The translations under genes were made by a program, and so were the position numbers. The notes below the pieces were generated by a model, which was not told the DNA's origin, did not search any database, and saw only the letters and a program-made list of their open reading frames with translations. A stretch of DNA of 64,000 nucleotides from an uncultured Gammaproteobacteria bacterium. GTDB taxonomy: Bacteria > Patescibacteriota > Patescibacteriia > Magasanikbacterales > GWA2-37-8. Numbering within the stretch: the stretch's first letter is position 1; each line of letters opens with the position of its first letter. Location of the stretch: the NCBI GenBank assembly GCA_964540825.1, contig CAZINT010000003.1:19250-83249 (forward strand), given 5' to 3'. Of the stretch, positions 1 to 64,000 are shown piece after piece.

Positions 1-2291
1 TCGACCTTAAGGCGTTCCATGGTACGATATTTTTGCGCATCGCCAGCAAACCAACCGATGGCGCAATCTATTTGATCAACTAATTCCCCGGTATTTTTAA
101 CAAGATTAATAATGTTACCCGCTGGATTAAAACCAGACGCTAAGGAATAGAGTGCATCAGCTGGAATATTACGCACCACCTCATCATTACTTCTTTCAAG
201 TAAAAAATAATCGTGAGCAGCGATAAATTTATTTTTTAAAGCGATGTCCATTGGCTGACCAGAAACAAAAATTTTCCAACCCGTAAGATCAATCGGATTA
301 TCCGTCGTGTTATATAATTCTATCCACTGGTTACTCGAGTACTCGCTGTTCGTGCCTGCCCAATCCACTTCGTTAATGACCACCTCTTGAGTATGCGGAA
401 TAAGGATACTTGTCACGGTACTCCACTCGGAAACATTGCCCGATGCATCACTAGCCCGAGCACGTAAAAAGTATTTCGTACCCCTGATTACTGGAAGTTT
501 AAAAACGGTACTGGTTGTCGAAGTAGCAACATCTTGCCATATTTTTTCTGTACTTGTCGTTGTACTTAATGAAAGATCGTAAAGTATCACTGGCGACCCA
601 GTATCGGTACTGCTCAGGGTAACTTGCAGCGTTGGGCTCACTGACTCCTTCAAAAAAACTACGTTAATTTCCGGGATACTTGGAGCACTTGTATCAACGA
701 TGGGTAGAACCGGTTCAGTAGAAGACGTTGAAGTAGCAGTTAAGGTTGTTGGGACTGCTGCAACACTAGATGTGCTCGCAGGAAGAGTACTCGACGCTAT
801 AACATCAATCGTTGTAGTAGTAAAAAGAGTAGTCGTCACCACACTATCCGCAACATTTTCAGCCTGCATAGCACTTGTAGCGCTTCCACCGTTTGTATCA
901 GGAGTACTACTTTTAGGGACAAGTGTCGGCTTCGGGGTTATCACTTTTATTACAGGATCAATTGGAGCTTCTATTTTAAGGCCAAGCACAGCCTGCGCTG
1001 GAGTCTGAATAACTTTTTTAGGCGCCTGGACTGGAGCTGCGGGCTTGGGAATAGTTGGCAGCTCTGGCCCATACGGATCAGCGGCTACAGGTTGAGGGCT
1101 CAGAAGACTAATGTTCTCAGTTTGCACCAAAGGAGCCGGCGTATCAAATAACGAATTAAAACTATTTTGCAAAAAAGTTACCGCTGGCAAAATATAGCCA
1201 AACCCGAGTGAGTACATTTTATTCCCCTTAACCGTAGTTGGTATGGGCGGCAATAATGCCGGGTTTTTCTTAGCATTTTCACCTTCTTGTTTAAAAAGCT
1301 TAATAACTCCTGCGCCGTCGAGAACAGCTGCGGTGGAGAGGCGGGTGAAGTAGGCGGAAAGAACTAGAGGATTATCAGCATTATCAATAAGAGAATATTT
1401 TTTTGCAAAAGTGAAAGTATTCTTATCAAATATACTTCTAACGCTGACTAAGGGAAATTTTTTACCTTCTTTATCGTTTGCATATCCATAACCATTTTCT
1501 TCTATTAATATTTGCGGTTTCGAATATTTATAAGAATTGATAGTATGCTCACTAAAAAAATAATTATTTGAGTAACTAGCCAGGTCATCAAAATAAGCAT
1601 CAAGTGAACCAAAAATTACCGGCTGTTCCTTATTTTTTAATAAATGAGGAGATAGTTTTAAATTTCCACGTGAAAACTGATCCGCAAAATCTTCATAAGG
1701 GCTTCCACCATCCTGCGTTATCGCACTAGCATCATGTACATGCGTATCGTTACGGGTATGATCGGGCACGGTAGCGTCTTCGAGCAAGTGAAGAATGTGA
1801 CCTAAAATATAATAAGCTTTGTCAGTATCACCCTCGGCATAAGCACGCACCCCGTTTTCCCACGTGTTATTACCACCAAAATCTGAGTATTTAGTTTGCA
1901 AAAGTTCAGCATGAGCCCATTTTTTGGAAGAGAGTATTTCGGTATTAGCATTTAAGAATACTTTAGTAAAAACCTGAAGCACTCCCTGAGGAATTATGCC
2001 TAAATTTTGAGCGAGCCATCCGTCGTTAGTCGTGGGGTCATAAAAATGATTGAGCCAACGCGGCGGTGTATCTTCATCGATTGAGCCTTTAATTATTTGC
2101 TCTTTATCCTTAGAAGTAATTTTTTGATCAGGGAATGAAGTGTTATAAAAATCAACAATTTGATCAGTTAGAGCAGGGTGCGTTGTATTAGTTGCGTAAC
2201 TAAGTGCAATTTTGGGACAAGCTAATTGAGTAAAAAATAAAACTGCCAGAGCAAATAAAAAGAAACGTGCTTTCTTTTTTATATTTTTCAT
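1..2291 (-). CDS. Secreted zinc-dependent phospholipase C / P1-nuclease superfamily protein with Ser/Thr-rich linker, Ig/FN3-like module and C-terminal lamin-tail domain (LTD). Partial: the C-terminus runs off the window start.
   Basis: Not in the ORF track because it is open at position 1. Translating the minus strand from the ATG at 2291 gives MKNIKKKARFFLFALAVLFF, a signal peptide. Downstream motifs NHFYDPTTNDGW and YILGHILHLLEDATVPDHT match the HFWDPD and GxxxHxxxDxxxPxH zinc ligand motifs of PLC/alpha-toxin N-domains. A long T/S-rich linker follows. The C-terminal segment VINEVDWAGTNSEYSSNQWIELYNTTDNPIDLTGWKI is a typical lamin-tail domain. No stop codon occurs before position 1. Confidence 0.6.
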   Translation of the reverse strand, partial: MKNIKKKARFFLFALAVLFFTQLACPKIALSYATNTTHPALTDQIVDFYNTSFPDQKITSKDKEQIIKGSIDEDTPPRWLNHFYDPTTNDGWLAQNLGIIPQGVLQVFTKVFLNANTEILSSKKWAHAELLQTKYSDFGGNNTWENGVRAYAEGDTDKAYYILGHILHLLEDATVPDHTRNDTHVHDASAITQDGGSPYEDFADQFSRGNLKLSPHLLKNKEQPVIFGSLDAYFDDLASYSNNYFFSEHTINSYKYSKPQILIEENGYGYANDKEGKKFPLVSVRSIFDKNTFTFAKKYSLIDNADNPLVLSAYFTRLSTAAVLDGAGVIKLFKQEGENAKKNPALLPPIPTTVKGNKMYSLGFGYILPAVTFLQNSFNSLFDTPAPLVQTENISLLSPQPVAADPYGPELPTIPKPAAPVQAPKKVIQTPAQAVLGLKIEAPIDPVIKVITPKPTLVPKSSTPDTNGGSATSAMQAENVADSVVTTTLFTTTTIDVIASSTLPASTSSVAAVPTTLTATSTSSTEPVLPIVDTSAPSIPEINVVFLKESVSPTLQVTLSSTDTGSPVILYDLSLSTTTSTEKIWQDVATSTTSTVFKLPVIRGTKYFLRARASDASGNVSEWSTVTSILIPHTQEVVINEVDWAGTNSEYSSNQWIELYNTTDNPIDLTGWKIFVSGQPMDIALKNKFIAAHDYFLLERSNDEVVRNIPADALYSLASGFNPAGNIINLVKNTGELVDQIDCAIGWFAGDAQKYRTMERLKV

Positions 2292-2296
2292 AAACC

Positions 2297-2794
2297 CTAC
2301 AATTCAGCTATTTTCCAGTTGCCATTCGGATATTTTGCAAAATCAAATAACACTCTGTTCTCAGTTGAGAAATTGTATTTATTCATCCTTAACCAAAGCG
2401 GTTCTCTTGTTTTTATTTCCTCAACCCCTTCTTTGGTCACTTTTAACAATTCTTGTAATTTATTCTCTTGCCCTCCTTTTTTAAGAGTTTTATTCCACTC
2501 CTCCTGCTTACTCAAAATAAAATATTTACTTGCCAAATCATAATCTCCCTTTTCAACAGCAGTGATAAATAATTCTAACGTCTCTTTGGGCGTTGCACCG
2601 CCATAGGTGTCTTCGAGGTACGGCCGCTCTTCTTCGGCCTGAAGCGCAGCGAGATCGCGATTAAATTTCCAGGTTTGATATTTTGGCCAACCCCACATGA
2701 TTAAAAAAAGTATCACTATTAAACCAACTAAAATAACGAACGTAATTTCCATTTTTTTAAGAGCCGTTTTTTTTGGATCACTCTCCATATGCAT
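2297..2794 (-). CDS. Hypothetical membrane-anchored protein, likely co-transcribed with the downstream PLC-LTD gene (5 bp gap).
   Basis: ORF track 165 aa. One hydrophobic segment, ITFVILVGLIVILFLIMWGW. No recognisable domain. Confidence 0.45.
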   Translation of the reverse strand: MHMESDPKKTALKKMEITFVILVGLIVILFLIMWGWPKYQTWKFNRDLAALQAEEERPYLEDTYGGATPKETLELFITAVEKGDYDLASKYFILSKQEEWNKTLKKGGQENKLQELLKVTKEGVEEIKTREPLWLRMNKYNFSTENRVLFDFAKYPNGNWKIAEL

Positions 2795-2928
2795 AATTAA
2801 TAAATAAATTTTTCATCCATATTATTTCATACCGCCACCCACAAAACAATAATCAGTCAACTGGTTTTTCCACCGCCGTCAAAAATTTTTTTACTCAATA
2901 AGCATTGACAAAACCCTTAAAATAAGGT

Positions 2929-3639
2929 ATGGAACCATTAACTACAACGGAGCGTCACATGCAGGATTTCACCGTCCTCATATTCTATGGCGCTCAAAGT
3001 GGGGCGCCCGATCTTTCACCCGCCGACGGCGCAGCAATGACCGCGCTTGGGCGAGCGATTGATGCTTACCTGGCTATCAGCCACGAAGAGCTCGCGTTCG
3101 CTGTGACAGGCACACAGCAATCGGCACTCGTGGCTACCGCACGTATACAAGCAGAGCTTGAGTACCGCATTCAAACAGAGCAGCGGCCCTGTCTCGACGA
3201 CCTGTCTTCGAGCTGCTACGAACTGTCGGCCAGCCAGCACCAGAGCCTACTCTCTGAGTGTCAGGAGGCATACGGACGAGTTACACCGCGCAGTATGGCC
3301 GGACTTTTCCAAACGCAGCCGGCTCGGGTGCGCCAGTGTATCCAAGAATACTTCCGCCGTGGTGCAACCGAGATTACGAGCATCCTTGCCCAGCTAGCAC
3401 ATGTGGCCGGAGTCTTTCCGGACAAAAAGATAGCTGGTCTTTGGCTCGCCAATCGCTTTAGCTTTGTGGAAGGAATGTTCCGCTACCTGAACGGCATACG
3501 GGGAGACGACCTACTTCACAATTTGGCTATCGATCTGCTCCGCGAAGATGAAGGGCATCAAGCCATCTTTCGGCAAAAAGATGGCGGGCCGGTGCTCGAC
3601 CGCATCGAACGCATCGTCTTGCCCACCCTCACCACCTAA
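2929..3639 (+). CDS. Hypothetical protein, first gene of GC-rich islet 1.
   Basis: ORF track 236 aa. Markedly higher GC than flanking DNA. AAGG Shine-Dalgarno site before the ATG. Overlapping alternate-frame ORFs rejected as GC artefacts. Confidence 0.45.
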   Translation: MEPLTTTERHMQDFTVLIFYGAQSGAPDLSPADGAAMTALGRAIDAYLAISHEELAFAVTGTQQSALVATARIQAELEYRIQTEQRPCLDDLSSSCYELSASQHQSLLSECQEAYGRVTPRSMAGLFQTQPARVRQCIQEYFRRGATEITSILAQLAHVAGVFPDKKIAGLWLANRFSFVEGMFRYLNGIRGDDLLHNLAIDLLREDEGHQAIFRQKDGGPVLDRIERIVLPTLTT

Positions 3640-3856
3640 CTACCGTCGGCCGCATCAGCCTACTGATCGCGGCCGACGAGAAATTTCCCATCCTTAATGA
3701 GGTTGGTTTTTTTATTTTTTAAAAATAATTTTGAACCTTTATTATATTGACATGGTCGTAATTTTGTGATTAACTATGCTGTTGGCTAGGGTTAAAAACC
3801 TGCCTTCAGAGAACACCCTTCACAACAGCTGCAGAAAATCGCTGGAGGAAGCAACC

Positions 3857-4570
3857 ATGTCTACGACCCACGAAGTGCTTTTTTTGCAAGAGCCACTGCA
3901 CGATGGACGCGAGCTCTCGATCGAGGCACGCGCCCACCTCATCGCCGTCGGGCGACTGCTCAGCCTGCAGATGAGAGCCAGAAAGGAGAGCATCGGCCAC
4001 ATCGGGATCAGCAACAACTCGGTGAGCCGTGACTGCGCCAAGCTCTTCGAAAAGGGCTTCGGCGACGAGCCGCGCTCCATGCAGATGGCCAGCTACTTCG
4101 GGGACTTCTTCCGGAACGCGACTCATCTCAGCACCGCGAGCCGCGATGCCATCATACGGCTCGCGCAAAACGGCGGTTCCGCGCCCCCGACCTCCAAGTC
4201 GGTGAAGATCGTGCTCAGGCAGAACCCCAGGCTCCTCTCCGAGGTCATCCCCTACATCCACGAGTACGCCACGCACCTCCTCAGCATCGCGAAGGTGCTC
4301 GACCACCGCTCCGAGGAGGTCGGCGCCGAAGCGAGCGGCACGTCGCTCGTCGGCATCATCTTCGTCTCCGACCTCAACCTCGCCGAGCTCGCGATCAGCC
4401 GCCTCGAGGGCAAGCGCAGCACGGACCTGCCCACCCACGCCCTCGATTTGCGCCTGAAGCCGACGCGCGGCCTGCGCATCACCGTCAAGGTCAGCGACCA
4501 GATCGAGGGAGCCTGCTTCGCGACGAGTCAGATCAACTTCCCGGAGCTCGAGGGGAAGAACAAGAGCTGA
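3857..4570 (+). CDS. Hypothetical protein (GC-rich islet 1). Start moved to MSTTHEV.
   Basis: Third-position GC is near-saturated in this frame only. GGAGGA Shine-Dalgarno site 7 nt upstream of the ATG at 3857. The antisense ORF 3806..4438 has R/A/G/D-rich junk composition. Confidence 0.5.
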   Translation: MSTTHEVLFLQEPLHDGRELSIEARAHLIAVGRLLSLQMRARKESIGHIGISNNSVSRDCAKLFEKGFGDEPRSMQMASYFGDFFRNATHLSTASRDAIIRLAQNGGSAPPTSKSVKIVLRQNPRLLSEVIPYIHEYATHLLSIAKVLDHRSEEVGAEASGTSLVGIIFVSDLNLAELAISRLEGKRSTDLPTHALDLRLKPTRGLRITVKVSDQIEGACFATSQINFPELEGKNKS

Positions 4571-4584
4571 AACACGTCACAGTG

Positions 4585-4635
4585 CCGGCCGCGCGAACCC
4601 ACCACAAGGAGCGCGCGGCCGGTCTTCCATTTCTC
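4585..4635. terminator. GC-rich hairpin terminator between the convergent islet genes.
   Basis: CCGGCCGCGCG (4585-4595), then a 16-nt loop, then CGCGCGGCCGG (4612-4622), followed by a T-rich tract. A second imperfect hairpin at 4676-4730 faces the minus-strand gene. Confidence 0.45.
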
Positions 4636-4738
4636 AACCAACACCGGTTGATTTTTTTATTTTAAAAACAAAGGACCCGCACCAGAAGTGTTCCGAACTG
4701 AATCGGTTCTGATGCGGGTTGGTTGGAGTGCTGCGCCG

Positions 4739-5218
4739 CTAGAACGGCAGGCGCAGCCGGAGGTCGTCGCAGTAGCGGTAGCTGTACCCGATACACCGAG
4801 CCTCGTTCTCGCGGCGCTTGCGCCCGAGGAGCTTGTCCGCCATCGGGCACAGATCGGTGATCTGATACTTCATCCCGGCGGTACGCGAAGGATCAAGTGA
4901 AGCCGGGCAGAGGTACTCGAGCCCCTCGCCGGTGGCGGTGTAGACCACCTGCAGCCGACGACCACCCGATGTCTTCTTGACGATCTCGTACTTCCAGGCC
5001 GTCGCGACGGGGCTCGTGGCGATCAGCCAGTCGAGCTGCTCGCTGGACGGCGCGCTGTCGCCCATGTAGACGTAGCGCGCGGAGTCACCGGCCAGGTAGA
5101 AGGTCAGGACGTGCTCCTCGTTCGGGATGATGAGGTCGTTGATCATCGGGACGGCACCCAGGAACCAGATGAAAAGGCAGGTAATGACCGAGGCAGCGAC
5201 TAGCAAACGCTTCTTCAC
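4739..5218 (-). CDS. Hypothetical secreted or membrane-anchored protein (GC-rich islet 1), GTG start.
   Basis: ORF track 159 aa. N-terminal hydrophobic segment. AAGGAGG Shine-Dalgarno site 6 nt upstream of the GTG. Very high third-position GC. Confidence 0.5.
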   Translation of the reverse strand: MKKRLLVAASVITCLFIWFLGAVPMINDLIIPNEEHVLTFYLAGDSARYVYMGDSAPSSEQLDWLIATSPVATAWKYEIVKKTSGGRRLQVVYTATGEGLEYLCPASLDPSRTAGMKYQITDLCPMADKLLGRKRRENEARCIGYSYRYCDDLRLRLPF

Positions 5219-5411
5219 GATAGGCCTCCTTTTGTGGGCATGGTTCTGACAGCAAGACTGTCATAAGTTTACCCACAAAATATTTCTTTCATTATACTTT
5301 CATATACTCAAAATTTTTTCAATGCTGAGTACAGGAGTCGAGACTTTTTGAAAGGCGTCTCGACCGATGCCTTGCTGCCTGGGGCGGTAGCTGCCTTTGT
5401 GCTTCGGGCGT

Positions 5412-5801
5412 CTAGCGGTCGTCGTCGACGCAGGGCCGCACGCGGATCCCCTGCCCCCTTGTCTCGGGGTGCAGGAAGTCGAAGATCATTTGCTGGGCAT
5501 CGTTGATGTTCCCGCCACCGACCTGCTTGTGCGTGAGCAGATAGGCCTTGGCTCCGCTGCCGCGAACGGTATCGATCGACAGCGACCACTCCTGCAACCC
5601 GGGCGGCGCCAGATTCACGAAGTTGCAGATGGTGTCGCGCGGCGGCTGCACCTCGAGCTTCGACTCGATGACGTTGTCGTAGCGCAGGATGTAGTAGGTG
5701 TGACGCTGGAACTGATCGCGATAGACCATATGGAGCAGCGCTCCAAGCAGCACAGCCACGGCCAAGGCTCTCAGTGGATACACAGCCAGATACTGACGCA
5801 T
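5412..5801 (-). CDS. Hypothetical secreted protein (GC-rich islet 1).
   Basis: ORF track 129 aa. Signal-like N-terminus LRALAVAVLLGALL. GAGGTGAG Shine-Dalgarno site. High third-position GC. Confidence 0.5.
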   Translation of the reverse strand: MRQYLAVYPLRALAVAVLLGALLHMVYRDQFQRHTYYILRYDNVIESKLEVQPPRDTICNFVNLAPPGLQEWSLSIDTVRGSGAKAYLLTHKQVGGGNINDAQQMIFDFLHPETRGQGIRVRPCVDDDR

Positions 5802-5922
5802 AGGCTCACCTCATACAGCATGGATGCGTTGTGCTCCCGTCTACAGCGCACCGCGCGCTTGCATACGGAAAACAGCTCATTCTATCTTTTTTGTGCTCAT
5901 ATGTCAAGGTTCTGCTCACCCA

Positions 5923-5951
5923 TTGACACGTTTTATGTAAGCAGGTATATT
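5923..5951 (+). promoter_or_regulatory. Sigma70-type promoter for the marR / ABC exporter operon.
   Basis: TTGACA (5923-5928), a 17-nt spacer, then TATATT (5946-5951), 27 nt upstream of the marR ATG. The palindrome TTACGTAA (5962-5969) between the -10 and the ATG is a candidate MarR operator. Confidence 0.55.
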
Positions 5952-5978
5952 ATTAAGCAACTTACGTAATATACATCT

Positions 5979-6404
5979 ATGCACCGCAATGAAATACTGC
6001 CTTTATTTTTAGAAAACATGAGCGTACTCAAGCGACTCATGCGCCCTGCGAAGCAGAACGGTTCGCACTCCGGCATAACACCGGCCCAAATCGGAATCAT
6101 GCTGACCCTTTGGCACGAAGGGCCCAAAAGCATCAAAGAACTTTCCGAACTCCTGTGCATGTCGTCGAGCGCAGCAACGCAGCTGGTGGACGGGTTGGTA
6201 CGCGAACGGCTGCTTGAACGCACTGAAGACCCGCTCGACCGACGCAAAATTTCAGTTGCTCTTACCGCCCGGGGTAAGAAGAAACTGGCCGCAGCCCGCA
6301 AAAATCACCTCGCGCTTATTGCCAAACTTTTCAAACCCCTCTCCGATACCGAGGTTCGCGAGCTCTACCGTTTACAACAAAAAATTATTTCCCATCTTGC
6401 TTAA
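5979..6404 (+). CDS. MarR-family transcriptional regulator.
   Basis: 141 aa. Winged-helix signature LTLWHEGPKSIKELSELL...DPLDRRKISVALTARGKK. Confidence 0.8.
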   Translation: MHRNEILPLFLENMSVLKRLMRPAKQNGSHSGITPAQIGIMLTLWHEGPKSIKELSELLCMSSSAATQLVDGLVRERLLERTEDPLDRRKISVALTARGKKKLAAARKNHLALIAKLFKPLSDTEVRELYRLQQKIISHLA

Positions 6405-6408
6405 CTTT

Positions 6409-8160
6409 ATGCCTCGACCTCCTAAAACAGACAATCCAGCAAAGCCTAAGGCAAACCTTTTTAGTCTGCTCAAAGACTACCGCGGACAAATAATCCTACT
6501 CGTCGTGCTCGCGATAGCAGCGAACGCGATCAACCTCGTGGTACCCAAAATTACCGCCCACGGTATCGACACCTTCACCCGCGGCACGTATTCGCTCAGC
6601 ACAACACTAACCCAATTTATTTTGGCGGGTGTGGGCATTTTGGTATTTACCGCGCTCCAAAGCGTGGTGCAAACCTATGCCTCGGAACGTGTCGCTCGTG
6701 ACCTGCGCGAAAAAACAGCGGCCAAAATTTCGCGTCAGAGTTATACGTATATTCAAACCGCTTCGCCCAGTAAACTTCTGACCAACTTAACATCAGACAT
6801 CGACTCGATTAAATTGTTTGTCTCAATGGCGATCGTTTCACTCGTGTCCTCACTCTTTCTTATTGTTGGCGCGAGCACGTTACTCCTCCTGACTGACTGG
6901 AAACTCGCCCTCGTTGTACTCATGATTATTCCCCTTATCGGCGGCACATTCTTTGTCGTCTTCAAACGAATTAGCGCCCTCTTTAAAAAACGTCAAGAAA
7001 TTATTGACTGGCTCAATAAAGTTATTAACGAAAGCATTCTTGGCGCTGCAATTGTTCGCGTGCTGCATTCCGAAGCGCGCGAGCATGAAAAATTCCGTGC
7101 GGCCAATACCGATGCGCTTAACACCGGTTTTGGCATCTTGAAACTGTTTGCTTCAATGATTCCGATTATCACCTTTGTAGCCAACCTCGCCACGCTTGCC
7201 ATTCTTCTCTTAGGCGGACACTTTGTTATCCAAGGTTCCATGACGCTCGGCAGCTTTGCCGCTTTCAACAGTTACATTGCCATTCTTATTTTCCCGATTA
7301 TCATTATCGGCTTTATGAGCAACGTGATTGCCCAGGCTACTGCTTCGTATCAGCGTGTTAGCGAAGTGCTTGATGCGCCAGAAGAAGCGGCTGTTGGTCA
7401 AAAGAGCGGTGCCCTTGAAGGCGCGATCGCGGCAAACGACATTACCCTTACTTTTGGTGAGAAGCCAACACTTAAAGATGTGTCGTTTACCATGCAGCGC
7501 AAAAGTAAAACCGCTATTATCGGCCCAACGGCTGCTGGAAAAACACAGCTATTATATTTGCTGATCGGATTACTCCAGCCAACCAAAGGCACCATCACCT
7601 ATGATGGCGCTAATATTAACGACTACGAAAAAACAAATTTTCATAGCCAGGTTGGTTTTGTGTTTCAGGACAGCATCATGTTCAACCTCACTATTCGTGA
7701 AAATATCGCTTTTAGTACGACGGTTACCAACGAAGCCTTGCAAAAAGCTATTGATACGGCCGAATTGACCGACTTTATTAACGAACTTCCTCAAGGACTC
7801 GACACGATCGTTTCAGAACGCGGTGCCAGTTTATCGGGCGGACAAAAACAGCGCATCATGCTGGCGCGTGCCTTGGCACTTGATCCAAAAATTTTATACC
7901 TCGACGACTTTACTGCCCGCGTTGACGGCAGCACTGAAAAACGAATTTTGGATAATCTCGAAAAAAATTATCCGGAGCTAACCCTCGTATCGGTAACTCA
8001 AAAAATCGCCTCGGTCGAACACTATGACCAAATCATTCTCCTCATGGAGGGTGAAATACTCGGGAAAGGCACCCATGACGAACTCATGGAGTCATGCCCT
8101 GAATACGTTCAAATTTATAATTCTCAGCGTAGCACCAACACCTATGAATTACACGCTTAA
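6409..8160 (+). CDS. ABC exporter permease/ATPase subunit (type I exporter), the subunit carrying the degenerate NBD. Start moved to MPRPP.
   Basis: Six-TM domain followed by an NBD. Walker A GPTAAGKTQ. Signature LSGGQKQR. Walker B ILYLDD followed by F, so the catalytic Glu is replaced by Asp. H-loop is VTQK (Gln instead of His). The track start at 6214 overlaps marR and was rejected. Confidence 0.85.
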   Translation: MPRPPKTDNPAKPKANLFSLLKDYRGQIILLVVLAIAANAINLVVPKITAHGIDTFTRGTYSLSTTLTQFILAGVGILVFTALQSVVQTYASERVARDLREKTAAKISRQSYTYIQTASPSKLLTNLTSDIDSIKLFVSMAIVSLVSSLFLIVGASTLLLLTDWKLALVVLMIIPLIGGTFFVVFKRISALFKKRQEIIDWLNKVINESILGAAIVRVLHSEAREHEKFRAANTDALNTGFGILKLFASMIPIITFVANLATLAILLLGGHFVIQGSMTLGSFAAFNSYIAILIFPIIIIGFMSNVIAQATASYQRVSEVLDAPEEAAVGQKSGALEGAIAANDITLTFGEKPTLKDVSFTMQRKSKTAIIGPTAAGKTQLLYLLIGLLQPTKGTITYDGANINDYEKTNFHSQVGFVFQDSIMFNLTIRENIAFSTTVTNEALQKAIDTAELTDFINELPQGLDTIVSERGASLSGGQKQRIMLARALALDPKILYLDDFTARVDGSTEKRILDNLEKNYPELTLVSVTQKIASVEHYDQIILLMEGEILGKGTHDELMESCPEYVQIYNSQRSTNTYELHA

Positions 8161-9910
8161 TAAAACCAAAGACCAGCTGAGTACAAAAACCAGCACACTC
8201 GCCCAGCTCAAAAACCTCTGGCCACTCCTCTCGCCTGAAAAAAAGAATCTGGCGTTGGCATCGGTAGCAATTCTGATTAATTCCGGCATGAACCTGGCCG
8301 CACCTATTTTGATCGGACAGGCGATTGATAGGTATATCGTTACCAAGCAATTCCACGGCGTTGTCGTCTACTCGGGTATTTTACTCGCCATGTACTTGGT
8401 AAGTTTGGTCACCAGTTATATCCAGACCATTACGATGGGCGGTGTTGGTCAGCGCACGCTATTCAATTTGCGCCGCAATATTTTTGACAAACTCCAAACA
8501 CTGCCGGTCGCTTTCTTTAACCAGAACAAAGCCGGTGACCTGATTTCACGCATCAATAACGACACGGATAAATTGAACCAATTCTTTTCCCAAGCCCTGG
8601 TACAGTTTGTTGCCAGTCTCTTCATGATTATCGGTGCCGGCGCCTTTATTATTATCCTGAGTCCGCACCTCGGCACTGCTTCCCTACTCCCGGCGGCTGT
8701 CTTACTTGTTTTTACTCAGGCAATTTCGCCCTGGATTAAAAAACAAAATGCCCTCAGTCTCAAAAGTATTGGCGGCCTGAGTGCCGAAATTCAAGAAAGC
8801 CTTAATAACTTCAAAGCCATCATCGCCTTTAATCGCCGTGATTATTTCCGTGAAAAATTTAACGAAGTTAACAACGATGCTTATACAACTTCGGTTAAAG
8901 CCGGCATCGTAAACACGGTGTTCCTGACTCCACTGTATGGTTTCGCCTCCAACTTAGCTCAGCTCATTGTTATTGCCTACGGTGTCTACTTGATTACGAT
9001 CGGCAACTTCACGCTGGGTCTCTTGATCAGCTTCCTCAGCTACCTGGTACGCTTCTATGACCCACTCCGCCAAATCGCGCAGCTCTGGAGCAGCTTCCAA
9101 GTGGCGCTCGCCAGCTGGGATCGTATTAGCGATATTTTATCGCTCGACTCTGACATGCAGGTTATCGCGAGCGAAAAAATTCCAGGCGCTCACGGACTTT
9201 TGGAATTTAAAAACGTTAAATTTGGCTACCCGGACGGCAAAGAAGTATTACATAATATCAACTTTATCCTTGAGCCCGGTAAAACCTACGCTTTGGTAGG
9301 GCCGACCGGTGGCGGCAAAACTACGACCGCGTCCCTCATGGCCCGCCTGTACGAGCCGACGGAAGGCACGGTGATCCTCAGCGGACAAGATATTCGGAGT
9401 TACACCGATGCTGAACGCGTTAAAAAAATCGGTTTTATTCTCCAGGAACCATTCTTATTTAGCGGTACGGTTGGTGAAAATATTGTGTATGGCACCGAAA
9501 GTGCCGAAGGATATTCGAGCGAAAAATTATTAGCAACACTTACCGAAGCTGGGCTCGATCACTTACTCGAACGCTTTGACGAAGGCCTGGCTACGAAAGT
9601 TAAGAGTAGCGGCGACTCCCTCAGTCTCGGTCAGCGCCAGATGGTCGCCTTTATTCGGGCGGTACTGCGCAAACCTGAACTCCTTATTCTCGACGAAGCT
9701 ACGGCCAATATCGACACGGTAACCGAACAGTTACTAGAAGAAGTGCTTAAAAAATTACCGACAACTACCACCCGAGTTATTATCGCGCACCGCCTGAATA
9801 CAATTGAAAATGCCGACGAAATTTTCTTTGTAAATGGCGGCCAAGTTACGCTCGCCGGCTCACTCGAGCATGCGGTTGAAATGCTACTCCACAATAAACG
9901 AAAAAGTTAA
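8144..9910 (+). CDS. ABC exporter permease/ATPase subunit with consensus NBD, partner of the previous gene. Start at MNYTLNK, overlapping the upstream stop by 17 nt.
   Basis: Walker A GPTGGGKTT. Walker B LILDEAT. H-loop IAHRL. Its signature is degenerate, LSLGQRQM, which pairs with the upstream subunit's degenerate Walker B and H-loop to form one non-canonical site. Confidence 0.85.
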   Translation: MNYTLNKTKDQLSTKTSTLAQLKNLWPLLSPEKKNLALASVAILINSGMNLAAPILIGQAIDRYIVTKQFHGVVVYSGILLAMYLVSLVTSYIQTITMGGVGQRTLFNLRRNIFDKLQTLPVAFFNQNKAGDLISRINNDTDKLNQFFSQALVQFVASLFMIIGAGAFIIILSPHLGTASLLPAAVLLVFTQAISPWIKKQNALSLKSIGGLSAEIQESLNNFKAIIAFNRRDYFREKFNEVNNDAYTTSVKAGIVNTVFLTPLYGFASNLAQLIVIAYGVYLITIGNFTLGLLISFLSYLVRFYDPLRQIAQLWSSFQVALASWDRISDILSLDSDMQVIASEKIPGAHGLLEFKNVKFGYPDGKEVLHNINFILEPGKTYALVGPTGGGKTTTASLMARLYEPTEGTVILSGQDIRSYTDAERVKKIGFILQEPFLFSGTVGENIVYGTESAEGYSSEKLLATLTEAGLDHLLERFDEGLATKVKSSGDSLSLGQRQMVAFIRAVLRKPELLILDEATANIDTVTEQLLEEVLKKLPTTTTRVIIAHRLNTIENADEIFFVNGGQVTLAGSLEHAVEMLLHNKRKS

Positions 9911-9917
9911 AAACAAT

Positions 9918-9951
9918 AAAAAAATACTCCGCAAAGGCGGAGTATTTTTTT
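9918..9951. terminator. Bidirectional intrinsic terminator.
   Basis: TACTCCGC-AAAG-GCGGAGTA hairpin (9925-9944) flanked by an A-run and a T-run, between convergent genes. Confidence 0.7.
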
Positions 9952-9958
9952 ATTGTTT

Positions 9959-10327
9959 TTATTCTGGTTTATGACAAACAACTTCAATATTATTACCATC
10001 AAAATCATACACAAAGGCACCATAGTAATTTGCATGGTATTCATTGCGAAGCCCTGGAGCGCCGTTATCCTTACCGCCCGCCTCAAGCGCCGCCTTGTAA
10101 AAGGCGTCGACAAGCGAACGTTTTTCAGCGGTTACAGCAACGTGAACTGTTCCACGGTGCTCTTTTTGGCTTATCCATAAATCTGGTTTGCCATTTGCCC
10201 CAAATCCAGCTGCTTGCATTTCGGGAATATCCATAAGCATACTATAATTCAGTGGGGCCAAGGCTTTACTGTAAAATTCTTTGGATTTTTCGTAATTACT
10301 CACGTTAAGCGATGTATGATCAATCAT
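9959..10327 (-). CDS. VOC / glyoxalase-bleomycin resistance family protein.
   Basis: 122 aa. VOC-like fold pattern. N-terminal MIDHTSLNVSNYEKSKEFY resembles the glyoxalase I beta-alpha-beta-beta-beta start. Confidence 0.65.
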   Translation of the reverse strand: MIDHTSLNVSNYEKSKEFYSKALAPLNYSMLMDIPEMQAAGFGANGKPDLWISQKEHRGTVHVAVTAEKRSLVDAFYKAALEAGGKDNGAPGLRNEYHANYYGAFVYDFDGNNIEVVCHKPE

Positions 10328-10436
10328 ACGTGTAGAACTTAAAAATAAACTGAATAACTATCTAATCATACTTGAAAAACACTGTAAAGATTACGGATTG
10401 AAAGAAATGTAAAAAATTGGTACACTGCCCTATACC

Positions 10437-11759
10437 ATGTTCAAAAAAATAGCTCTTATCTCCATAGTCAGTATTGGCGCGATCCTAGCGACGCCTTATT
10501 TTGCAGTCGCCGAAACAGATATTGCCGCCGAGCAGGCCCAGTTGGAACAAGATTTAGCCGCAGTACAAGCGCAAATTGACGCGCTCCAGAGTCAAATCGC
10601 CGTCACCAAAGGTGAAAAGAATACCTTAGCAAATAAATTAAAACAGCTTCAGCAAGAACAATCAGCACTTAAATTGCAAATTAAAGCGGCAGCGCTCGAA
10701 TTAACGCAGGTACAAAAACAATTAGCAGCCACTGAGAAAAAAATAAATTCTAATATCGCCCAGCAAGAGCGGCTCAAGGTTCAGATTGGCGAGCTGCTGC
10801 GCCTCGTTAACAAACAAGACCGCGAATTACCCATTTTTAAATTAGCTCGAGCCGGCGGGTGGAGCGACGCTTTTATTGAAGCTACGAATTATCAAACACT
10901 GCTCAAAAACGTAGCCATCGTGACTAATGAGACCAAAAAATTAGCCGGCGAACTTTCAGAACAAAAAAACGCCTATAGCGAGCAAGAAGACGACGCTGCG
11001 CACATCTTGAGCGTTACCAAAATGCAGCAAAGCGCCCTAACCGACAAAGTATCCGAACAAAACAGCCTCTTAAAAGAAACCCAAGGGAAAGAAGCTGACT
11101 ATCAAAAATTACTGGCCGATAATCAAAAACAGGCGGCAGCAATTAAAAGCCGCATGTACGAGCTTCTCGGCGGCGGCAAACAAATTGATTTTGGCGAGGC
11201 AGTCACTATCGCCAAATGGGTCAGCAGTCAGATTAGCGGCGTTGAGCCCGCCTTTCTCCTAGCGATTTTGACGCAAGAGTCATCGCTCGGTAAAAATGTG
11301 GGCACGTGCAATCGCCTGAATGATCCGCCTGAAAAAAGCTGGAAAGTAATTATGAAACCCGACCGTGATCAAGAGCCGTTTAAAACAATTACCGCCGAGC
11401 TTGGCCGCAACATCGACATCACACCCGTTTCCTGCCCGATGAAAAATAAAGATGGCAGTCAGCTGGGCTGGGGCGGCGCTATGGGGCCGGCACAGTTTAT
11501 TCCCTCAACCTGGATGGGGTACAAAGACAAGGTAACCAAACTTACCGGCAAACCGGCCGACCCCTGGGACATTCGCGACGCGTTCGTCGCAGCGGGAATA
11601 CTCCTCAAGGCTAATGGCGCTAATGGCACGGACGATGGCTATTGGAAGGCAGCCATGCGCTACTTCTCGGGCGGAACCAATACCAAATACCGATTCTACG
11701 GCGACAATGTTCTTAAAACTACGGAAAAATATCGGGCTGATATTAAAGAGCTTGAATAA
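10437..11759 (+). CDS. Secreted coiled-coil protein with a C-terminal lytic-transglycosylase (SLT)-like domain.
   Basis: Signal peptide. About 230 aa of Q/L/A-rich heptads. C-terminal motifs LTQESS (Glu-Ser), GPAQFIPSTW (GLMQ-like) and RYFSGG (AYNAG-like). Confidence 0.5.
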   Translation: MFKKIALISIVSIGAILATPYFAVAETDIAAEQAQLEQDLAAVQAQIDALQSQIAVTKGEKNTLANKLKQLQQEQSALKLQIKAAALELTQVQKQLAATEKKINSNIAQQERLKVQIGELLRLVNKQDRELPIFKLARAGGWSDAFIEATNYQTLLKNVAIVTNETKKLAGELSEQKNAYSEQEDDAAHILSVTKMQQSALTDKVSEQNSLLKETQGKEADYQKLLADNQKQAAAIKSRMYELLGGGKQIDFGEAVTIAKWVSSQISGVEPAFLLAILTQESSLGKNVGTCNRLNDPPEKSWKVIMKPDRDQEPFKTITAELGRNIDITPVSCPMKNKDGSQLGWGGAMGPAQFIPSTWMGYKDKVTKLTGKPADPWDIRDAFVAAGILLKANGANGTDDGYWKAAMRYFSGGTNTKYRFYGDNVLKTTEKYRADIKELE

Positions 11760-11760
11760 T

Positions 11761-11797
11761 AAAAAAAGTCCCTGAGAAATACACAGGGACTTTTTTA
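11761..11797. terminator. Bidirectional intrinsic terminator.
   Basis: GTCCCTG-agaaataca-CAGGGAC followed by TTTTTT. An A-run lies upstream. Confidence 0.7.
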
Positions 11798-11806
11798 TTT
11801 TGGTTG

Positions 11807-12196
11807 CTATTTAAACCATGCCTTTTTCCACGCATTCATCTGTTCGATCTCGGTCGTTTGTGCAGCAATAATATCGTTGGCGAGATTTCGTAATTCTTCT
11901 CGTTTAGATTTTTCGAGCACTGTGTTGGCCATATCCACCGCTCCTTCGTGGTGCACAATCATTTCATCAAGAAAGGCCTTGTCAAAATCATCTCCGGTTT
12001 TGTCTTTCAGCCCGGCAGCCATATCATCCATCATTTTGCTCATCGATCCATGCCCCATATCATCCATGCGCGCAGGATACTCTTGAGTCGGGGCTTTCAC
12101 TTCTGCTTTAGGCATTACCCGCACACTGTAGCCAAGTACAGCGCCGAGGACAAGCATCACCAGACCCGCAATAACCGTTTGATTTTTATTTTCCAT
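11807..12196 (-). CDS. DUF305-family (ferritin-like) protein. Start moved to MENKNQ.
   Basis: DFDKAFLDEMIVHHEGAVDMA is the characteristic DUF305 motif. N-terminal TM or signal anchor. Confidence 0.6.
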   Translation of the reverse strand: MENKNQTVIAGLVMLVLGAVLGYSVRVMPKAEVKAPTQEYPARMDDMGHGSMSKMMDDMAAGLKDKTGDDFDKAFLDEMIVHHEGAVDMANTVLEKSKREELRNLANDIIAAQTTEIEQMNAWKKAWFK

Positions 12197-12206
12197 AGCT
12201 GCGTAT

Positions 12207-12638
12207 TTATATAACAAATAAAATTGCCCCCGCAGCAATGAGCAGGCCGCCTACTACACTTTTAAGTGTGAGCGCTTCACCCAAAAATAACGCTGCAAGA
12301 ACGATAATAAAAGCAACACTTAAGCGATCAAGCGCCGCAACACCTCCAGCCGGCCCCATCTTGAGTGCTGCAAAATAGCATAACCACGAAAGCGCCCCGG
12401 CGATACCAGAGAGCGCGATAAATCCGAGCGCCTTATTATCAACAGCGCTGAGCAATTTATATTTATGGAGAACAGCACTTACGATAACAAAAAAGATAGT
12501 CATGATGATAACGCGGAGCGTTGTAGCAAGTGTGGCGTCCACATTTTTGAGTCCAAGCTTGCCAAACACAGCCACCAGGGCCGCAAAACCAGCCGATAAA
12601 AGCCCGAGTACAATCCATGACATATACTTTATTTCCAA
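12207..12638 (-). CDS. EamA-like small DMT-superfamily transporter (4-TM half-size).
   Basis: 143 aa with four hydrophobic helices. Gly/Ala-rich pattern typical of EamA domains. Confidence 0.5.
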   Translation of the reverse strand: MEIKYMSWIVLGLLSAGFAALVAVFGKLGLKNVDATLATTLRVIIMTIFFVIVSAVLHKYKLLSAVDNKALGFIALSGIAGALSWLCYFAALKMGPAGGVAALDRLSVAFIIVLAALFLGEALTLKSVVGGLLIAAGAILFVI

Positions 12639-13045
12639 TAACTGAGAATAAGCCCAAAAACCACAAACAGCAGCAATTGGTACCCAGCTTGAATAAGAAA
12701 TCTCATCCAGGCGATTTTTCTTGAATCATTGTTCCACATGCTTGCTCCGGCAACAACCGGCATAATAAATGCCGCCCAAATAAGGAGCGATTGATGGAGT
12801 CCTGAAACTTCTTTCCAGCCGATCAAATAGCCGGCCAAGATATAAGCTTGAAAAAGTGTTAACAAAAACTGAATGCCGTATAAGGGTCCGGCAGCCTTTT
12901 GCATTTTTTTACACTCTTCAGGGCTCATTTTGTCAGCCCCGGTCACTTCCATCCATTTTTTACCAAAAAGCGGTCCATACCAAACGTAACCGATTACCAT
13001 CGAAACAATACCACATGCGAGCACTGCCAAAAGATTTATTTCCAT
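12629..13045 (-). CDS. Small integral membrane protein, DUF1761-like.
   Basis: 138 aa, 3-4 TM. YGPLFGKKWM motif. Preceded by a CGCTATACT extended -10-like motif at 13085-13093. Confidence 0.4.
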   Translation of the reverse strand: MEINLLAVLACGIVSMVIGYVWYGPLFGKKWMEVTGADKMSPEECKKMQKAAGPLYGIQFLLTLFQAYILAGYLIGWKEVSGLHQSLLIWAAFIMPVVAGASMWNNDSRKIAWMRFLIQAGYQLLLFVVFGLILSYWK

Positions 13046-13120
13046 AGAAATAGTTTTAATAATTAAGACACTTCTTTCCGCTCTAGTATAGCGTTTTTCT
13101 CGTTAAAAAACAACTGTCAC

Positions 13121-13525
13121 CTACTTAAGCGCCCGAGTAATAAGCGCCGCCACACAGCTCACCACCCCGGTAAGAACGGCACCCCACACGAGATCAACCG
13201 CTGTTACTGCCAGCGGCCAATTGCGGAGTGTGGCTTGGTTGGTTAAATCATAGGTTGCATAGGCAATACCGCCAAAAAACGCTCCTAACAGAAAAAATTT
13301 AGCCAACCCCCACTCGCCTTTTAACCCGGGCAAAACAACAAAACAAACGATTCCGGCGGCGTACGCCACATAAAAAATTCCGGCCGGCAAGAAGTTTGGG
13401 GAGGCTGCCATCAAACTACCTAAACGCGGTGCATAAAAACGTTTAGCCATCATGGTGAGCCATAGCGCATCAAGCGCTAGAAGGGGTACAAGCGTTGCAA
13501 AATACGCGACAAAATTTGTTTTCAT
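13121..13525 (-). CDS. Small integral membrane protein, DUF2177-like. Start moved to MKTNFVAY.
   Basis: Four predicted TM helices. The upstream 57 nt of the track ORF is an AT-rich repeat region and unlikely to be coding. Confidence 0.4.
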   Translation of the reverse strand: MKTNFVAYFATLVPLLALDALWLTMMAKRFYAPRLGSLMAASPNFLPAGIFYVAYAAGIVCFVVLPGLKGEWGLAKFFLLGAFFGGIAYATYDLTNQATLRNWPLAVTAVDLVWGAVLTGVVSCVAALITRALK

Positions 13526-13643
13526 ATAGTGTATATAGAGTGTATAAAAATGTAACGATAGTATATACCAGCGCAGCGCCAAAGGAAAGAAATACTTTAT
13601 TTTGATATATTACAGAAAAATGATACACTAGCATTAATTCTCT

Positions 13644-15026
13644 ATGCTTCAACGTGAACACAAAACACTACCCCCTCCGCCTCATTTTAAAAAATTATTA
13701 GGCCCGAGTTTTATTTTGCTCGGCCTGGGTCTTGGTTCGGGCGAAATTATTCTCTGGCCCTATCTCGCTTCTAACTGGGGACTCGGGATCGTATGGGGCG
13801 CACTGCTTGGCATCACTTTCCAATATTTTATTAACATGGAAATTGAACGGTACAGTTTAGCCCGAGGCGAAAGTGTTTTTATCGGGCTCGCGCGACGATG
13901 GAACTATGTCCCTTATTGGCTTATTTTTTCAACCTTACTGGGCTTTGGCTGGCCTGGAATTATCGCTTCATCCGCCTTTTTACTTGCCTCAATTTTTGGC
14001 GGTAACAGCACCATTATCGCGATCGTACTCCTACTCCTTATCGGCCTCATACTTAGTTTTGGCAAATACATTTATTCGACCGTCGAAAAATTTTCTCAAA
14101 TAATCATAGGCATCGGCGTACCATCAATACTTATTCTGACCCTCTATTTAGCCAAAGCCACAGATTGGTCCGACCTTGCTCGCGGCCTTATTGGTTCCGG
14201 GAACGGCTATTGGTTCTTACCGACTGGAATTCCGCTGGCTTCATTCCTCGCCGCCTTCGCCTTTAGCGGCGCTGCCGGCAACCTCAACCTTACTCAATCC
14301 AGCTACATTCGCGAAAAAGGGTATGGCATGGGCTACTACACTGAAAAAATTAAAGGGCTTTTTGCGGGCAGTACGCAAAAAGTAAACTTAAATGGTTTTG
14401 AGTTTTATCCTACTGCGGAAAACATATCTCTCTTTAAAGGCTGGTGGAAAGCAGTCAATCGCGAACACGCCCTGGTTTTTTACGCGACCGGAGCCTTAAC
14501 CATGCTGCTGCTCCTGCTATTAGCTTATACTACCACCTTTGGCCTGGCAGGCAACGCGGAAGGAATACGGTTTGTAATAAACGAAGCACGCGTTATTGGC
14601 GAGCGAACTGCACCCGCTATCGGAACGCTCTTTGCGCTTGTGACTGCGATCATGCTTTTTTCGACACAATTTACCGTATTCGATTCTACCAGTAGAATTT
14701 GTTCAGAAAATTACGCAGCCCGGGTCATGGCAAAAAATAAACTTTTTTCAATCTCCAAACTCTATTATATTTTTCTCTGGATTCAAATTTTATTTGGTAT
14801 TGCCGTCTTTTCCTTCGGAATAAAAGAACCTCTCACCCTTTTGACGCTGAGCGCCGTCATTAATGCGGTCTGCATGTTTGTGCATATCGGGCTAGTTAAC
14901 ATACTCAACTACCGAGAACTTCCCGACGAAATTCAGCCTCACATTGCGCGTCGCTTGGCTATAATCGTTGCCTTTATCTTTTTCGGTGTCTTTTCGGGAA
15001 TTACTATTTGGACCAAAATCTTCTAA
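13644..15026 (+). CDS. Nramp-family (MntH-like) divalent metal transporter, diverged.
   Basis: 460 aa, about 11 TM. N-terminal LGPSFILLGLGLGSGEI...GLGIVW...QYFINMEIERYSLARGES parallels the Nramp LGPGFL...DPGN...LLW...Q.L.ARLG layout. The DPGN motif is replaced by GSGE. Confidence 0.5.
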   Translation: MLQREHKTLPPPPHFKKLLGPSFILLGLGLGSGEIILWPYLASNWGLGIVWGALLGITFQYFINMEIERYSLARGESVFIGLARRWNYVPYWLIFSTLLGFGWPGIIASSAFLLASIFGGNSTIIAIVLLLLIGLILSFGKYIYSTVEKFSQIIIGIGVPSILILTLYLAKATDWSDLARGLIGSGNGYWFLPTGIPLASFLAAFAFSGAAGNLNLTQSSYIREKGYGMGYYTEKIKGLFAGSTQKVNLNGFEFYPTAENISLFKGWWKAVNREHALVFYATGALTMLLLLLLAYTTTFGLAGNAEGIRFVINEARVIGERTAPAIGTLFALVTAIMLFSTQFTVFDSTSRICSENYAARVMAKNKLFSISKLYYIFLWIQILFGIAVFSFGIKEPLTLLTLSAVINAVCMFVHIGLVNILNYRELPDEIQPHIARRLAIIVAFIFFGVFSGITIWTKIF

Positions 15027-15037
15027 ATAGTAGTATT

Positions 15038-15068
15038 AAAAAATCATCCTTGCAGGATGATTTTTTAA
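15038..15068. terminator. Bidirectional intrinsic terminator.
   Basis: ATCATCCT-tgc-AGGATGAT hairpin (15044-15060) followed by TTTTTT, with an A-run upstream. Confidence 0.65.
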
Positions 15069-15078
15069 TATTCTTTTT

Positions 15079-15324
15079 TTATCGAATTGCTTTAACAATT
15101 GCAATAAGCACCACTGCACCGAGAAGCGCCACCAAAAAACTATACAAGTTAAATCCGGTCACACCATACTTGCCGATAAAGCTCATGATCCAGCCCCCCA
15201 GTACCGCACCGATGATACCGACGATGATGTTCAGAAGCGGTCCTTGCGAGCCATCGGTTTTCATAATGAGTGATGCAACCCAGCCTACGATACCTCCAAA
15301 GATAATCCAAAGTATGATACCCAT
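15079..15324 (-). CDS. GlsB/YeaQ/YmgE-family (transglycosylase-associated) small membrane protein.
   Basis: 81 aa. MGIILWIIFGGIVGWVASLIM is the family hallmark. Confidence 0.8.
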   Translation of the reverse strand: MGIILWIIFGGIVGWVASLIMKTDGSQGPLLNIIVGIIGAVLGGWIMSFIGKYGVTGFNLYSFLVALLGAVVLIAIVKAIR

Positions 15325-15344
15325 ACAATAAAGATTAAGAATAA

Positions 15345-15375
15345 AAAATACCGTGCGTACGGTACATTTTTTACT
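15345..15375. terminator. Intrinsic terminator downstream of the TPM-domain gene.
   Basis: TACCGT-gcgt-ACGGTA hairpin (15352-15367), A-run before and T-run after. Confidence 0.55.
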
Positions 15376-15416
15376 GTACTCTGATCACGAGAAATGTACA
15401 GAAAGTTATCCACTGA

Positions 15417-16241
15417 TTACCACCTGCCGCTTGCCCCGCCCCCGCCCGATGCTCCGCCGCCAAAGCCTCCAAAACTACTTCCACTTGTAGTACCTGAATG
15501 TGCTGATGTACTGCCCGGTCCTCGAGACGAAGGCGTGTCGTCATCGTCGTCATTTTTAGTAGGTGAAGCCGCGCTCTTCGCGGCTGCATTGCGTATTTTT
15601 TTTATAAGCCTTTTACCTGGGCCAATTAATTTGTAAACAATAAAAAAGAAAAATGCTATAACAGCGCCAAAAAGTATAAGACCATACACAAAGTCATATG
15701 GGCCAGGTTGCCGCTTAGGAAACGAGGGACCAGCTTCAGTTATTCGCTGAATTATGAGTGAAACGGCGTCATTAAGGCCGCCGTAATAGTTATTTTTTTG
15801 AAAGGCGGGCCTTAAAGTTCCTTGTATAATTTTGGCAGCAAACGCATCGGTAATGGTACTTTCAAGCCCATACCCTACCTCGATACGCATTGCCCGATCT
15901 TGCACCGCAACAAGAACTAAGATGCCGTTATTAGCATCTTTGGTTCCAATCCCCCATTCCTTGAACAGAGCTGCAGCATAGTCTTCAATAGGATCTTCCC
16001 CGGTAGTTTGCACCGTCACTACAGAAATTTCATTTGTCGTGCTGGCATTAAACTGGTGTAATTTTTCTTCGAGAATTATCCGATCCGTTGGCGCTAGAAC
16101 CCCGGCGTAGTCATTTACATACCCGGTTGGCTGTCCGGGCGAGGTATATGCCAGTGCAGCCCAAGGAAAAAGACAGGCGCTAAAAATAATCAGTAAAGAA
16201 TATTTTAGATGTGCACACTTTTTTTCTTTTTGAGAGAACAT
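15417..16241 (-). CDS. TPM-domain (YgcG-like) membrane protein with Gly-rich C-terminal tail. Start moved to MFSQKEKK.
   Basis: Signal peptide. YVNDYAGVL...LHQFNASTTNEISVVTVQTTGEDPIEDYAAALFKEWGIG...NGILVLVAVQDRAMRIEVGYGLE is the TPM signature. Followed by a TM helix and a GGFGGGASGGGG tail. Confidence 0.7.
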   Translation of the reverse strand: MFSQKEKKCAHLKYSLLIIFSACLFPWAALAYTSPGQPTGYVNDYAGVLAPTDRIILEEKLHQFNASTTNEISVVTVQTTGEDPIEDYAAALFKEWGIGTKDANNGILVLVAVQDRAMRIEVGYGLESTITDAFAAKIIQGTLRPAFQKNNYYGGLNDAVSLIIQRITEAGPSFPKRQPGPYDFVYGLILFGAVIAFFFFIVYKLIGPGKRLIKKIRNAAAKSAASPTKNDDDDDTPSSRGPGSTSAHSGTTSGSSFGGFGGGASGGGGASGRW

Positions 16242-16248
16242 ACCACAA

Positions 16249-17433
16249 TTAAAATTGATCAATATTTTTTTCAACAAAATCCCATACATGCCGGGCAACA
16301 TTATTTGACGCGCCTTCAATAGGAAAATGATGCAGATTGATAAAAGGCACGCCATTGCATTCAATAATCCCCCATTTCTGACGGGTTGGATCATCGGCAA
16401 TATGTTCAATGATAAAATCAAAACCTAAAATTGGATCGCCAACGATGCGGGCAGCCGCCTCGAGGCTACGTTTAATTTCTGGGTGCACCACAGCGGTAAC
16501 TTCGGCACTATACCCGCCATAGGAGATGCCGATTTTTTCAATCAGATCAATCGTTTTTCCTGCCGGAAGTACGGTGTCGAATGTATGCCCTTGCCGAGCC
16601 AAAAATTCAGCATGCTCGCTGCCAAGCACGACATCATGTACTTGCTGATGTTTATGATTATTTTTTTCAACCACCAGTTCGTTAATAGTATGGATGCCGT
16701 CGCCCGTAATTCGAGGCGGGTCGCCGCGCAAAACCCCCACCAGCACTCCATCAATGCACGTACCGCGATAAACGCTCCCAACGAGATGCTCTTCCATAAT
16801 AACCCAATAGCACAACTGCTTCGCACTTTTAAATGCCTTGTACAAATCTTTTTCCTCAAAAATATTTGTTGTGGTGTGCCGACCTCGTGAACCAAGCCGC
16901 GGCTTTATAATCACAGGCTTTTCAAGGGCAGCGAACATTTTTACGAGCGGTGAATATCGTGAAAAAACTCCGCCGCGCGCTACCGGAAGACCCGCCGCTT
17001 GTAATTTCTTTTTTAAAATCGCTTTATCATCCATCCACCATTCAGAACCGCTTGGTGTATGAGGTAGCCGCGGAATACCTGAAAAATAAAGCTGTTTTTT
17101 GCCAATAGTCACGCCGTAAGTGTCAGTGCCTTTCCCGGCAAATAGTATGGTGTGAATGGGTATTCCTCTTTTTACCGCTTCATCCCAAAGCACTTTTCCG
17201 CGTAAGCCAGGAATTTGTGCTGGATCAGTATTAATTTTGACGACACCTATTTTTCGAAAAAAAAGCAGTGCTCCCGTTGTGAACCACTCAAAACCCCGGC
17301 TAAATCCCCGATTGATAAAACTATTACCAACCAGTTGATTGAGGGAATTAAGCATAAGCGTGAGCGACTCGCTAAACCAGGCAAGCGCATGAGGTGTCGG
17401 GTTGTTGCCGCAAGCGCGGCATTTATTTGGCAT
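16249..17433 (-). CDS. ATP-grasp family ligase.
   Basis: 394 aa. VIIKPRLGSRGRHTTTNI nucleotide-binding loop and Mg-binding C-terminal region typical of the RimK / Ddl / CphA-type ATP-grasp fold. Overlaps the upstream gene by 11 nt. Confidence 0.6.
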   Translation of the reverse strand: MPNKCRACGNNPTPHALAWFSESLTLMLNSLNQLVGNSFINRGFSRGFEWFTTGALLFFRKIGVVKINTDPAQIPGLRGKVLWDEAVKRGIPIHTILFAGKGTDTYGVTIGKKQLYFSGIPRLPHTPSGSEWWMDDKAILKKKLQAAGLPVARGGVFSRYSPLVKMFAALEKPVIIKPRLGSRGRHTTTNIFEEKDLYKAFKSAKQLCYWVIMEEHLVGSVYRGTCIDGVLVGVLRGDPPRITGDGIHTINELVVEKNNHKHQQVHDVVLGSEHAEFLARQGHTFDTVLPAGKTIDLIEKIGISYGGYSAEVTAVVHPEIKRSLEAAARIVGDPILGFDFIIEHIADDPTRQKWGIIECNGVPFINLHHFPIEGASNNVARHVWDFVEKNIDQF

Positions 17434-18838
17434 AGAGTACGGGCGGAAACTTTGTAGGCACAGCTACCGAAGGAGTTTCGTGAAATAAAATTTTATAAAA
17501 TTCCGGCATCAATTCATCAACCGCTTCGCCGAGCGTACACGAGCGCAGCAGGGTTTTGAGGACTTCGGCCGTCGAGGCATCTTGATACAACAAAAAATCA
17601 AAACTGCTTGCTCCCACCATCCGATGTATCGTTTGCAAGTTTAAACATGCAAAATCAGCAGCCAGATAGTCGGTTTCAATCACTCGAATCATTTCAAGCT
17701 CCCGCTCTAAAGCATCCGTGGCCATGAGCAGCTGTTCATAGCGTTTTTTCATGTCAGCTAAATAGCTTACCTGCAAAAAACCACCTCCGCAGCGTAAACC
17801 ATAATAAAATGACAGCACGATATAACAAAGTGCCATGCTTGGAATAAGCTCTTTACGCCCGAGCGCCTTACCGAGCGCTTCTGGGGTTAATTCTACCATA
17901 TATTCCCCGTCTTCTGACACTAGCGCAGCATCTTGGCGTAACAAAGATTTTCTTTCACCTCGGACAAGTGCCCAGAACAAAAAAGTACCCTTTCTTTCCT
18001 CGAACGAAAAAGCCCCGACGCAGCCATCAAACAAACGCTCAAAAGCCTGATACCAAACAGCGTCGCTGACCAACTTATTGAGTATTGTATTTTGACCCAA
18101 ATGATACTCTGCCAAAAGTTCGTTAACAATACTCTCTTGATCAAGAAAAAGACAGGCGGCATTTTCTTGCCCGGCAATTTTTTTCCAGAGCCAATAGTTG
18201 GTATAACTGATCTGTTCGGCATAGGTAGGCAAAGAAAGAACCTTTGCAGAACCAAAAATAGTATCAAGTGTTGAGCGGAGTATCTCGAGGCGTTCAGACG
18301 AAATATCTTGGTGAACCAGATGGTCGCGAAGCACCCTGAAATCTTCTTCTCCATATCCGGCTAATCCGTACACAGGATGATGCCGCTCGCGCAGACTGAA
18401 AAAAGATACACGCAGCTCCTCGCCTGATCGAGTATGAAAAAAATGACCACGCGGAAACGAAGAATTATTAAGCGAAATACTGCTGCACGATAAAACTATA
18501 TTTACCGCCTTTTTCTGCTCGCCAAGAGCCGCTAAACGACTCCATTGTCCCGTTACTGAAAAAGGGTGCGTAAGCGGCCCATGATGGTCGCCAGTTGACA
18601 CGGTGTAATGCTCGCGCAGTTCCGTGAGAACAGCCGGCACAATACCCGGGTCGATAAGACGTACTCTTTTTTCTATACTAGCCAGCAGCTCTTTTTGTCG
18701 TTCAATCGAAACCGTCGGCGGGTTTCCCATGGTTTGCGTGTGGTACGACAACAAAGACAAGCCGCCGCGCGTAGCCAGAATTTTTTTTAAACCAGGCGCA
18801 ACCTCTAAAACTCGAGAACGTAATTCAGCAAAATCCAT
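17423..18838 (-). CDS. Conserved hypothetical protein (471 aa), first gene of the three-gene operon with the ATP-grasp and TPM genes.
   Basis: Long ORF with balanced composition. No motif I can name. Confidence 0.5.
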   Translation of the reverse strand: MDFAELRSRVLEVAPGLKKILATRGGLSLLSYHTQTMGNPPTVSIERQKELLASIEKRVRLIDPGIVPAVLTELREHYTVSTGDHHGPLTHPFSVTGQWSRLAALGEQKKAVNIVLSCSSISLNNSSFPRGHFFHTRSGEELRVSFFSLRERHHPVYGLAGYGEEDFRVLRDHLVHQDISSERLEILRSTLDTIFGSAKVLSLPTYAEQISYTNYWLWKKIAGQENAACLFLDQESIVNELLAEYHLGQNTILNKLVSDAVWYQAFERLFDGCVGAFSFEERKGTFLFWALVRGERKSLLRQDAALVSEDGEYMVELTPEALGKALGRKELIPSMALCYIVLSFYYGLRCGGGFLQVSYLADMKKRYEQLLMATDALERELEMIRVIETDYLAADFACLNLQTIHRMVGASSFDFLLYQDASTAEVLKTLLRSCTLGEAVDELMPEFYKILFHETPSVAVPTKFPPVLYAK

Positions 18839-18902
18839 ACTAACTAAACGATCGACAGCGCTATAATAAAAATACCCCGGTTACCAGGGTATTTTTAGCA
18901 TG

Positions 18903-18989
18903 CGGAGAGGGAGGGATTCGAACCCTCGAGGGCGGTGAAGCCCTGCAGCTTTAGCAAAGCTGGACGATAGACCACTCTGACACCTCTCC
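18903..18989 (-). tRNA. tRNA-Ser (anticodon GCU), class II with long variable arm.
   Basis: Reverse complement reads GGAGAGG...CAGCT-TTGCTAA-AGCTG, a 5-bp anticodon stem and 7-nt loop giving anticodon GCT. Variable arm AGGGC-TTCACC-GCCCT. T-arm GAGGG-TTCGAAT-CCCTC. G73 discriminator. CCA is not encoded. Confidence 0.8.
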
Positions 18990-19018
18990 CTGATTTACTA
19001 TATGGGTACGCTGGTTTG

Positions 19019-19105
19019 CGGAGAGACTGGGATTCGAACCCAGGGAACTCTTGCGAGTTCGGCAGTTTAGTAAACTGCTGCTTTCAACCGCTCAGCCATC
19101 TCTCC
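19019..19105 (-). tRNA. Class II tRNA with Ser-type identity elements. Anticodon loop reads UUACUAA, so the apparent anticodon is ACU.
   Basis: Reverse complement: GGAGAGA-TG-GCT-GAGCGGTTGAA-AGC-A-GCAGT-TTACTAA-ACTGC-(GAACTC-GCAA-GAGTTC)-CTGGG-TTCGAAT-CCCAG-TCTCTCC-G. The cloverleaf is clean, with G73 and a long variable arm as in tRNA-Ser. Position 34 is A rather than the G of its neighbour. Confidence 0.6.
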
Positions 19106-19226
19106 AACTTTAAGCCTAGGCGAGATCTGCCCCCCCCCTGGCAATCTCTTCACTAGCAGTTAATTTTGAGCTTTTATAGTGTAGCCAAACCCAAACCAAA
19201 AGTCAACAGAGCAGGCAGGGTCGGTA

Positions 19227-20912
19227 TTAAGCTGTAAAGGTGGCTGATGAGATGGGCTCTTTGGCAATAGTTTCATCGTCTTTACTCGGATCATTTTTGT
19301 GAACCATGGGTATCCAAAAGCCAAATTCGCTTCCTTTGCCAAGCCCCTGACTATGCGCCCAGATGCGCCCGCCATGTGTTTCAATAAACTTACGGCAAAC
19401 ATAGAGGCCAAGACCCGTGCCCGTAACATTAATGCCCTTAACATTTTCACCGCGATAAAACTTTTGGAAAAAATTTGCTTCGTCGATCTTATTAAATCCA
19501 AGACCATTGTCCGTAACAGTAACCGAAACGCCTGTTTCATCTTCAGCGAGCCCGACCGTAATTGAACCTTTGGTGCTGTACTTAATGGCGTTATCAATAA
19601 AATTAAAAATAACATGGCGCACTTTTTCATCATCAAATGATGGAGTAATTTGTTTTTTAGGTGCAGTCCACTTAATTTTAAGGCCTTTCTGTTCACCCCG
19701 GTCGCGCAATTCTTCGACAGCGCTGGTAATAACCTTCGAAATATCAGCTTCTTTAAAGGTAAACTTTGTGCGGCCTTGTTCGATACGCGTAATATCCAAA
19801 AATTCATCAACGAGCTTTGTAAGTCGGGCGTTACTTTCATCCATATTATCCAGCGTATCACGCATTTTTTTACCCACTTTACCATATCCGCCGTCTTTAA
19901 TAAGCTCAATATACCCGTTAATAATCGAAAGCGGTGTGCGGAGCTGATGTGCCGCAATAGATAGAAAGTCCGTTTTTTGACGATCAAGTTCTTGAAGCTG
20001 CGTATTAGCCTGCTCGAGCGACTCGGCCAGCGTCGTAATTTCTTCACGCTGTTTAATTTCATCGAGCACCGACCTAATCAGCAAAAGGCCGAAGATTGTT
20101 ACAACCATAACAACCACTAAACGAAAAACGATCTGTCCGACAGTCGGAGCAAACACAAGATCAGCTAAAAGGGCCAAAATCAACATGATGAGTGACATTT
20201 CGGTTACGACCGCCTTTATATTCATAAACTGGAACTTCGCAACCGCGTATCCGACGCCCGAAACAATAAACAACGTAAAAAATGGGCCTAATGCAATATA
20301 CAGGTAGTTGTGAAAGAAGGGTGACGGTAAAATGATGTTAAAATATCCGCCAAAAATAACCGCGATGATCATGCCGGTTAACAATGGAATCGACTGCTTT
20401 TTAAGCAGTGTATCAACTTGGGTAAGCCGGCGGCCAAACAAATACAATGCGCCGCAATAAAAGAATGAAAAATAACTCGCAAATAAAAAATAGCCCCAAG
20501 AGTTAAGCACGATTGAACGCGTACCATTCGGGAGCATGATTGCTTCTCGCACAATACCGCCTGGCCAGAGCAACACTATGCAAACAAGTGTAGTCGCAAG
20601 AAATAAAAACGTATGCGTTCGTCCGCTTAGTTTTTGCTGCTGCGGAAACAAATATACAAAGTTCCACAACGCAACCGCGATACCTATCCCAGCCACATAA
20701 ATGCCGCGCATTATTACAGCGGCGTATTCAAATGGAACGCGCAAAAATAACAAGAGCAGTACAGTCCAAACCGTGAGAAAAAAGGAAAAAAGGGTAAACG
20801 CAAGATTAACTTTATTCTTGGGATTATTTACCAGAATAAAGATGCTCATTAAAAAGTTGAAAACTCCGACGAAGAAAAGAAGATAGTCTTGAAAGCCTAG
20901 AGTAAAATTCAT
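19227..20912 (-). CDS. Membrane sensor histidine kinase, orphan (no response regulator adjacent). Start uncertain; ATGs at 20987, 20975 and 20912 are all in frame.
   Basis: Six or more N-terminal TM helices. H-box HQLRTPLSIINGYIEL. G1 box TVTDNGLGF. G2 box GTGLGLYVCRKFIETHGGRIWAHS. Confidence 0.8.
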   Translation of the reverse strand: MNFTLGFQDYLLFFVGVFNFLMSIFILVNNPKNKVNLAFTLFSFFLTVWTVLLLLFLRVPFEYAAVIMRGIYVAGIGIAVALWNFVYLFPQQQKLSGRTHTFLFLATTLVCIVLLWPGGIVREAIMLPNGTRSIVLNSWGYFLFASYFSFFYCGALYLFGRRLTQVDTLLKKQSIPLLTGMIIAVIFGGYFNIILPSPFFHNYLYIALGPFFTLFIVSGVGYAVAKFQFMNIKAVVTEMSLIMLILALLADLVFAPTVGQIVFRLVVVMVVTIFGLLLIRSVLDEIKQREEITTLAESLEQANTQLQELDRQKTDFLSIAAHQLRTPLSIINGYIELIKDGGYGKVGKKMRDTLDNMDESNARLTKLVDEFLDITRIEQGRTKFTFKEADISKVITSAVEELRDRGEQKGLKIKWTAPKKQITPSFDDEKVRHVIFNFIDNAIKYSTKGSITVGLAEDETGVSVTVTDNGLGFNKIDEANFFQKFYRGENVKGINVTGTGLGLYVCRKFIETHGGRIWAHSQGLGKGSEFGFWIPMVHKNDPSKDDETIAKEPISSATFTA

Positions 20913-21125
20913 ATAAAAAACACAGAAGCCGATGGATGGTTTGCTGACAACGTTCACTTGCGCGAACGGTATCATTATACCACACATCGGCTTTTCGCCC
21001 TACACCTTTCACCGTTCCTGGATCACCTACACAACAACACTGTTGCATTCATGTCCTAAGCGGACGCTCCTTTCGAGCGTACGGAGCATAGCGTTTTATT
21101 TTTACTTCTTCGCCCTTTTTTATTT

Positions 21126-22268
21126 TTAGGACTGGCGGTAAACAAATCCGCCGTATTGCGCGCCACCGCCGCCGGCGCCGACGAGCAGCCCAACGATCAG
21201 ATCGCCGGACTTCCCCCTCCGAAGAAGATCGATAAGCACACACACGCCGCTCACCACGGCCGGGTTGCCTTTCGTGCGCATGATGCGCGGCACAGCAGCC
21301 GGATCGTCGAGCAGGCTATCAGGCAGCTGACCACGCAGCCGCTTGATGACTCCATCGATGGCGAGCGAACTGGCCTGATGAAAGGCCAGGCCCGTGATGT
21401 CACCGGGTGAGATATTGTACTGCCGGAGTGTGGGTTGGACCATCTCCCAACCCGCGTACATGAGTCGCGGGAAGTTCTTGGCCACGTTATCAGCGTGCAT
21501 ATCGAACGACGCTTGAGCTATGTCTTCCAGCGGGTGGGTCCCGACTTTTCCATGAAAATCCATGAGAGGACAATCCAGATCGACCTGGTGGTCGTGGCTG
21601 AGGAATCCCACATCTCCGGACTGGAGCTCGAGCAGCAAGGCCGCCCCCATGTCGGAGAACATCACCTGACAGACCTTCCGGCCCATCTCCGGGCCGTAGT
21701 TCTTCCGAACCTCGGGCGTTGCCAGGTAGGTCGACGCCGAGTTCTGGACAAGGATCAGGGCGTAGCGCCCCGCCATGCCCGACCGAAGCTGGCCTTCCGC
21801 GAGGTTGAGCGCGGGCAAGAGGCCGGCGCAGCCGATCGAGAGCGGAAAGAGCTTGGTGTGACCACCCAGACCGAGGCCCTTGCGAATGGCACCCAGATCG
21901 TTCCCGAAACAAAGCGAATCGGGAGTGGCCGTGGCCACCACGACGAACCCGACTTGAGCCGGATCGATGCCCTGGATCGCCTCGCGGCCAGCGAGAATCG
22001 CCAGGTCATTGCCGCTGACACCGCCGTCTGCCCGGCTGCGCTTGACGAGCTGACCGCCCTCGCCCCTGACCATGTCGAGGCGACGCGCCTCGATCCCGAA
22101 GTGGTGTCTGGGGAGCCCAGCCGGCCAGAGCTTGTCGCGCTTCTCAAAATCACCCTGGTCTTTCGGGTACCGGATGTCGAACCCCTCGATGACCTCCTCG
22201 TTCGTGAAGGAGGTGGCGGGCTCGGCAACACCAGTACCAACAACAACCATGTTCTTTCTTGCAGTCAT
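21126..22268 (-). CDS. Thiolase-fold condensing enzyme, KAS III (FabH)-like or related type III PKS-like (GC-rich islet 2). Start moved to MTARKN.
   Basis: VVVGTGVAEP N-terminus. Active-site Cys context SIGCAGLLPAL. FHQASSLAID His motif. GGGAQYGG C-terminal Gly-rich loop. AAGGAGAAGG Shine-Dalgarno site. The upstream 117 nt of the track ORF is AT-rich and excluded. Confidence 0.6.
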   Translation of the reverse strand: MTARKNMVVVGTGVAEPATSFTNEEVIEGFDIRYPKDQGDFEKRDKLWPAGLPRHHFGIEARRLDMVRGEGGQLVKRSRADGGVSGNDLAILAGREAIQGIDPAQVGFVVVATATPDSLCFGNDLGAIRKGLGLGGHTKLFPLSIGCAGLLPALNLAEGQLRSGMAGRYALILVQNSASTYLATPEVRKNYGPEMGRKVCQVMFSDMGAALLLELQSGDVGFLSHDHQVDLDCPLMDFHGKVGTHPLEDIAQASFDMHADNVAKNFPRLMYAGWEMVQPTLRQYNISPGDITGLAFHQASSLAIDGVIKRLRGQLPDSLLDDPAAVPRIMRTKGNPAVVSGVCVLIDLLRRGKSGDLIVGLLVGAGGGGAQYGGFVYRQS

Positions 22269-22451
22269 GACCTTCTCCTTGGTAATGATCACTCGACGGG
22301 GATATGAACAGGAATCTAACGTGAGAGCAACATTACCCCCAAATAACAATTCTTTTTTAAAAAAAGAATATTTAATCGGGATCAATGTTTGTTAGCTTGA
22401 TCGCAAAGACACCTTATACATACACTAAAAAAAGCTTTTTGGCAAGGGTGA

Positions 22452-23174
22452 CTATCCCCGTGCGCCGACCAGACCCCAAACTTTTTCACACCCAGCCGCG
22501 AGTAAAACACGGGCGCATTCGCCCAGCGTACTGCCCGTGGTATAGACATCATCAACTAAAATTATGTTTTTTGATCCAGATGCTTGAGCAGCCTTAAATG
22601 CGCCATCCAAATTATGCTCTCGACCTTGTTTATCGAGCCGCGCTTGGTGAGGCGTATTTTTAATACGAATTAGAATTTTTGGCTCGATGCGTACAGAATA
22701 TCCAAGGCGCCGAAGACTTGCAGCGGCCTGACCAGCTAAAACTAACGATTGATTAAATCCCCGTTCTCGCTCGCGGCCGGGATGGAGCGGGACCGGTACT
22801 AAAACCACTTCTTCGCTTGGACGGAGCCATTCCGGAGGCTGGAAAACAAAATAAGTATAAAATAACTTTTCCCAGAGCCCGGCGGTATCAAGTGCTCCCT
22901 GGTATTTTAGAGCTTTGATAAGTTTGGCAGGCGGACCATCTTCTTCATAATTAAATAAAGCCGTAAGCCCGGCGAGGGATCCTACGGCTTTATTTAAAGT
23001 ACTCTGCTCTACTAAAAAAGGAAATTCTTTTTGACACTTTTCACACCACCACGATCCTTCGGACGAACACGTTACACAAAAACAAGGAAACAAGACCGAA
23101 CTTAAGAAATTACTGAGCCGCTTAAACAACATACTAAAAGTACGCTTCGGCAAAAATAAAATTATTTTCCCCAA
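22452..23174 (-). CDS. comFC: ComF-family phosphoribosyltransferase-domain competence protein (ComFC).
   Basis: N-terminal Cys4 zinc finger CFCVTC...CEKC. C-terminal PRTase loop IILVDDVYTTGSTL. Last gene of the T4SS-like operon (13-nt overlap with the upstream gene). Confidence 0.7.
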   Translation of the reverse strand: MGKIILFLPKRTFSMLFKRLSNFLSSVLFPCFCVTCSSEGSWWCEKCQKEFPFLVEQSTLNKAVGSLAGLTALFNYEEDGPPAKLIKALKYQGALDTAGLWEKLFYTYFVFQPPEWLRPSEEVVLVPVPLHPGRERERGFNQSLVLAGQAAASLRRLGYSVRIEPKILIRIKNTPHQARLDKQGREHNLDGAFKAAQASGSKNIILVDDVYTTGSTLGECARVLLAAGCEKVWGLVGARG

Positions 23175-23752
23175 ACAAAATTACTGACCAGCCAAGTATC
23201 CCCTGTTTTTACCATGGAGACCGTTATATTTTGCTGTACGCTGCTTGGCACAGTTCCCTGCAGTTGATTTCGGACAGTTTTGAAAAAGAATTCTGCATTT
23301 GTTCCTGACCATTTTTGAACATCCATGGTTACTACTTGAGTGGTAACTCCGGTAAAGACAGCTGCTTTAGCGGTAGTTTTGGGTGCAATTTTTTGCCACA
23401 GCTCAGGGGTTACGAGCGAGCGCACTTCTTCAAGATTTTGTGAATTGTTATCGGTTGAATACGTTCCATAGCGTTCCACAAAAATACGGGCTAATTGTTT
23501 GGCACCATTTTGTTCAATTTCATCCGATGTACGAGCGCGAATCGGCAGTCCGGCGGGAATAGTTGTAGGCTGCTGGCCAGTTTCAATCGGTAGGGTTTCT
23601 CCCGGAGTTGTACTGGTAGAAGATGGTGTTTGGCTTGTTCCTGCAGGCGTATTTTTATTTCGTGAGCGAACAAAGAAAATAGCCCCGATTATAAGTCCGA
23701 CGACTACAACTACGCCAATAATGATAAAAATACGAGAACGGAGTGAAAGCAT
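23162..23752 (-). CDS. Bitopic membrane protein of the T4SS-like operon. Possible VirB8-like (NTF2-like C-domain) component.
   Basis: N-terminal TM helix, Thr/Pro-rich linker, about 120-aa globular C-domain. The VirB8 assignment rests on architecture and position only. Confidence 0.35.
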   Translation of the reverse strand: MLSLRSRIFIIIGVVVVVGLIIGAIFFVRSRNKNTPAGTSQTPSSTSTTPGETLPIETGQQPTTIPAGLPIRARTSDEIEQNGAKQLARIFVERYGTYSTDNNSQNLEEVRSLVTPELWQKIAPKTTAKAAVFTGVTTQVVTMDVQKWSGTNAEFFFKTVRNQLQGTVPSSVQQNITVSMVKTGDTWLVSNFVWGK

Positions 23753-23790
23753 ACAGTAAAATAATAAGTAAGCAGGTTAATACCAAATTT

Positions 23791-25671
23791 TTAAGCGGCG
23801 CTTTGCTGGTCAAATTCTTTTTTGGCTTTTTCAATATCCAAAAGCTGCTGCGGATTAGTAGTTACAATCTGGTCTTCGGTGTAGGACGCGACAACTTTAA
23901 TAGCGGCGTGCTTAAGCCCCGCAAAAAATATACCTTCCCCAATACCGCTTTCGAGGAGCAGATATTTTTCGCTGTCAGTCAGCAAGAACACTTTTTGGAT
24001 AAGATCAATTGCCGCCGGAGACTGACGCATCAGAAGCTGCAACGACGAGCTGGTAACAATGGCCTGACCGTACTGCGACTTTAAAAAGTCATTAACATCC
24101 TGAGTAATCGTCGTCACGCCAAGGAAATACTTGCGGCATCGTTTGACCAGCGCATAAATAAAGCGGGCACTATCTTCATGCTGCATGAGCCACCAGGCTT
24201 CATCAATAACGAGAATACGCTTTTTGCTTTCACTACGAACAACGTTCCAAATATAGTTAACAATAGCATAGATACCTAAGGGGCGCAGCTCATCTTCAAG
24301 ATCACGGACACTGAATACAACCAATTGGTTTTTCATGTCCACGTTTGTGGGCGAATTAAATAAGCCGCTAAATGTTCCTTCGGTAAACTTCTGAAGTTTC
24401 AAAATAAGCTGGCTTGAGCCTTCCATACCTTCCAAAATTTCTTGCAAATCCTGCATGATCGGCGGCTGAACCGTATTGAGATCCGCTTCGGCCGTGATAT
24501 CTTTTTTGGCATAGGTTTCAATGAGCGCCCTGTCGACAATGGAATCTTCTTCGGTGGTTATACCGCCAAGCATGATGCGCAAAAGCCCTTTGACGGTAAT
24601 AACCGCACCGCGAATAATATCTTCAGTCGAAAAATCTTTACCAGTCGGGCGCGGCAAATCAAACGGGTTAATTTTACTTTCACTTGAGAGTGAAATATTA
24701 ATATAGGTTCCACCAACCGCATCGGACAAATGTTTGTATTCCATTTCCGGGTCAATAATAATCACCTCGACGCCCATCATGAGACTGCGTAAAATTTCGA
24801 GTTTAATCGCATAACTTTTACCCGCACCAGAGGTCGCAAACACCACCATGTTAGCGTTCTGCAAAGAAAACCGGTCAAACAAAATAAGGCTGTTATTGTG
24901 GCGGTTGATGCCGTATAAAATACCATCGTCACTCGTAAGCTCTGCCGAAATAAACGGGAACGACGCGGCAATCGGCGACGAGTTCATGTTAAACGCAATC
25001 ATCAGCTCGTCATTACACAGCGGCAGCGTGGAGTTAAAACCCTGCTCGCCTTGGAACAATACTTTGCGGCTGCTGATCAGTTTAGCGCCGAAGATACCCT
25101 CGATGTCTTCCGAAATTTGATCCAGCTTTTCTTTGGTCTCGGCGTAGACAGTGACGTAAAAAGCAAATTGGAAAAAGTGCTCAACCCCCTGGGTTAAATT
25201 ATCGCGCAGCTGTTCAACATCGCGCAGCGCCGTCTCGCGGAGCGGATCCCTTGGGGCGCCCTTGTCGGCATCAGCGTTAATCTGGGCTTCGAGTGCACCA
25301 ACTTTGTTTTTGAGTTGTTTTAAAATAATTTCCGCCTTCACCGGATAAAAGAACATACTGATATCCATGGTGATCGACAAGTTAATCACCGGCGAACTCC
25401 AACCGATCGAAATATAACGGGGATATGAAACAATAAAAATCGTGCGGCAAAAAACCGTACCCAGTTGCAAAAAATTTGTTTCAACATTAAAGGCAGCGGG
25501 TGCAATAAGGTCGCGAATGGATACCACGCCTTCTCTGTAAATCCGCTCTTCTTCAAGCGTGATGAGTTCATCCTGCTCCTTTTTTTTGAGCACGGTTTCC
25601 TCGCTGACCATTTTTTTCTTGGCCAGTGATTCACTGTCTTTGCTGTTTAAAATCGACGGTTTAAAAGCCAT
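23791..25671 (-). CDS. VirB4/TrbE/CagE-family T4SS ATPase, C-terminal ATPase portion.
   Basis: Walker A VVFATSGAGKSYAIK. Walker B RILVIDEAWWLMQ. Overall VirB4 C-domain pattern. Confidence 0.85.
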   Translation of the reverse strand: MAFKPSILNSKDSESLAKKKMVSEETVLKKKEQDELITLEEERIYREGVVSIRDLIAPAAFNVETNFLQLGTVFCRTIFIVSYPRYISIGWSSPVINLSITMDISMFFYPVKAEIILKQLKNKVGALEAQINADADKGAPRDPLRETALRDVEQLRDNLTQGVEHFFQFAFYVTVYAETKEKLDQISEDIEGIFGAKLISSRKVLFQGEQGFNSTLPLCNDELMIAFNMNSSPIAASFPFISAELTSDDGILYGINRHNNSLILFDRFSLQNANMVVFATSGAGKSYAIKLEILRSLMMGVEVIIIDPEMEYKHLSDAVGGTYINISLSSESKINPFDLPRPTGKDFSTEDIIRGAVITVKGLLRIMLGGITTEEDSIVDRALIETYAKKDITAEADLNTVQPPIMQDLQEILEGMEGSSQLILKLQKFTEGTFSGLFNSPTNVDMKNQLVVFSVRDLEDELRPLGIYAIVNYIWNVVRSESKKRILVIDEAWWLMQHEDSARFIYALVKRCRKYFLGVTTITQDVNDFLKSQYGQAIVTSSSLQLLMRQSPAAIDLIQKVFLLTDSEKYLLLESGIGEGIFFAGLKHAAIKVVASYTEDQIVTTNPQQLLDIEKAKKEFDQQSAA

Positions 25672-25685
25672 ACAACTACAAAAAA

Positions 25686-26381
25686 TTAAACTCCTTCTTC
25701 CACCTGAAGGTCGCTAAGGGCCGGCAAGTGTTCGGTAAGCGCAATATCTGGATTATACGTTGAATAATAGAGCTCAATCAAAGCCTGTGTATCGAGCCTG
25801 ACTACCGTTAGGCCCATACTGCTGAGTCCTGATTCAATTTGCCTGACGCGCATATCTAAGTCGTATTTGCGTTTCAAAAATTTCTCTCCTTTAAGGTGCA
25901 CTGCATTGGCGGGATTGAAAATTTCACCGACCCGGGCAAAGAAACTTTTTTGACGATTGGAAACCGGATCATAGGGCACGATCACAAAAAACTGTTTGCT
26001 CATGATTTCGCCCAGGCTGATAAGTTCGGTAACGAACGATCGATAATCGGCAATCTGCGCACGCAAGAGTTCATTGACTTGTAAACGCTCTTTCTCGAGC
26101 AGCTTATCGAGGTAGGGTTTGATATAGAGCTTACGCGATTGGATAAGGACCTGCAGCGGGTATTCAAGTGAATTTAAAAACGATACATACGAAGAAATAA
26201 TAGCATTTTGCTCATCTTCGTTTTTGAGCGCAAAATTAATACTCGAGACAAGTAAAACAGCCCGGAGTGTTCCGTCTTTCATTACGACTGTATCGTTTTT
26301 GATTTCACCGATCAAAAGATGCAGTTGGGTCGGCGCGGTCCTTTTTTTATTTTTAGCTGCTTGTTTATTTTTCATACGCAC
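25686..26381 (-). CDS. VirB4 N-terminal domain encoded as a separate ORF.
   Basis: 231 aa. VMKDGTLRAVLLVSSINFALKNEDEQNAIISSYVSFLNSLEYPLQVLIQSRK resembles the VirB4/TrbE N-terminal domain. A TAA stop is followed by a 14-nt spacer with AAGGAG, then the ATG of the ATPase gene. Confidence 0.5.
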   Translation of the reverse strand: MRMKNKQAAKNKKRTAPTQLHLLIGEIKNDTVVMKDGTLRAVLLVSSINFALKNEDEQNAIISSYVSFLNSLEYPLQVLIQSRKLYIKPYLDKLLEKERLQVNELLRAQIADYRSFVTELISLGEIMSKQFFVIVPYDPVSNRQKSFFARVGEIFNPANAVHLKGEKFLKRKYDLDMRVRQIESGLSSMGLTVVRLDTQALIELYYSTYNPDIALTEHLPALSDLQVEEGV

Positions 26382-26813
26382 TTATTCTGCTTTATAATAG
26401 CCGCCCGTGTTGACGAGGAGTGAAAGATTGCGAATACGCATTGCTGGCACTTGTTTTGCAAGCGCTTCATGCTCAAGCTCGGCTGCCGGAGCCATTTTGC
26501 GCAAATCGTTTAATTCACCGTTGGTGTAGGTTTTATCCCAAATTCGACGACTCGGCCGCTTGAGCGTCTGGACAACATTAAGTAAAAAATAATGAAAGGA
26601 CTGACCATTAATTTTGACAAATGCCAGGATAAGTGCGAGCCCGCCAATTAACGCCAGGGCAACGATAAACAAAGCGGTGTCAGCCAATTTGAAAATAATA
26701 AAAAGGAGCAGCCCCGCGACAAGTAAAATAATAAACTGACGGGTAGTCACTGGCCCAAAAATCTTATCTTCAACATCAATAAATTGTGGAACGGTAAATT
26801 GATTCATGTACAA
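26382..26813 (-). CDS. Small two-TM membrane protein, VirB3/TcpE/PrgI-like by size and position.
   Basis: 143 aa. Two adjacent hydrophobic helices near the N-terminus. Sits immediately upstream of VirB4, as in Gram-positive T4SS loci. Confidence 0.4.
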   Translation of the reverse strand: MYMNQFTVPQFIDVEDKIFGPVTTRQFIILLVAGLLLFIIFKLADTALFIVALALIGGLALILAFVKINGQSFHYFLLNVVQTLKRPSRRIWDKTYTNGELNDLRKMAPAAELEHEALAKQVPAMRIRNLSLLVNTGGYYKAE

Positions 26814-26815
26814 AA

Positions 26816-27940
26816 TTATAACAATTCCTTTTCCATCGCGACGAGCGCTTCTATTTCGGCCATCTGGATTCTTTTTTTATCACTGAGAATGGCGCTCAGC
26901 GGCCGGTGTTCGCTTAGCCCTTGAGTCACCGCTTCCATATAGGCCAAATAGAGCGGCGAAGTTTGCCAAACTTCAAGTGCCCGCAAGTACAAAACAATCG
27001 ATTCTTCTTGAATATGTTTAAACTTTTCTCGCAGTTCGCGAGCTGCCTCGAGGGGATTATTGGATAAGCGTCTAAAGTCAGTCAGCGTAAATTGCTCCAA
27101 CTCTTCGATCGGACCGACTTCAAGACTTACCGCCGCAACATCCCGAACAAGCGGTTTTGATTCTGTGGCGCCGGATAAACTAAGCGGGCTTGCCGGCAGC
27201 GGCGCCCGGGCCATAGGTGAAACTAATTCAGTGCGTTCAGTCTGATTTTTGGGTTTGACTAAATCGTGTATTTCTAAGGGTGCGCTGGCAGCTGCAGCAA
27301 GTAACGCCGAGAATTCTTTAGAAGGCATTTTTTTTGCTGGAGCTGGAGGAATTTTTGACTGCGGCTGAGCTGCTATAGCTGCTGCTTTTTTAGGCGCACC
27401 ATGCTTAAAGGCATTAAACGGAGTTTGTGTAGAAGGAAAAGTATGGTGTTCTACAGCCGGTTCACGATTTTTTTGAAACTGCGTAGCGGGTTGATCGATC
27501 TCTAAATCTGGAACAGCTGTTTTTTTCTCAGTAATTTTAAAGGTAACTGCGCTGGCAGGAGTAGTTACATGTTTGGCGGCATCGGCCTGGCTGAGCACAT
27601 CATTTTTTTGTTCTTCAGTTAGCCCGAGCCCGCCCTCACCTATTTTACGAACCAATGCGTTTTCAGTATCCGCGCGCGTACGAATATCTTTGAGGTAGAG
27701 CTGCAAGACACTCCGCAACCGGTTTTGATTATCTGGTCCGACCATTTTTCCTACTTGTTTCATGATCGTTTCGACTTCGGCAGCCCGACCATCACTGGCA
27801 AGCGGCAGTGCTGGCGGGGTAGGCGCTGCAGGCATTGCCGTTTTTTTCTTGAGTTCGTTAAATTCAGCCAGCGTCATTCTGACCACAGTTCCATCGGCCT
27901 TTTTGACCGCTACCATTGGTTGTCCTCCTGCTGCTGCCAT
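26816..27940 (-). CDS. Hypothetical protein (A/P/K-rich, no TM) in the T4SS-like operon.
   Basis: ORF track 374 aa. A 2-nt gap to neighbours on both sides. Confidence 0.4.
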   Translation of the reverse strand: MAAAGGQPMVAVKKADGTVVRMTLAEFNELKKKTAMPAAPTPPALPLASDGRAAEVETIMKQVGKMVGPDNQNRLRSVLQLYLKDIRTRADTENALVRKIGEGGLGLTEEQKNDVLSQADAAKHVTTPASAVTFKITEKKTAVPDLEIDQPATQFQKNREPAVEHHTFPSTQTPFNAFKHGAPKKAAAIAAQPQSKIPPAPAKKMPSKEFSALLAAAASAPLEIHDLVKPKNQTERTELVSPMARAPLPASPLSLSGATESKPLVRDVAAVSLEVGPIEELEQFTLTDFRRLSNNPLEAARELREKFKHIQEESIVLYLRALEVWQTSPLYLAYMEAVTQGLSEHRPLSAILSDKKRIQMAEIEALVAMEKELL

Positions 27941-27941
27941 A

Positions 27942-28925
27942 TTATGAATTTAGAAGGTCATCATTCCAATGAAATTTGCCATCGGCTTCGTTATAATAAT
28001 ACAAATCGAGTATCATCGCATCGTTATATGCTTCGGCGTATGAAGCGAGTTTACCTAGAACACCTTCGGCGTCGATAAATTGGCCGGAGGCATCTTGAGG
28101 AAACTCGGATTCAAGCAAATTTTTAATATTTTCGTAGGACGGTTTATTTATTGATTCATCTGCAGGGACACTGCCATCTTCAGCATCTTCTCCAATTCCT
28201 TGCTCGTTTTTGTCTCCAATATTTTTTGAAACCGAAACAGGCTGACTACTAGCTATAGTATATGTTTGCGGATGAATAAAAGTTTCTACAATGTACCAAA
28301 TCCTATTTGTTTTAACACCTAAAAAGAAATTAACAAGATCGATAAACTTTTCCACAATATCATCAGGATCAGCAAAAACGTATCCACCCGTCGCTTGTTC
28401 AGACGGAGAAAATAATTTATTTAACTTCGTTCTGAACGAAGCTTCTTCGAGAGAATCATTGCCTCGACTATTTAATAATTTTATTTCTTCTATCAACGCT
28501 TCAACAGTGGCGGGTTTACCCTGAAAAATACCCACCGGAAATTCTGACACCATGAAAGATCTAAGGATTTTGCTATACAAAGATTCAACCTCTGCCAGAT
28601 CAAACACTCTTAGACCAAAGTACCACAGCATTTTTTCTAATACGTCGTATTTTAAGAGAAACGCCATCGGTACCTGCCGCGCAAATAAATCTTCTACAAT
28701 ATCCTGAGCTTCCATTCTTTCCATATGGCGCCAGGACAAATCAACATACCACTTCCAATAAGAGAACTGAAAATTTTGTATATCTGAAAAATTTTTATTA
28801 GCAAAAAAACTTTTCAGCTCTTTCCACAGCAAAATTCGAGCGTCAAAAGTTTTGGTTAACTCGTCGAATTCTTGCTGCTTACGCTGAAGCTCGGCAGCGG
28901 TAAATTGTAGGGAGGTGATAAACAT
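27942..28925 (-). CDS. Hypothetical cytoplasmic protein in the T4SS-like operon.
   Basis: ORF track 327 aa. No TM. Acidic C-terminal region. Confidence 0.4.
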   Translation of the reverse strand: MFITSLQFTAAELQRKQQEFDELTKTFDARILLWKELKSFFANKNFSDIQNFQFSYWKWYVDLSWRHMERMEAQDIVEDLFARQVPMAFLLKYDVLEKMLWYFGLRVFDLAEVESLYSKILRSFMVSEFPVGIFQGKPATVEALIEEIKLLNSRGNDSLEEASFRTKLNKLFSPSEQATGGYVFADPDDIVEKFIDLVNFFLGVKTNRIWYIVETFIHPQTYTIASSQPVSVSKNIGDKNEQGIGEDAEDGSVPADESINKPSYENIKNLLESEFPQDASGQFIDAEGVLGKLASYAEAYNDAMILDLYYYNEADGKFHWNDDLLNS

Positions 28926-28942
28926 TTTATTCTAAATAGAAC

Positions 28943-31705
28943 TTAAGGGGCACCCTTACCCTTCCAATCACTAAAAACCGTATCTCTGATTTTATTATAA
29001 ATATCTACGTTCCCAGTTGCAGTATAATGAGCTTTTAACTTTGTAAGGAGGGTTATCACATCTGCCCTAGCTGCCCCAACCATCTTACTGTCTTTGGTAC
29101 TATCCGAAAAAGCACTAGAGAAACCCGAAGCTGCATCACGCGTGTCTTTGAATTTACTCATTTTTTCAAACAAATTATCCACATCAAGTGACGTTGAGTT
29201 GCCAGCATCATCAGTAGAACCAAAACCTTGAATAAAGTCAGTTTGTTTAAAGTCTACACGAGGTGCGAAGTAAGATTGCATACCGCTCTTCAAATTTGCA
29301 GCAGTATCTGTTGCATTAGGACCAACCTGTCTTCGCGTCGAATCATAGGCGTTAAACAAGCGAAAAGCAGTATGTGCGCCTTGTGAGGGTTTGATTTTAT
29401 TAGCTGCAAGCACGGCCGGATCGTCCGAAAGCTCTTCTACAGCACCCGCAACTCTTACTTCACCTTTACCAGCCAGACTTTTTGTCGCATCAGAGAGCAG
29501 CGACAACACGGCCTGAGCCTCATCATTGTTACGGAAAGTTTTATCATCATTAATTAAGCTATGTGCAACATCAAATTCCCTTGCGTTAGTAATGGCGCTT
29601 CTGCCGGTTATAGCCTGCAGAATATCCTGCCCGGAAGATTCCGCACTCATACTCGCATTACCGCGAACTTTTTTAAGCACCGCCGCCATAACAGCGGTAT
29701 ATGTCTGCTGACCGTCTTTTGCGGACGCCGCCAAGAGTTGTGCCGCGCCGCGCCGCAAATTTTTTAATTTCTTCTCTTCTTCTTCCTTAATAGTACCCGC
29801 CAGTAATTTGGCATCTAGCGCCATTGTTTCGGTAGCAATTTTGACCGCTTCATTCACTTTTTCATTTTGATTCATGTTTAAAAATTCCTTTTGATCTTCT
29901 TCAAACTGATGATTATATACGGATTTTACTGTAGCCGCAGCTTCAGCATTTTTACCCTGTTCTCGAAGTAGCGCAGCACGCTGTTGAGCAATAGCTACCG
30001 CTTCCTGACGATGCAAACCTTTCCTGATGTTTTCAGCATTTGCTTGTGCTTCGATAGCTGTGTGCTCATACTCATGAAACTCAGGGTCGTGCTCGTCAAT
30101 TAAACGCTGCTCTTCTTTGGCATATTTTTCATCCTTCTTTTTTTCAGCCATTTTTTGGGCAGCATGCGCTTTTACACCGGTAAGGAGTTTTAATTTACCA
30201 CCCCAAGATTTACTTGTACTATAGGTTTCTTCAACAATTTCATGTACATTTTCGGCTGACTTTTCCCAATCTTCAGCGCGCTTAGCCTTGCGCCCCGCTG
30301 TTTCCCAAAAAGCACCTCCCACATATGCTTTGAGGTTGTTGTAAATACCACCATCTTTTGCCGCTTTATCTTCCCAAGCCTTAACTCTTTTGTTGCGAGC
30401 AATGTCGCTCACCCCCTTCAAAACGCCCAAACCACCCTTAATGGATTTTCCTAAATTCTGCCAATTCTCTCCACCAATTACCGGGAATTTCATAGCAATA
30501 CCCTTTGCTGCCGGAGCAACCACATTGCTTCCCGTCCACTTAGCAGCATTAAGGCCGCTAGCATAGCCGAATACTTTCTTACCAAAGTCAAGGCCGCTGC
30601 CAACAGCGTCTGCACCCATACCACCAAGCTCGCTGGCCGCTTTGGCCCCAACCATAAGCATGCCAATGGCAATAGCAAAACTGGCCATTTTTGACCAGGT
30701 CATGATAACCGAAATTCCGGCAGATTGTAGACCAGAAGCGAGCCCTCCTGTTCCAGGAGAAGTATCTTGATCAATTCTGTTTGGCGCAGTCGAGTGACTG
30801 GCAATATCACTGCTAATATCCCCACTTCCAAGCGTCACGAACGAAAGCCAGATAAAAAAGAGTAGTACCGGACCCGTAATAACATTGGCAATAAACTGGT
30901 CCCACCATTTGTGCGGAAATGATTGGGTAGAGGGCAAAATACTGAGCACAAAAGCGAGCGGCGAGAGCACAATCAAAACCCAGAGCACAACCATGCGCTG
31001 GATAAGCATGTAGAGGAATGCAAGCATAACCCCCAAAACCATCGCTGCAAACGTAATACCTCCAACTGCCGCAACAAATTGAGCCGTAGCGGTCAATTTG
31101 TCGGGAGTGACACCGTCAGCCAGTTCTAATATTTTATTAAGTTGAAAAGCGTTAATCAGGTTGCCGCCCGCAGTAGCAGCGATACCGTTCACAAACGTGG
31201 TCATGACAATTTGGCCGATATCGATAATTACTCCGCAAATCGTACGACTGAAGTTGACAATTATCGCGGTAAAAACAAACTTACCTAATAATTTTTTCCA
31301 TTCGTATTGCTCGCTGCCTAAAATAGTACCAAACGCAATCACCAAAAGAATGACCACAAAACCCATGTTGGTAAAGTCGCGAACCATCACCCACCCGACA
31401 TTAACAGCCGTTGAATCGAGGTAGCCATTATACCCAGCCAAGGTGATAATGAAGGTAAGGACAAATATAGTTAACTTAATAAAGAGCCCGGCAATAGCCA
31501 GGATGACTGTCGCAAACAGGTTAAGCCAAAAATCAAGGGAAATTATTCCAGCTGAACTGGCAGTCTGAGCAAAGGCTGGCGGCGCAAAAAACGTAACTGC
31601 TACTCCGCCAACAACAAGACAAATTAAAAAAACACCAATCCATTTACGGCGGAGGCGAAACCATGAACCGAGCGCCTGAAGTTTGGAAGCGACGTTCGCG
31701 AACAC
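28943..31705 (-). CDS. VirB6/TrbL-like polytopic membrane protein with a roughly 500-aa hydrophilic coiled-coil C-terminal extension. First gene of the T4SS-like operon.
   Basis: Signal-like N-terminus, then about eight TM helices including MVVLWVLIVLSPLAFVLSIL...VITGPVLLFFIWLSFV. C-terminal K/E-rich coiled coil. The track start (GTG at 31744) coincides with the TGTGCTATACT promoter element, so the in-frame GTG at 31705 is preferred. Confidence 0.6.
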   Translation of the reverse strand: MFANVASKLQALGSWFRLRRKWIGVFLICLVVGGVAVTFFAPPAFAQTASSAGIISLDFWLNLFATVILAIAGLFIKLTIFVLTFIITLAGYNGYLDSTAVNVGWVMVRDFTNMGFVVILLVIAFGTILGSEQYEWKKLLGKFVFTAIIVNFSRTICGVIIDIGQIVMTTFVNGIAATAGGNLINAFQLNKILELADGVTPDKLTATAQFVAAVGGITFAAMVLGVMLAFLYMLIQRMVVLWVLIVLSPLAFVLSILPSTQSFPHKWWDQFIANVITGPVLLFFIWLSFVTLGSGDISSDIASHSTAPNRIDQDTSPGTGGLASGLQSAGISVIMTWSKMASFAIAIGMLMVGAKAASELGGMGADAVGSGLDFGKKVFGYASGLNAAKWTGSNVVAPAAKGIAMKFPVIGGENWQNLGKSIKGGLGVLKGVSDIARNKRVKAWEDKAAKDGGIYNNLKAYVGGAFWETAGRKAKRAEDWEKSAENVHEIVEETYSTSKSWGGKLKLLTGVKAHAAQKMAEKKKDEKYAKEEQRLIDEHDPEFHEYEHTAIEAQANAENIRKGLHRQEAVAIAQQRAALLREQGKNAEAAATVKSVYNHQFEEDQKEFLNMNQNEKVNEAVKIATETMALDAKLLAGTIKEEEEKKLKNLRRGAAQLLAASAKDGQQTYTAVMAAVLKKVRGNASMSAESSGQDILQAITGRSAITNAREFDVAHSLINDDKTFRNNDEAQAVLSLLSDATKSLAGKGEVRVAGAVEELSDDPAVLAANKIKPSQGAHTAFRLFNAYDSTRRQVGPNATDTAANLKSGMQSYFAPRVDFKQTDFIQGFGSTDDAGNSTSLDVDNLFEKMSKFKDTRDAASGFSSAFSDSTKDSKMVGAARADVITLLTKLKAHYTATGNVDIYNKIRDTVFSDWKGKGAP

Positions 31706-31794
31706 AAGAAAAATTATAATTGAAAACTGAACGTAGTATAGCACACTTTTTGAGGCGCAACAACGTATGGGGATAAGCGGAAAAACAAAAAATT

Positions 31795-31828
31795 AAAAAA
31801 CATTCTACAGCAAGTAGAATGTTTTTTA
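31795..31828. terminator. Bidirectional intrinsic terminator (10-bp perfect stem).
   Basis: AACATTCTAC-agcaa-GTAGAATGTT (31799-31822) followed by TTTTT, with an A-run upstream. Insulates the lipoprotein gene from the T4SS-like operon. Confidence 0.7.
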
Positions 31829-31961
31829 GAAGAAGCTTATCCAGGCGCTACCAGCGGTTCCAAAACCTTAGAACGACTGGTAGTGGCTGCGCCTGGGCGA
31901 GCCGACGATGCAATTGCCTTGCATCTGGTGAAAAGAATCGCCGACTGAGGGAGATCAGCCC

Positions 31962-32501
31962 CTACGGCCTGTCGGAGGTGTACGCCGACCTCAGGCTGTA
32001 GAACCCCTGGCGGGGGGTCCCGCCGATGCCGTCGTAAAACGGCGACGGGTAGGTCTTGAAGAGGAGGCTCGTGAGCACCACACCTCCCAACACCTTCCCA
32101 TCGCCCGGATCACCAGCGATGTAGATCTCCTGGGGCGAACTGCCCACCTTAAGGATCAGCCAGAACCCATTGTCGCGGCGCGTCGCCTGGTAGATGGGGT
32201 TGCCGCCCACCGAGCTCTCGGCGAGCGACGCGGCGGTCGGATCCGGTCCGGAGTACAGGGCGAAGGACTGGAGGGATGACGCACCATCCCAGCGCGCGAC
32301 CAGCTGACCGATCCGGTACTCACACACCGGGTCAGTGTTGACCATCCGGAAGTGGCCCAGCAGACGGATGCCGCTGCTTGGCTGGGCAGTCGATTCATTG
32401 ATTGCGCTGACCTCGGGCATGGTGTCTTGGCAGGGGTCGCCGCAGGCGGCCAGAGCGAAAACAGCCAGAAGGGCAAAAAACAAGCTTTTACTGCGCATCA
32501 T
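31962..32501 (-). CDS. Hypothetical lipoprotein (GC-rich islet 3).
   Basis: Signal peptide with lipobox LAAC. High third-position GC. AAGGAG Shine-Dalgarno site. Confidence 0.5.
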   Translation of the reverse strand: MMRSKSLFFALLAVFALAACGDPCQDTMPEVSAINESTAQPSSGIRLLGHFRMVNTDPVCEYRIGQLVARWDGASSLQSFALYSGPDPTAASLAESSVGGNPIYQATRRDNGFWLILKVGSSPQEIYIAGDPGDGKVLGGVVLTSLLFKTYPSPFYDGIGGTPRQGFYSLRSAYTSDRP

Positions 32502-32828
32502 GGACTCCTTCGGTTAGGTTGTGCACTCCCAACCTAACCGAATTTGAATTTTTTGTCAATTTTTATAGCTTAAAAACCTTCTTTTTCTAAAATTAACTTT
32601 TTAAAAAACTTATCCACAGTGTTTTATTGCTAAAATAAGCTAAATATGTGATAGTGAACTTGACAATTTTATAGATTTTTAATCTATTTTCGTGTATTTT
32701 AATGGGTTACTTTCTTTAAATAAAGAGTAACGGCCTTATCCTGCATCGTACTCAGGACATTTTCTTAGATGTCTTAGGTAAGATGCGGGACATTATTCCT
32801 GCGTTGGTAACTGCCTTGGAGGCACATC

Positions 32829-33392
32829 ATGAACCGTCGGAGGATCACAGAGTTTCTAAACATTCTCGCCGCCATCTTCGCGCTAACCCTTTCTTCCGGC
32901 TGCTCGCCGGAACTGATCGGCGGAGTCCCAGAGTACAGCTCTGCCAAGCAGGGTCTCGACCCCGCCGGCAAGCTCAGGGCCGGGGATGACGGCCTCATCC
33001 ACCACCCCGAGCCCTGGGCGAAGGACGGCGGACTGCCGCGAGACCCGGGGACCGGATGCAAAGACATCGTGCCCCAGTTGCAGTGGATCGGCTTGACCGG
33101 CTGGAAGTTCGGCTGGAACGACGACGGGAAGACGTGGCAGAATCTGCTCGTCTACCCGGCCCACTTCGTGTCGACCCGCACCTCGGTGCAAGGCACTCAC
33201 TGCATCGGGGTTATCATGGACGACGGGCCCAACCAGCTGGGGACCATCGATCTCATCCTCAGCTACGCCCAGCTGGGCGAGGCCTACTCGTCTAATGAGG
33301 GTGGAATCTTCCGTCCGGTTGGTCGAGACGACGAGACAGGGCTCACCCCGTCCGACCTCGGCTTCCTCTGGGGGCGGCACGCTGCGCCCTAA
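32829..33392 (+). CDS. Hypothetical lipoprotein (GC-rich islet 3), divergent from the previous gene.
   Basis: Signal peptide with lipobox LSSGC. High third-position GC. GGAGG Shine-Dalgarno site. Confidence 0.5.
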   Translation: MNRRRITEFLNILAAIFALTLSSGCSPELIGGVPEYSSAKQGLDPAGKLRAGDDGLIHHPEPWAKDGGLPRDPGTGCKDIVPQLQWIGLTGWKFGWNDDGKTWQNLLVYPAHFVSTRTSVQGTHCIGVIMDDGPNQLGTIDLILSYAQLGEAYSSNEGGIFRPVGRDDETGLTPSDLGFLWGRHAAP

Positions 33393-33420
33393 TCCTCGGC
33401 CAAACATTGGCCAAACTTCC

Positions 33421-33456
33421 GAGCAGATGCGCTTCGCCCATCTGCTCGTTCTCTTT
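33421..33456 (+). terminator. Hairpin terminator for the islet-3 plus-strand gene.
   Basis: GAGCAGATG-cgcttcgcc-CATCTGCTC followed by a T-rich tract. Confidence 0.45.
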
Positions 33457-33486
33457 AAAAAACAAATTTTGTTTTTTAACCGAAAA

Positions 33487-33520
33487 TAAAAATCCCCTTT
33501 AATATGGGGATTTTTATTTT
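33487..33520. terminator. Intrinsic terminator downstream of the giant-protein gene.
   Basis: ATCCCC-tttaatat-GGGGAT with flanking A-run and T-run. Confidence 0.6.
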
Positions 33521-33534
33521 AATATGCTCTGATG

Positions 33535-36500
33535 TTATTTTGTGACAGGCAAGATCACATCACGGCTAAATTTAATCCATGCTTTATCACTATTACATTC
33601 ATTCAGTCCAGCCGGTTTATTATAGCAGCCGCCTCCAGCGCGGCACGTGCCCGTGCACCACCCCCAATTATCTTCAACTCGTACAGCCGGCTTAAATTTA
33701 CAGCAACCATTTGGATACAGTTCCGGATTAGAACCACATTCATTAGCTGGATAGACCTTCGCTGTGCGCGCATCACATTGGTAGACATGATCGAATTGGA
33801 AGTATGAACTATCGCAGGTCTGATCAAGAATACGGCCAAAGCTTGGAGCTACGTTTGAAGCCAAACAAATTGGAGCGACCGAACAATCGTCGTCGGTACT
33901 GCAGGTCGCCTCGGTAGTCCGTTTAACAATACAGCGATTGACACCCGCATCACGGTCACAGGTGTTGCCTGCGCCACAGTCAGCGTCTGAAGTACAGCTT
34001 TTGTCTTGAAGCTCGCTTACTTGACACTGCTTTGGTTTGCCAGCGGCAACCTGAACACAGGCTGCAGGAGCAAAACCTCGATGGTTGCGATACAACCCGC
34101 TGTAATCTGCAGGAGCTGGACGATCACCCCAGTCAACCGAAATCTTGCGCAGCGGCATATGATTCGCATCGGCAAAAGCATAGAACTTAAGGAACACATG
34201 CCCGGTCTTACTGGTTATTTTAACATCACGATCGGAACGATCATTGACCGTTACCCCGGGTTCAGTACTATCTTCAATACATTGCTCCAGCGAATTACAC
34301 GGACCAAGCGGGAACACTACCGGAGGTTTAACCGGATTTTCAGCAGTTTCAGTTATATCATATGTCGGGTAGTCGGTCGTGCGCCAAATTCGATCAGCAC
34401 CTGTAGCGGTATAATTGAAATAATTAAGACCGTAGACCCGGGCAAACAATCCGCTCAGTGATGTTTCGCCATCAGATATTTCTCTTCCGGAAGCAACGCT
34501 GTTAGCCATAGTATATCCATCACCCATGGGCGTAGTTTGGTAACAGAGCCCATTTGGATTACTCGCTGTTCTTGGACATGAATAGGGTGAGCCGACAGTA
34601 AAGCCATTTATAGCCGGATTATTCTTCGTAATAGTATCAGCGAAAAATGTAGCACAAACAGTCTTGTTCATATCTGTACAGACTTTTTGCGTCTGGAATG
34701 GCGACATGAATATAGGTGAATTGGCCGCAGGAGGACTGAAAAGACCCATTTCTAAACTGCCGAACGGTGCAGTGAGCGTATCGTACGTATAGCCCAGGGT
34801 TGAAACCGTGTAGTTAGGACGAGTCGAGCTCTTCCACAGCCTGTCGGTCCATGGAGCCGTATCTCCCCGTGCTGGAGTCTGCGCATAATGAAGCGTTGCA
34901 TCTTCAACATAGGTACAAAGCTGCTTAAGTTTAAAGCTTACCTCATACCAAATATTTCCTCCGCCGCCAGAATTGTCACAGTAAGCCACGTCATACCCAA
35001 TGAGCGTACCCTGCGGTCCGCTGTTAAACTTAAGATTAACAGCATGCCAATTTCCTGACCCCGAAGCGTCATTTCTACCATTGCAAATTCCATACACAAC
35101 ACCATTCCGTTCGCTCACTTTACCTGAAGTGTGCGCGCCCCACATCTGACCTCCACCGATTGCAAGTGATTCAAAACCACTTTCTTTGAACGGATTGCCG
35201 CGCAAAACATCACAGCCGCCATTTTTCGATTCACAAATATTACCATTCTCATCTACATACCGGCCATTATTGGCTGCACCGCCATTATTACCATTATCGC
35301 TGCCATAGAGAAGGAGAAAATCATTGCTGCTATGAAGGTATTTGCCAGTTACCACATAACCACTCGTAACACCATTATTAGGATTTTTAAGCCGATTGAG
35401 CTTGTACTTTGCCTGTACCCCATCAGGGTCGGCGCCATTTGGAGTAGGGTCGTTGGGCCAAATGGAAAACCAACTATCCGGAGCAGGATCTTCGTTATCG
35501 CCACTAATAACTCTAAAATCAATTCTTTCAATGTCTTCTTTTGTAAATTTCCTTTCCTGATCAGTTGCAGCAATAAAGTCACGAACAAAGTACCCGCCTG
35601 TTGAGGCATTGTCATAGTTGAAATTTCCATTACCCGGGCTCATATACGTATAGTCGGTACCAAAACGCAGATTAGAATTTACTACTACGGTTGGTTTACC
35701 ATCGACAAGCGGAGCACCGCCCGCAACTGATGCCTGGGTACAGAAGTATCGACCGCTATTGGCAGGAGGATTATACCCGGCTTCCGGGTATAAATTATTT
35801 ACGTCAACCGAACCAACCAGGCTATCTACCGGTAACCAGCTAAGGCACGGGTGCTTCGTTGGATCGCCATTCACAATACGGGACAAATCTTGTTCCAGGC
35901 AGAAGCCTTTCCATCCCAGCAAGTTGTAGCTGCGTTTTTGTTTAAGACAAACACCGTCAGTTATCTTATTGCCCATAGCATCAACAACCGCTGTCATGGC
36001 GCCATTGGCTACTTTTGTCTTATAACAATCGTCATCAACATCACATTTATAACCATCACGCCCACCGCCCTGACAGATACCGCCCGGCACAACACCCTGA
36101 TTGGTATCGCCAACACGATCGGCAGCGTTTACCGAGCCGTTTGGATTGCTATAGTTCCAATATCTGGTTAAGGTATCGGCAAAATTTACCTTGGTATAAT
36201 CACACTCGCACAAATATCCTTGTGTACCATCTGAAGAAGGATTCTTTGTTTCCTGACAGAAGTTTGCACTGGCAAAGAAAGAGTTCTTGTTCGTGAGTGT
36301 AGTATACGGGAACGGTGAATCTTTTTCAGGGTACGCACGGCAGGACTGGCGGATGGAGTTGGTATTGAGGTCACTGGCCTTGCCGGTAATGTTCTTCATA
36401 CAAATTCCGTTCAAGCACGTTCCAGAGTTACCGTTTCCACAAACTGGATTGTTGGCGTCAACAATTTTACAAGCTACGTCGTCTTTAGTCTTGCCATCAG

Positions 36501-39500
36501 CACAATTAACGTTGCCGCAAGGAACTGTTTTTACTAAACGCCAATCTGGTGAACTATTCTTGGTACTGACATTAACCTGCGATAATTCTTCCGGCGGGAA
36601 GATGCCGGCAATCGAATAACCGGAAAAGTCCATTCCTTTCCAACTGATATCACGCTTGGTATAAAGCTCGGAATCCAAGACTTGGTTGCTATATTCATAA
36701 TCTGTATCAACCCAGTTCGCGCAGTTGGTTAAGTCGCCCTGCGATGGGTTATCCGGGGTAGCGTTGCAGCGGCCAATATCATCACAAATATTTTTCCACT
36801 TATTGGTTTTAATATCCCAAACTCGATGGGACGAACGGCACTGGAGCCATTCACCACAGCTGCGATCACGCGCTACTTTAATAAGGATATTAGCATCATT
36901 TTGGTTGGCGCCGGTTGCTGCTATCGGCTGTACACCATTAATATTCTCAAGCTTATTGCCGGCAGCATAGGTAGCTTCACTCGACCAGAACTTGGTCGGA
37001 TTACTTGTTTCATTAAAGAGTACGCAACCCTTTTTCTGATCTACCAAACCATCACAATCATCGCTCGAAATTTTTTGATTTTTTAAATAATAATACGGAT
37101 GATTATTATCGTTAGGATCAACAAACTCCGTACACTGATTTTGGGCTGCAGGGCACTCACCGACAAAATTTTGATATCGCGATCCATCCCCAGCAGACCA
37201 GAGGCCATAGCTTGAGCCTTCTTGAATATAATTTGGATAGCACGGCTGACTGCCAATATTCTGACAAGTTGCAGTGCCGCCGCAGTCGGCATTGGCTGTA
37301 CAGAATTTGCCGGCATTATTACTGCAAACACCGGTATTCTTCCAAAACCAACCGTTTGATTTATTACCGTTAACCGTAACGCCCGTCTGATACGTGCAAA
37401 TTTTTTGTCCGGTAATAAGCGGATCTTTGAAGTATGAGCTGCCAGCTGAACTCGTAAACGCCGAGCAGCCTACCGATTCTTTTTGACAGAGCGTATTTGT
37501 ATATGCAGCCGGATCATTCTTAACGAGCGTGGTCGTATACTGCATTCCACCCGGAGTTGCTTTTTGCACGCCTGCAAAGGTACAACCTAAATCGGCCACA
37601 TTACATGAAGCTGCTTGGTTGGCAACCAGATACACAGGCGTTGTGGTAGGAGTATCTGACGGTATATAGACAGTTGAATTGACAAACGAACCAGCGCCGG
37701 CAGCTTGAATAATTTCGGCCGCTGTATGACCTACAGCGTTTACGTAACAACCTTGCTGTCCAACCGGGATTTGACAGGAAACCGTGTCGCTGCCAATGGT
37801 AACTTGCACTTTTGTGCCGCCCGTACCGCTAAGCCAGATATTATACGCTTTAGGGCCTGGGTCAGTTGGAGTATTTTTGGTGTCAAACAACGCCGTACAG
37901 CCAATTGCTCCTTCGCGACAAAGATAATTAAAACCGGTAAGGTTAAACACTTTATTACTTGGATCCTTATACTGCATACACCCGAGTGCCTCACCAGGCA
38001 GATTGTCGTTTACATTACTATCACAGACAGCATCTACTTTAAGGGTGTTTTTTACTAAATAGACGTAGCCGGTTACTTCAACTAAGCGAATATTATCAAG
38101 ATATACTTTGGAAGCACCGTCATTTTTAAAGACTAAAGCACCGCTCGGGTCAGCCCCGGCATACTCAATCGGTCCAACGTGATATTGATTCCAGGTATCA
38201 CCGATACCAACCGTGCCCAAATCTTTGGAGTTGGTTCCGTCAGCGCTGGCCAAACTTACCGTTAACGACTGACTATCTCCCTTAGCCCAAAAAGTCAGAT
38301 CGTAACTCTTGTTCGTCGTAAGGCCAACACTCCGAATAAGCGTGTTGCTTCCTGAAAAACCTAAGGAATGTTCACCGGCATGAGTTGATTCATTTGAAAT
38401 TTGTACACTGGAAGGTTTCCAGGCAGCGAGCGCAGCGACACCGTTTTCAAACCTATCATTGACAACTTCACGGACATTGTTGCCCGCATTTCCTTTGTAA
38501 GCCCGGCAGGTATTCGCTCTTGCCTGGCACGATTTGCTGGTGCCTGCAGTGTTATCGACGCCATTTGGTAAGCCGTAGTAGAAACATGAACCATTCTTAT
38601 ACTCACCACCCTGGAGACAAACCTGGCACTGGTTATTGTTCCAAAAACCTTTTTTGGCATCACAGGTAGTTTGATCGTACGTTGTAGGAACCAGTTCGCT
38701 GTTATTTAAGCGGTAGGGAGTACAAGCATTGGTAACAGGAATTGTTTTTGAAAGCAACCGATAATAAACTGCGCCGGCATCATCATTAAACTGCCGGCAG
38801 TCCGCATCTGCCTGGCCTGCTTTATAGGCAGTTTCGTTACAAATTTTATCGTAAGCAGCTGCGTCACTTTGGGTCCGATAAAAATATTTCGGTCCACCCG
38901 TCTCGTCTTTAGCCAATGTATACACCTTCAATTGATAGCCGCCAACCGTAGAGCCTTCGTAGGTAATAAAATTCTTTTGAACATTCACGTCAGGCGTGGC
39001 ACAGGGGCGAAGATACGAATAATATTCAACATTCTCAACTTGGCCAAGCGCAGTACTGAGGTTGGTAAAGCTGCTGCACCCCTCTTCTTGAGCTGTACAA
39101 GTTGAACCTGAAGCCGGAATAATATAGGCAACATCTTGCCCGGTTGAATAGTTACTTGGCATTTCGCGATATCCGGCGTAACCAACACATTTAGCGTCAC
39201 ACTGATCGTTCCAGACAATTTGGTTGTCGATAACTTCCGCAGCCTTAAAGCGGCCTGGGATACGCGTACCGCCGTTGGCTGGCGCATACCAGTTACAGCT
39301 TACTTCATCAGGAATACAAGCGCCGGCATACTTGCTGCATTCGGCTCGCGGTGCAAGGCGGGCAAGATCAGCAGTAGTTTCGGGATAATCAACTTTTTTA
39401 GTTGCCGGATCACTATCATAACAGCCTAAATAGTCAGGGGCCTTTTTTAAATAAAGATTACTTGAACTATTTGATGCCAATTGAAACGCGGAGCAGCCTG

Positions 39501-41463
39501 CTGAATTAGCACTGCAGCTCGTTGAAACTTGGTTATTAAAATAAACACCATTATTCACATACCCTGCCCCAGCATCAGGGCCGGTTACATCTTGCCAATT
39601 TCCTTGGGCGTCTTGTGAAAGACTATAGGCAGTACAGCCAACAGTATCTTTAGTACAAGAATTAGTATCAAGACTGCGGGCAACATACGCGCGCTGTGCA
39701 CCGGCTGTATCGGTATATGACTGACAGGTGCGGAATTGGGCGTCACAACTATCAGCGGCAAAATTCCAGCTATTTTTTTCACGCGTACAATACCCATAGT
39801 TACTGCAGCTGCCGTCTTTGTTGTAGGCCACACAGCTTGTGAGATCAACACAATCTTCTAAACGATCCGGTGCGTCGCTGCTGAGAAGATTTGCGCCATA
39901 CCCAAGCGCACTACAACGAGCTGCCGGAGCTTTAATTACCCAATTCGGATCAATAAGGTGGCAAAATGGTTTACTAATCGGGTCATAGTTGACGCCAACG
40001 ATAGCACCAGAAGCATCGGTAATATAATTACAATCATTAAAGCCCTTTACAACCGTCCCCAGTGTCCAGGGGTTATCCGGATCACTCTGACTCGCAGCAA
40101 GCTCAAAACCAAGCGGTAAAATACGCGCCTGACGCAAAACTTTAATATTGGAATAGCAATAAGCTTTGTTGTAACAATTTATATCCGCATTATCCGCTTG
40201 TCGTGACGGTGGAATCAGTCTATAGTCGGCGTGAAGCCACCCCTTATCAAGCGCGTCTTGGATGGTTGTCGGGTTTCCGTTTCCCACTTCTTGAGCGGCC
40301 TGAACCAGACCGCTATCAGCACGGCAGTTATACAGTCCGGGGGCGGTTGGACAGTTATTTAATTGGCTTAAAATATTATATTGATCGACGGCGCTCGTGT
40401 TAACAGTCAAAAAACCGTTAAAGAGCTGTTCGGCCTGACGGCGGCCACCCGATGTACCGCTGTCAGCGTAATTTCCGACTGCATTACTTAACTGGTTACA
40501 CGCGTCACCCCCCGCACCGCCAATACACAGTCCAAACGGCAAAATACCTTTCTGTTGAAAGTTTTTAAGAACCGTACCTGACAAAGTGGTTAAGAAAAAG
40601 TTGGCCAATGCCCCAGGAAGATTTTTGTAGTTACCCGAATTAATAGCGGCCGTGATTTGATCGCCGCTTTTATCAATTTGTTTTGAATTGCCAGTTGCTT
40701 TAAATTCTTCTCCAAGGACTGCGGCCGGAGTTTGAATATCGCCTGAAATAGTTGTTTTTTTATCAATAAAACCTTGGTTAGCGATACGTTCCGAGTTGGC
40801 AGCATTGACCGCATTCGCCGTACGTTCGTTCAGTTTAGCTGTGGCTGCTAGCTGAATACCAAGACCGGTCTGATCAACCTGAAAAGCGGTATTAAACTGT
40901 TGTTCAATAGATCCGGCAGCGGCCGTAAACTTACTTCTCCAGGCGTCAGCACTCCAATTCTTTTGAAAATCAGTAAACGTACAAGCAGGTTTACTGGTAG
41001 GATCGCTCGTGCCCCCACCCAAATTAACTCTAAGTCCAACCTTCATCGCTAAATCAAGTTTGGGGTCAGGAATACTGCATAAGTTAAAACCGGCACCTTT
41101 ACTTAATTCTTCAATACCGTGACCAAGCGCATCATTACCGACATTTTTGAGATAATCACCAAAACTCTTGGTCTGCGCAAAAGCGCTCTGACCTTTACCG
41201 CCACTCGCGAGCCACACCGCCGAGTCATAGGCAACTTTTCGAAGGACGTACGAAACTACCGTGCTGGCTGCTGCCTGCACCGCTACTTTTAACCCCTCTA
41301 AAATTTCATCCTTGATCTTGAAGGCATTTTCAATTGGATTTGCTGTAATGACAACCGGGATGGTTGCTTTGGCTGGCGCCGGAAAGCCAAATGAACCTAC
41401 CACACTTACAAAAGCGACCACGGCAAGCATGCCGACCAAACTCATTTTTTTAAATAGAGACAT
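33535..41463 (-). CDS. Giant (2642 aa) secreted Cys-rich surface protein with an internal CBM/jelly-roll-like domain. Putative adhesin.
   Basis: Signal peptide MSLFKKMSLVGMLAVVAFVSVVGSFGFPAPAKA. Well over 100 Cys in CxxxC, CxC and GxC contexts, with G/N/T/S-rich composition. A CBM-like beta-sandwich segment at about 38060-38440: AAWKPSSVQISNESTHAGEHSLGFSG...YDLTFWAKG...YLDNIRLVEV. No TM or sortase motif. Confidence 0.8.
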   Translation of the reverse strand: MSLFKKMSLVGMLAVVAFVSVVGSFGFPAPAKATIPVVITANPIENAFKIKDEILEGLKVAVQAAASTVVSYVLRKVAYDSAVWLASGGKGQSAFAQTKSFGDYLKNVGNDALGHGIEELSKGAGFNLCSIPDPKLDLAMKVGLRVNLGGGTSDPTSKPACTFTDFQKNWSADAWRSKFTAAAGSIEQQFNTAFQVDQTGLGIQLAATAKLNERTANAVNAANSERIANQGFIDKKTTISGDIQTPAAVLGEEFKATGNSKQIDKSGDQITAAINSGNYKNLPGALANFFLTTLSGTVLKNFQQKGILPFGLCIGGAGGDACNQLSNAVGNYADSGTSGGRRQAEQLFNGFLTVNTSAVDQYNILSQLNNCPTAPGLYNCRADSGLVQAAQEVGNGNPTTIQDALDKGWLHADYRLIPPSRQADNADINCYNKAYCYSNIKVLRQARILPLGFELAASQSDPDNPWTLGTVVKGFNDCNYITDASGAIVGVNYDPISKPFCHLIDPNWVIKAPAARCSALGYGANLLSSDAPDRLEDCVDLTSCVAYNKDGSCSNYGYCTREKNSWNFAADSCDAQFRTCQSYTDTAGAQRAYVARSLDTNSCTKDTVGCTAYSLSQDAQGNWQDVTGPDAGAGYVNNGVYFNNQVSTSCSANSAGCSAFQLASNSSSNLYLKKAPDYLGCYDSDPATKKVDYPETTADLARLAPRAECSKYAGACIPDEVSCNWYAPANGGTRIPGRFKAAEVIDNQIVWNDQCDAKCVGYAGYREMPSNYSTGQDVAYIIPASGSTCTAQEEGCSSFTNLSTALGQVENVEYYSYLRPCATPDVNVQKNFITYEGSTVGGYQLKVYTLAKDETGGPKYFYRTQSDAAAYDKICNETAYKAGQADADCRQFNDDAGAVYYRLLSKTIPVTNACTPYRLNNSELVPTTYDQTTCDAKKGFWNNNQCQVCLQGGEYKNGSCFYYGLPNGVDNTAGTSKSCQARANTCRAYKGNAGNNVREVVNDRFENGVAALAAWKPSSVQISNESTHAGEHSLGFSGSNTLIRSVGLTTNKSYDLTFWAKGDSQSLTVSLASADGTNSKDLGTVGIGDTWNQYHVGPIEYAGADPSGALVFKNDGASKVYLDNIRLVEVTGYVYLVKNTLKVDAVCDSNVNDNLPGEALGCMQYKDPSNKVFNLTGFNYLCREGAIGCTALFDTKNTPTDPGPKAYNIWLSGTGGTKVQVTIGSDTVSCQIPVGQQGCYVNAVGHTAAEIIQAAGAGSFVNSTVYIPSDTPTTTPVYLVANQAASCNVADLGCTFAGVQKATPGGMQYTTTLVKNDPAAYTNTLCQKESVGCSAFTSSAGSSYFKDPLITGQKICTYQTGVTVNGNKSNGWFWKNTGVCSNNAGKFCTANADCGGTATCQNIGSQPCYPNYIQEGSSYGLWSAGDGSRYQNFVGECPAAQNQCTEFVDPNDNNHPYYYLKNQKISSDDCDGLVDQKKGCVLFNETSNPTKFWSSEATYAAGNKLENINGVQPIAATGANQNDANILIKVARDRSCGEWLQCRSSHRVWDIKTNKWKNICDDIGRCNATPDNPSQGDLTNCANWVDTDYEYSNQVLDSELYTKRDISWKGMDFSGYSIAGIFPPEELSQVNVSTKNSSPDWRLVKTVPCGNVNCADGKTKDDVACKIVDANNPVCGNGNSGTCLNGICMKNITGKASDLNTNSIRQSCRAYPEKDSPFPYTTLTNKNSFFASANFCQETKNPSSDGTQGYLCECDYTKVNFADTLTRYWNYSNPNGSVNAADRVGDTNQGVVPGGICQGGGRDGYKCDVDDDCYKTKVANGAMTAVVDAMGNKITDGVCLKQKRSYNLLGWKGFCLEQDLSRIVNGDPTKHPCLSWLPVDSLVGSVDVNNLYPEAGYNPPANSGRYFCTQASVAGGAPLVDGKPTVVVNSNLRFGTDYTYMSPGNGNFNYDNASTGGYFVRDFIAATDQERKFTKEDIERIDFRVISGDNEDPAPDSWFSIWPNDPTPNGADPDGVQAKYKLNRLKNPNNGVTSGYVVTGKYLHSSNDFLLLYGSDNGNNGGAANNGRYVDENGNICESKNGGCDVLRGNPFKESGFESLAIGGGQMWGAHTSGKVSERNGVVYGICNGRNDASGSGNWHAVNLKFNSGPQGTLIGYDVAYCDNSGGGGNIWYEVSFKLKQLCTYVEDATLHYAQTPARGDTAPWTDRLWKSSTRPNYTVSTLGYTYDTLTAPFGSLEMGLFSPPAANSPIFMSPFQTQKVCTDMNKTVCATFFADTITKNNPAINGFTVGSPYSCPRTASNPNGLCYQTTPMGDGYTMANSVASGREISDGETSLSGLFARVYGLNYFNYTATGADRIWRTTDYPTYDITETAENPVKPPVVFPLGPCNSLEQCIEDSTEPGVTVNDRSDRDVKITSKTGHVFLKFYAFADANHMPLRKISVDWGDRPAPADYSGLYRNHRGFAPAACVQVAAGKPKQCQVSELQDKSCTSDADCGAGNTCDRDAGVNRCIVKRTTEATCSTDDDCSVAPICLASNVAPSFGRILDQTCDSSYFQFDHVYQCDARTAKVYPANECGSNPELYPNGCCKFKPAVRVEDNWGWCTGTCRAGGGCYNKPAGLNECNSDKAWIKFSRDVILPVTK

Positions 41464-41487
41464 ACCAAAGCGTAGGTCAAAGAAAAA

Positions 41488-42123
41488 TTAAGGTTGAGTA
41501 CTGCTGCTAGCTGCTTTAAGGGCAGCAAAGGCGTCTGAAGTGCTGGAAGCACTCATGGCTTCAGCGACGGTACTCAGTAAATCAGCGTCAGATACTTTTT
41601 TAAGATCAGCTTCCGCTACACCCGCTTGAAGCAGCATGGCCCTGATCTGAGCCGGATCTTGGAGAGCAGCAGTGAAGGCGGCCGGAGTTAATCCTTCGGG
41701 CGGCTCTGTAGCGACTACCGGAGTTGACGAAACAACGCCAGCGGACGATGCGGTGGTTGCGTCTGAACATTCACCCTTAGGGCAAAGAGCTAAACCTTGG
41801 GCAATAACTTGCTTGTCGCTCAGGCCGTAACTAAACGTGTCGTACAGGTACGGACTTGTTCCGTATACATAGAGTTCGTCAAAATCATTCAACCCATCAT
41901 GATCAGTATCACGATATCTGAGTGCATCAGGTGTATTTATATCATTTTTTAGGGTACTTGGAATTGTGTTATTGAGCGCAAAGGGTGCGTATAAATTGTT
42001 GCGAATTTGCAAAAAACCTAACCCAACAGCCACAACAGCAAAAATGAGCAGCAAGGAAAACCCTATTTTCTGCTCTCGAGTAATAGTTCGAACGAGACCG
42101 TCACTTTGAGGCGCGTCTGGCAT
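41488..42123 (-). CDS. Membrane-anchored protein with TSP3-type Ca-binding repeats, immediately upstream of the giant gene.
   Basis: One TM helix. DTDHDGLNDFDE acidic loop. Ser/Ala-rich C-terminus. TGTGCTATACT extended -10 motif and GAGAGG Shine-Dalgarno site upstream. Confidence 0.5.
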   Translation of the reverse strand: MPDAPQSDGLVRTITREQKIGFSLLLIFAVVAVGLGFLQIRNNLYAPFALNNTIPSTLKNDINTPDALRYRDTDHDGLNDFDELYVYGTSPYLYDTFSYGLSDKQVIAQGLALCPKGECSDATTASSAGVVSSTPVVATEPPEGLTPAAFTAALQDPAQIRAMLLQAGVAEADLKKVSDADLLSTVAEAMSASSTSDAFAALKAASSSTQP

Positions 42124-42202
42124 AGGTGGCCTCTCTAATTAAAATGAAACTATACTGAGTATAGCACATTTTTTAAAACCAAGTAAGTGGATAACGCTCC
42201 GG

Positions 42203-43018
42203 CTAAACGCGTTCAGCGATTGCTCGCCAGGCTGCAATAGATAATTCTTGCGCTCTGACATTGCGATCAAGCCTGAGCTCTTCGAAAAGAGCGGCGAGCG
42301 CTGCTTTTCCTTGCTCTTTAAACACCGGAGTTAAATTTTTGAACAAAAGTTTGCGCCGATTCGCAAAACCGGCTTTAACTAAAGTAAAAAATTTCTTTTC
42401 GAACACCAAGTCTCTTGCTTCTTGGCGGGGAGTAATTTTGAGGAGCGCCGAATCAACTCCGGGAACGGGCCAAAATGAGGACCGAGGCACTTTGAGTAAA
42501 TACTCAGCATCAGCATAATACTGCACAGAAATAGCCAAAAGCGACATCTCGCCAGGCTTCGCGCAAATACGTTCGGCTACCTCGTGCTGCACCATAAAAA
42601 CCATTCTTTGGGGAAGTATTTTTGCTTCCAAAAACATACGGATAACGGGCGAGGTAATTTGATATGGAAGATTCGCAATTACGCTATACTTTTCGGGCGG
42701 CACAAACTGATGCAAGGCATTTCCCCAGACTATTTCAATATTGGGATGTTGTTTTTGCTGCTTTTTCCAATATGATTCTAATTTTTTCTCAATTTCGTAT
42801 GCAACAACCTTTCCAACTTTTTCTGAAAGCGGCAGCGTGAGCACGCCAAAACCCGGACCAATTTCAACCACAGTGTCCTCTGCCCCCACATCTTCTGCCA
42901 ACATCCGTTCAATCGGTGCCGGATCAATTAAATAATTCTGACCATAACGGCGAGAAGGGGTCAGACTGTAACTGCGGCACAGGCGTTCGAGTTCGTCGGG
43001 AGAAAGAAAATGAGGCAT
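42203..43018 (-). CDS. rsmA: 16S rRNA (adenine1518/1519-N6)-dimethyltransferase RsmA/KsgA.
   Basis: RYGQNYLID and VVEIGPGFGVLT motifs. Confidence 0.85.
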   Translation of the reverse strand: MPHFLSPDELERLCRSYSLTPSRRYGQNYLIDPAPIERMLAEDVGAEDTVVEIGPGFGVLTLPLSEKVGKVVAYEIEKKLESYWKKQQKQHPNIEIVWGNALHQFVPPEKYSVIANLPYQITSPVIRMFLEAKILPQRMVFMVQHEVAERICAKPGEMSLLAISVQYYADAEYLLKVPRSSFWPVPGVDSALLKITPRQEARDLVFEKKFFTLVKAGFANRRKLLFKNLTPVFKEQGKAALAALFEELRLDRNVRAQELSIAAWRAIAERV

Positions 43019-43019
43019 A

Positions 43020-43628
43020 TTATTCGATGCGTAAACTACCCTGCCTTAAAATTTCCATTTTTCCACCAACCACGCTTACAATCGTCGTCGGCAATTCATG
43101 GGGCAAAAGACCGGCATCAACGAGCGCATCTGGCTGATTACTTTGCCCGGCAAACATAGTTTCGATTTCTCGCGGATCATAGAGTTCCCCTGCCCCGGAA
43201 AGATTGGCAGAGGTGGCAACAACCGGGCGACCAAACCGGGCAGTGATCTCTTGCAAAAACGGAAAGCGAGTAACGCGAATCGCTACTGTGCCACCCGACG
43301 ATACGACTCCTCGGGCAAGCGGCGGAACACTAGGATCATTTTTGTATTCACCGACGATCGTAAGGGCGCCTGGCCAAAATTTTGTTGCCAAGGTTTCTAA
43401 ACAATCATTCCACAAAATGTATTCACGTGCTTTTTCTATAGTCGGCACTACAACCAGCAGGGGCTTGTCGCTCGGGCGCCCCTTGATTTTAAAAATAGCG
43501 TCGGCGGCTGCTTGATTGGTTGCATCACACCCGAGACCATAGGTTGTTTCAGTTGGAAAAATAATGGTTTTTCCCTGTGTAAGCAAGGATTGCATTGTGT
43601 CAAAATTCTTGTCGTTAAGTATTTCCAT
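43020..43628 (-). CDS. tsaC: L-threonylcarbamoyladenylate synthase TsaC/YrdC.
   Basis: IIFPTETTYGLGCDA YrdC signature. About 200 aa. Confidence 0.8.
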   Translation of the reverse strand: MEILNDKNFDTMQSLLTQGKTIIFPTETTYGLGCDATNQAAADAIFKIKGRPSDKPLLVVVPTIEKAREYILWNDCLETLATKFWPGALTIVGEYKNDPSVPPLARGVVSSGGTVAIRVTRFPFLQEITARFGRPVVATSANLSGAGELYDPREIETMFAGQSNQPDALVDAGLLPHELPTTIVSVVGGKMEILRQGSLRIE

Positions 43629-43637
43629 ATAACAATA

Positions 43638-44708
43638 CTATTGTTTCAGCCAGCGCAAATAGGCCTCAGACAGCGGCAACAAATCCCCTTCCAACACACT
43701 CTCGGGATCGGTTGATTCAAAGTCAGTGCGGTGATCTTTTACGAGATGGTACGGGTGCAAAACATACGACCGTATTTGATTCCCCCACTCGGCAGATTTG
43801 TACTCACCGCGAAGGTCCTGCCTTTCTTGCGCCAGACGCTCTTGTTCCAAACGATACAATTTGGCTTTTAAAATCTTCATTGCTGTTTCTTTGTTCTGCT
43901 GCTGTGAGCGTTCGTTCTGACACGAGACACTGATGCCGGTTGGGATGTGCACAATCCGCACCGCGGAATACGTCGTATTAACACTTTGCCCACCTTTACC
44001 GCCCGACATAAAGGTGTCAATACGTAAATCTTTAGGTTCGATGTTTATGTTTATTTCATCGTCAACTTCGGGCAGGACTTCAATAAGCGCAAACGACGTG
44101 TGGCGCATTTTTTCGGCATCAAAGGGTGATATGCGAACGAGGCGGTGCACACCATGCTCACTTTTGAGATATCCAAAAGCGTAGCGACCGGTCACTTCAA
44201 AGGTGATAGATTTGTATCCGGCCTCAGCCCCGCGCGATTCATCGATAATGCGCGTCTTGTACCCCCGCTGCTCGCAAAAGCGAAATATCATACGCAGCAG
44301 CATTTCAACCCAGTCCTGCGCTTCGGTTCCCCCGCTTCCGGCATGCATGGAGATAATGGCATTTTTACTATCGTACGGACCATTGAGGAGCAAATAAAAT
44401 TCGTAGTCGCTAAATTCCTTGTGTAATTTTTTAAATTCAGTTTCAATTTCGTGTTTAATCGAAGCGTCTTCGGAATGAGCAAGCTCCAGAAGGTCGGACA
44501 CCTTTTTGTCGAGCTCGGACCACTTCTCTACTTCGCTTTTGATATCCTGATAATCCTGACTTACCGCCTGAGCGTTTTCCGGGGTATTCCAAAAATCGGG
44601 TGCATTCATTTGCCCGGCTAACTGTCCCATTTTTGCCTTTAAATCCGTTATTTTTAAAAGGCTCATGGTTTCGTGAATTTTTTGCTGTAATTCCTTGAGT
44701 TCTTCCAT
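43638..44708 (-). CDS. prfB: Peptide chain release factor 2, single uninterrupted ORF.
   Basis: SPF tripeptide (RISPFDA) and GGQ motif. The N-terminus reads through the region where E. coli prfB has its +1 frameshift. Confidence 0.9.
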   Translation of the reverse strand: MEELKELQQKIHETMSLLKITDLKAKMGQLAGQMNAPDFWNTPENAQAVSQDYQDIKSEVEKWSELDKKVSDLLELAHSEDASIKHEIETEFKKLHKEFSDYEFYLLLNGPYDSKNAIISMHAGSGGTEAQDWVEMLLRMIFRFCEQRGYKTRIIDESRGAEAGYKSITFEVTGRYAFGYLKSEHGVHRLVRISPFDAEKMRHTSFALIEVLPEVDDEININIEPKDLRIDTFMSGGKGGQSVNTTYSAVRIVHIPTGISVSCQNERSQQQNKETAMKILKAKLYRLEQERLAQERQDLRGEYKSAEWGNQIRSYVLHPYHLVKDHRTDFESTDPESVLEGDLLPLSEAYLRWLKQ

Positions 44709-44749
44709 AAAAAGTATAAATCGTTCCCATTCTAGCTTACTTTAGATCC

Positions 44750-44778
44750 TTTGACAATTAGGTTATTTTAGGCTATGT
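44750..44778 (+). promoter_or_regulatory. Sigma70-type promoter for the small GC-rich ORF pair.
   Basis: TTGACA (44750-44755), 17-nt spacer, TATGTT (44773-44778). Confidence 0.4.
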
Positions 44779-44796
44779 TGACTTTAGGAGGCTACC

Positions 44797-44919
44797 ATGA
44801 AAAACCCGTTGTCTCGCACTATCCAGCGTTTGCCGGGGTACTTTGTGCTCGGCCTGCTGTACGCAAGAGCGTTCGTCAAAGTTTTCCTTTTCGAGCACCC
44901 CAAAAGGAGGGCGTCATAA
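44797..44919 (+). CDS. Possible 40-aa small hydrophobic protein (GC-rich islet 4).
   Basis: AGGAGG Shine-Dalgarno site 6 nt upstream. Encodes MKNPLSRTIQRLPGYFVLGLLYARAFVKVFLFEHPKRRAS. Its stop overlaps the next ATG (TAATG). Confidence 0.25.
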   Translation: MKNPLSRTIQRLPGYFVLGLLYARAFVKVFLFEHPKRRAS

Positions 44920-45158
44920 TGGCTGGCTTTACACCCATTTGGGAGGAAGCCAAGCAGCAGTGGGGTAACCACGCCCCGGGGCTCGCTCGGCTCGCAGGTG
45001 CAGGCCTCATCCACACCTGCAGGGTGGCGGTTAACCCCATCCTCCGCCTCGTGTTTCCGGAGTGCCGCTTTGATCGGAACTATACTCCGGAACAAGACTT
45101 TCCCCGCATCGCGAAGGTGCTGCGACGTGTCAGCAGGCTCGCCGGTCGATCCAAGTGA
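44919..45158 (+). CDS. Hypothetical 79-aa protein (GC-rich islet 4).
   Basis: AAGGAGG Shine-Dalgarno site. MAGFTPIWEEAKQQWGNHAPGL... The track's 127-aa version (44775 start) begins inside the -10 element and was rejected. Confidence 0.35.
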   Translation: MAGFTPIWEEAKQQWGNHAPGLARLAGAGLIHTCRVAVNPILRLVFPECRFDRNYTPEQDFPRIAKVLRRVSRLAGRSK

Positions 45159-45237
45159 CCTGCGACTCCTTCGCCCACCCCACTCGAGGACGCCTACCCA
45201 CGGCGCCCTTCTTCTTTTTTAAGCATGCATCTTTTTA

Positions 45238-45272
45238 ATTAAAAAGCACCCTGGTAAGGGTGCTTTTGCCGC
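45238..45272. terminator. Bidirectional intrinsic terminator downstream of groEL.
   Basis: GCACCCT-ggta-AGGGTGC flanked by AAAA and TTTT. Confidence 0.7.
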
Positions 45273-45286
45273 TCATTTAATACTCT

Positions 45287-47283
<1,997 letters not shown>

Positions 47284-47316
47284 ATATAAAAAATTAAATA
47301 AATAAAAGGGTACTAT

Positions 47317-47343
47317 TTATCACTCGTATAAATAGAGTGATAA
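47317..47343. promoter_or_regulatory. CIRCE operator (HrcA binding site) upstream of groES-groEL.
   Basis: TTATCACTC-gtataaata-GAGTGATAA versus the consensus TTAGCACTC-N9-GAGTGCTAA. One symmetric G-to-T change per arm. 34 nt upstream of the groES start. Confidence 0.8.
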
Positions 47344-47362
47344 ATAATACCCTCATTCTACC

Positions 47363-48658
47363 CTATTTCGAAGTGCTGTCAAGTGGATATTTGACCTCCA
47401 GAACTAAGGGTTTAAAAATAAATCCCAAGCCGATAAACCAGAGTAATTGACCGCTCAAGAGACTATAAAGCCAGTGATCAAATAACCCAGCTACCACAAG
47501 GACAACGATAACTGCCCCCACGCTATCCCGACTTTTTAAGACGCGGATAGCTAGGTAGCCATAGCCGAAAAAAAGAATAATGCTTACCAAAATACCCCAC
47601 TCGGCCAGAAATAAAAGATAGATATTGTGAACAGGCTGGAGCTCATACGCCGTCGCTTCGGGGTGCAGTCTTGTAAGCAGCGCGGTGTACGCGCCAGGCC
47701 CCACACCCTTAAAGGGATGCGCAAAAAATATACCGGCTGATTCAACCAGCTGTGCCTGGCGCTCGGTAATGGAACGGGATTCAAGGCGGTTAGCCGGAGT
47801 CGCGCGAGCTAAAAAAAGCGGCCGCAAAATACTGATAAAAAAAATACTTACGAGCGCATACCATACTATTTGTTTTATAAAATCAGTTCGCTCCGGAGTA
47901 CGCCAAACAGCGTAGGCAAAAAAAATAATTCCAGCGCAACAAGCAATCCAGGCACCTCGCGAAAACGTAATAATAAGCCCTGAGAGTACCACCAGCTGCC
48001 CTATGGTAATCGCCAACTTTATTGCTGGTTTCTGAACTGCTAAGTAGACAACCAAACCCACAATCAAAACGACTGCCAGATATATACCCAGCGAATTCGG
48101 CGAACCAAAGCTGCCATATGCCCGAAGCCAGCGCTCGTCACCGAACTCAATCACGCTCGCCCCAAGTTCTTTGGCCGTGTGACTGGCCATGCCAAGCCAT
48201 TTATTAGCAGCAACCTGCTGGGTAAAAAATTGCATCAACGCAACTATGCCCTGGACCACTCCACCCAACCAGAGGGCAGCAAGCAATTTAAGCCTTGGCA
48301 CGGCACTTTGCTTAATCAGTACGGCAAGACAAACCCCTGCAATGAGTCGTGTTAAAAATTGGTATGAAATACCAGGATTTGTACTCAAAAAAATTTCCAG
48401 CCCTAAAAAACCAAGTACTAATACCGCAAAAAACCAAAATGATTTTTGGCGTGTTACAATCCGCGCCTTTTGCCTAAACAACGACCCAAAAGCACACACG
48501 ATAAGGAGCCCAAGCAAAAGCTCGATTCCATAGACACTCTTGGTGCCATATTCCCACGGCGCACCATTAATAAATGCCGGTTCATAGATAAACCTCGTTT
48601 GCCACGGCAGCAAAAAAAGCACCGCCAGAAGCAGATACTTAGTTATTTTCTGAAGCAT
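47363..48658 (-). CDS. O-antigen ligase / Wzy-like polytopic membrane protein. Start uncertain between 48658 and 48712.
   Basis: About 11 TM helices with a large loop near the C-terminal third. The Wzy_C-like pattern is typical of the O-antigen ligase family. Confidence 0.5.
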   Translation of the reverse strand: MLQKITKYLLLAVLFLLPWQTRFIYEPAFINGAPWEYGTKSVYGIELLLGLLIVCAFGSLFRQKARIVTRQKSFWFFAVLVLGFLGLEIFLSTNPGISYQFLTRLIAGVCLAVLIKQSAVPRLKLLAALWLGGVVQGIVALMQFFTQQVAANKWLGMASHTAKELGASVIEFGDERWLRAYGSFGSPNSLGIYLAVVLIVGLVVYLAVQKPAIKLAITIGQLVVLSGLIITFSRGAWIACCAGIIFFAYAVWRTPERTDFIKQIVWYALVSIFFISILRPLFLARATPANRLESRSITERQAQLVESAGIFFAHPFKGVGPGAYTALLTRLHPEATAYELQPVHNIYLLFLAEWGILVSIILFFGYGYLAIRVLKSRDSVGAVIVVLVVAGLFDHWLYSLLSGQLLWFIGLGFIFKPLVLEVKYPLDSTSK

Positions 48659-49610
48659 ACCGAGTTTTAGTAATCCAGCGCTCATACTGCGCGCGCCGGG
48701 TATCATGTTCATGAAATTTTAAAATGCCATCTGACAACACCACATTATTATCTTGCAGTTTGGCCAATTCCTTAATTTTTGGCGTGATAGATTGCCATTG
48801 TACTTTTTTGGCTTCGTTTTCGATAACCATGCCGTACGCACTCCCCCACATTTTTTCTAAAATATATTTAAAAAATTTGCCTACCCTGCCCAGCCAAACC
48901 TGATTGGTCCCGGTAGTCGGCAATCCCTGTGTTTGGTACAGATGGGGCACGTACGCCTTAGTCCAAATATTTGCTTCTTTAAAACGCACAGCAAAAACAC
49001 CGGCATCATACAGCGGAATCATTTGGTGCAGCCAATACACAAAATGAATATCGTCCGGCCGCACCCGGAGCGATTCCATATTCAGATGATCGGCATCAAC
49101 AAAAAACGATAAACACATCCGGCCAGCTGTTTTGTTGCCGTACGTACGCAAACCAAAGAGGCGTAAAATACTATGTGCAAAAAAACGTACCAGCCAAATA
49201 CGCTTGGGTTCTGTAATAATGAGCACATCAATATCACTCTCACCTGTAGCGGTTTCGCTGCCGACTGAGTTACAGACCATAATTGCTTTCAAAAACGGCA
49301 ACCAACTAATAAAGCGGGCGGCGCGCCGGGCCTTTTTGAGCATCTGTTCAGTTGGTACAACATGCTGTTCACGAAGTGCAATGATACTACTTCGTCCCGG
49401 TAAAAAATAATGCCCCCCTTGAGTTTCCCATAATTTTCCGCTCTGAGCATGTAGGTAGGAACTAAAATCAGTATACGTAATTTCTGGCGGACACCACAAA
49501 TAACCAAACAACTCTTCCCTGGTTACAGGAAAATCAATAAGGTCAAAATAACTAAGTGTCTCGACAATTGCTTTGTCGAGTAAAGGCTGACCGGGCATAT
49601 CACACATCAA
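48639..49610 (-). CDS. Nucleotidyltransferase-fold (Pol beta-like) protein.
   Basis: GSETATGESDIDVLII matches the hG[GS]...DhD NTase motif. Confidence 0.5.
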   Translation of the reverse strand: MMCDMPGQPLLDKAIVETLSYFDLIDFPVTREELFGYLWCPPEITYTDFSSYLHAQSGKLWETQGGHYFLPGRSSIIALREQHVVPTEQMLKKARRAARFISWLPFLKAIMVCNSVGSETATGESDIDVLIITEPKRIWLVRFFAHSILRLFGLRTYGNKTAGRMCLSFFVDADHLNMESLRVRPDDIHFVYWLHQMIPLYDAGVFAVRFKEANIWTKAYVPHLYQTQGLPTTGTNQVWLGRVGKFFKYILEKMWGSAYGMVIENEAKKVQWQSITPKIKELAKLQDNNVVLSDGILKFHEHDTRRAQYERWITKTRYASENN

Positions 49611-49629
49611 AAGTACGCCTATACTACAC

Positions 49630-49663
49630 CAAAAAAAGCTCCCTGAATATAGGGAGCTTTTTT
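49630..49663. terminator. Intrinsic terminator downstream of yidC.
   Basis: AGCTCCCT-gaatat-AGGGAGCT with flanking A-run and T-run. Confidence 0.65.
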
Positions 49664-49669
49664 AAGCTT

Positions 49670-50458
49670 TTAAGAAACAATTTTGCCTTCAATGACGTCC
49701 GGCTTCTTGGGCTCGTCCGGATTCATGGGGAGCCCTTTCTTGCGAGCAAGCATATATTGCTGCAAGACCATAAGCATAGTTCCAAAGAACCAATACAATG
49801 ATAGTCCGCCTGGCAAACTAAAACCGATAATAGCAGTCATGGCCGGCATGAAGTACAGCATCTGCTTATTCATCATAGCCATCATACCTTCGTCTTTACT
49901 GCCCGCACCGGCTGTTTTTGGCGGCATACGCTGACTCATGCCGCGGGCTTGCAAATATTGCGCAAGGCCAGCAGCTACCGCAAGTACGTAGTTTGGTTTT
50001 AAAAGATTGAATAGTCCTAGCGACACAGGATTGATCGTTCCCGGATCACGTACGAATGAATAGAGTGTTTGCGCAACATTTGTTGAAGCAAGACCCGCAC
50101 GAAGTACGGCGTAGAGCGCAATTAAAATTGGAATTTGCAAAAGAAGGGGCAAACAGGAAGCAAAGGGATTTACTTTATTATTCTTGTACAGTTCCATGGT
50201 TGCCTGCGCAAGCGCTTGTTGATCACTGCCATGCTTTTTCTTGAGCTCATCCAATTTCGGCTGAAGGCTCTGGAGGGACTGCTGCGCCTTGATCGATGAC
50301 GATGTGAGCGGGAAAAGAATTAAGCGAATAAGGAGTGTGATGATCAATATTACCAAACCCACATCGTGCCCCGGCACAATATTATAGAGCTCAATGAAAA
50401 GATTAAAGATTGGTTTGTAGAGCACGACGTGGAAGGCAGAAGAAATTGCTGCGAACAT
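49670..50458 (-). CDS. yidC: Membrane protein insertase YidC (short form).
   Basis: 262 aa, five TM. LILFPLTSSSIKAQQSLQSLQPKLDELKKK...NPFASCLPLLLQIPILIALY. Confidence 0.85.
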   Translation of the reverse strand: MFAAISSAFHVVLYKPIFNLFIELYNIVPGHDVGLVILIITLLIRLILFPLTSSSIKAQQSLQSLQPKLDELKKKHGSDQQALAQATMELYKNNKVNPFASCLPLLLQIPILIALYAVLRAGLASTNVAQTLYSFVRDPGTINPVSLGLFNLLKPNYVLAVAAGLAQYLQARGMSQRMPPKTAGAGSKDEGMMAMMNKQMLYFMPAMTAIIGFSLPGGLSLYWFFGTMLMVLQQYMLARKKGLPMNPDEPKKPDVIEGKIVS

Positions 50459-50481
50459 AATTTACAATTGTTGATTTAAAG

Positions 50482-51738
50482 TTACTCTTTAGTTTCTGCT
50501 TCCGGTTCAACCGCTTCTTCAGTTTTTGTTTCGGGTGCAGCTTCAGTTTGTTCGCCCTCGGTATCAGGAGCTTCTTCAGTTTCTTCAACTGCTTTTTCTG
50601 GAGCGCCTTCTTGGATGACGCTGATTTTCCAGCCTGTTAACTCAGAAGCAAGGCGAACATTTTGACCGCTGCGGCCGATCGCCAGTGAAAATTGATCAGG
50701 GGCCACCAGCACTTTGGCAACTTTACCATCTTCTTCCAGCTCAACATTCAAAACTTTAGCTGGAGAAAGCGCATGCAAAATATATTTTTTAGCATCTTCA
50801 TTGTACTGAATAACATCAATTTTTTCGCCGCCAAGTTCTTCGATAATAGTCGTAATACGGCTGCCGCGCTGGCCAATACATGAACCGATCGGATCGATTG
50901 AACTGTCACTCGTGGCGACTGCGACTTTGGACCGGAAGCCAGCTTCACGAGCCAAGCCTTTGATTTCAATAACACCATCCGCGACTTCCGGAATTTCTTG
51001 TTTAAAAATTTCTTTTACCATGCCAACCGAATTGCGCGACAAAATGATTTCGGGTCCGCGCATACCCATCTCAACTCCGGCAACATAAAATTTCATGCGG
51101 TTGCCAGGGCGATAGTGCTCGTTATAAATCTGATGATCAGATGATAAGACGCCGGTTATTTTCCCAAGATCAACCAAAACCTTGCGTCCTTCGACACGCT
51201 GAATGGTTCCTTGAATGATTGTTCCTTCTTGACCTTTGAAATCACCAAAGACCATCGTGCGTTCGGCTTCGCGAATTTTTTGAATAATAACCTGCTTGGC
51301 AGTCTGGGCAGCCATGCGACCAAACTCATGGGTAATTGGCAATTCGATCTCAATCACGTCACCCAGTTTTACTTTGCCTTTAATAATTTTGGCTTCAGAA
51401 ATCATCATTTCCGTTTTGGGATTGAAGCGGGGCAAATCGGCTGTTTCTTCGTCAGTCAGTTCACGCCCTTCGTCTTTGGCTTTTTTGCGGCGTTCAACTA
51501 ATTCTTCTTGGGCTTTTTCCAAAGTTTCCGGGTCAACATCCTCAACTACAGTCTTGATATCCCACGCCTGCATATCGCCGGTTTCCGGATCAAATTTTAC
51601 TTTAATATTTTGCTGCTTGTTGCCAAAATCCTTGCGGTAGGCGGCCGCAAGTGCGATTTCGATGGTTTCCATGACTGCTTCATAGGATAAATTCTTTTCG
51701 TCACAGAGGGCCTGAATTGCTTTTGTAATCTCGGACAT
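50482..51738 (-). CDS. nusA: Transcription termination/antitermination factor NusA.
   Basis: 418 aa. N-terminal domain, S1 domain and two KH domains are recognisable. Acidic C-terminal tail. CTGCTATACT extended -10 motif 33 nt upstream. Confidence 0.9.
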   Translation of the reverse strand: MSEITKAIQALCDEKNLSYEAVMETIEIALAAAYRKDFGNKQQNIKVKFDPETGDMQAWDIKTVVEDVDPETLEKAQEELVERRKKAKDEGRELTDEETADLPRFNPKTEMMISEAKIIKGKVKLGDVIEIELPITHEFGRMAAQTAKQVIIQKIREAERTMVFGDFKGQEGTIIQGTIQRVEGRKVLVDLGKITGVLSSDHQIYNEHYRPGNRMKFYVAGVEMGMRGPEIILSRNSVGMVKEIFKQEIPEVADGVIEIKGLAREAGFRSKVAVATSDSSIDPIGSCIGQRGSRITTIIEELGGEKIDVIQYNEDAKKYILHALSPAKVLNVELEEDGKVAKVLVAPDQFSLAIGRSGQNVRLASELTGWKISVIQEGAPEKAVEETEEAPDTEGEQTEAAPETKTEEAVEPEAETKE

Positions 51739-51898
51739 AGTGCGTAGTTTAGAAGGGTTAATTAGTTATGAGTATAGCAGTTTTTAACAAAAAAGGCCAC
51801 TTTTATAAAGCGGTCTTAAGTTCAGAATACCTGACTAACTAAAAACTGTCAAGGCAATTTAAAAAAATATTTTGACTACTATTAGCCACTTTTATATA

Positions 51899-51927
51899 TT
51901 GACAAAAAGGAGATTTTATGCTATTCT
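51899..51927 (+). promoter_or_regulatory. Sigma70-type promoter for the GC-rich islet-5 gene.
   Basis: TTGACA (51899-51904), 17-nt spacer, TATTCT (51922-51927). About 105-nt leader containing a GGGAG-att-CTCCC hairpin. Confidence 0.5.
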
Positions 51928-52032
51928 CAACTGTTTAGTCTCAAGATTCTTTCTTTACAAAATCGTCGTCCAGGGCGCTTTTGCAAAGGGAGATTCTCCC
52001 GAAGAAGTCAAAAAAGCACCCCTGGAGGCACC

Positions 52033-52323
52033 ATGGACATGTATAGCGCACGGAAACTGCGCATCACCCTCGCGTCGCTCAAGATCGTCTCCCTGGTCCA
52101 ACCGAAGCGGCTGAAGGAGCTGGCGGCCCCCATTATGGCCGAACTTGAGAAGCTCGTCGTCGCCGAAGAACAGGACAATCACGAATCGACCGCGATCTCC
52201 CTGTGCCTGCGAACGGTCTACAACCAGCTCAACCACCTGCTCGGTCAGAAGACTTTTTACGAGTCCGAGCATGCGCAGCTGGAGCAGATCTGCAGCCTCA
52301 TGGTAGAGGCCATCGCTGGCTAG
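52033..52323 (+). CDS. Hypothetical 96-aa protein (GC-rich islet 5).
   Basis: High third-position GC. GGAGG Shine-Dalgarno site. Own promoter and terminator. Confidence 0.45.
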   Translation: MDMYSARKLRITLASLKIVSLVQPKRLKELAAPIMAELEKLVVAEEQDNHESTAISLCLRTVYNQLNHLLGQKTFYESEHAQLEQICSLMVEAIAG

Positions 52324-52366
52324 TAGCCCCCCTATTTTCTCTACCGTACACCAGTCGGAGAGCACA

Positions 52367-52436
52367 ACACCCCTGCTTCCGATCTTATCTCTTACTACTT
52401 AAGCGATGAGATCGGCAGGGGTGTTGTTTTTATTTT
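52367..52436. terminator. Long-stem intrinsic terminator.
   Basis: CACCCCTGC-tt-CCGATCTTATC ... GATGAGATCGG-CAGGGGTG, then TTGTTTTTATTTTTT. Confidence 0.6.
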
Positions 52437-53929
52437 TTGACAAGCGGTAAAATATAATTTTCTATTGGAGCGTAATCATCAGTTAGCACGGGCATGGTTT
52501 TCGCGAGCGGCGCACTGTGCCTACGGTCCAGCATTTCGGCAGTCGTGCCAGTCGCGCTACTCCAATCAGGCACTACAGTTGATTTTAGAGCAACCAGCAT
52601 AATATTTTGCAGCAACTCCTGATCGGTCGTCGAAGCAACAGGCAGTCGATACACCTGCGGAAATACTTTTTCCAAGGTAGCCGTTTCTGCCGCCAAAAAC
52701 GCATTTCCCTTACCGCCAAGCGCAGCATTAATATTTACAATATACACCCCGGTATCCGTAAGATGATCGGCTATTTTTTGCGCAGCTTCAACAGTTGTAA
52801 GCTGAAAGGGCACGTCAAAAAATGAATGAAACGCATCCCCGTAAATAGCATCGTATTTGGTAGCACCTAACTGATTTAAAAAGGCTCGACCGTCTTGGTG
52901 GTAGATGGTCAAATGCGGGTCAGGTTTTAAATTAAAATATTTTTCAGCCAGGACGGTAACACCCGGATCAATTTCAACAACATCAAGCTTCGCTTCGGGA
53001 TGTTTTTTCAAAAAGTCTTTCGGATATGAATACGCTCCCCCGCCAATCATGAGTGCGTGCTTAATGTTCGGATTAAAAAAATCGGCGAGGCGATAATATT
53101 TTGAATATGGATATACCAAATCGTCATCGTTATCCATAAACATACCCGCCTGGGTGGCTTCGTGCGAACTCACTAAATTGAGCGTAGGACGATTAGTTGC
53201 CGTATCGACACTTTCAATAATTAAAAAACGATTATACTGAGTATCAACATCAGCGGCGATCGCGTTCTGACCCAACAAACCCGGAAGTAAATTAGTCATT
53301 ACTAAGCCTAGGATCACGGCTAGCATGCCAGCTACGCGGATTTTTTTAAGGCCACCCCAAAACACAAACAGTGACGTACAAAAAAGAAGCAGCGCCAGAA
53401 TAAGCAAAATGTTAGTCGTACCAACAAAGGCAATGAGAAAAAAACCAGCGATAAATGTTCCGGCTATACTGCCCAGTGTTGAAAGAGCGTACAGGCTGCC
53501 GACCACCCTACCGGTAGCTTCGAGGGTTTGAATTTTCAATCGAACTGCATAGGGCGAAATCATGCCCAGCACCACGCTTGTGGGACTAAAAATAAGGACA
53601 GCAGCAATAAGTGCGCGCAGGCGCAAATCAACCATGCTCGAACTCATGGTTACCAGAATTGCAAATTTAAAGACTGTAATAATAAGCAGGAACAGAGCAG
53701 CCAAAGCGATCAACAGAGAAAAAAATCGCACCGTTGCTGTGCGATCAGCAAGGCGACCGCCCCACCAATATCCAAGACTGAGACTCCCCAAAATGACGCC
53801 GATAATACTCGTCCATACATACAGCGATGTTCCCAAGTACGGCGCAAAAATACGCGAACCTACAAGCTCAAAAACCATGACCGCAAAGCCACATATAAAA
53901 ACAGCTATTTCAAGAAAATATTTTCGCAT
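52430..53929 (-). CDS. Fused membrane domain / spermidine synthase-like (polyamine aminopropyltransferase-fold) protein.
   Basis: N-terminal half has about eight TM helices. C-terminal half has LMIGGGAYSYPKDF...LDVVEIDPGV...IYGDAF, the spermidine synthase Rossmann motifs. Confidence 0.65.
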   Translation of the reverse strand: MRKYFLEIAVFICGFAVMVFELVGSRIFAPYLGTSLYVWTSIIGVILGSLSLGYWWGGRLADRTATVRFFSLLIALAALFLLIITVFKFAILVTMSSSMVDLRLRALIAAVLIFSPTSVVLGMISPYAVRLKIQTLEATGRVVGSLYALSTLGSIAGTFIAGFFLIAFVGTTNILLILALLLFCTSLFVFWGGLKKIRVAGMLAVILGLVMTNLLPGLLGQNAIAADVDTQYNRFLIIESVDTATNRPTLNLVSSHEATQAGMFMDNDDDLVYPYSKYYRLADFFNPNIKHALMIGGGAYSYPKDFLKKHPEAKLDVVEIDPGVTVLAEKYFNLKPDPHLTIYHQDGRAFLNQLGATKYDAIYGDAFHSFFDVPFQLTTVEAAQKIADHLTDTGVYIVNINAALGGKGNAFLAAETATLEKVFPQVYRLPVASTTDQELLQNIMLVALKSTVVPDWSSATGTTAEMLDRRHSAPLAKTMPVLTDDYAPIENYILPLVKK

Positions 53930-53930
53930 A

Positions 53931-54728
53931 TTACTTCCCTGCCACGCGCTTCGGAGCTGTACCGGTAATTTTAACCTTATCTCCTACATCCATAAAAGCA
54001 TATAATTTTTCAACATCTTTATATGCCATATTAAGGCAACCGTGACTCATGGGGCGAATACCAAATTGGTTATGCCAATAGGCACCATGCAAGTAGAAAC
54101 TGCGTTTAAATTCTAAATTCCATTTGGTGTTCGGCAGATCATACCCCGGACCTTTGTAATGAACAACAGGAACCTTGCGAATAATCGCGAATTCTCCATT
54201 CGGCGTTGGAGTCTTGGCAAGGCCGCTTGATACGGGCATGGTGCCAAGTTTTACGCCGCCCAAATAATACCCAAGCTGCTGGGTATTTAAGTCCACTTCC
54301 ACATGGCGTTCCAGACTCCGGTCTTTATTGCCTTTTAAAGGATTAAATCCGGCAAAAGCTTCGGCGCCATCCTTACTCCCATCAGCATCCGTGTCGGGAT
54401 TATTTAAATCAGTTTTAAGCGCCAATTCGAGCGCGTCGTTAAGCCCGTCATTATCAGTATCTACATCAGTTAATTTTTTGTTACTACCAGCGAGCGGAGA
54501 ATAGCCATTCACAATCTCGTGCCCATCACTAAAGCCATCGCCGTCTGAGTCAAAAACAGTTGGATTAGTATGATACATCGTCAATTCATCATAATCACTC
54601 AGTCCGTCTTGGTCGGCATCAGTTCCGATTATTTCAGCCTTTGCAGTTCCGGTAAAAACAAAAGACATTCCGACAACCAAAAACGCCACAACGGTTACTC
54701 GATTCAACAACTTCGATATACAGTACAC
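53931..54728 (-). CDS. L,D-transpeptidase (YkuD) with N-terminal TSP3-type Ca-binding repeats.
   Basis: Signal peptide. Four DxDxDGxxDxxE-type loops (DADQDGLSDYDE, DSDGDGFSDGHE, DTDNDGLNDALE, DTDADGSKDGAE). C-terminal YkuD catalytic motif HG...SHGCLNM. Confidence 0.7.
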   Translation of the reverse strand: MYCISKLLNRVTVVAFLVVGMSFVFTGTAKAEIIGTDADQDGLSDYDELTMYHTNPTVFDSDGDGFSDGHEIVNGYSPLAGSNKKLTDVDTDNDGLNDALELALKTDLNNPDTDADGSKDGAEAFAGFNPLKGNKDRSLERHVEVDLNTQQLGYYLGGVKLGTMPVSSGLAKTPTPNGEFAIIRKVPVVHYKGPGYDLPNTKWNLEFKRSFYLHGAYWHNQFGIRPMSHGCLNMAYKDVEKLYAFMDVGDKVKITGTAPKRVAGK

Positions 54729-54746
54729 AACAGTTTAAGTAAAGAA

Positions 54747-55649
54747 TTATTTTACCAGTATATCACCCATCATATCGGTTCGTAAAATAGCCGCACCCGC
54801 CCGTTCTAGTCGCTTAATAACTCGGAGTGATGGATGACCGTATTTGTTAGGCCCCACCGAAATAACCGCTGTTTTTGGCACAACGGCCTCAAGCAGCTCG
54901 CTTCCGCTTGAACTTTTACTTCCATGATGGCCTACTTTGAGCACATGCGATTGAAGACGCGGACACGGATAGGCAAAGGTTGTTGAGGCGGCGGTAGTGC
55001 AGTAACGCTTAAGTAAAGCCTGCTCCAAAGGCACTTCCATATCGGCAGTAAAAAGATATGAATCAGTTGGATCGAGTAAACGAAAAACAATCGAATAATT
55101 ATTACTATCATCAGCTGCGGCAGCAAACTGTAGTGCCGGGTCTGGCGACAAGAATTCAAAGGTTGTACTCGCGATATGCCAAACAAGCGGTGAAGTAATA
55201 GTAACTAATTTTGCTCCAGATTCTTTTTGCACCGCATTCCACGTTTGCCAATACGGATCATTTTCTTTTGATTTGCCATTGGTAATGATCTCGCTCACCT
55301 TGTAACGTTTTACCACATCTACACACCCACCGTAGTGATCAAGGTCTGGATGAGTTGCCAAAACGTAATCGATTGTACGATCGTAAAAAGGTAATTCGGC
55401 ACCAAGTCGTGCGAGCACCCCAGCATTTGGACCGCAATCTACCAGCATTTTCTGGCCATTTCGAAACTGAATGAGTGTACCATCCCCCTGGCCAACGTTC
55501 AAAAAAACAACTTTAAACTCATGAGTTTTGGCATAACTCCATGCTCCGTACCAGGCAGCTGCGCAAGCTAAAACTCCGAAGGCGATAAGACCTGTGCACC
55601 ACAAAGCGATTACCCTCCTTGATAAACGCATATTACTTTGTAGCAACAA
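54747..55649 (-). CDS. ComEC/Rec2-type metallo-beta-lactamase domain protein (ComEC C-terminal module as a separate gene).
   Basis: N-terminal TM anchor. MBL motifs ATHPDLDHYGG and KVGHHGSKSS. Fold typical of the ComEC C-terminal domain. Confidence 0.6.
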   Translation of the reverse strand: MLLQSNMRLSRRVIALWCTGLIAFGVLACAAAWYGAWSYAKTHEFKVVFLNVGQGDGTLIQFRNGQKMLVDCGPNAGVLARLGAELPFYDRTIDYVLATHPDLDHYGGCVDVVKRYKVSEIITNGKSKENDPYWQTWNAVQKESGAKLVTITSPLVWHIASTTFEFLSPDPALQFAAAADDSNNYSIVFRLLDPTDSYLFTADMEVPLEQALLKRYCTTAASTTFAYPCPRLQSHVLKVGHHGSKSSSGSELLEAVVPKTAVISVGPNKYGHPSLRVIKRLERAGAAILRTDMMGDILVK

Positions 55650-56241
55650 TGATTTGATTTATCCAAATCTCTTTTTCTTTCACTATAATTTCTTCGACTC
55701 CAAACGCCAGGCTTTCTAAAATTTCCCCGATCTTTTCCGGACGATGATAGTAAGAATCAATTTTAATGATGCCCTGTTTTGTTTCAACTTCCGGCGCTTC
55801 TTTCTGATTAATATTAGTCACAATTAATTTACCATCCGGCTTAAGCACGCGGTACACTTCATCAAAAAAGCGTGTCGGATCTTTAAGGTGAACGATAAGA
55901 AAGGCGGCGACAACAAAATCAAAATGGTTATCGGGAAACGGCAAACTTTCGGCATCGCCCACGACTGTTTCGATCTGAGTTTTAATTTTTGATTTTAATA
56001 CCCTTAACATTTCAGCTGAAACATCCAGCGCAGTTACAATCGCTCCTTTTTTAACAAGCTCAACGGCGAGCCGGCCTGTCCCCGCCCCTACATCTAAAAC
56101 AGTTTTGCCGGCAAGACCACCAAAAAGCGGCAAAACTTTTTGCTGTTCAAAACTATTGAGGTATTTTTCTTTTTTGTCATAGGTGCTGGCAGCCAGGTCG
56201 TAACCGGTTTGCGAATCATGTATTTTTATTTTTGATTTCAT
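55633..56241 (-). CDS. Class I SAM-dependent methyltransferase.
   Basis: VLDVGAGTGRLAVELVKKGAIVTALDVSAEML (motif I and post-I). Confidence 0.7.
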   Translation of the reverse strand: MKSKIKIHDSQTGYDLAASTYDKKEKYLNSFEQQKVLPLFGGLAGKTVLDVGAGTGRLAVELVKKGAIVTALDVSAEMLRVLKSKIKTQIETVVGDAESLPFPDNHFDFVVAAFLIVHLKDPTRFFDEVYRVLKPDGKLIVTNINQKEAPEVETKQGIIKIDSYYHRPEKIGEILESLAFGVEEIIVKEKEIWINQIIVATK

Positions 56242-57739
56242 AGCGAACCACCCAGTAAATTAAAATAGCGTACAGGGCAACCATCCCCCACCACGGCAAA
56301 GCAATGTCGAGTGAAGCCCAATTTTTTGAACCAAAGAAAGTAACGACCAGTATAACATATTTAAGTCCCAGACTGGCAACCCAGGCAACTACTTGGCCGA
56401 GCGGAAAATACACAAAACTTATAATGAGCGAAACGAATCCAAGAAGCATGAGCCACGGAATACTCCATAATACTAACACATTCACCAGTGGCGCGACGGT
56501 TGATAACCGACCGAATTGAAACAAAATCAAAGGCAGTGTCGCTATAATCGCCGAAAGTGTGGCAATAAACGTCTCGTAAAATTCTATCAACACAGTTGGC
56601 TTCGTAAGCGTTGGGAATACTTTTTCAAGGAGCGGCGAAACATACACCAAACCAAGCGTGGCTAAAAAGGACAATTGAAAACCAACGTCCCATACGAGTA
56701 CATATGGATTAAGAAGCGTCATGACCGCTGCGGTAAAGACGAGCACGTTACTTATCCGCGATAAGCGCCCGAGCTGACGCGCAATAAGCACGAGACTTCC
56801 CATGATACCTGCCCGCACCACCGACGCAGACGCACCGGTAAAAATAACAAAGAGAAAAATAATCCCCAGGATGAACCAAAACGCTCGACGACGTGACAAG
56901 CCGCCAATCATAAAAAGGCTCGCGAGCACGGTGCCGATGATCGTAATATTAAACCCGGATACGGCAATAATATGTGTAACTCCCGTACGACTAAAATTAG
57001 TTGTTAGCTCAGCCGGCAAACCACTTTTACTGCCATATAAAAGCCCGGCCATAAAACTGGCCTCGGGCTCTGTCCATAGTTTTGCAAGCTGCGTACTGAC
57101 ACGAGCCTTAAAAGACAAAATATGCCGCATGATCACACTGCCGCCTTTGCCGTGTTCGACGCTCATCGATGGATGAGTACACACCGACCAAATATCCTGC
57201 CGGGCTAAATATTTATCATAGCGAAACGTACCATCGTCTGCTACGAACGGTGCTTCGAGTAAACACTTGATACGCAGCTTGTCGCCATACTGAAATGCGG
57301 GATAGGAACGATTTTTTACCAGCATTTTTCCAGCAACTGCGTGATCGATACTATTTTCAGTAATTTTTTGAACCGTTACAACATACTGTGTTTCTCCGAT
57401 TCGCACATCCGGTTCGGCGCTTACGTACCCCGCTACCACAACCGGGCGCCCGTTAAAATACCTTACATACTCAGGAGATTTTACCGGAAAGGTTACCAAA
57501 AACCTAGCCGCACCCAGCATAAAAAATATAAGACCCAAAAAAATAAATCGCATGCTCGGTGTACGCCAAAATATAATTGTAAAAAAACTCGCAACAAAAA
57601 AAGCAACGAAGCAAGGGTACAAAAAATAATTTGTGTCAAAAAATGAAAAACTCGCTGCACCCAGCATAAACAAAAAACAAAACGCTAAGAACGTTTTGCT
57701 TCGTGAAGTAGCTATCCTGGTATATGCCCCCTCAAGCAT
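56216..57739 (-). CDS. ComEC/Rec2 DNA-uptake channel, membrane module (DUF4131 plus competence domain), lacking the MBL domain.
   Basis: 507 aa, about 10-12 TM helices. The N-terminal soluble segment before the TM bundle is consistent with a DUF4131 OB-like region. Confidence 0.6.
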   Translation of the reverse strand: MLEGAYTRIATSRSKTFLAFCFLFMLGAASFSFFDTNYFLYPCFVAFFVASFFTIIFWRTPSMRFIFLGLIFFMLGAARFLVTFPVKSPEYVRYFNGRPVVVAGYVSAEPDVRIGETQYVVTVQKITENSIDHAVAGKMLVKNRSYPAFQYGDKLRIKCLLEAPFVADDGTFRYDKYLARQDIWSVCTHPSMSVEHGKGGSVIMRHILSFKARVSTQLAKLWTEPEASFMAGLLYGSKSGLPAELTTNFSRTGVTHIIAVSGFNITIIGTVLASLFMIGGLSRRRAFWFILGIIFLFVIFTGASASVVRAGIMGSLVLIARQLGRLSRISNVLVFTAAVMTLLNPYVLVWDVGFQLSFLATLGLVYVSPLLEKVFPTLTKPTVLIEFYETFIATLSAIIATLPLILFQFGRLSTVAPLVNVLVLWSIPWLMLLGFVSLIISFVYFPLGQVVAWVASLGLKYVILVVTFFGSKNWASLDIALPWWGMVALYAILIYWVVRYEIKNKNT

Positions 57740-57815
57740 AGTGCGTTATTTTTACCCAATTTCAAAAAATTAATTGCCGACTTCTTCAAAACCGTGCCCG
57801 GCAGTTTTTACCTAT

Positions 57816-58712
57816 TTATTTAACAGCTTCAAAAGCGATATATAATGTTCGGAGCAGCCGATCTCCAATATCGCTGTTCGTAATTGCGACACGTCGCCAG
57901 GCAAACTTAGCGGTACTCGTCGGCTTGTCGCCCGAAAAAATACTCACCGCACCTCTATACCCTGCCTCTTCAGCAATCTCTTTGGTAGTTTCATTGTACA
58001 GACCGAATGGATAGGCTACCGTTGTTATGGGTACACGTAACTCTTTTTCTAAAATCGTTTTACTTTGTTCCAACTGGTACCGTTGCTTTTCTGCCGAAAT
58101 ACTTTTGAGTGATACATGATTCACCGTATGTGATCCGATCTCTACTAGCCCGCTGTTTTCGAGCTCCCGAATCATTGCCCAGGTAAGACTCCCGTGCTTA
58201 CCAATGTCCTGGGTAATCACGTACTCGGTGGCCGGGATATTATACTTTTTAAGAATCGGAAAAACATGCGTATAAAAACTGCGATAGCCATCATCAAAGG
58301 TGAGCACCAACGTCTTGTCAGGCGGGGTCGAACTGGCAGTAAAGAGCTTGAGCGCCTTATCAACAGTCACAAATGTATAACCGCGGTCAAGGAGAAAACT
58401 AACCTGCTGCTCAAAAACACTCGGTAACACAGTAAAACGAAGCTGTTTAAGCGGCGGATGATCGTCCACCTGATGATACATGAGAATACCAAAATGGATA
58501 TCGGGTTTTTTAAGCGGGATAGCCAGGAAGGTCGAAGTAACACTTGTTACCGCATTTTGATACTCCTCAATACTATTGAGATACTCCTCGGCACTCGTAA
58601 GGGACAGCGCACGTGATGCGCGGATTTGTATTTGCACAATAACAATAGTTGCCACGGCAACAATGCCAACAGCGAACGCTGCTAAAAAAATGAGAATGCT
58701 TCTTTTACCCAT
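57816..58712 (-). CDS. Polysaccharide deacetylase (NodB homology domain), membrane-anchored.
   Basis: N-terminal TM helix. LTFDDGYRSFYTHVFPILKKYNIPATEYVI (NodB motifs 1-2) and IGSHTVNH (motif 3-like). Confidence 0.7.
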   Translation of the reverse strand: MGKRSILIFLAAFAVGIVAVATIVIVQIQIRASRALSLTSAEEYLNSIEEYQNAVTSVTSTFLAIPLKKPDIHFGILMYHQVDDHPPLKQLRFTVLPSVFEQQVSFLLDRGYTFVTVDKALKLFTASSTPPDKTLVLTFDDGYRSFYTHVFPILKKYNIPATEYVITQDIGKHGSLTWAMIRELENSGLVEIGSHTVNHVSLKSISAEKQRYQLEQSKTILEKELRVPITTVAYPFGLYNETTKEIAEEAGYRGAVSIFSGDKPTSTAKFAWRRVAITNSDIGDRLLRTLYIAFEAVK

Positions 58713-58736
58713 ACGGACAAGCGCGTGGGGAGCGTA

Positions 58737-61601
58737 TTAAACAACAATACTTACTAATTTTCCTTTGACGTAAATAATTTTTTTCGGTTCCTTGCCTTCG
58801 AGTTTGGCAATAATTTTATCAGTGGCAAGAGCCGCTTTTTTAATTTCATCTTCAGCAAGATCTTTTGACACCATAATTTCGTCACGGACTTTACCGTTTA
58901 CTTGAATTACGAGCGTAAACATATCATCAACAAGCCACTTCGCGTCAGCGGTTGGCCAGGCCGCGAGCGCAACACTTCCTTCGTTATGCAGCACTTCACT
59001 CCAGAGCTCTTCGGCAATATGCGGCGCAAACGGTGCTAAAACTTTAATCAACATTTCATACACTGTTTTGGCAACGTTTGTGAAACCACTTATCTCATTA
59101 ATAAATTCCATCATCTTCGCTACCGACGTATTGAATTTCATTTCATCAATATCCGTTGTAACTTTAGCGACCAAACGATGCGCTAATTTATATTGCTCTT
59201 CAGAAATTTCGGATTCGTCAATCGTAATTTTTTCTTGCAGGTTCCATACTTTCTCAAGGAAGCGATACACACCCACCACACCATTGGTGTTCCAAGCAAC
59301 AGCCTGATCAAACGGACCCATAAACATAATATAGGTACGCAGCGCATCCGCACCAAACTCGGCAACGATTTCATCCGGGTTCACGACGTTGCCGCGGCTT
59401 TTACTCATCTTCTCGCCATCTTCAGCTAGAATGATGCCGTGCGACGTGCGTTTTTTGTACGGCTCAAGCGTGGGCACAAGCCCCTGATCAAACAGAAATT
59501 GATTCCAGAAACGTGAATAGAGCAAATGGAGCACCGTGTGTTCGTTCCCCCCATTATACCAATCAACAGGTGCCCAATATTGTAATTTTTCAGATGCAGC
59601 AAAGGTTGTATCATTATGCGGGTCCATATACCTGAGCCAATACCAACTTGACCCGGCCCAGTTTGGCATGGTGTCAGTTTCGCGCTTGGCCGGACCAGCG
59701 CATGCGGGACAAGTCGTGGTTACCCAATCGGTGATTTTAGAAAGCGGTGACTCACCGGTGTCGGTTGGCTCATACTTTTCTACTTTAGGAAGCGTGAGCG
59801 GCAGCTGATCTTCCGGGACAGGCACATAACCACATTTGTCGCAGATAATAATCGGGATTGGTTCGCCCCAATAGCGCTGGCGCGAAAAAACCCAATCACG
59901 CAGTTTGTAATTAGTTTTGGCAACACCGAATTTCTCGGTAATTTTTTCTCGGGCCTCTTTGGAAGTTAGACCGGAAAACTCTCCGGAATTAATCAAAACA
60001 CCATCGTCAGGCAGCGCCATTCCACCGGATGAAAACCAATTCCATTCAAAAGGTCCGTCAACCACATTGACGAATTTACCAACGCCCGCAGCCGGAATCC
60101 ATACCGGATCATGTTTGTCGCTTTCGACCGCTTCCACCGCATTCTTTGTTTCATCGTCGAGCTCAAAATACAGCGGATGAATTTCGGCATACCGATTTTC
60201 ATCTTTATGCGCTGCATAGTAGGTGGTATGAAACTCAACACCAAGCGATCGAACAAAACGAATATTTGTATACCCTGTTTCCTCCCTAATTTCCCGCTTC
60301 GCTGCCTCAACCACATCTTCTCCCTCTTCTACCCCACCAATAATGAAGGTGTGTGGCAGTCGACTGCCCCAGACCGCACCTTTCCAGGAAAGCATCAAAA
60401 TCGCCCCATCGCTCTTGCGACTGATGACGGCATGCACTGTCTTGCGGCGGACTGTTTTTTTTCCCAGAATGGGAGGGTTAGCTGTTTCAGTAAATAGCGG
60501 TGCAACTACCTGCTTCACGGGTAAATTATATTTTTGCGCAAAATCAAAATCGCGCTCATCGTGCGCGGGCACGCCCATCACTGCGCCCGTACCAACAGTC
60601 GCCAAGACGTAATTAGTAATTAGCACAGGAACAGATTCGCCCGTTGCCGGATTGGCAGCCGTGACACCGGTCATCATACCAGTTTTTTCCGGCTCTTCAC
60701 GCGTGTTCATAACGGCCCTGGCGGCAATGACTTCGTCAATGTAGGCGGTAACCCCGACTGTGGTTTGCCACCCTGCTTCGAGCCATTTTTTGGCAACCTC
60801 GGGGGCAATCGCAATATACGTAACACCGAACAGCGTATCGGGGCGCGTGGTAAAAACGGTTATCGAATATTTTCCATCGGGCTGCCCGGCCACCTGAAGA
60901 GGAAACGTAATTTCGGCGCCCTCGCTTTTGCCGATCCAATTTTGCTGCTGCGCTTTGGCTTCGGGAATATAATTTACTTCTTCAAGCCCTTGCAATAATT
61001 TATCCGCGTACTTGGTAATCGCCAGCATCCATTGTTCTTTGTTGCGCGCTTCTACGGGCGTTCCACAGCGCTCGCAGCAGCCGTTCACCACTTCTTCGTT
61101 GGCTAGACCGATCTTATCTTTTGGGCACCAGTTAATGGGCTGATTTTTTTTGTAAGCAAGACCTGCTTTAAAAAATTGTAAAAATAACCATTGCGTCCAT
61201 TTGTAATATTTAGGGTCAGTTGTATCAATTACACGTGACCAATCAAAACCAAAACCGAGCGACTTTAATTGACGGGTAAACGTAGCAATATTTTCAGCCG
61301 TAACTTCGGCTGGCGGTCGACCGGTTTTAATGGCGTAATTTTCGGTTGGAAGTCCAAAAGCATCAAAACCGATTGGATACAAAACATTAAACCCTTCCAT
61401 TCGTTTTTTGCGCGACACCACGTCCATGGCCGTGAAAGGGCGCGGATGGCCCACATGAAGACCGGCTCCCGATGGGTATGGAAATTCAATCAATGCGTAA
61501 AATTTTTGTCTTTGCACACCATCGCTCGCTGCAAAAGTTTGCTGTGCATCCCAATACTTTTGCCATTTCTTTTCAATCGCCTCGGGGTTGTACTTTTTCA
61601 T
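58737..61601 (-). CDS. leuS: Leucyl-tRNA synthetase carrying an inserted Nudix hydrolase domain.
   Basis: HVGH and KMSKS motifs. Editing-domain markers TTRPDT and AHDERD. Between the editing domain end (..LPVKQVV) and GVLINSGEF there are about 165 aa instead of the roughly 20 in E. coli LeuRS. The insert contains a perfect Nudix box, GGVEEGEDVVEAAKREIREETGY. Confidence 0.9.
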   Translation of the reverse strand: MKKYNPEAIEKKWQKYWDAQQTFAASDGVQRQKFYALIEFPYPSGAGLHVGHPRPFTAMDVVSRKKRMEGFNVLYPIGFDAFGLPTENYAIKTGRPPAEVTAENIATFTRQLKSLGFGFDWSRVIDTTDPKYYKWTQWLFLQFFKAGLAYKKNQPINWCPKDKIGLANEEVVNGCCERCGTPVEARNKEQWMLAITKYADKLLQGLEEVNYIPEAKAQQQNWIGKSEGAEITFPLQVAGQPDGKYSITVFTTRPDTLFGVTYIAIAPEVAKKWLEAGWQTTVGVTAYIDEVIAARAVMNTREEPEKTGMMTGVTAANPATGESVPVLITNYVLATVGTGAVMGVPAHDERDFDFAQKYNLPVKQVVAPLFTETANPPILGKKTVRRKTVHAVISRKSDGAILMLSWKGAVWGSRLPHTFIIGGVEEGEDVVEAAKREIREETGYTNIRFVRSLGVEFHTTYYAAHKDENRYAEIHPLYFELDDETKNAVEAVESDKHDPVWIPAAGVGKFVNVVDGPFEWNWFSSGGMALPDDGVLINSGEFSGLTSKEAREKITEKFGVAKTNYKLRDWVFSRQRYWGEPIPIIICDKCGYVPVPEDQLPLTLPKVEKYEPTDTGESPLSKITDWVTTTCPACAGPAKRETDTMPNWAGSSWYWLRYMDPHNDTTFAASEKLQYWAPVDWYNGGNEHTVLHLLYSRFWNQFLFDQGLVPTLEPYKKRTSHGIILAEDGEKMSKSRGNVVNPDEIVAEFGADALRTYIMFMGPFDQAVAWNTNGVVGVYRFLEKVWNLQEKITIDESEISEEQYKLAHRLVAKVTTDIDEMKFNTSVAKMMEFINEISGFTNVAKTVYEMLIKVLAPFAPHIAEELWSEVLHNEGSVALAAWPTADAKWLVDDMFTLVIQVNGKVRDEIMVSKDLAEDEIKKAALATDKIIAKLEGKEPKKIIYVKGKLVSIVV

Positions 61602-61685
61602 AAATCAAGACTAATCTTCTAAGGTTGAGAATAGGTTTAGTTTACTTAAAAGACGACTTAAAATCAAGCAAAATTGCCGCGGTCC

Positions 61686-62549
61686 TTATTTCTGGCATAC
61701 CCGGCAAAAATGCGTCCCCCGTCCGGCAACCTTTGTTTTTTCAATTATTCCGGTTGTACAGGTTTTACAACGAGCATTTTTGGAGCCATACACTTTAAGG
61801 TGGGCTGAAAAATTTCCTTTGTTCCCTTCGCTATCAATATAATTATTAAAAGTAGTCCCCCGATACTTAATAGCTTTTTTAATAATAGCGTTCGCCGCTT
61901 GGTACAGTTTCTTAATTTCACTCGGTGTTAACGTTGCCGTTCTCCGGGTTGGCAGCACCCCGGCAGCATGACAAATTTCGTCCGCATAAATATTGCCTAT
62001 TCCGGCAATAAACGCCTGATTAAGGAGCAGCGCTTTAATGTTCATTTTTTTAGTTTTAAGCAACTTAGAAAATGCCGCAAACGTAAATTCAGGAGTCAAA
62101 GGCTCTACACCAAAACCCTGAAGCGCTTTTTCTAACCCGAGGGCGTCAGTCAGTTTGAGATAACCGAATTTTCGAAGATCATTAAAAAATAATTTGGAGG
62201 TATCGCTCAAGGTAAAAATAGCGCCGGTAAACTTATCGGGCAATTGTGTGTTCAAAGTTTTAAAACTATGCCCACCGCCGACAATCGTATCTTTAAGTAC
62301 ATACACCAGTTGCCCAGTCATTTTAAGGTGCACCAAGAGAACAGAATCATTTTTTTCAAATCTAAAAATCATGAGCTTGCCCCTGCGGTCAATTTCGATA
62401 ATTTTTTTGCCAATTAAAAATTCAACCAGCTCTTTTGGTTTGCCAGCAGCGACTTTAGGATATAGCGCCTCAAAAGCAGTAATTTTTTTATGCAAAATTT
62501 TCCGGCGCAAATCTTGGCGAATCGTCTCGACTTCTGGCAATTCAGGCAT
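61686..62549 (-). CDS. mutM: Formamidopyrimidine-DNA glycosylase (Fpg/MutM).
   Basis: N-terminal MPELPEVE with the catalytic Pro2-Glu3. H2TH region. C-terminal zinc finger C...C...CRVCQ. Confidence 0.8.
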   Translation of the reverse strand: MPELPEVETIRQDLRRKILHKKITAFEALYPKVAAGKPKELVEFLIGKKIIEIDRRGKLMIFRFEKNDSVLLVHLKMTGQLVYVLKDTIVGGGHSFKTLNTQLPDKFTGAIFTLSDTSKLFFNDLRKFGYLKLTDALGLEKALQGFGVEPLTPEFTFAAFSKLLKTKKMNIKALLLNQAFIAGIGNIYADEICHAAGVLPTRRTATLTPSEIKKLYQAANAIIKKAIKYRGTTFNNYIDSEGNKGNFSAHLKVYGSKNARCKTCTTGIIEKTKVAGRGTHFCRVCQK

Positions 62550-62609
62550 ACAAAAATCTAAAATAAAAAAAGCCGCAGCCTACAAAAAGTTACCGCGGCT
62601 TTTTAGCTG

Positions 62610-62933
62610 TTACACTAAATGTTTATTGATCATTTCCTGTAATTTTTCTTTCTGCACACCGCCCACAACTTGATCAACGACTTTTCCATCTTTAAAGAGA
62701 AGGAATGTTGGAATACTGAGCACATTGTACTGTCCCGCAGTGTTTGGATTTTCGTCAACGTTTACTTTGCCAATAGCAATATTTTTACCCTCGTATTCAT
62801 GGCTCAGTGTTTCGACAATCGGCCCCATCATTTGGCAAGGACCGCACCATGGCGCCCAGAAATCAACAAAAACAAATTTGTCAGATTTTAAAACTTCGGC
62901 TTCAAAATTTGCGTCTGTAAAAATGTGTTCCAT
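62610..62933 (-). CDS. trxA: Thioredoxin.
   Basis: 107 aa. WAPWCGPC active site. Confidence 0.85.
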   Translation of the reverse strand: MEHIFTDANFEAEVLKSDKFVFVDFWAPWCGPCQMMGPIVETLSHEYEGKNIAIGKVNVDENPNTAGQYNVLSIPTFLLFKDGKVVDQVVGGVQKEKLQEMINKHLV

Positions 62934-62962
62934 ATTTTTATAGTAATTTTAGTATAAATACT

Positions 62963-63466
62963 TCATCTCTTTTTTCCCAAAATCCCAGCGGACAACTCCT
63001 GTAAGGAAGGCTCCTCTGGAGAAACCTCTATGTCATCTTCAGACAGTTCAGTAATTTCGTCTCCTCCTTCTTCAACAACTACATCGCTTTCTGAAATAAA
63101 TTCAGAACATAATTTTTGAATTTCTCCTTCCCGTTTTTTTGTCCAGGAAGTAACGGCTTCAGACCATATCCAGTAAATATGCTTTTCTCCACTAGTTGCG
63201 GTCCTGGTCGGCGAGTCTACTTTTGAGAGTAAAAATTTTACAACTTCCTGCAAAGAAGATGATGAGCGTAAAACCGCCGCCACCACACCCTCCGCAGAAG
63301 ACATTTCTTTAAGTTCAGCATCAGATACATCCATTCGCTTGGCAATTTCGAGCCCTCCCTCCAATATATGGCTCATACTACTCGCAACACCGCGCACATC
63401 TGAACTTCTTACATATGTAGCACCCGTTAGAGCGGCAAATTTGTTGGTTAGAATACCCGATTTCAT
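62963..63466 (-). CDS. Hypothetical protein with acidic C-terminal tail, downstream of infB.
   Basis: ORF track 167 aa. Not RbfA-like by sequence. Confidence 0.4.
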   Translation of the reverse strand: MKSGILTNKFAALTGATYVRSSDVRGVASSMSHILEGGLEIAKRMDVSDAELKEMSSAEGVVAAVLRSSSSLQEVVKFLLSKVDSPTRTATSGEKHIYWIWSEAVTSWTKKREGEIQKLCSEFISESDVVVEEGGDEITELSEDDIEVSPEEPSLQELSAGILGKKR

Positions 63467-63477
63467 AAAACTTATTT

Positions 63478-64000
63478 CTAAGATAATATGAGTTTCTTCT
63501 CTTTTTTCTCTTCTTTATAACACTGGATAATATCTCCTTCTTCGATTTTTACCTTACCGTCATATTGTACACCACCTTCATTGCCTTCGGGAAGTTCATT
63601 CACGGATTGTTTGCCGCTCTGAAGCGCTGAGATTTTACCGAGACCGATGATTTGGCCGTCACGCTTGATGCGCGCTTTGGTATCTTTAAACAATTTGCCG
63701 CTTTCCACGCGCCCACCAACGATCATAGAATTTTTTGCTGTGCGGAAAATTGCCAAAACTTTAAGGTTACCAAGTTCAGTCGTGATAAATTCCGGATTAA
63801 GCATTTTTTCGAGCTCATCTTTGACTTCGTCAAACAAATCGTAGATAACTTTATATTCTTTGAAACGCACACCGGTTTTCTGAATCATTTCCTGAGCAAT
63901 CGGAGTTTTGGTTACATTGAAGGCAAAGAGCGTTGCATTCGCCGTCTCCGCAGTTGTCACGTCATCGGCCATAATGTTGCCGAGGCCCTTACCGACCACG
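63478..64000 (-). CDS. infB: Translation initiation factor IF-2, C-terminal portion. The N-terminus lies beyond the window end.
   Basis: YKVIYDLFDEVKDELEKML...GGRVESGKL matches the IF-2 C-terminal beta-barrel domains. The frame is open at 64000. Confidence 0.75.
   Translation of the reverse strand, partial: VVGKGLGNIMADDVTTAETANATLFAFNVTKTPIAQEMIQKTGVRFKEYKVIYDLFDEVKDELEKMLNPEFITTELGNLKVLAIFRTAKNSMIVGGRVESGKLFKDTKARIKRDGQIIGLGKISALQSGKQSVNELPEGNEGGVQYDGKVKIEEGDIIQCYKEEKKEKKLILS

Follow-up and report, generated by a model that had tools for sequence, protein, structure and literature searches.

A two-gene cassette of CPR bacteria that encodes a putatively secreted, phospholipase C-like zinc phosphodiesterase and a membrane partner

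Organization of the two-gene locus

The window (the whole stretch of DNA analysed, 64,000 nucleotides) opens with a single unbroken reading frame on the minus strand, at positions 1 to 2291, which starts with an ATG at 2291 and spans 763 codons before the window ends. A database locus, L081, is identical to positions 1 to 12000 of the window (0 mismatches) and contains the rest of the gene; it was reached through a homology search with the product of the neighbouring gene, which led to the database homolog P0121. The true C-terminus, which the preliminary description had left to an extension of the contig, was obtained from this locus: the full product has 1,265 amino acids, of which 502 are encoded beyond the window edge (L081:12787-14295), and the missing part is beta-helix-like and not a lamin-tail domain (LTD). 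The product comprises, in this order, a signal peptide, a phospholipase C (PLC)-like trinuclear-zinc domain, a Pro/Thr/Ser linker, an FN3-like module and an LTD, the same layout that had been proposed earlier and on which HMM, profile-profile and fold comparisons agree.

The signal peptide (2199..2291, minus strand; residues 1–31, MKNIKKKARFFLFALAVLFFTQLACPKIALS) combines a basic n-region with a hydrophobic core, whose Kyte-Doolittle peak is 1.9, and with the residues A-L-S at positions −3 to −1. The cut by signal peptidase I, which we placed by rule from the sequence, would fall before Tyr32 and leave an aromatic residue at +1. At the corresponding site in 81 relatives, −1 is occupied by Ala, Ser or Gly in 80 and +1 by Tyr in 77, Phe in two and Trp in one. 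A second transmembrane segment after the catalytic domain (FGYILPAVTFLQ) was considered and rejected (hydropathy maximum 0.89, family median 0.93), as was a lipoprotein anchored through the 'QLAC' lipobox, which is non-canonical and absent as a conserved feature in the orthologs. Judged from the signal peptide with no transmembrane segment after it, and from the FN3, LTD, PKD and beta-helix modules of its relatives, the product of the large gene is extracellular.

Past the catalytic domain lies a low-complexity linker rich in Pro, Thr, Ser and Val (687..1265, minus strand; residues 343–535), with neither a transmembrane segment nor a Pfam match. It leads to a beta-sandwich (390..686, minus strand; residues 536–634) first described as Ig/FN3-like; a profile built from seven sequences points to an FN3-like module, with matches to the FN3 structures of titin, contactin-3 and chitinase A1 at E-values of 2e-14 to 8e-5, the single-sequence Pfam fn3 match being weak and below the cut-off (E 0.054). 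The LTD (66..392, minus strand; residues 634–742) is recovered, as anticipated, by PF00932, whose 54 bits clear the cut-off of 34.3. It had been thought to be truncated by the window edge, which proved wrong; indeed, the match covers profile positions 5–106 of 109 inside the window and the domain is essentially complete. The frame then leaves the window through the first 21 codons after the LTD (1..65, minus strand). A weak match of the product to the NCBIfam ExeM model is confined to the LTD (E 0.004). The C-terminal domain, outside the window, consists of two repeats of about 250 amino acids each, and internal repeats are also seen in relatives. It matches PF13229 (Beta_helix) with 22.4 bits (E 1e-4, below the cut-off of 25.9), and its profile matches the alginate lyase 7o84 (E 5e-4).

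The partner gene (2297..2794, minus strand) ends 5 nucleotides short of the large gene's start codon and encodes a small membrane protein of 163–165 amino acids, the start in the database (2788) being two codons downstream of the ORF start (2794). An N-terminal transmembrane/stalk helix precedes an extracytoplasmic domain assigned to DUF4878 (PF12870, NTF2-like; 29.1 bits, cut-off 24.1, over profile positions 4–62 of 112 only), a family that 26 of 61 partner relatives match. In the AF2 model (pLDDT 90) a helix at residues 5–59 is followed by an alpha/beta domain, and the predicted ectodomain has three strands. Foldseek returned nothing significant for this model, and the partner profile found in the PDB only weak matches to designed NTF2 proteins (E 0.05–0.3). 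Invariant residues of the partner include a D-x-Y-G-G-x-T-P-x-E-T motif and a C-terminal W-K. That a small membrane protein gene sits immediately upstream in the same operon, as had been suggested, is supported by the 5-nucleotide gap, by the common strand and by the related loci, 73 of 80 of which carry a transmembrane DUF4878 gene directly upstream on the same strand. No other neighbour is common to more than 14 of the 80 loci; genes for a PG_binding protein, a PaaX-like protein and an IS200 transposase recur, each in at most 14. In a promoter and terminator scan, the two-gene cassette scored at chance level.

The catalytic domain and its metal site

The catalytic domain (1266..2198, minus strand; residues 32–342) had been classed with PLC and alpha-toxin. 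This assignment was borne out by profile-profile alignment, by AF2 and Foldseek and by ligand conservation, but not by the Pfam score: Zn_dep_PLPC (PF00882) gave 21.6 bits (E 2e-4) with the whole protein and 23.1 bits (E 8e-5) with the domain alone, both below the gathering score of 26.8, and the match covers only profile positions 1–98 of 167. Among 82 relatives, 35 match PF00882 at E < 0.01. When a profile of these 82 relatives was run against the PDB, PC-PLC was the only kind of protein it retrieved (1ah7, E 2.8e-4; Listeria PlcB, E 0.025), and hhalign to the verified sequence of 1ah7, the Bacillus cereus PC-PLC, gave a probability of 94.4%. The AF2 model of the domain (pLDDT 91.7) has the all-alpha PLC fold, with insertions that form a beta-sheet (263–300) and a helix (309–342). 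When this predicted model was searched with Foldseek, the best 17 matches, at E 4e-5 to 1e-2, were without exception zinc PLCs or alpha-toxins, the significant ones being only PLCs of B. cereus, Listeria and Clostridium. Single-domain PLCs gave a TM-score, normalized to target length, of about 0.6. The placement on the PLC branch is based on the profile-profile alignment, the AF2/Foldseek comparison and the zinc-ligand positions, eight of nine of which are conserved in 80–81 of 81 relatives, and not on the PF00882 score.

Both motifs on which the first assignment had relied are present. NHFYDP (2034..2051, minus strand) occupies residues 81–86, its His82 corresponding to PLC His69, and H168-x3-D172-x3-P176-x-H178 (1758..1790, minus strand), whose four residues are found in 81 of 81 relatives, contains the counterparts of PLC His118, Asp122 and His128. 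The B. cereus enzyme has nine zinc ligands, which we take to be Trp1 (N/O), His14, Asp55, His69, His118, Asp122, His128, His142 and Glu146. As to the alignment of catalytic His and Asp residues, on which the proposed class was to stand or fall, hhalign with 1ah7 pairs His82 with His69, His168 with His118, Asp172 with Asp122, His178 with His128 and Glu200 with Glu146. His38 and Asp74 are proposed ligands, chosen by their place in the Pfam alignment and by their invariance. The alignment fails at one position, since PLC His142 falls opposite Gly196, where 69 of the 81 relatives have Gly; the third zinc site is non-canonical because this position is Gly. The residues Asp74, His82, His168, Asp172, His178, His184 and Glu200 are conserved in all 81 sequences, the overall identity of which ranges from 35 to 74%, and His38 in 80. 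The family has further invariants of its own, namely R-x-D-x-H (180–184), Arg78 and Trp125, and the invariant His184 may be a substitute for PLC His142. The near-invariance of the other eight ligand positions and of the motif surroundings is, at the level of sequence, the pattern expected of an active metalloenzyme. By these alignments the family is a divergent PLC branch in which His142 is replaced by Gly, and we consider it highly probable that the locus encodes a divergent zinc PLC-like phosphodiesterase as part of a two-gene cassette.

Distribution and possible substrates

Relatives of the large-gene product are encoded in at least 567 species-representative genomes, those with a name being nearly all Patescibacteria, and where a source gives them a name it is almost always 'hypothetical protein'. 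An occurrence in DPANN, suggested by one locus labelled Nanoarchaeota (L042), was rejected: its contig carries ClpP and a bacterial TyrRS, and we thus regard it as a mis-binned bacterium. Other labels of MAG contigs (Gammaproteobacteria, Omnitrophota, Dehalococcoidales) are likewise doubtful. Our literature search found no paper on the PLC-like cassette family; what is new here is its spread over species-level genomes and its pairing with an upstream DUF4878 gene. Among the 45 complete relatives, 36 contain an LTD and 12 a Beta_helix match (down to E 1e-16).

As a tentative reading, which as a whole has somewhat less than an even chance of being right, we propose that the locus is a CPR two-gene surface cassette whose secreted zinc phosphodiesterase has host or prey phospholipid as substrate. 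Signal peptidase would remove residues 1–31, and the new N-terminal Tyr32 would then offer its free amino group and carbonyl to the trinuclear zinc centre, by homology with B. cereus PC-PLC, where Trp1 plays this role. The remaining ligands would be His38, Asp74, His82, His168, Asp172, His178 and Glu200, five of which are aligned to PLC, with His184 presumably standing in for His142. The zinc centre would activate a water molecule to cut the phosphodiester bond of a phospholipid head group in the membrane of the host or prey. The products, diacylglycerol and a phospho-head group, would feed an organism from a group reported to lack lipid synthesis. PMC8080830, citing Probst 2020, describes CPR bacteria as lacking lipid and nucleotide synthesis and reports that they recycle host lipids. 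The linker, FN3, LTD and beta-helix could keep the enzyme at a distance from the cell and attach it to structures of the envelope; LTDs are found together with membrane-associated phosphoesterases, and a role in guiding proteins to membranes has been proposed for them (PMC6085458, citing Mans 2004). The co-transcribed NTF2-like partner would dock the anchorless enzyme on the producer membrane or shield that membrane, NTF2-like extracytoplasmic domains being described as ligand binders, immunity proteins or regulators of potentially suicidal hydrolases (PMC3924330). Among the observations that count against a lipid substrate, the residues that form the choline pocket of PLC could not be placed on the catalytic domain, not even one of them, and Arg78 and Arg180, both invariant among the 81 relatives, would suit a polyanionic substrate.

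These two arginines bear on a second explanation, possible but doubtful, according to which the secreted zinc phosphodiesterase would act on nucleic acids or nucleotides as S1/P1 enzymes do (endonuclease and/or 3'-nucleotidase), supplying nucleotides or nucleosides, with the LTD as a DNA-binding module and the partner as dock or inhibitor. The NucA/Nin pair of Bacillus subtilis offers a comparison for a nuclease with such a membrane dock or inhibitor. The N-terminal spacing, Tyr1 to His7 in the mature numbering, is closer to that of P1 nuclease (W1-H6) than to that of PLC (W1-H14), and a ComEC gene lies within the same window. A staphylococcal-nuclease (SNase) domain stands right after the catalytic domain in 3 of 80 relatives (L047, L061 and L076), with two such fusions among the 45 complete relatives scanned, and an HHH_3 (ComEA-like HhH) domain is fused in P0037 and in one locus protein. 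However, no more than about 5% of relatives carry such a nuclease or DNA-binding fusion, and a surface protein with several activities would explain these cases equally well. The lack of nucleotide synthesis in CPR bacteria, mentioned above, also favours a nuclease, as do the weak ExeM match and the frequent presence of LTDs in extracellular nucleases (PMC6085458, PMC4486849), but the LTD of ExeM itself is dispensable for extracellular DNA degradation (PMC6085458). The comparisons of the catalytic domain speak against it. The preliminary description had also named the S1-P1_nuclease family, and this family was not recovered: PF02265 had no Pfam match at E ≤ 1, hhalign to the verified P1 nuclease sequence gave a probability of 2.8% (compare with 94.4% for PLC), and Foldseek placed the S1/P1 structures AtBFN2, SmNuc1 and TBN1 only at E 1.3–3.7 with TM-scores of 0.22–0.41 (compare with 4e-5 for the PLCs).

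A third explanation, which we consider improbable, is that the enzyme acts on another surface phosphodiester, such as teichoic or lipoteichoic acid, glycerophosphodiesters or the links of a host capsule, or remodels the organism's own envelope, the beta-helix recognizing a glycan. The resemblance of the C-terminal domain to polysaccharide lyases would fit, as would the PKD, Beta_helix/NosD and weak CBM-like context among relatives, the divergence of the catalytic domain with its large insertions and the altered third metal site. While the catalytic domain and the partner are constant, the beta-helix nevertheless occurs in no more than about a quarter to a third of relatives, and we know of no PLC/P1 enzyme with a substrate of the teichoic-acid, glycerophosphodiester or capsule type. 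Finally, it is hardly credible that the PLC-like domain has lost its activity and that the protein serves only as an adhesin or as part of the surface layer, for the loss of one canonical ligand and the abundance of adhesin-type modules are set against eight other ligand positions that are invariant or nearly so.

The phospholipid reading can be carried further, to a picture that we regard as unlikely in its full detail: the cassette would be the lipid-harvesting device that has long been sought in Parcubacteria-type CPR, in which the beta-helix/LTD/FN3 arm latches onto the host envelope, the enzyme clips phospholipid head groups, and the partner captures diacylglycerol or protects the symbiont's host-derived membrane. 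If lipid harvesting is true, the family would form a third functional PLC/P1 branch, with its third metal site rebuilt. Much of bacterial diversity belongs to the CPR/Patescibacteria, and as a means by which they could take lipids and nucleotides from their hosts the cassette, widespread, with a conserved metal site and a near-constant membrane partner, is a concrete candidate, be it for lipid or for nucleic-acid harvest. Its function can be approached in vitro without culturing the organism. For enzymology, it represents a PLC/P1 branch in which the core motifs are PLC-like, the N-terminus is P1-like and the third zinc site is substituted.

Comparison with known systems

With the zinc PLCs (B. 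cereus PC-PLC 1ah7, Listeria PlcB 8cqm and Clostridium perfringens alpha-toxin 1ca1) the catalytic domain has in common the all-helical fold, the HFYDP and H-x3-D-x5-H motifs and the aligned Asp and Glu ligands, as well as secretion and an aromatic mature N-terminus, which here is predicted from the cleavage rule. It is, however, only 13–15% identical to them, Tyr replaces the N-terminal Trp and stands 6 and not 13 residues before the first His, and about 100 extra residues form the beta-sheet insert and the long C-terminal helix. In alpha-toxin a PLAT-like domain is present, whereas here FN3, LTD and beta-helix follow the catalytic domain; the adjoining gene for a membrane NTF2-like partner (73 of 80 loci) is a further difference from the zinc PLCs. 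The S1/P1 nucleases (PF02265; P1 1ak0, S1 5fb9 and SmNuc1 8qjl) belong to the same superfamily with the same trinuclear-zinc chemistry; their H-x3-D-x5-H motif aligns and the short distance from the aromatic residue to the first His is similar.

Shewanella ExeM (PMC6085458) is also a secreted, envelope-associated phosphoesterase with an LTD, but its LTD is N-terminal and accompanies an EEP-type nuclease domain, whereas here the LTD comes after the PLC-like domain. The partner resembles the DUF4878/NTF2-like proteins (Cj0202c, 3K7C; PMC3924330) in that it is likewise membrane-anchored, extracytoplasmic and operon-linked to a hydrolase, and it keeps the early-domain Gly and the near-C-terminal Trp of that family (PMC3924330). 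It differs from the family in that it matches the profile no further than the first half, and the D-x-Y-G-G-x-T-P-x-E-T motif is the partner's own.

The large gene and its product

On the minus strand, the large gene is a stop-free frame of 763 codons running from the ATG at 2291 to the window edge, and its translation starts with a typical signal peptide (MKNIKKKARFFLFALAVLFFTQLACPKIALS), besides which no membrane segment was found in the product. Translation also recovered the two motifs named in the preliminary description, NHFYDP (aa 81-86, nt 2034-2051) and H-x3-D-x3-P-x-H, read as H168-LLE-D172-ATV-P176-D-H178 (nt 1758-1790). The Pfam profile of zinc-dependent phospholipases C (PLCs), Zn_dep_PLPC (PF00882), matched aa 37-181 through positions 1-98 of 167 with an E-value of 2e-4, but the score of 21.6 bits was under the cut-off of 26.8. 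The S1-P1 nuclease family, also proposed, gave no Pfam match anywhere in the window part of the product.

A homology search with aa 1-383 led to 138 relatives with no informative names (the few given were 'hypothetical protein' or 'lamin tail domain-containing protein'); those with a named organism were almost all Patescibacteria. A profile built from 82 of the relatives matched no protein in the whole set of PDB sequences other than B. cereus PC-PLC (E 2.8e-4) and Listeria PlcB (E 0.025). As indicated by hhalign, the domain aligned with B. cereus PC-PLC (sequence identical to 1ah7_A) with a probability of 94.4%, H82, H168, D172, H178 and E200 pairing with H69, H118, D122, H128 and E146; the catalytic His and Asp residues fall on PC-PLC ligands. 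With P1 nuclease (sequence checked against 1ak0) the probability was 2.8% and the sole aligned part was the H-x3-D-x5-H motif. An AlphaFold2 model of the domain, built on the alignment (mean pLDDT 91.7), was compared with the PDB by Foldseek: each of the best 17 matches was a zinc PLC or a clostridial alpha-toxin (E 4e-5 to 1e-2; target-normalised TM-score about 0.6 for single-domain PLCs), and S1/P1 nucleases appeared at E > 1 only. Taken together, the profile search, the hhalign comparison of PLC with P1 and the model with its Foldseek matches place the predicted catalytic domain in the PLC/P1 superfamily, on the PLC side as first described, S1/P1 membership having failed every test (Pfam, hhalign, Foldseek). 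It would act in the manner of a zinc PLC or a P1-type phosphodiesterase.

The Thr/Ser linker and Ig/FN3-like module of the preliminary description were found again as a low-complexity Pro/Thr/Ser-rich stretch without transmembrane segment (aa 343-535) and an FN3-like module (aa 536-634). Pfam fn3 gave an E-value of 0.054 for the latter, and a profile of seven relatives matched the FN3 structures of titin, contactin-3 and chitinase A1 (E 2e-14 to 8e-5). The lamin-tail domain (LTD, PF00932; aa 634-742) scored 54 bits, over the cut-off of 34.3, and covers positions 5-106 of its 109-position profile. An exact DNA search with the window's first bases found no matching contig; a homology search with the partner protein (see below) led to an NCBI contig of 215 kb that encodes an identical protein of 163 aa, and the Logan copy of this contig (L081) has 0 mismatches to positions 1-12000 and reaches 7.7 kb further. 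The true C-terminus read from L081 gives a product of 1,265 aa. The 502 residues beyond the window form two repeats of about 250 aa each, with a weak similarity to Beta_helix (PF13229; 22.4 bits, under the cut-off of 25.9), and as a profile this region matches an alginate lyase (E 5e-4). Since the LTD profile is nearly full and 502 residues lie beyond the window, the window edge cuts the protein and not, as had been thought, the LTD.

The partner gene and the distribution of the cassette

The partner gene (2297-2794, minus strand, 165 codons) stops five bases before the start codon of the large gene. Of the 80 loci kept, 76 had a partner homolog, which in 73 lay directly ahead of the large gene in the same orientation; most of the other loci lack upstream sequence. 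The proposal of a small membrane-protein gene upstream in the same operon therefore holds. No other neighbour was common to more than 14 loci, and the recurring minor ones (a PG_binding protein, a PaaX-like protein, an IS200 transposase, SpoU and ArgRS) are uninformative on function. The constant unit is thus two genes.

The partner matched Pfam DUF4878 with 29.1 bits (cut-off 24.1), and 26 of 61 relatives were matched by this family too. Proteins of the DUF4878 family are NTF2-like, extracytoplasmic and non-catalytic; ligand binding and the regulation of co-encoded hydrolases have been proposed as their roles, and NTF2-like domains also occur among immunity proteins (PMC3924330). In the AlphaFold2 model (pLDDT 90), a long helix (residues 5-59), corresponding to a membrane span and stalk, is followed by a compact alpha/beta domain that should face outward, because basic residues precede the span. 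Foldseek gave no significant match to this model, so the fold is assigned from Pfam alone. The partner family has its own invariant motif, D-x-Y-G-G-x-T-P-x-E-T, and an invariant C-terminal W-K.

In a scan of one genome per species, at least 567 genomes encoded a relative. Among the matches listed, informative titles were those of Magasanikbacteria and of Parcubacteria/Paceibacteria lineages (Azam-, Yonath-, Nomura-, Wolfe-, Lipton-, Jorgensen-, Sung-, Yanofsky-, Niyogi- and Terrybacteria). Odd labels on cassette contigs (Nanoarchaeota, Gammaproteobacteria) are probably binning or labelling errors. Several TPA MAG contigs with the cassette carry 'Gammaproteobacteria' or 'Saccharibacteria' labels that look wrong, and the Nanoarchaeota label of the related locus L042 (JAUYPG010000062.1) is doubtful; this contig encodes ClpP and a bacterial-type TyrRS.

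The full architecture of the window protein is shared by its closest orthologs, L001 (74% identity) and L002 (68%). Among 45 complete relatives the C-terminal parts differ, with LTD in 36, Beta_helix in 12, fn3 in 8, PKD in 7, NosD in 6, staphylococcal nuclease in 2 and ComEA-like HHH_3 in 1. By phmmer the staphylococcal nuclease domain was found in 3 of the 80 loci, directly after the PLC-like domain (aa ~460-586; L047:5167-7074, L061:5914-9444 and L076:5983-9657). In the related protein P0037 a ComEA-like HHH_3 domain lies ahead of the LTD, and L042 encodes three LTDs in a single protein.

Other features of the window

The window has a G+C content of about 45%, and its other genes (LeuRS, GroEL, ComEC, a TraG/VirB4-like ATPase, ABC exporters and a 2,642-aa protein) fit a small-genome Patescibacteria bacterium. 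Two adjacent tRNA-Ser genes (19018-19105 and 18902-18989, minus strand), 78% alike, have the anticodons ACT (A at position 34, loop TTACTAA; Rfam 56.9 bits) for one and GCT for the other; A34 serine tRNAs are rare, and this one may reflect reduced-genome decoding. In LeuRS (58737-61601, minus strand, 954 aa), a NUDIX hydrolase domain (PF00293, 48 bits; aa 385-505) sits between the editing domain and the remaining catalytic core. Competence and DUF4131 domains, and no metallo-beta-lactamase domain, were detected in the ORF of the ComEC homolog (56216-57739, minus strand, 507 aa). The 2,642-aa product (33535-41463, minus strand), whose sole domain match is a sub-threshold CBM_4_9 (24.3 bits), is probably another large surface protein. 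A same-strand gene run (22452-31744, minus strand; for example 23791-25671), possibly a cluster for type IV secretion or a conjugation-like process, includes the TraG/VirB4-like P-loop ATPase (PF19044, 98.8 bits) as well as a product of 933 aa with no Pfam match. Patches of higher G+C (up to 0.59 against about 0.45) lie at 2929-5969, ~20-22 kb and 32-34 kb. The first, immediately upstream of the cassette, holds four ORFs that Pfam did not match (2929-3639, 3776-4570 and 5397-5969 on the plus strand, 4739-5218 on the minus strand). The cassette of the ortholog locus L002 is likewise preceded closely by an orphan ORF of high G+C (4636-5322, minus strand), the two regions being only weakly similar (E 1e-3).

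Active site, possible substrates and comparison with known enzymes

When the window protein was aligned with 80 relatives from species-representative genomes (n=81), E73, D74, R78, H82, W125, H168, D172, P176, H178, T179, R180, D182, H184, S197, E200 and F245 were conserved in all sequences and H38 in 80; eight of the nine metal-ligand positions show complete or almost complete conservation. Directly after the predicted signal-peptide cut stands Tyr in 77 sequences, Phe in 2 and Trp in 1, and directly before it Ala, Ser or Gly in 80 of 81. In PC-PLC and P1 nuclease, zinc is coordinated by the free amino group and the carbonyl of the N-terminal Trp, and by analogy Tyr32 would be placed to coordinate it likewise after the signal peptidase cut. 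This cut would complete a trinuclear zinc site for phosphodiester hydrolysis; the modules that follow (linker, FN3, LTD and beta-helix) could keep the enzyme at some distance and attach to envelope structures, and the partner might dock an otherwise anchorless enzyme or shield the producer's membrane.

We tentatively favour a phospholipid as the substrate, at somewhat under even chances. Every detectable sequence and fold similarity points to PLCs, and an extracytoplasmic partner with a membrane anchor is easiest to understand if either the hazard or the product lies at the membrane. CPR bacteria have no lipid synthesis and are reported to reuse lipids of their hosts (in the passage of PMC8080830 citing Probst et al. 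2020), and a membrane-targeting role has been suggested for LTDs (Mans et al. 2004, as cited in a passage of PMC6085458). A nucleic acid or nucleotide is a more doubtful substrate, for which speak the staphylococcal nuclease and HhH fusions in about 5% of relatives, the frequent association of LTDs with extracellular nucleases (PMC6085458, PMC4486849), the P1-like N-terminal spacing and two invariant arginines. Another phosphodiester is improbable, and an inactive PLC-like adhesin highly improbable.

In the literature we found no paper describing a PLC-like, LTD and beta-helix fusion with an obligatory NTF2-like membrane partner, restricted to Patescibacteria among named genomes. The cassette, which is widespread, well delimited and open to biochemical study, is a candidate for the symbionts' uptake of phosphodiester-linked host nutrients.

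Compared with PLCs, the enzyme lacks one canonical zinc ligand, His142, which aligns with Gly196 (Gly in 69 of 81 sequences); with this absence and a score under the cut-off, its sequence does not make it a clean PF00882 member. The R180-x-D182-x-H184 motif, just after His178, is invariant and found in this family specifically, its His184 being the evident candidate ligand to fill the third zinc site. The model also adds a four-stranded sheet (263-300) and a long helix (309-342) absent from PLC, and the Tyr-to-His spacing of 6 residues is nearer that of P1 nuclease (W1-H6) than that of PLC (W1-H14).

Follow-up and report, generated by a model that had tools for sequence, protein, structure and literature searches.

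The window analysed here is a 64 kb stretch of DNA in which eight ORFs lie on the minus strand between positions 22452 and 31744, in the 5'-3' order VirB6-like, u327, u374, PrgI/VirB3-like, TrsD, VirB4, VirB8-like (p196) and ComF. The junctions read from the sequence confirmed an earlier sequence-only reading of eight tightly packed genes, with 17 nt between the VirB6-like gene and u327, 1 nt between u327 and u374 (25 nt with Met9 as the u374 start), 2 nt for u374/PrgI, 0 nt for PrgI/TrsD, 14 nt for TrsD/VirB4, 38 nt for VirB4/p196, and either a 13-nt overlap (start TTG 23174) or a 29-nt gap (start ATG 23132) for p196/ComF. All reading frames of the operon are intact. The setting is chromosomal, as evidenced by the nearby housekeeping genes for KsgA, Sua5, RF1, GroEL, YidC, NusA and LeuRS; the GC content of the operon (41–46%) equals that of the remaining window, and tRNA-Ser genes are located 3.4 kb from the operon without adjoining it. 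The top VirB4 matches were named Candidatus Magasanikbacteria or Patescibacteria.

The single extended -10 promoter that had been proposed for the operon is present on the minus strand at 31735..31763, with a -35 element TTGTTG (31763-31758), a 17-nt spacer and an extended -10 element TGcTATACT (31743-31735). Sequence comparison showed that this block is kept between diverging flanks in two related loci, L001 and L002. It overlaps the GTG start listed for the VirB6-like gene at 31744. Because of this overlap, and because L001 carries a stop codon inside the extension upstream of the gene, the real start is probably GTG 31705. The promoter was absent from the list of a consensus promoter scanner because its -35 element fits at only 3 of 6 positions. 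A terminator scan and the sequence itself further revealed a terminator-like site, a 15-bp hairpin with a T-run, at 31794..31828 on the minus strand, which would set the 5' boundary of the operon, being the probable end of the lipoprotein/giant-gene transcript that precedes it. The one promoter would drive all eight genes. The giant gene adjoining the operon encodes a secreted Cys-rich protein, a possible adhesin or substrate, and is likewise found at this position in at least 16 related loci.

Profile searches bore out the VirB3, VirB4 N-terminal and VirB4 assignments. The PrgI family protein (VirB3-like; 26382..26813, minus strand) scored 40.5 bits against PF12666 (E 4.2e-10; gathering score 27) and contains a hydrophobic segment within residues 23–66. 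The adjoining gene (25686..26381, minus strand) encodes a TrsD/TraD-type, stand-alone homologue of the VirB4 N-terminus, which matched NF041427 TrsD (E 9.5e-9) and positions 90–233 of VirB4_plasma (E 7.5e-8). PrgI was found in 70/70 and TrsD in 71/71 of the related loci. The VirB4 ATPase (23791..25671, minus strand) is of the monoderm (CD1110/FATA) type, scoring 348 bits against NF045971 (E 1e-103; cut-off 325) over positions 171–728 of the 752 in the profile, with some 170 N-terminal positions missing; the motor would be split between TrsD and this VirB4 body. It also matched PF19044 (E 3.6e-28), its closest solved relative is a Gram-positive VirB4, PDB 4AG5 (E 7.7e-46), and its Walker A (SGAGKS) and Walker B (ILVIDEAW) motifs are intact. 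The VirB4 orthologues are 73–99% identical where accessory proteins of the same species have diverged to 22–30%, and the motor is under strong purifying selection.

The first gene (28943..31705, minus strand; listed to 31744) encodes a VirB6/TrbL-like polytopic membrane protein with approximately 7–8 hydrophobic segments followed by a hydrophilic C-terminal tail of about 500 aa, an 'extended VirB6' that would serve as the channel protein. Its assignment stands through the orthologues, 12 of 46 of which matched Pfam PF04610 TrbL/VirB6 (best E 1.5e-5), but the window protein alone gave no family match in the Pfam TrbL/VirB6 search; the gene is present in 47 of 51 related loci. Between it and PrgI lie u327 (27942..28925) and u374 (26816..27940), both on the minus strand; for u374, Met9 (27916), where database entry P0241 begins, is a possible start. 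Neither protein has a Pfam, NCBIfam or PDB sequence match or a TM segment, and both look cytoplasmic. Of all the operon genes, u327 is the least conserved: it was detected in 33/64 loci with 22–40% identity, in each case flanked by the VirB6-like gene and u374. The latter belongs to the conserved core, being kept in 67/68 loci, and its family comprises 1982 cluster representatives, so that the description of the two as lineage-specific parts was overstated. Homology between u327 and u374 was rejected (hhalign probability 0.1%).

The product of the gene after virB4, p196 (23162..23752, minus strand), contains one N-terminal TM segment (residues 8–26), a Ser/Thr/Pro-rich linker and an NTF2-like domain. 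An AlphaFold2 model of the soluble domain (residues 72–196) was obtained with a pLDDT of 94.6 and a pTM of 0.88, and the Foldseek matches of this model included CagV, TcpC, R388 TrwG/VirB8, PrgL, TraH, DotI and A. tumefaciens VirB8, at E values of about 1e-4 and TMq of 0.6–0.76, with CaMKII hub domains interspersed among them. Weak matches to PF04335 VirB8 were seen for 4/46 orthologues. The suggestion of a bitopic VirB8-like protein thus gained from a confident structure model, from which we predict that this gene encodes the VirB8-like component.

The last gene of the operon (22452..23174, minus strand) encodes a ComF protein of the ComFC/GntX family, with a 4-Cys zinc ribbon and a type I PRTase domain. 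The possibility that it is a generic PRTase was checked: the protein matched TIGR00201 (E 1.4e-25, positions 1–184 of 190) and GntX (E 2e-22) versus only about 1e-4 for the top generic PRTase, which upholds its place in the ComF family, at a score of 90 bits that lies under the TIGR00201 trusted cut-off of 233 bits. The C33/C36/C44/C47 ribbon and the VDDVYTTG PRPP loop are conserved. An independent gene call of 226 aa and the orthologue alignment both support ATG 23132 as the probable start. Coverage of TIGR00361 by two ORFs, at 56216-57739 (positions 45–346) and 54747-55649 (positions 418–663), established that comEC is indeed split, with a methyltransferase gene separating the two parts; it is encoded 23 kb from the operon.

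The locus is a Patescibacteria-clade T4SS in the genome of an ultra-small member of the Magasanikbacteria (class ABY1), and both the arrangement and the idea of DNA import are already known from work published in 2025. Relaxase-less T4SS were described across Patescibacteria, in a class composed of VirB4, TrsD, PrgI and VirB6, for which import of DNA or other macromolecules was proposed (Quinonero-Coronel et al., 2025, Microb Genom, PMC12102498). The operon shares with this class a FATA VirB4 with adjoining TrsD, PrgI/VirB3 and VirB6, and a chromosomal location near ksgA with no relaxase or linked coupling protein. It also resembles the T4SS loci of ABY1, in which comF is found, while comF was not reported in those of other Patescibacteria classes, and to which VirB8 homologues are mostly confined (PMC12102498).

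The synteny analysis covered 80 related species-level genomes, all of a single lineage with VirB4 identities of 73% or more. These loci retain the core order u374-PrgI-TrsD-VirB4-VirB8-like-ComF with median intergenic gaps of 3–18 nt, and in 66/67 of them comF lies no more than 1.5 kb behind virB4 and in the same orientation. The gap between the VirB8-like gene and comF has a median of 3 nt, with 12 overlaps, and the two genes are possibly translationally coupled. Synteny ends directly after comF, where the commonest downstream neighbour, a convergent gene, occurs in 15/68 loci. ComF is therefore a true member of the transcription unit, as had been suggested, and its conserved terminal gene in at least 66 species. 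One could argue that comF and the T4SS genes were joined once in the ABY1 ancestor and kept together by tiny-genome operon compactness, with no functional link. Since all 80 loci belong to one lineage, the 66 comF-T4SS observations are not independent events, and in L049 comF has moved by approximately 3.7 kb and become inverted while the T4SS genes are intact. However, genes upstream of the operon also vary among loci, so that rearrangement is frequent and the retention of comF is not mere regional synteny; together with the short gap and the overlaps, which suggest selection for coupled expression, this makes such neutral inheritance improbable.

As claimed previously, no VirD4-type coupling protein (T4CP), relaxase, integrase or pilin gene was recognised among the window ORFs scanned. 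The scan for T4CP, relaxase and integrase families covered every large ORF and all but a few of the overlapping shadow ORFs of 100–210 aa, and a search of the whole window for small pilin-like ORFs with two TM segments gave none. Neither a VirB2-like pilin gene or array nor a peptidoglycan hydrolase gene lies in or beside the operon, and VirB7, VirB9, VirB10 and VirB11 were not detected within it. Patescibacteria often carry T4CP homologues at a distance from virB4 (PMC12102498), and this genome could have a coupling protein gene in another place. The loss of relaxase and coupling protein would also be expected of a decaying, non-working integrated conjugative element, and the PrgI(TrsC)-TrsD-VirB4(TrsE) order is that of pGO1/pIP501-type conjugative plasmids (PMC12102498). 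This reading is close to refuted, given the intact frames and Walker motifs, the conservation of VirB4 above that of the accessory proteins, the same chromosomal operon in 80 species, the host-like GC content, the lack of an integrase among the ORFs scanned and the distance to the tRNA-Ser genes. A T4SS-type operon, not a mobile element, is therefore supported.

Comparison with pGO1/pIP501-type Gram-positive conjugative systems revealed a common TrsC-TrsD-TrsE order, the lack of an outer-membrane core and a bitopic VirB8-like protein, TraH/TraM in those systems; our model matched TraH (5AIW) and PrgL (7AED). Unlike those plasmids, the operon is chromosomal and kept across species, carries u327, u374 and comF, and is devoid of a relaxase, T4CP, oriT, hydrolase or plasmid-type surface adhesin gene. 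The Helicobacter pylori ComB system is likewise a T4SS with VirB3, VirB4, VirB6 and VirB8 homologues but no VirD4 or relaxase, in a genome with ComEC and ComFC. To our knowledge, comFC has not been described as a member of the two comB operons. In contrast to the operon here, ComB works in a diderm cell, where its role is passing DNA across the outer membrane, and it includes VirB2, VirB7, VirB9, VirB10 and, as recently recognised, VirB11 (ComB11; PMC13395361); the VirB4 of the window is split and of a different (FATA) clade. The term 'ComB-like' thus holds as an analogy only, and the two are instances of independent co-option. The archaeal Ced system (CedA/CedB) is similar in concept, in that a VirB4/HerA-like ATPase serves relaxase-free DNA import across a single membrane; membership of the Ced family was rejected, as the match of VirB4 to CedB (E 2.3e-13) is weak and confined to the P-loop region, reflecting a common ATPase fold, and no CedA-type proteins were recognised.

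DNA import is a plausible candidate function in view of comF as a conserved member of the operon, and it is worth noting that ComFC is an ssDNA binder linking import to recombination (PMC10633639). Against it stand data from the one cultivated relative, Southlakia epibionticum (Saccharimonadia), the experimental prototype of this T4SS class, in which the homologous T4SS (SEML1_0006-0019) is essential while comEC, comF and dprA make no significant contribution to fitness (Wang et al., 2023, Cell, PMC10633639; PMC12857230). Natural transformation there needs comEC, and a comEC deletion mutant is viable but not transformable (PMC10633639; PMC12857230), indicating that the essential role of that T4SS is not feeding ComEC. 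Since relaxase and coupling protein are missing there too, its authors proposed protein export or an alternative role (PMC10633639; PMC12857230). The Southlakia locus differs from the present one in having six pilins and hydrolases, and no VirB8 was found there, unlike the VirB8-like protein predicted here. A host-interaction T4SS with non-DNA cargo, for protein/effector export or epibiotic contact as proposed for Saccharibacteria, is a tentative but serious alternative for our operon, with comF only co-regulated, e.g., by host-contact induction, and acting apart from the T4SS, together with ComEC and type IV pili. The Southlakia results, the fact that comF in T4SS loci is reported only from ABY1 and the neighboring giant secreted protein are in keeping with it; the terminal, tightly spaced comF despite reshuffled flanks exceeds what loose co-regulation needs, and none of the operon genes was recognised as belonging to an effector-like or chaperone-like family.

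We favor, with a probability of roughly one in two, a vertically inherited chromosomal T4SS of the Patescibacteria clade whose activity is coordinated with ComF, nucleic-acid uptake being the leading guess. The machine would derive from a monoderm conjugation apparatus from which the relaxase and the linked coupling protein have disappeared, with the VirB6, VirB3, VirB4 and VirB8 proteins forming a cytoplasmic-membrane translocon that may act at host-cell contact. The ancestral or core role of the Patescibacteria T4SS is probably not DNA uptake for ComEC (PMC12857230), and the linkage to comF, being reported only for ABY1, may be a lineage-specific regulatory arrangement. In this lineage, coordination of the translocon with ComF, an ssDNA-handling competence protein, would favor uptake of nucleic acid as the best guess for one or more of the substrates, and imported DNA could go on to the split ComEC or pass straight through the T4SS channel.

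A single operon of eight minus-strand genes (positions 22452-31744) encodes a cytoplasmic-membrane type IV secretion system (T4SS) core, two soluble accessory proteins and ComF, and the core is made up of VirB6-like, VirB3-like, split VirB4 and VirB8-like proteins. All eight ORFs listed in a previous sequence-only reading of this DNA are present, and its overall description was accurate save for the start of the first gene and for a methyltransferase gene lying inside the split of comEC. Successive genes are spaced by 17, 1, 2, 0, 14 and 38 nt, and comF either overlaps the preceding gene by 13 nt or starts 29 nt after it, depending on which of its start codons is taken. Upstream (5') of the first gene, a 15-bp hairpin with a T-run (31828-31794) is followed by a promoter consisting of a -35 element TTGTTG, a 17-nt spacer and TGcTATACT at 31743-31735; this block is kept in the two closest relatives, and the sequence around it diverges. 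The GTG listed as the start of the VirB6-like gene (31744) falls within the extended -10 element, and in L001, the closest related locus, a stop codon lies inside the extension from that start; hence the conserved GTG at 31705 is more likely to be the start of this gene. No convincing internal terminators were observed within the operon, and the overall number of terminator-like sites was not above chance.

Thousands of close relatives of the window VirB4 (23791-25671) were retrieved, and all of the named ones belong to Candidatus Magasanikbacteria or to MAGs labelled "Patescibacteria group". The operon is surrounded by housekeeping genes (KsgA, Sua5, RF1, GroEL, YidC, NusA, LeuRS, Fpg, thioredoxin and IF-2), and its GC content of 41-46% is comparable to that of the rest of the window. 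Based on the VirB4 relatives, the housekeeping neighbours and the matching GC content, the window comes from the chromosome of an ABY1-class Patescibacterium with a small genome and is neither a plasmid nor an integrated element. For the comparisons, one genome per GTDB species was scanned, resulting in 80 loci from Magasanikbacteria with VirB4 proteins that are 73-99% identical; many records of this set bear the placeholder title "uncultured Gammaproteobacteria". The earlier claim that the window has no coupling protein, relaxase, integrase or pilin held for the scanned ORFs of the 64 kb. Coupling protein, relaxase, integrase, VirB11 and outer-membrane core families gave no match among these ORFs, which included all of the large ones, and a search of the 64-kb window for small ORFs by their hydrophobic segments, which could miss a divergent pilin, turned up none that was unassigned and carried two such segments as a candidate VirB2-like pilin. 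The few small membrane ORFs of the window are at least 7 kb off and match unrelated membrane-protein families or nothing. The idea that the operon is a decaying mobile element was rejected on the strength of its conservation, intact motifs and genomic context, and we consider it very improbable.

Several other features of the window were recorded. A giant ORF of 2642 aa (33535-41463, minus strand) has a signal-peptide-like N-terminus, is Cys-rich and shows a weak CBM_4_9 match; its protein has no relative among PDB sequences, at least 16 related loci have a homologue upstream of the T4SS operon, and a role as surface adhesin or T4SS-linked substrate is conceivable. Between the giant gene and the operon is a GC-rich island of about 1.5 kb (31962-33500; 53% vs 45%), which may be a recent insertion and contains two lipoprotein-like ORFs (31962-32501, minus; 32829-33392, plus) and a 13-bp hairpin (32509-32542); the 179-aa lipoprotein of this island is 43% identical in L001. 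A 440-aa protein (10437-11759, plus), encoded about 10.7 kb past the end of comF and not linked to the operon, combines an N-terminal coiled-coil-like region with an SLT_2/MltB-like lytic transglycosylase domain and is a possible VirB1-like cell-wall hydrolase. The leucyl-tRNA synthetase (58737-61601, minus) carries a NUDIX hydrolase domain (residues 385-505; Pfam E 1.4e-12) directly after its editing domain. Of two tandem tRNA-Ser genes (18902-19105, minus), one has a normal GCU anticodon and the second has TTACTAA as its anticodon loop, hence an ACU anticodon with A at position 34; to our knowledge, A34 is unusual in bacterial tRNA outside tRNA-Arg(ACG). A 394-aa ATP-grasp protein (16249-17433, minus) matches cyanophycin synthetase over the central part alone (positions 163-470 of the 862 in the profile), and its gene adjoins an unannotated 471-aa ORF (17423-18838).

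Profile searches bore out the VirB3, VirB4 and VirB6 calls through PF12666, NF045971 and PF04610, the last of these by way of orthologues. VirB4 scored 348 bits against NF045971 (CD1110 family; cut-off 325, E 1e-103), its Walker A and B motifs are intact, and its closest PDB relative is the Gram-positive VirB4 4AG5 (E 7.7e-46; R388 TrwK, 9e-6); by these profile and PDB-sequence matches, the protein is predicted to be of the monoderm/FATA type. It spans only profile positions 171-728, and the 231-aa ORF upstream of it, which had rightly been labelled as a VirB4 N-terminus, is TrsD, a free-standing homologue of that region (NF041427, E 9.5e-9). A 143-aa ORF is PrgI/VirB3-like, with a PF12666 score of 40.5 bits that exceeds the Pfam gathering score. 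In the related loci, TrsD adjoins virB4 in 71/71 cases and PrgI/VirB3 in 70/70. The 933-aa VirB6-like protein gave no profile match on its own, and a profile search with its N-terminal half against PDB sequences produced no meaningful match; 12 of 46 orthologues from related loci matched PF04610 (TrbL/VirB6), with a best E of 1.5e-5. Since a multi-TM N-terminal half precedes a hydrophilic tail of about 500 aa, the protein is a putative "extended VirB6", an assignment reached indirectly through the orthologues.

The 196-aa protein encoded after virB4 (p196; 23162-23752), which had been proposed as a VirB8-like candidate, contains a TM segment at residues 8-26. An alignment of 120 homologues was used as AlphaFold2 input for modelling of its soluble domain, and the resulting model (mean pLDDT 94.6, pTM 0.88) displayed an NTF2-like fold in which three helices precede a curved sheet of four strands. 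A Foldseek search of the PDB with this model returned many VirB8-family structures at E ~1e-4 and TMq 0.6-0.76, namely CagV, TcpC, R388 TrwG/VirB8, PrgL, TraH of pIP501, DotI, Agrobacterium VirB8, Bartonella TrwG and Rickettsia VirB8. CaMKII hub domains, which belong to another NTF2-like family, were interleaved in the same list with equal scores, so that the fold alone is insufficient to prove common descent. A profile search against PDB sequences gave no meaningful match, and PF04335 (VirB8) matched 4 of 46 orthologues weakly (best E 0.0019). Taken with the model, the TM helix at the N-terminus, a gene position immediately behind virB4 and these weak orthologue matches make a VirB8-like identity well supported. 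A 5.9-kb Logan contig was found to carry a p196 identical to that of the window.

The two remaining genes encode proteins of 327 aa (u327; 27942-28925) and, at 26816-27940, u374. Neither showed a sequence match in Pfam, NCBIfam or the PDB, family profiles included, and both are devoid of TM segments; they look cytoplasmic and for that reason are not obvious envelope parts. The u374 gene is directly upstream of PrgI in 67/68 loci and encodes a core component of the operon. It belongs to a large conserved family, for which a search of 1.84 billion proteins at E<=1e-3 yielded 1982 cluster representatives. Its helical domains weakly resemble nucleic-acid-binding PWI domains. The least conserved gene of the operon is u327, found in 33 of 64 loci. 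That u327 and u374 are paralogues was ruled out by an hhalign probability of 0.1%.

The identity of the last gene product was examined against both ComF and generic phosphoribosyltransferase (PRTase) families. ComF matched TIGR00201 over positions 1-184 of 190 with an E of 1.4e-25 (GntX, 2e-22), whereas other PRTase families reached ~1e-4, about twenty orders of magnitude weaker. Cys33, Cys36, Cys44 and Cys47, forming a 4-Cys zinc ribbon, are invariant and the PRPP loop VDDVYTTG is conserved among 45 orthologues; a second set of Cys pairs occurs in most of them and is absent from the window protein. Against the PDB, the single sequence gave no match, and the profile matched the generic PRPP loop only (H. 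pylori ComF 7P0H, E 0.0012). The TIGR00201 match, the ribbon and the loop agree with the earlier naming of this ORF as ComFC, and they indicate a member of the ComF family and not a generic PRTase, one that appears divergent because its score of 90 bits is under the trusted cut-off of 233.

The 80 loci share the order VirB6-like, (u327), u374, PrgI, TrsD, VirB4, VirB8-like and ComF. Among loci reaching far enough downstream, ComF is on the same strand as VirB4 and within 1.5 kb of it in 66/67; in the sole exception, L049, comF is inverted and about 3.7 kb away. Between the VirB8-like gene and comF, the median distance is 3 nt; it is <=50 nt in 57 of the 67, and in 12 the two genes overlap. Since all of these loci come from one lineage, the comF-T4SS adjacencies amount to one retained evolutionary event, and this shared ancestry speaks for neutral synteny as their explanation, which we consider quite unlikely. 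Beyond comF there is no gene conservation, the most frequent neighbour being a convergent gene in 15/68 loci, and the context upstream of the operon is variable; set against both, the near-universal tight spacing is an argument for comF being a selected part of the transcription unit. Neither recG nor radA, which have been reported in the vicinity of ABY1 T4SS loci, occurs in the window, and in the related loci they are uncommon in the 5 kb that follow comF. Identity across the loci is at least 73% for VirB4 and drops to 22-35% for the VirB8-like protein, u327 and ComF, which points to strong constraint on the VirB4 motor. Two loci, L052 and L057 (locus coordinates about 160-2000 and 6000-8900), read KsgA, p211, u374, PrgI, TrsD, VirB4; the block of giant protein, VirB6-like protein and u327 is missing from that position, which suggests that the VirB6-like module and the ATPase core can be separated.

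A survey of T4SS across Patescibacteria (Quinonero-Coronel et al., Microb Genom 2025; PMC12102498) described VirB4 proteins that form a clade of their own, descended from the monoderm FATA class, with TrsD, PrgI/VirB3, VirB6 and VirB2-like genes widely adjoining virB4, VirB8 homologues almost confined to ABY1, relaxases almost absent, coupling-protein genes seldom near the T4SS, and loci often near ksgA and the replication-origin genes dnaA and dnaN. Our operon resembles this clade in its FATA-type VirB4, adjacent TrsD and PrgI/VirB3, VirB6-like protein, chromosomal location and comF, and in that no relaxase or coupling protein linked to virB4 was detected among the scanned ORFs of the 64-kb window. 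It differs in that a VirB2-like pilin was not found near virB4, whereas the survey located such gene(s) near virB4 in 1135 of the VirB4-carrying assemblies; they are not obligatory. Since the same survey states comF inside the T4SS locus as an ABY1 trait and has published the import hypothesis, neither the locus type nor the hypothesis is novel, and the sequence-only reading is an independent rediscovery of that description; the window is one more example of the published arrangement rather than a new idea. What is new here is a quantification of how closely, and how nearly universally, comF follows the VirB8-like gene in Magasanikbacteria, the model-based structural support for a VirB8-like protein after virB4, and the recognition of u374 as a large conserved core-operon family.

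The description of the machine as ComB-like fared less well. The ComB system of H. pylori belongs to a diderm, takes DNA across the outer membrane and uses VirB2 and VirB7-10, plus VirB11 as shown in 2026 (PMC13395361). VirB2, VirB7, VirB9, VirB10 and VirB11 went undetected here, both in the operon and in the window scan, and VirB4 is monoderm-type; because these diderm parts were not detected in the operon, the likeness is at most a functional analogy. ComEC does co-occur, as in H. pylori, and is indeed split across two genes (54747-57739): a channel part (56216-57739, minus; DUF4131 plus Competence domain, ComEC_Rec2 positions 45-346) and a metallo-beta-lactamase part (54747-55649, minus; positions 418-663, E 1e-35), separated by a class I SAM methyltransferase ORF (55633-56241) that overlaps both by 17-26 nt. 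Unlike the conjugative T4SS of Gram-positive plasmids and ICEs, the operon lacks a mobile-element context in the window, the scanned window ORFs gave no relaxase or coupling protein, and the operon is conserved at chromosomal loci in 80 species.

Patescibacteria have no nucleotide synthesis of their own and live attached to other microbes. We infer that the ABY1 T4SS works at the contact with the host cell and is produced together with ComF, which would be an ssDNA-handling protein; given this co-production, nucleic-acid import is the leading candidate for at least one of its functions, a reading to which we assign a probability of about one in two. The recipient of imported DNA would be the split ComEC; a more speculative option is direct hand-over to ComF at the T4SS. 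Import is plausible but is weakened by Saccharibacteria genetics: in Southlakia epibionticum, a homologous T4SS is essential for epibiotic growth, whereas a comEC deletion mutant is viable and has lost transformability (Wang et al., Cell 2023; PMC10633639). The main rival, a non-DNA host-interaction role of the T4SS with comF merely co-regulated, is possible though not probable. A bolder form of the import reading, which we regard as rather doubtful, is that in ABY1 ComF, in place of a coupling protein and relaxase, came to serve the T4SS as its partner for handling substrate in the cytoplasm; a conjugation-derived machine would then run in reverse, pulling host or environmental ssDNA through the VirB6/VirB4 channel with u374 and u327 as new accessory factors. 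If true, such ComF-partnered import would add to ComB and Ced a third independent origin of T4SS-based DNA import, one without precedent among monoderm bacteria. The cargo of the conserved, essential T4SS of Patescibacteria is a major question of their biology, and comF, fixed as the last gene of the ABY1 T4SS operon, is the strongest genomic hint that this cargo may be nucleic acid.

Follow-up and report, generated by a model that had tools for sequence, protein, structure and literature searches.

A VirB4 motor encoded by two adjacent genes, trsD-like and virB4, in a Patescibacteria genome

We analysed a 64,000-nucleotide stretch of contig CAZINT010000003.1 (assembly GCA_964540825.1), referred to here as the window, and characterized a string of minus-strand genes that includes components of a type IV secretion system (T4SS). 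At its centre is a triplet in the order PrgI-like protein, TrsD/TraD-like protein (ORF1) and VirB4 ATPase (ORF2), with 6 nt between the prgI-like stop and the ATG of the second gene and 14 nt between the second gene and virB4 (Table 1). Direct reading of the sequence confirmed the two ORFs, separated by a TAA stop and a spacer of 14 nt, as an earlier sequence-only reading of this DNA had described them. The junction reads ...GTG GAA GAA GGA GTT TAA TTTTTTGTAGTTGT ATG GCT..., and the first base of the stop lies 17 nt before the virB4 ATG. The two ORFs are in different frames, so a single nonsense change could not have made the split. Although ORF1 as listed opens with a GTG, it is the ATG at 26375 that is conserved as the start codon, as judged from a 100% identical public protein (P0001, 229 aa) and from the homologue alignment, in which M3 (numbered in the 231-aa ORF) is nearly invariant.

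The sequence-only reading had also placed an AAGGAG Shine-Dalgarno (SD) motif inside the spacer and taken it as support for a separate translation start of the downstream gene. The motif actually lies at 25696-25691, within the final codons of the upstream ORF (GAA GAA GGA GTT TAA), and is therefore coding; its end is 19 nt from the virB4 ATG, which is too large a distance for a canonical SD site. Nor is such a site conserved, as an SD core (≥4 nt, located 4-13 nt upstream of the virB4 ATG) was present in only 3 of the 79 related loci described below. The argument from this motif thus falls away.

Table 1. Coordinates of the genes and junction features in the window
Feature	Position	Strand	Description	Source
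933-aa polytopic membrane protein	28943..31744	minus	upstream, same gene string	
PrgI/VirB3-like small membrane protein	26382..26813	minus	143 aa; first of PrgI - TrsD-like - VirB4 triplet	
Upstream ORF (ORF1)	25686..26381	minus	231 aa from GTG at 26381	ORF listing
TrsD/TraD-like gene (ORF1 from its conserved start)	25686..26375	minus	229 aa from ATG at 26375	
TAA stop of upstream ORF	25686-25688	minus		direct reading
Intergenic spacer TTTTTTGTAGTTGT	25672-25685	minus	14 nt, SD motif absent	direct reading
VirB4 ATPase ORF (ORF2)	23791..25671	minus	626 aa, ATG start	ORF listing
196-aa protein	23162..23752	minus	last gene before comFC	
ComFC-like phosphoribosyltransferase-family gene	22452..23174	minus	adjoins T4SS genes	

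The first protein of the triplet matched the Pfam family PrgI (PF12666; E 4.2e-10, 40.5 bits, cut-off 27) and has one strong hydrophobic segment (residues 48-66). Further upstream, the 933-aa protein had about 7-8 hydrophobic segments within its first 300 residues and no match in Pfam or NCBIfam; it is a candidate VirB6/PrgH-like channel component. Downstream of virB4, the 196-aa protein has a single N-terminal transmembrane segment (residues 8-26) and no significant family match in Pfam or NCBIfam. The ComFC-like protein gave two weak, sub-threshold Pfam matches, one to Pribosyltran (E 1.6e-4; 21.5 bits, cut-off 26.3) and one to the double zinc ribbon DZR_2 (E 0.013; 15.8 bits, cut-off 27); a comF gene adjoins the T4SS loci of class ABY1 (PMC12102498).

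ORF2 is indeed the Walker A/B ATPase that had been proposed. It scored above the curated cut-off of the NCBIfam family conju_CD1110 (NF045971; 348.2 bits, E 9.6e-104, cut-off 325), its residues 248-604 matched the crystallised VirB4 C-terminal domain (PDB 4AG5, E 7.7e-46), and it carries a Walker A motif, GAGKS, at residues 282-286 and a Walker B-like motif, VIDEAW, at 488-493. Across 34 ORF2 homologues, G282, G284, K285, S286, D490 and E491 were invariant and A283 nearly so. Its nearest neighbours are Patescibacteria VirB4s (80-100% identity), and the best 120 homologues were 559-643 aa in length; most of these spanned the full query, indicating that the ATG start is conserved. The matches to full-length families begin well inside the profiles, at position 171 of 752 for CD1110 (171-728), position 275 of 894 for VirB4_plasma (275-889) and position 236 of 792 for VirB4_CagE, and residues 48-585 aligned with residues 221-772 of the 796-aa PrgJ of pCF10. 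Given where these matches begin, about 170-220 positions at the start of a one-piece VirB4 are missing from ORF2; the start of the CD1110 profile is left uncovered, so that the complete N-terminal domain is not in the same polypeptide. About 247 residues of that domain (approximately residues 1-247) are nevertheless kept ahead of the ATPase domain, and the break lies inside the VirB4 N-terminal domain rather than between this domain and the ATPase. Its position in three dimensions is deduced from sequence coordinates, as the AF2 model of ORF2, built with 34 close homologues, was poor (pLDDT 48, pTM 0.37).

ORF1 matched the NCBIfam TrsD/TraD family (NF041427) over residues 21-137 only, with 35.4 bits (E 9.5e-9) against a curated cut-off of 200 bits. 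It is a remote TrsD/TraD homologue and not a member at NCBI's threshold. The ORF1 family profile aligned end to end with pGO1 TrsD (hhalign probability 80%, E 1.4e-5), with ORF1 profile positions 13-209 spanning positions 31-217 of the 227 in TrsD. The TraD of the pELF plasmid paper is a different, VirD4-like TraD and is irrelevant to the TrsD/TraD family. An annotation of PF26593 was present on all ORF1 homologues as a precomputed label; it was absent from our Pfam scan of the window proteins, and the literature search was likewise without it.

The similarity of ORF1 to VirB4 N-terminal domains, on which the sequence-only reading depended, was found both in profiles and in the predicted fold. 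ORF1 matched positions 90-233 of 894 in VirB4_plasma (E 7.5e-8) and positions 22-78 of 752 in CD1110 (E 0.011). Its AF2 model was confident (pLDDT 88), and in a Foldseek search of the PDB with this model the best 14 matches were all R388 TrwK/VirB4 chains (probability 0.99-1.00; TM about 0.45 over about 215 columns), after which the probability fell to 0.35. A comparison of the ORF1 profile with PrgJ as a single sequence was not significant (E 0.12), with the alignment placed at the expected N-terminal position, and phmmer with ORF1 against PDB sequences gave a chance-level match alone (2FEA, E 0.087). Transmembrane prediction found no segment in ORF1 or in the 626-aa VirB4. Aligned to full-length VirB4 profiles, as the sequence-only reading had proposed, ORF1 falls on the N-terminal positions and ORF2 on the adjoining ones, without overlap. 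Because these positions are colinear and do not overlap, we identify ORF1 as the piece that is missing from ORF2. The proposal that the 231-aa ORF is the VirB4 N-terminal domain therefore holds for the similarity itself and not for its extent, since ORF1 is the N-proximal part of that domain alone, detached, and the remainder stays with the ATPase.

Next, we examined how the two genes are arranged in relatives. The nearest homologues of both proteins, and their loci, came from Magasanikbacteria/Patescibacteria MAGs, and identical copies of both were found on a 215-kb public contig. A search with ORF1 found 5,482 homologues, the best 120 of which were all 198-237 aa in length. An exhaustive search with ORF1 of 1.8 billion representatives gave 2,019 matches; the best 150 of these (50% clustering) were 112-452 aa in length, and none of the 150 was fused to an ATPase. 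The longer proteins among them carried P/Q/A/T-rich low-complexity tails alone, without ATPase similarity, and in other CPR lineages the TrsD-like proteins have disordered tails of 40-220 aa. For a scan of the loci themselves we used one genome per species and the closer of two alignments (A2), the diverse alignment (A1) being too variable. This returned 545 relatives; 80 loci were kept, 79 of them with enough DNA to judge.

In 79/79 of these informative species-level loci the two genes were separate and in the same order, and a PrgI-like homologue lay directly upstream in 78/79. The junctions themselves varied widely. Gaps between the two genes were 1-472 nt (about 57% were 10 nt or shorter), the commonest being 1 nt (TAATATG); all three relative frames were represented, and TAA, TAG and TGA stops all occurred. 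One outlier (L078) had a nominal 32-nt overlap of the two genes, probably owing to a misassigned start, and in one relative an extra ORF was found between the two genes. Both genes are under strong purifying selection: across the eight closest relatives, pN was 0.04-0.18 for ORF1, with pS saturated at about 0.7-0.8, and 0.01-0.13 for ORF2. The split is ancient.

Several known systems resemble this arrangement to different degrees. The closest plasmid counterpart is TrsC-TrsD-TrsE of Staphylococcus aureus pGO1/pSK41 (MPF_FATA, pGO1 subclass), in which trsC (135 aa), trsD (227 aa) and trsE (672 aa) follow the same order of membrane protein, TrsD and short-form VirB4, and in which the trsD-trsE gap is 14 nt, as it is in the window. 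ORF2 residues 28-593 aligned with pGO1 TrsE residues 6-617 (E 1e-47, 23% identity), so that the break point, at ORF2 residue 28 and TrsE residue 6, is common to both. The window differs from pGO1 in that its locus is chromosomal, in a CPR genome and with a relaxase absent among the genes examined, and in that its upstream membrane protein matches PrgI rather than TrsC; the similarity is also remote, as seen in the VirB4 identity and in a TrsD HMM score under the NCBIfam cut-off. The same triplet occurs on Firmicutes megaplasmids, with proteins of 116, 274 and 621 aa in Pontibacillus and with trsD followed by a DUF87 protein in Mesobacillus.

One-piece VirB4 proteins such as PrgJ and the 823-aa TrwK of R388, which the predicted fold of ORF1 resembles, share the ATPase domain and the order of the N-terminal regions with the window, but carry the N-proximal ~170-220 residues covalently. 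In pCF10, PrgI directly precedes the one-piece PrgJ, whereas in the window the N-proximal part is a separate polypeptide. A third form was seen on an Embleya plasmid, where a 349-aa "PrgI family protein" fuses the ORF1-like region to PrgI rather than leaving it to stand alone; this fusion lies upstream of a separate VirB4-type ATPase, with another gene in between. Along the actinobacterial SCO6880 profile, matches to the PrgI-like protein, to ORF1 and to the N-terminal part of ORF2 follow one another in this order.

The arrangement in the window has already been described in Patescibacteria. Quinonero-Coronel et al. 2025 (PMC12102498) found TrsD to be more abundant in this group than any other T4SS component, with homologues beside virB4 in 1,664 cases; they described the TrsD homologue as remotely homologous to the VirB4 N-terminus, with no assigned function, and listed it among the essential genes of Southlakia epibionticum ML1. 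In Guglielmini 2014, the name TrsD is absent from the main text. As in the Patescibacteria T4SS of the former study, the window has adjacent genes for PrgI/VirB3, a TrsD homologue and VirB4, with comF nearby; we found no substantive difference, and the window is a further instance. It contains the genes that mark a Patescibacteria T4SS (MPF_FATA-related clade), namely a VirB4, an adjacent TrsD homologue and a PrgI/VirB3 homologue.

A stop codon and a short spacer within what looks like a single protein could point to a recently disrupted VirB4 pseudogene, or to a single gene having been split by an error in sequencing or assembly. We consider the chance of either to be negligible. The ORFs are in different frames, identical proteins occur on the 215-kb contig, and the same split, with unrelated junction sequences, is found in 79 independent species-level assemblies; synonymous sites are saturated while pN for ORF1 has remained at 0.04-0.18, and the break point is identical in pGO1. 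Programmed recoding, in which frameshifting or readthrough would fuse the two ORFs into one full-length VirB4, has in its favour the one-frame offset of the ORFs, the shortness of the spacer and a T-rich stretch following the stop, yet it too is very improbable. Relatives have gaps of 1-472 nt in all three relative frames, no slippery or structured motif is common to their junctions, an additional ORF intervenes in one of them, and virtually every VirB4 homologue uses the same start methionine. The conserved split, varied junctions and purifying selection together rule out a pseudogene, a misassembly and conserved recoding. The conclusion of the sequence-only reading, that this is a genuine two-gene arrangement and neither a recent disruption nor an artefact, is therefore supported, for reasons other than the SD argument that it gave.

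A different possibility is that the TrsD-like protein has common ancestry with the VirB4 N-terminus but acts as an independent accessory factor (e.g. an adaptor, assembly chaperone or regulator), not simply completing the VirB4 fold. Consistent with this are the long disordered tails (40-220 aa) in CPR relatives, the TrsD-like genes of Gracilibacteria, which lie away from virB4 (PMC12102498), the fusion of the TrsD-like region to PrgI and not to the ATPase in actinobacterial relatives, and the SCO6880 family, which unites PrgI with regions of the VirB4 N-terminal domain. However, the profile coordinates of ORF1 and ORF2 are complementary and non-overlapping, and ORF2 lacks the initial ~170-220 positions of PrgJ and CD1110. 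The simplest reading of these two observations is that the TrsD-like protein supplies the missing piece, and we regard a purely accessory role as rather unlikely, though the two readings are not mutually exclusive.

We conclude that this locus is in all likelihood the chromosomal T4SS core that is standard for a Magasanikbacteria-type (Patescibacteria/CPR) genome, with VirB4 encoded by two genes. The first gene encodes a soluble, 229-aa TrsD/TraD-like protein, the counterpart of the N-proximal ~170-220 positions of a one-piece VirB4, and the second a 626-aa VirB4 with the remaining N-terminal domain followed by the Walker A/B ATPase domain. The two proteins probably assemble non-covalently and rebuild a VirB4-like N-terminal domain. 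In R388, it is through this domain that VirB4 docks onto VirB3, makes its dimer contacts and is anchored at the membrane (review PMC12857230). The tight spacing of the genes, with gaps of 6 nt behind prgI and 14 nt ahead of virB4, is suggestive of co-transcription, which may help to balance the amounts of the proteins, and translation of virB4 appears to be SD-independent. Since the break position is common to pGO1 and Patescibacteria, and since Actinobacteria attach the module to VirB3/PrgI, it is conceivable, although we hold this only tentatively, that the TrsD-like module is an adaptor of ancient origin that links VirB3 to the ATPase as an autonomous unit. The two-piece form would then be ancestral to the one-piece monoderm VirB4, or at least as old, and not a derived fission.

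A VirB4 made up of a TrsD-like protein and a short-form VirB4 is thus a normal, conserved and published arrangement in these ultra-small bacteria and in the staphylococcal plasmid pGO1; the gene is not broken and the finding is not new, and the significance of the result is limited accordingly. What is added here is a break point mapped within the N-terminal domain, together with junction statistics for 79 species. For annotation, labels such as truncated or pseudogene are inappropriate for the short-form VirB4 genes of CPR genomes, and the upstream 229-aa "hypothetical" or "TraC family" gene belongs to the secretion motor. The comparison also offers a hypothesis for the role of TrsD/TraD: it would serve, in detached form, as the N-proximal half of the N-terminal domain of VirB4 and would contact VirB3/PrgI. 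If the module is indeed an ancient adaptor, its separation could allow docking of the motor to be regulated independently of the ATPase. In the one cultivated Patescibacterium tested, this T4SS is essential, so that knowing the motor to have two parts is useful for structural and genetic work.

Genes flanking the two-gene VirB4 and the protein families related to it were characterized by profile searches, topology and comparison with relatives. The soluble part of the 933-aa membrane protein comprises about 630 aa, and searches of this protein with Pfam and NCBIfam profiles gave zero matches. Its place in the gene string and its topology make it a candidate for an extended channel subunit of the VirB6/PrgH-like type. 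The giant 2,642-aa ORF, which lies upstream of the T4SS genes and shares their orientation, may encode a surface protein or one of adhesin type; its only profile matches, to CBM_4_9 and to Dickkopf_N, a cysteine-rich module, were weak and sub-threshold.

Elsewhere in the window, the 394-aa ORF is predicted to be a short stand-alone ligase. Its match to the 862-position cyanophycin synthetase profile (E = 1.5e-54) is confined to the central ATP-grasp part, at positions 163-470, and scores far under the family cut-off. The adjoining 471-aa ORF had no family match in the profile search. Two neighboring tRNA-Ser genes both passed the Rfam tRNA threshold. One carries the usual GCT anticodon; in the other, the loop sequence TT-ACT-AA specifies anticodon ACU. 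An A at position 34, as in this anticodon, is unusual among bacterial Ser tRNAs.

Features in the window and in the Embleya plasmid comparison locus
Feature	Position	Strand	Description
394-aa ORF	window 16249-17433	-	partial cyanophycin synthetase match
tRNA-Ser	window 18902-18989	-	type II; Rfam tRNA
tRNA-Ser	window 19018-19105	-	type II; Rfam tRNA
933-aa protein	window 28943-31744	-	~7-8 hydrophobic segments within first 300 residues
2,642-aa ORF	window 33535-41463	-	hydrophobic segment at N-terminus
"PrgI family" protein, apparent fusion	L083:3629-4678		Embleya plasmid NZ_CP108778.1; cf. NCBIfam SCO6880_fam

Among the 80 loci kept from relatives (L001-L080), many of the closest are titled as "uncultured Gammaproteobacteria bacterium" MAGs. 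These titles look like taxonomic mislabels because the T4SS proteins encoded there are 60-97% identical to Magasanikbacteria proteins. Inserts of 99-175 nt separate the trsD-like gene from virB4 in loci L005, L046, L058, L063, L067, L070 and L080, with abundant inverted or direct repeats, and the corresponding insert in L072 is 472 nt long and apparently has a small ORF of its own. One possibility is that these inserts represent mobile or repeat elements of small size that landed at this intergenic site.

Among the distant TrsD-like representatives (P0122-P0270, from the best 150 of 2,019 matches to the 229-aa protein), about one third carry P/Q/A/T-rich low-complexity tails of 40-220 aa at the N- or C-terminus; none had transmembrane segments or ATPase similarity. 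In actinobacterial "PrgI family" proteins (Embleya and NCBIfam SCO6880_fam), which are about 350-480 aa long, the VirB3/PrgI membrane part appears to be joined to VirB4 N-terminal-domain regions. The ATPase in these systems is encoded by a separate gene, and in Embleya an XF1762-family gene sits between the "PrgI family" gene and the ATPase gene. Compared with the split VirB4 of the window, the apparent actinobacterial fusions use the same modules in a different pattern of break and fusion.
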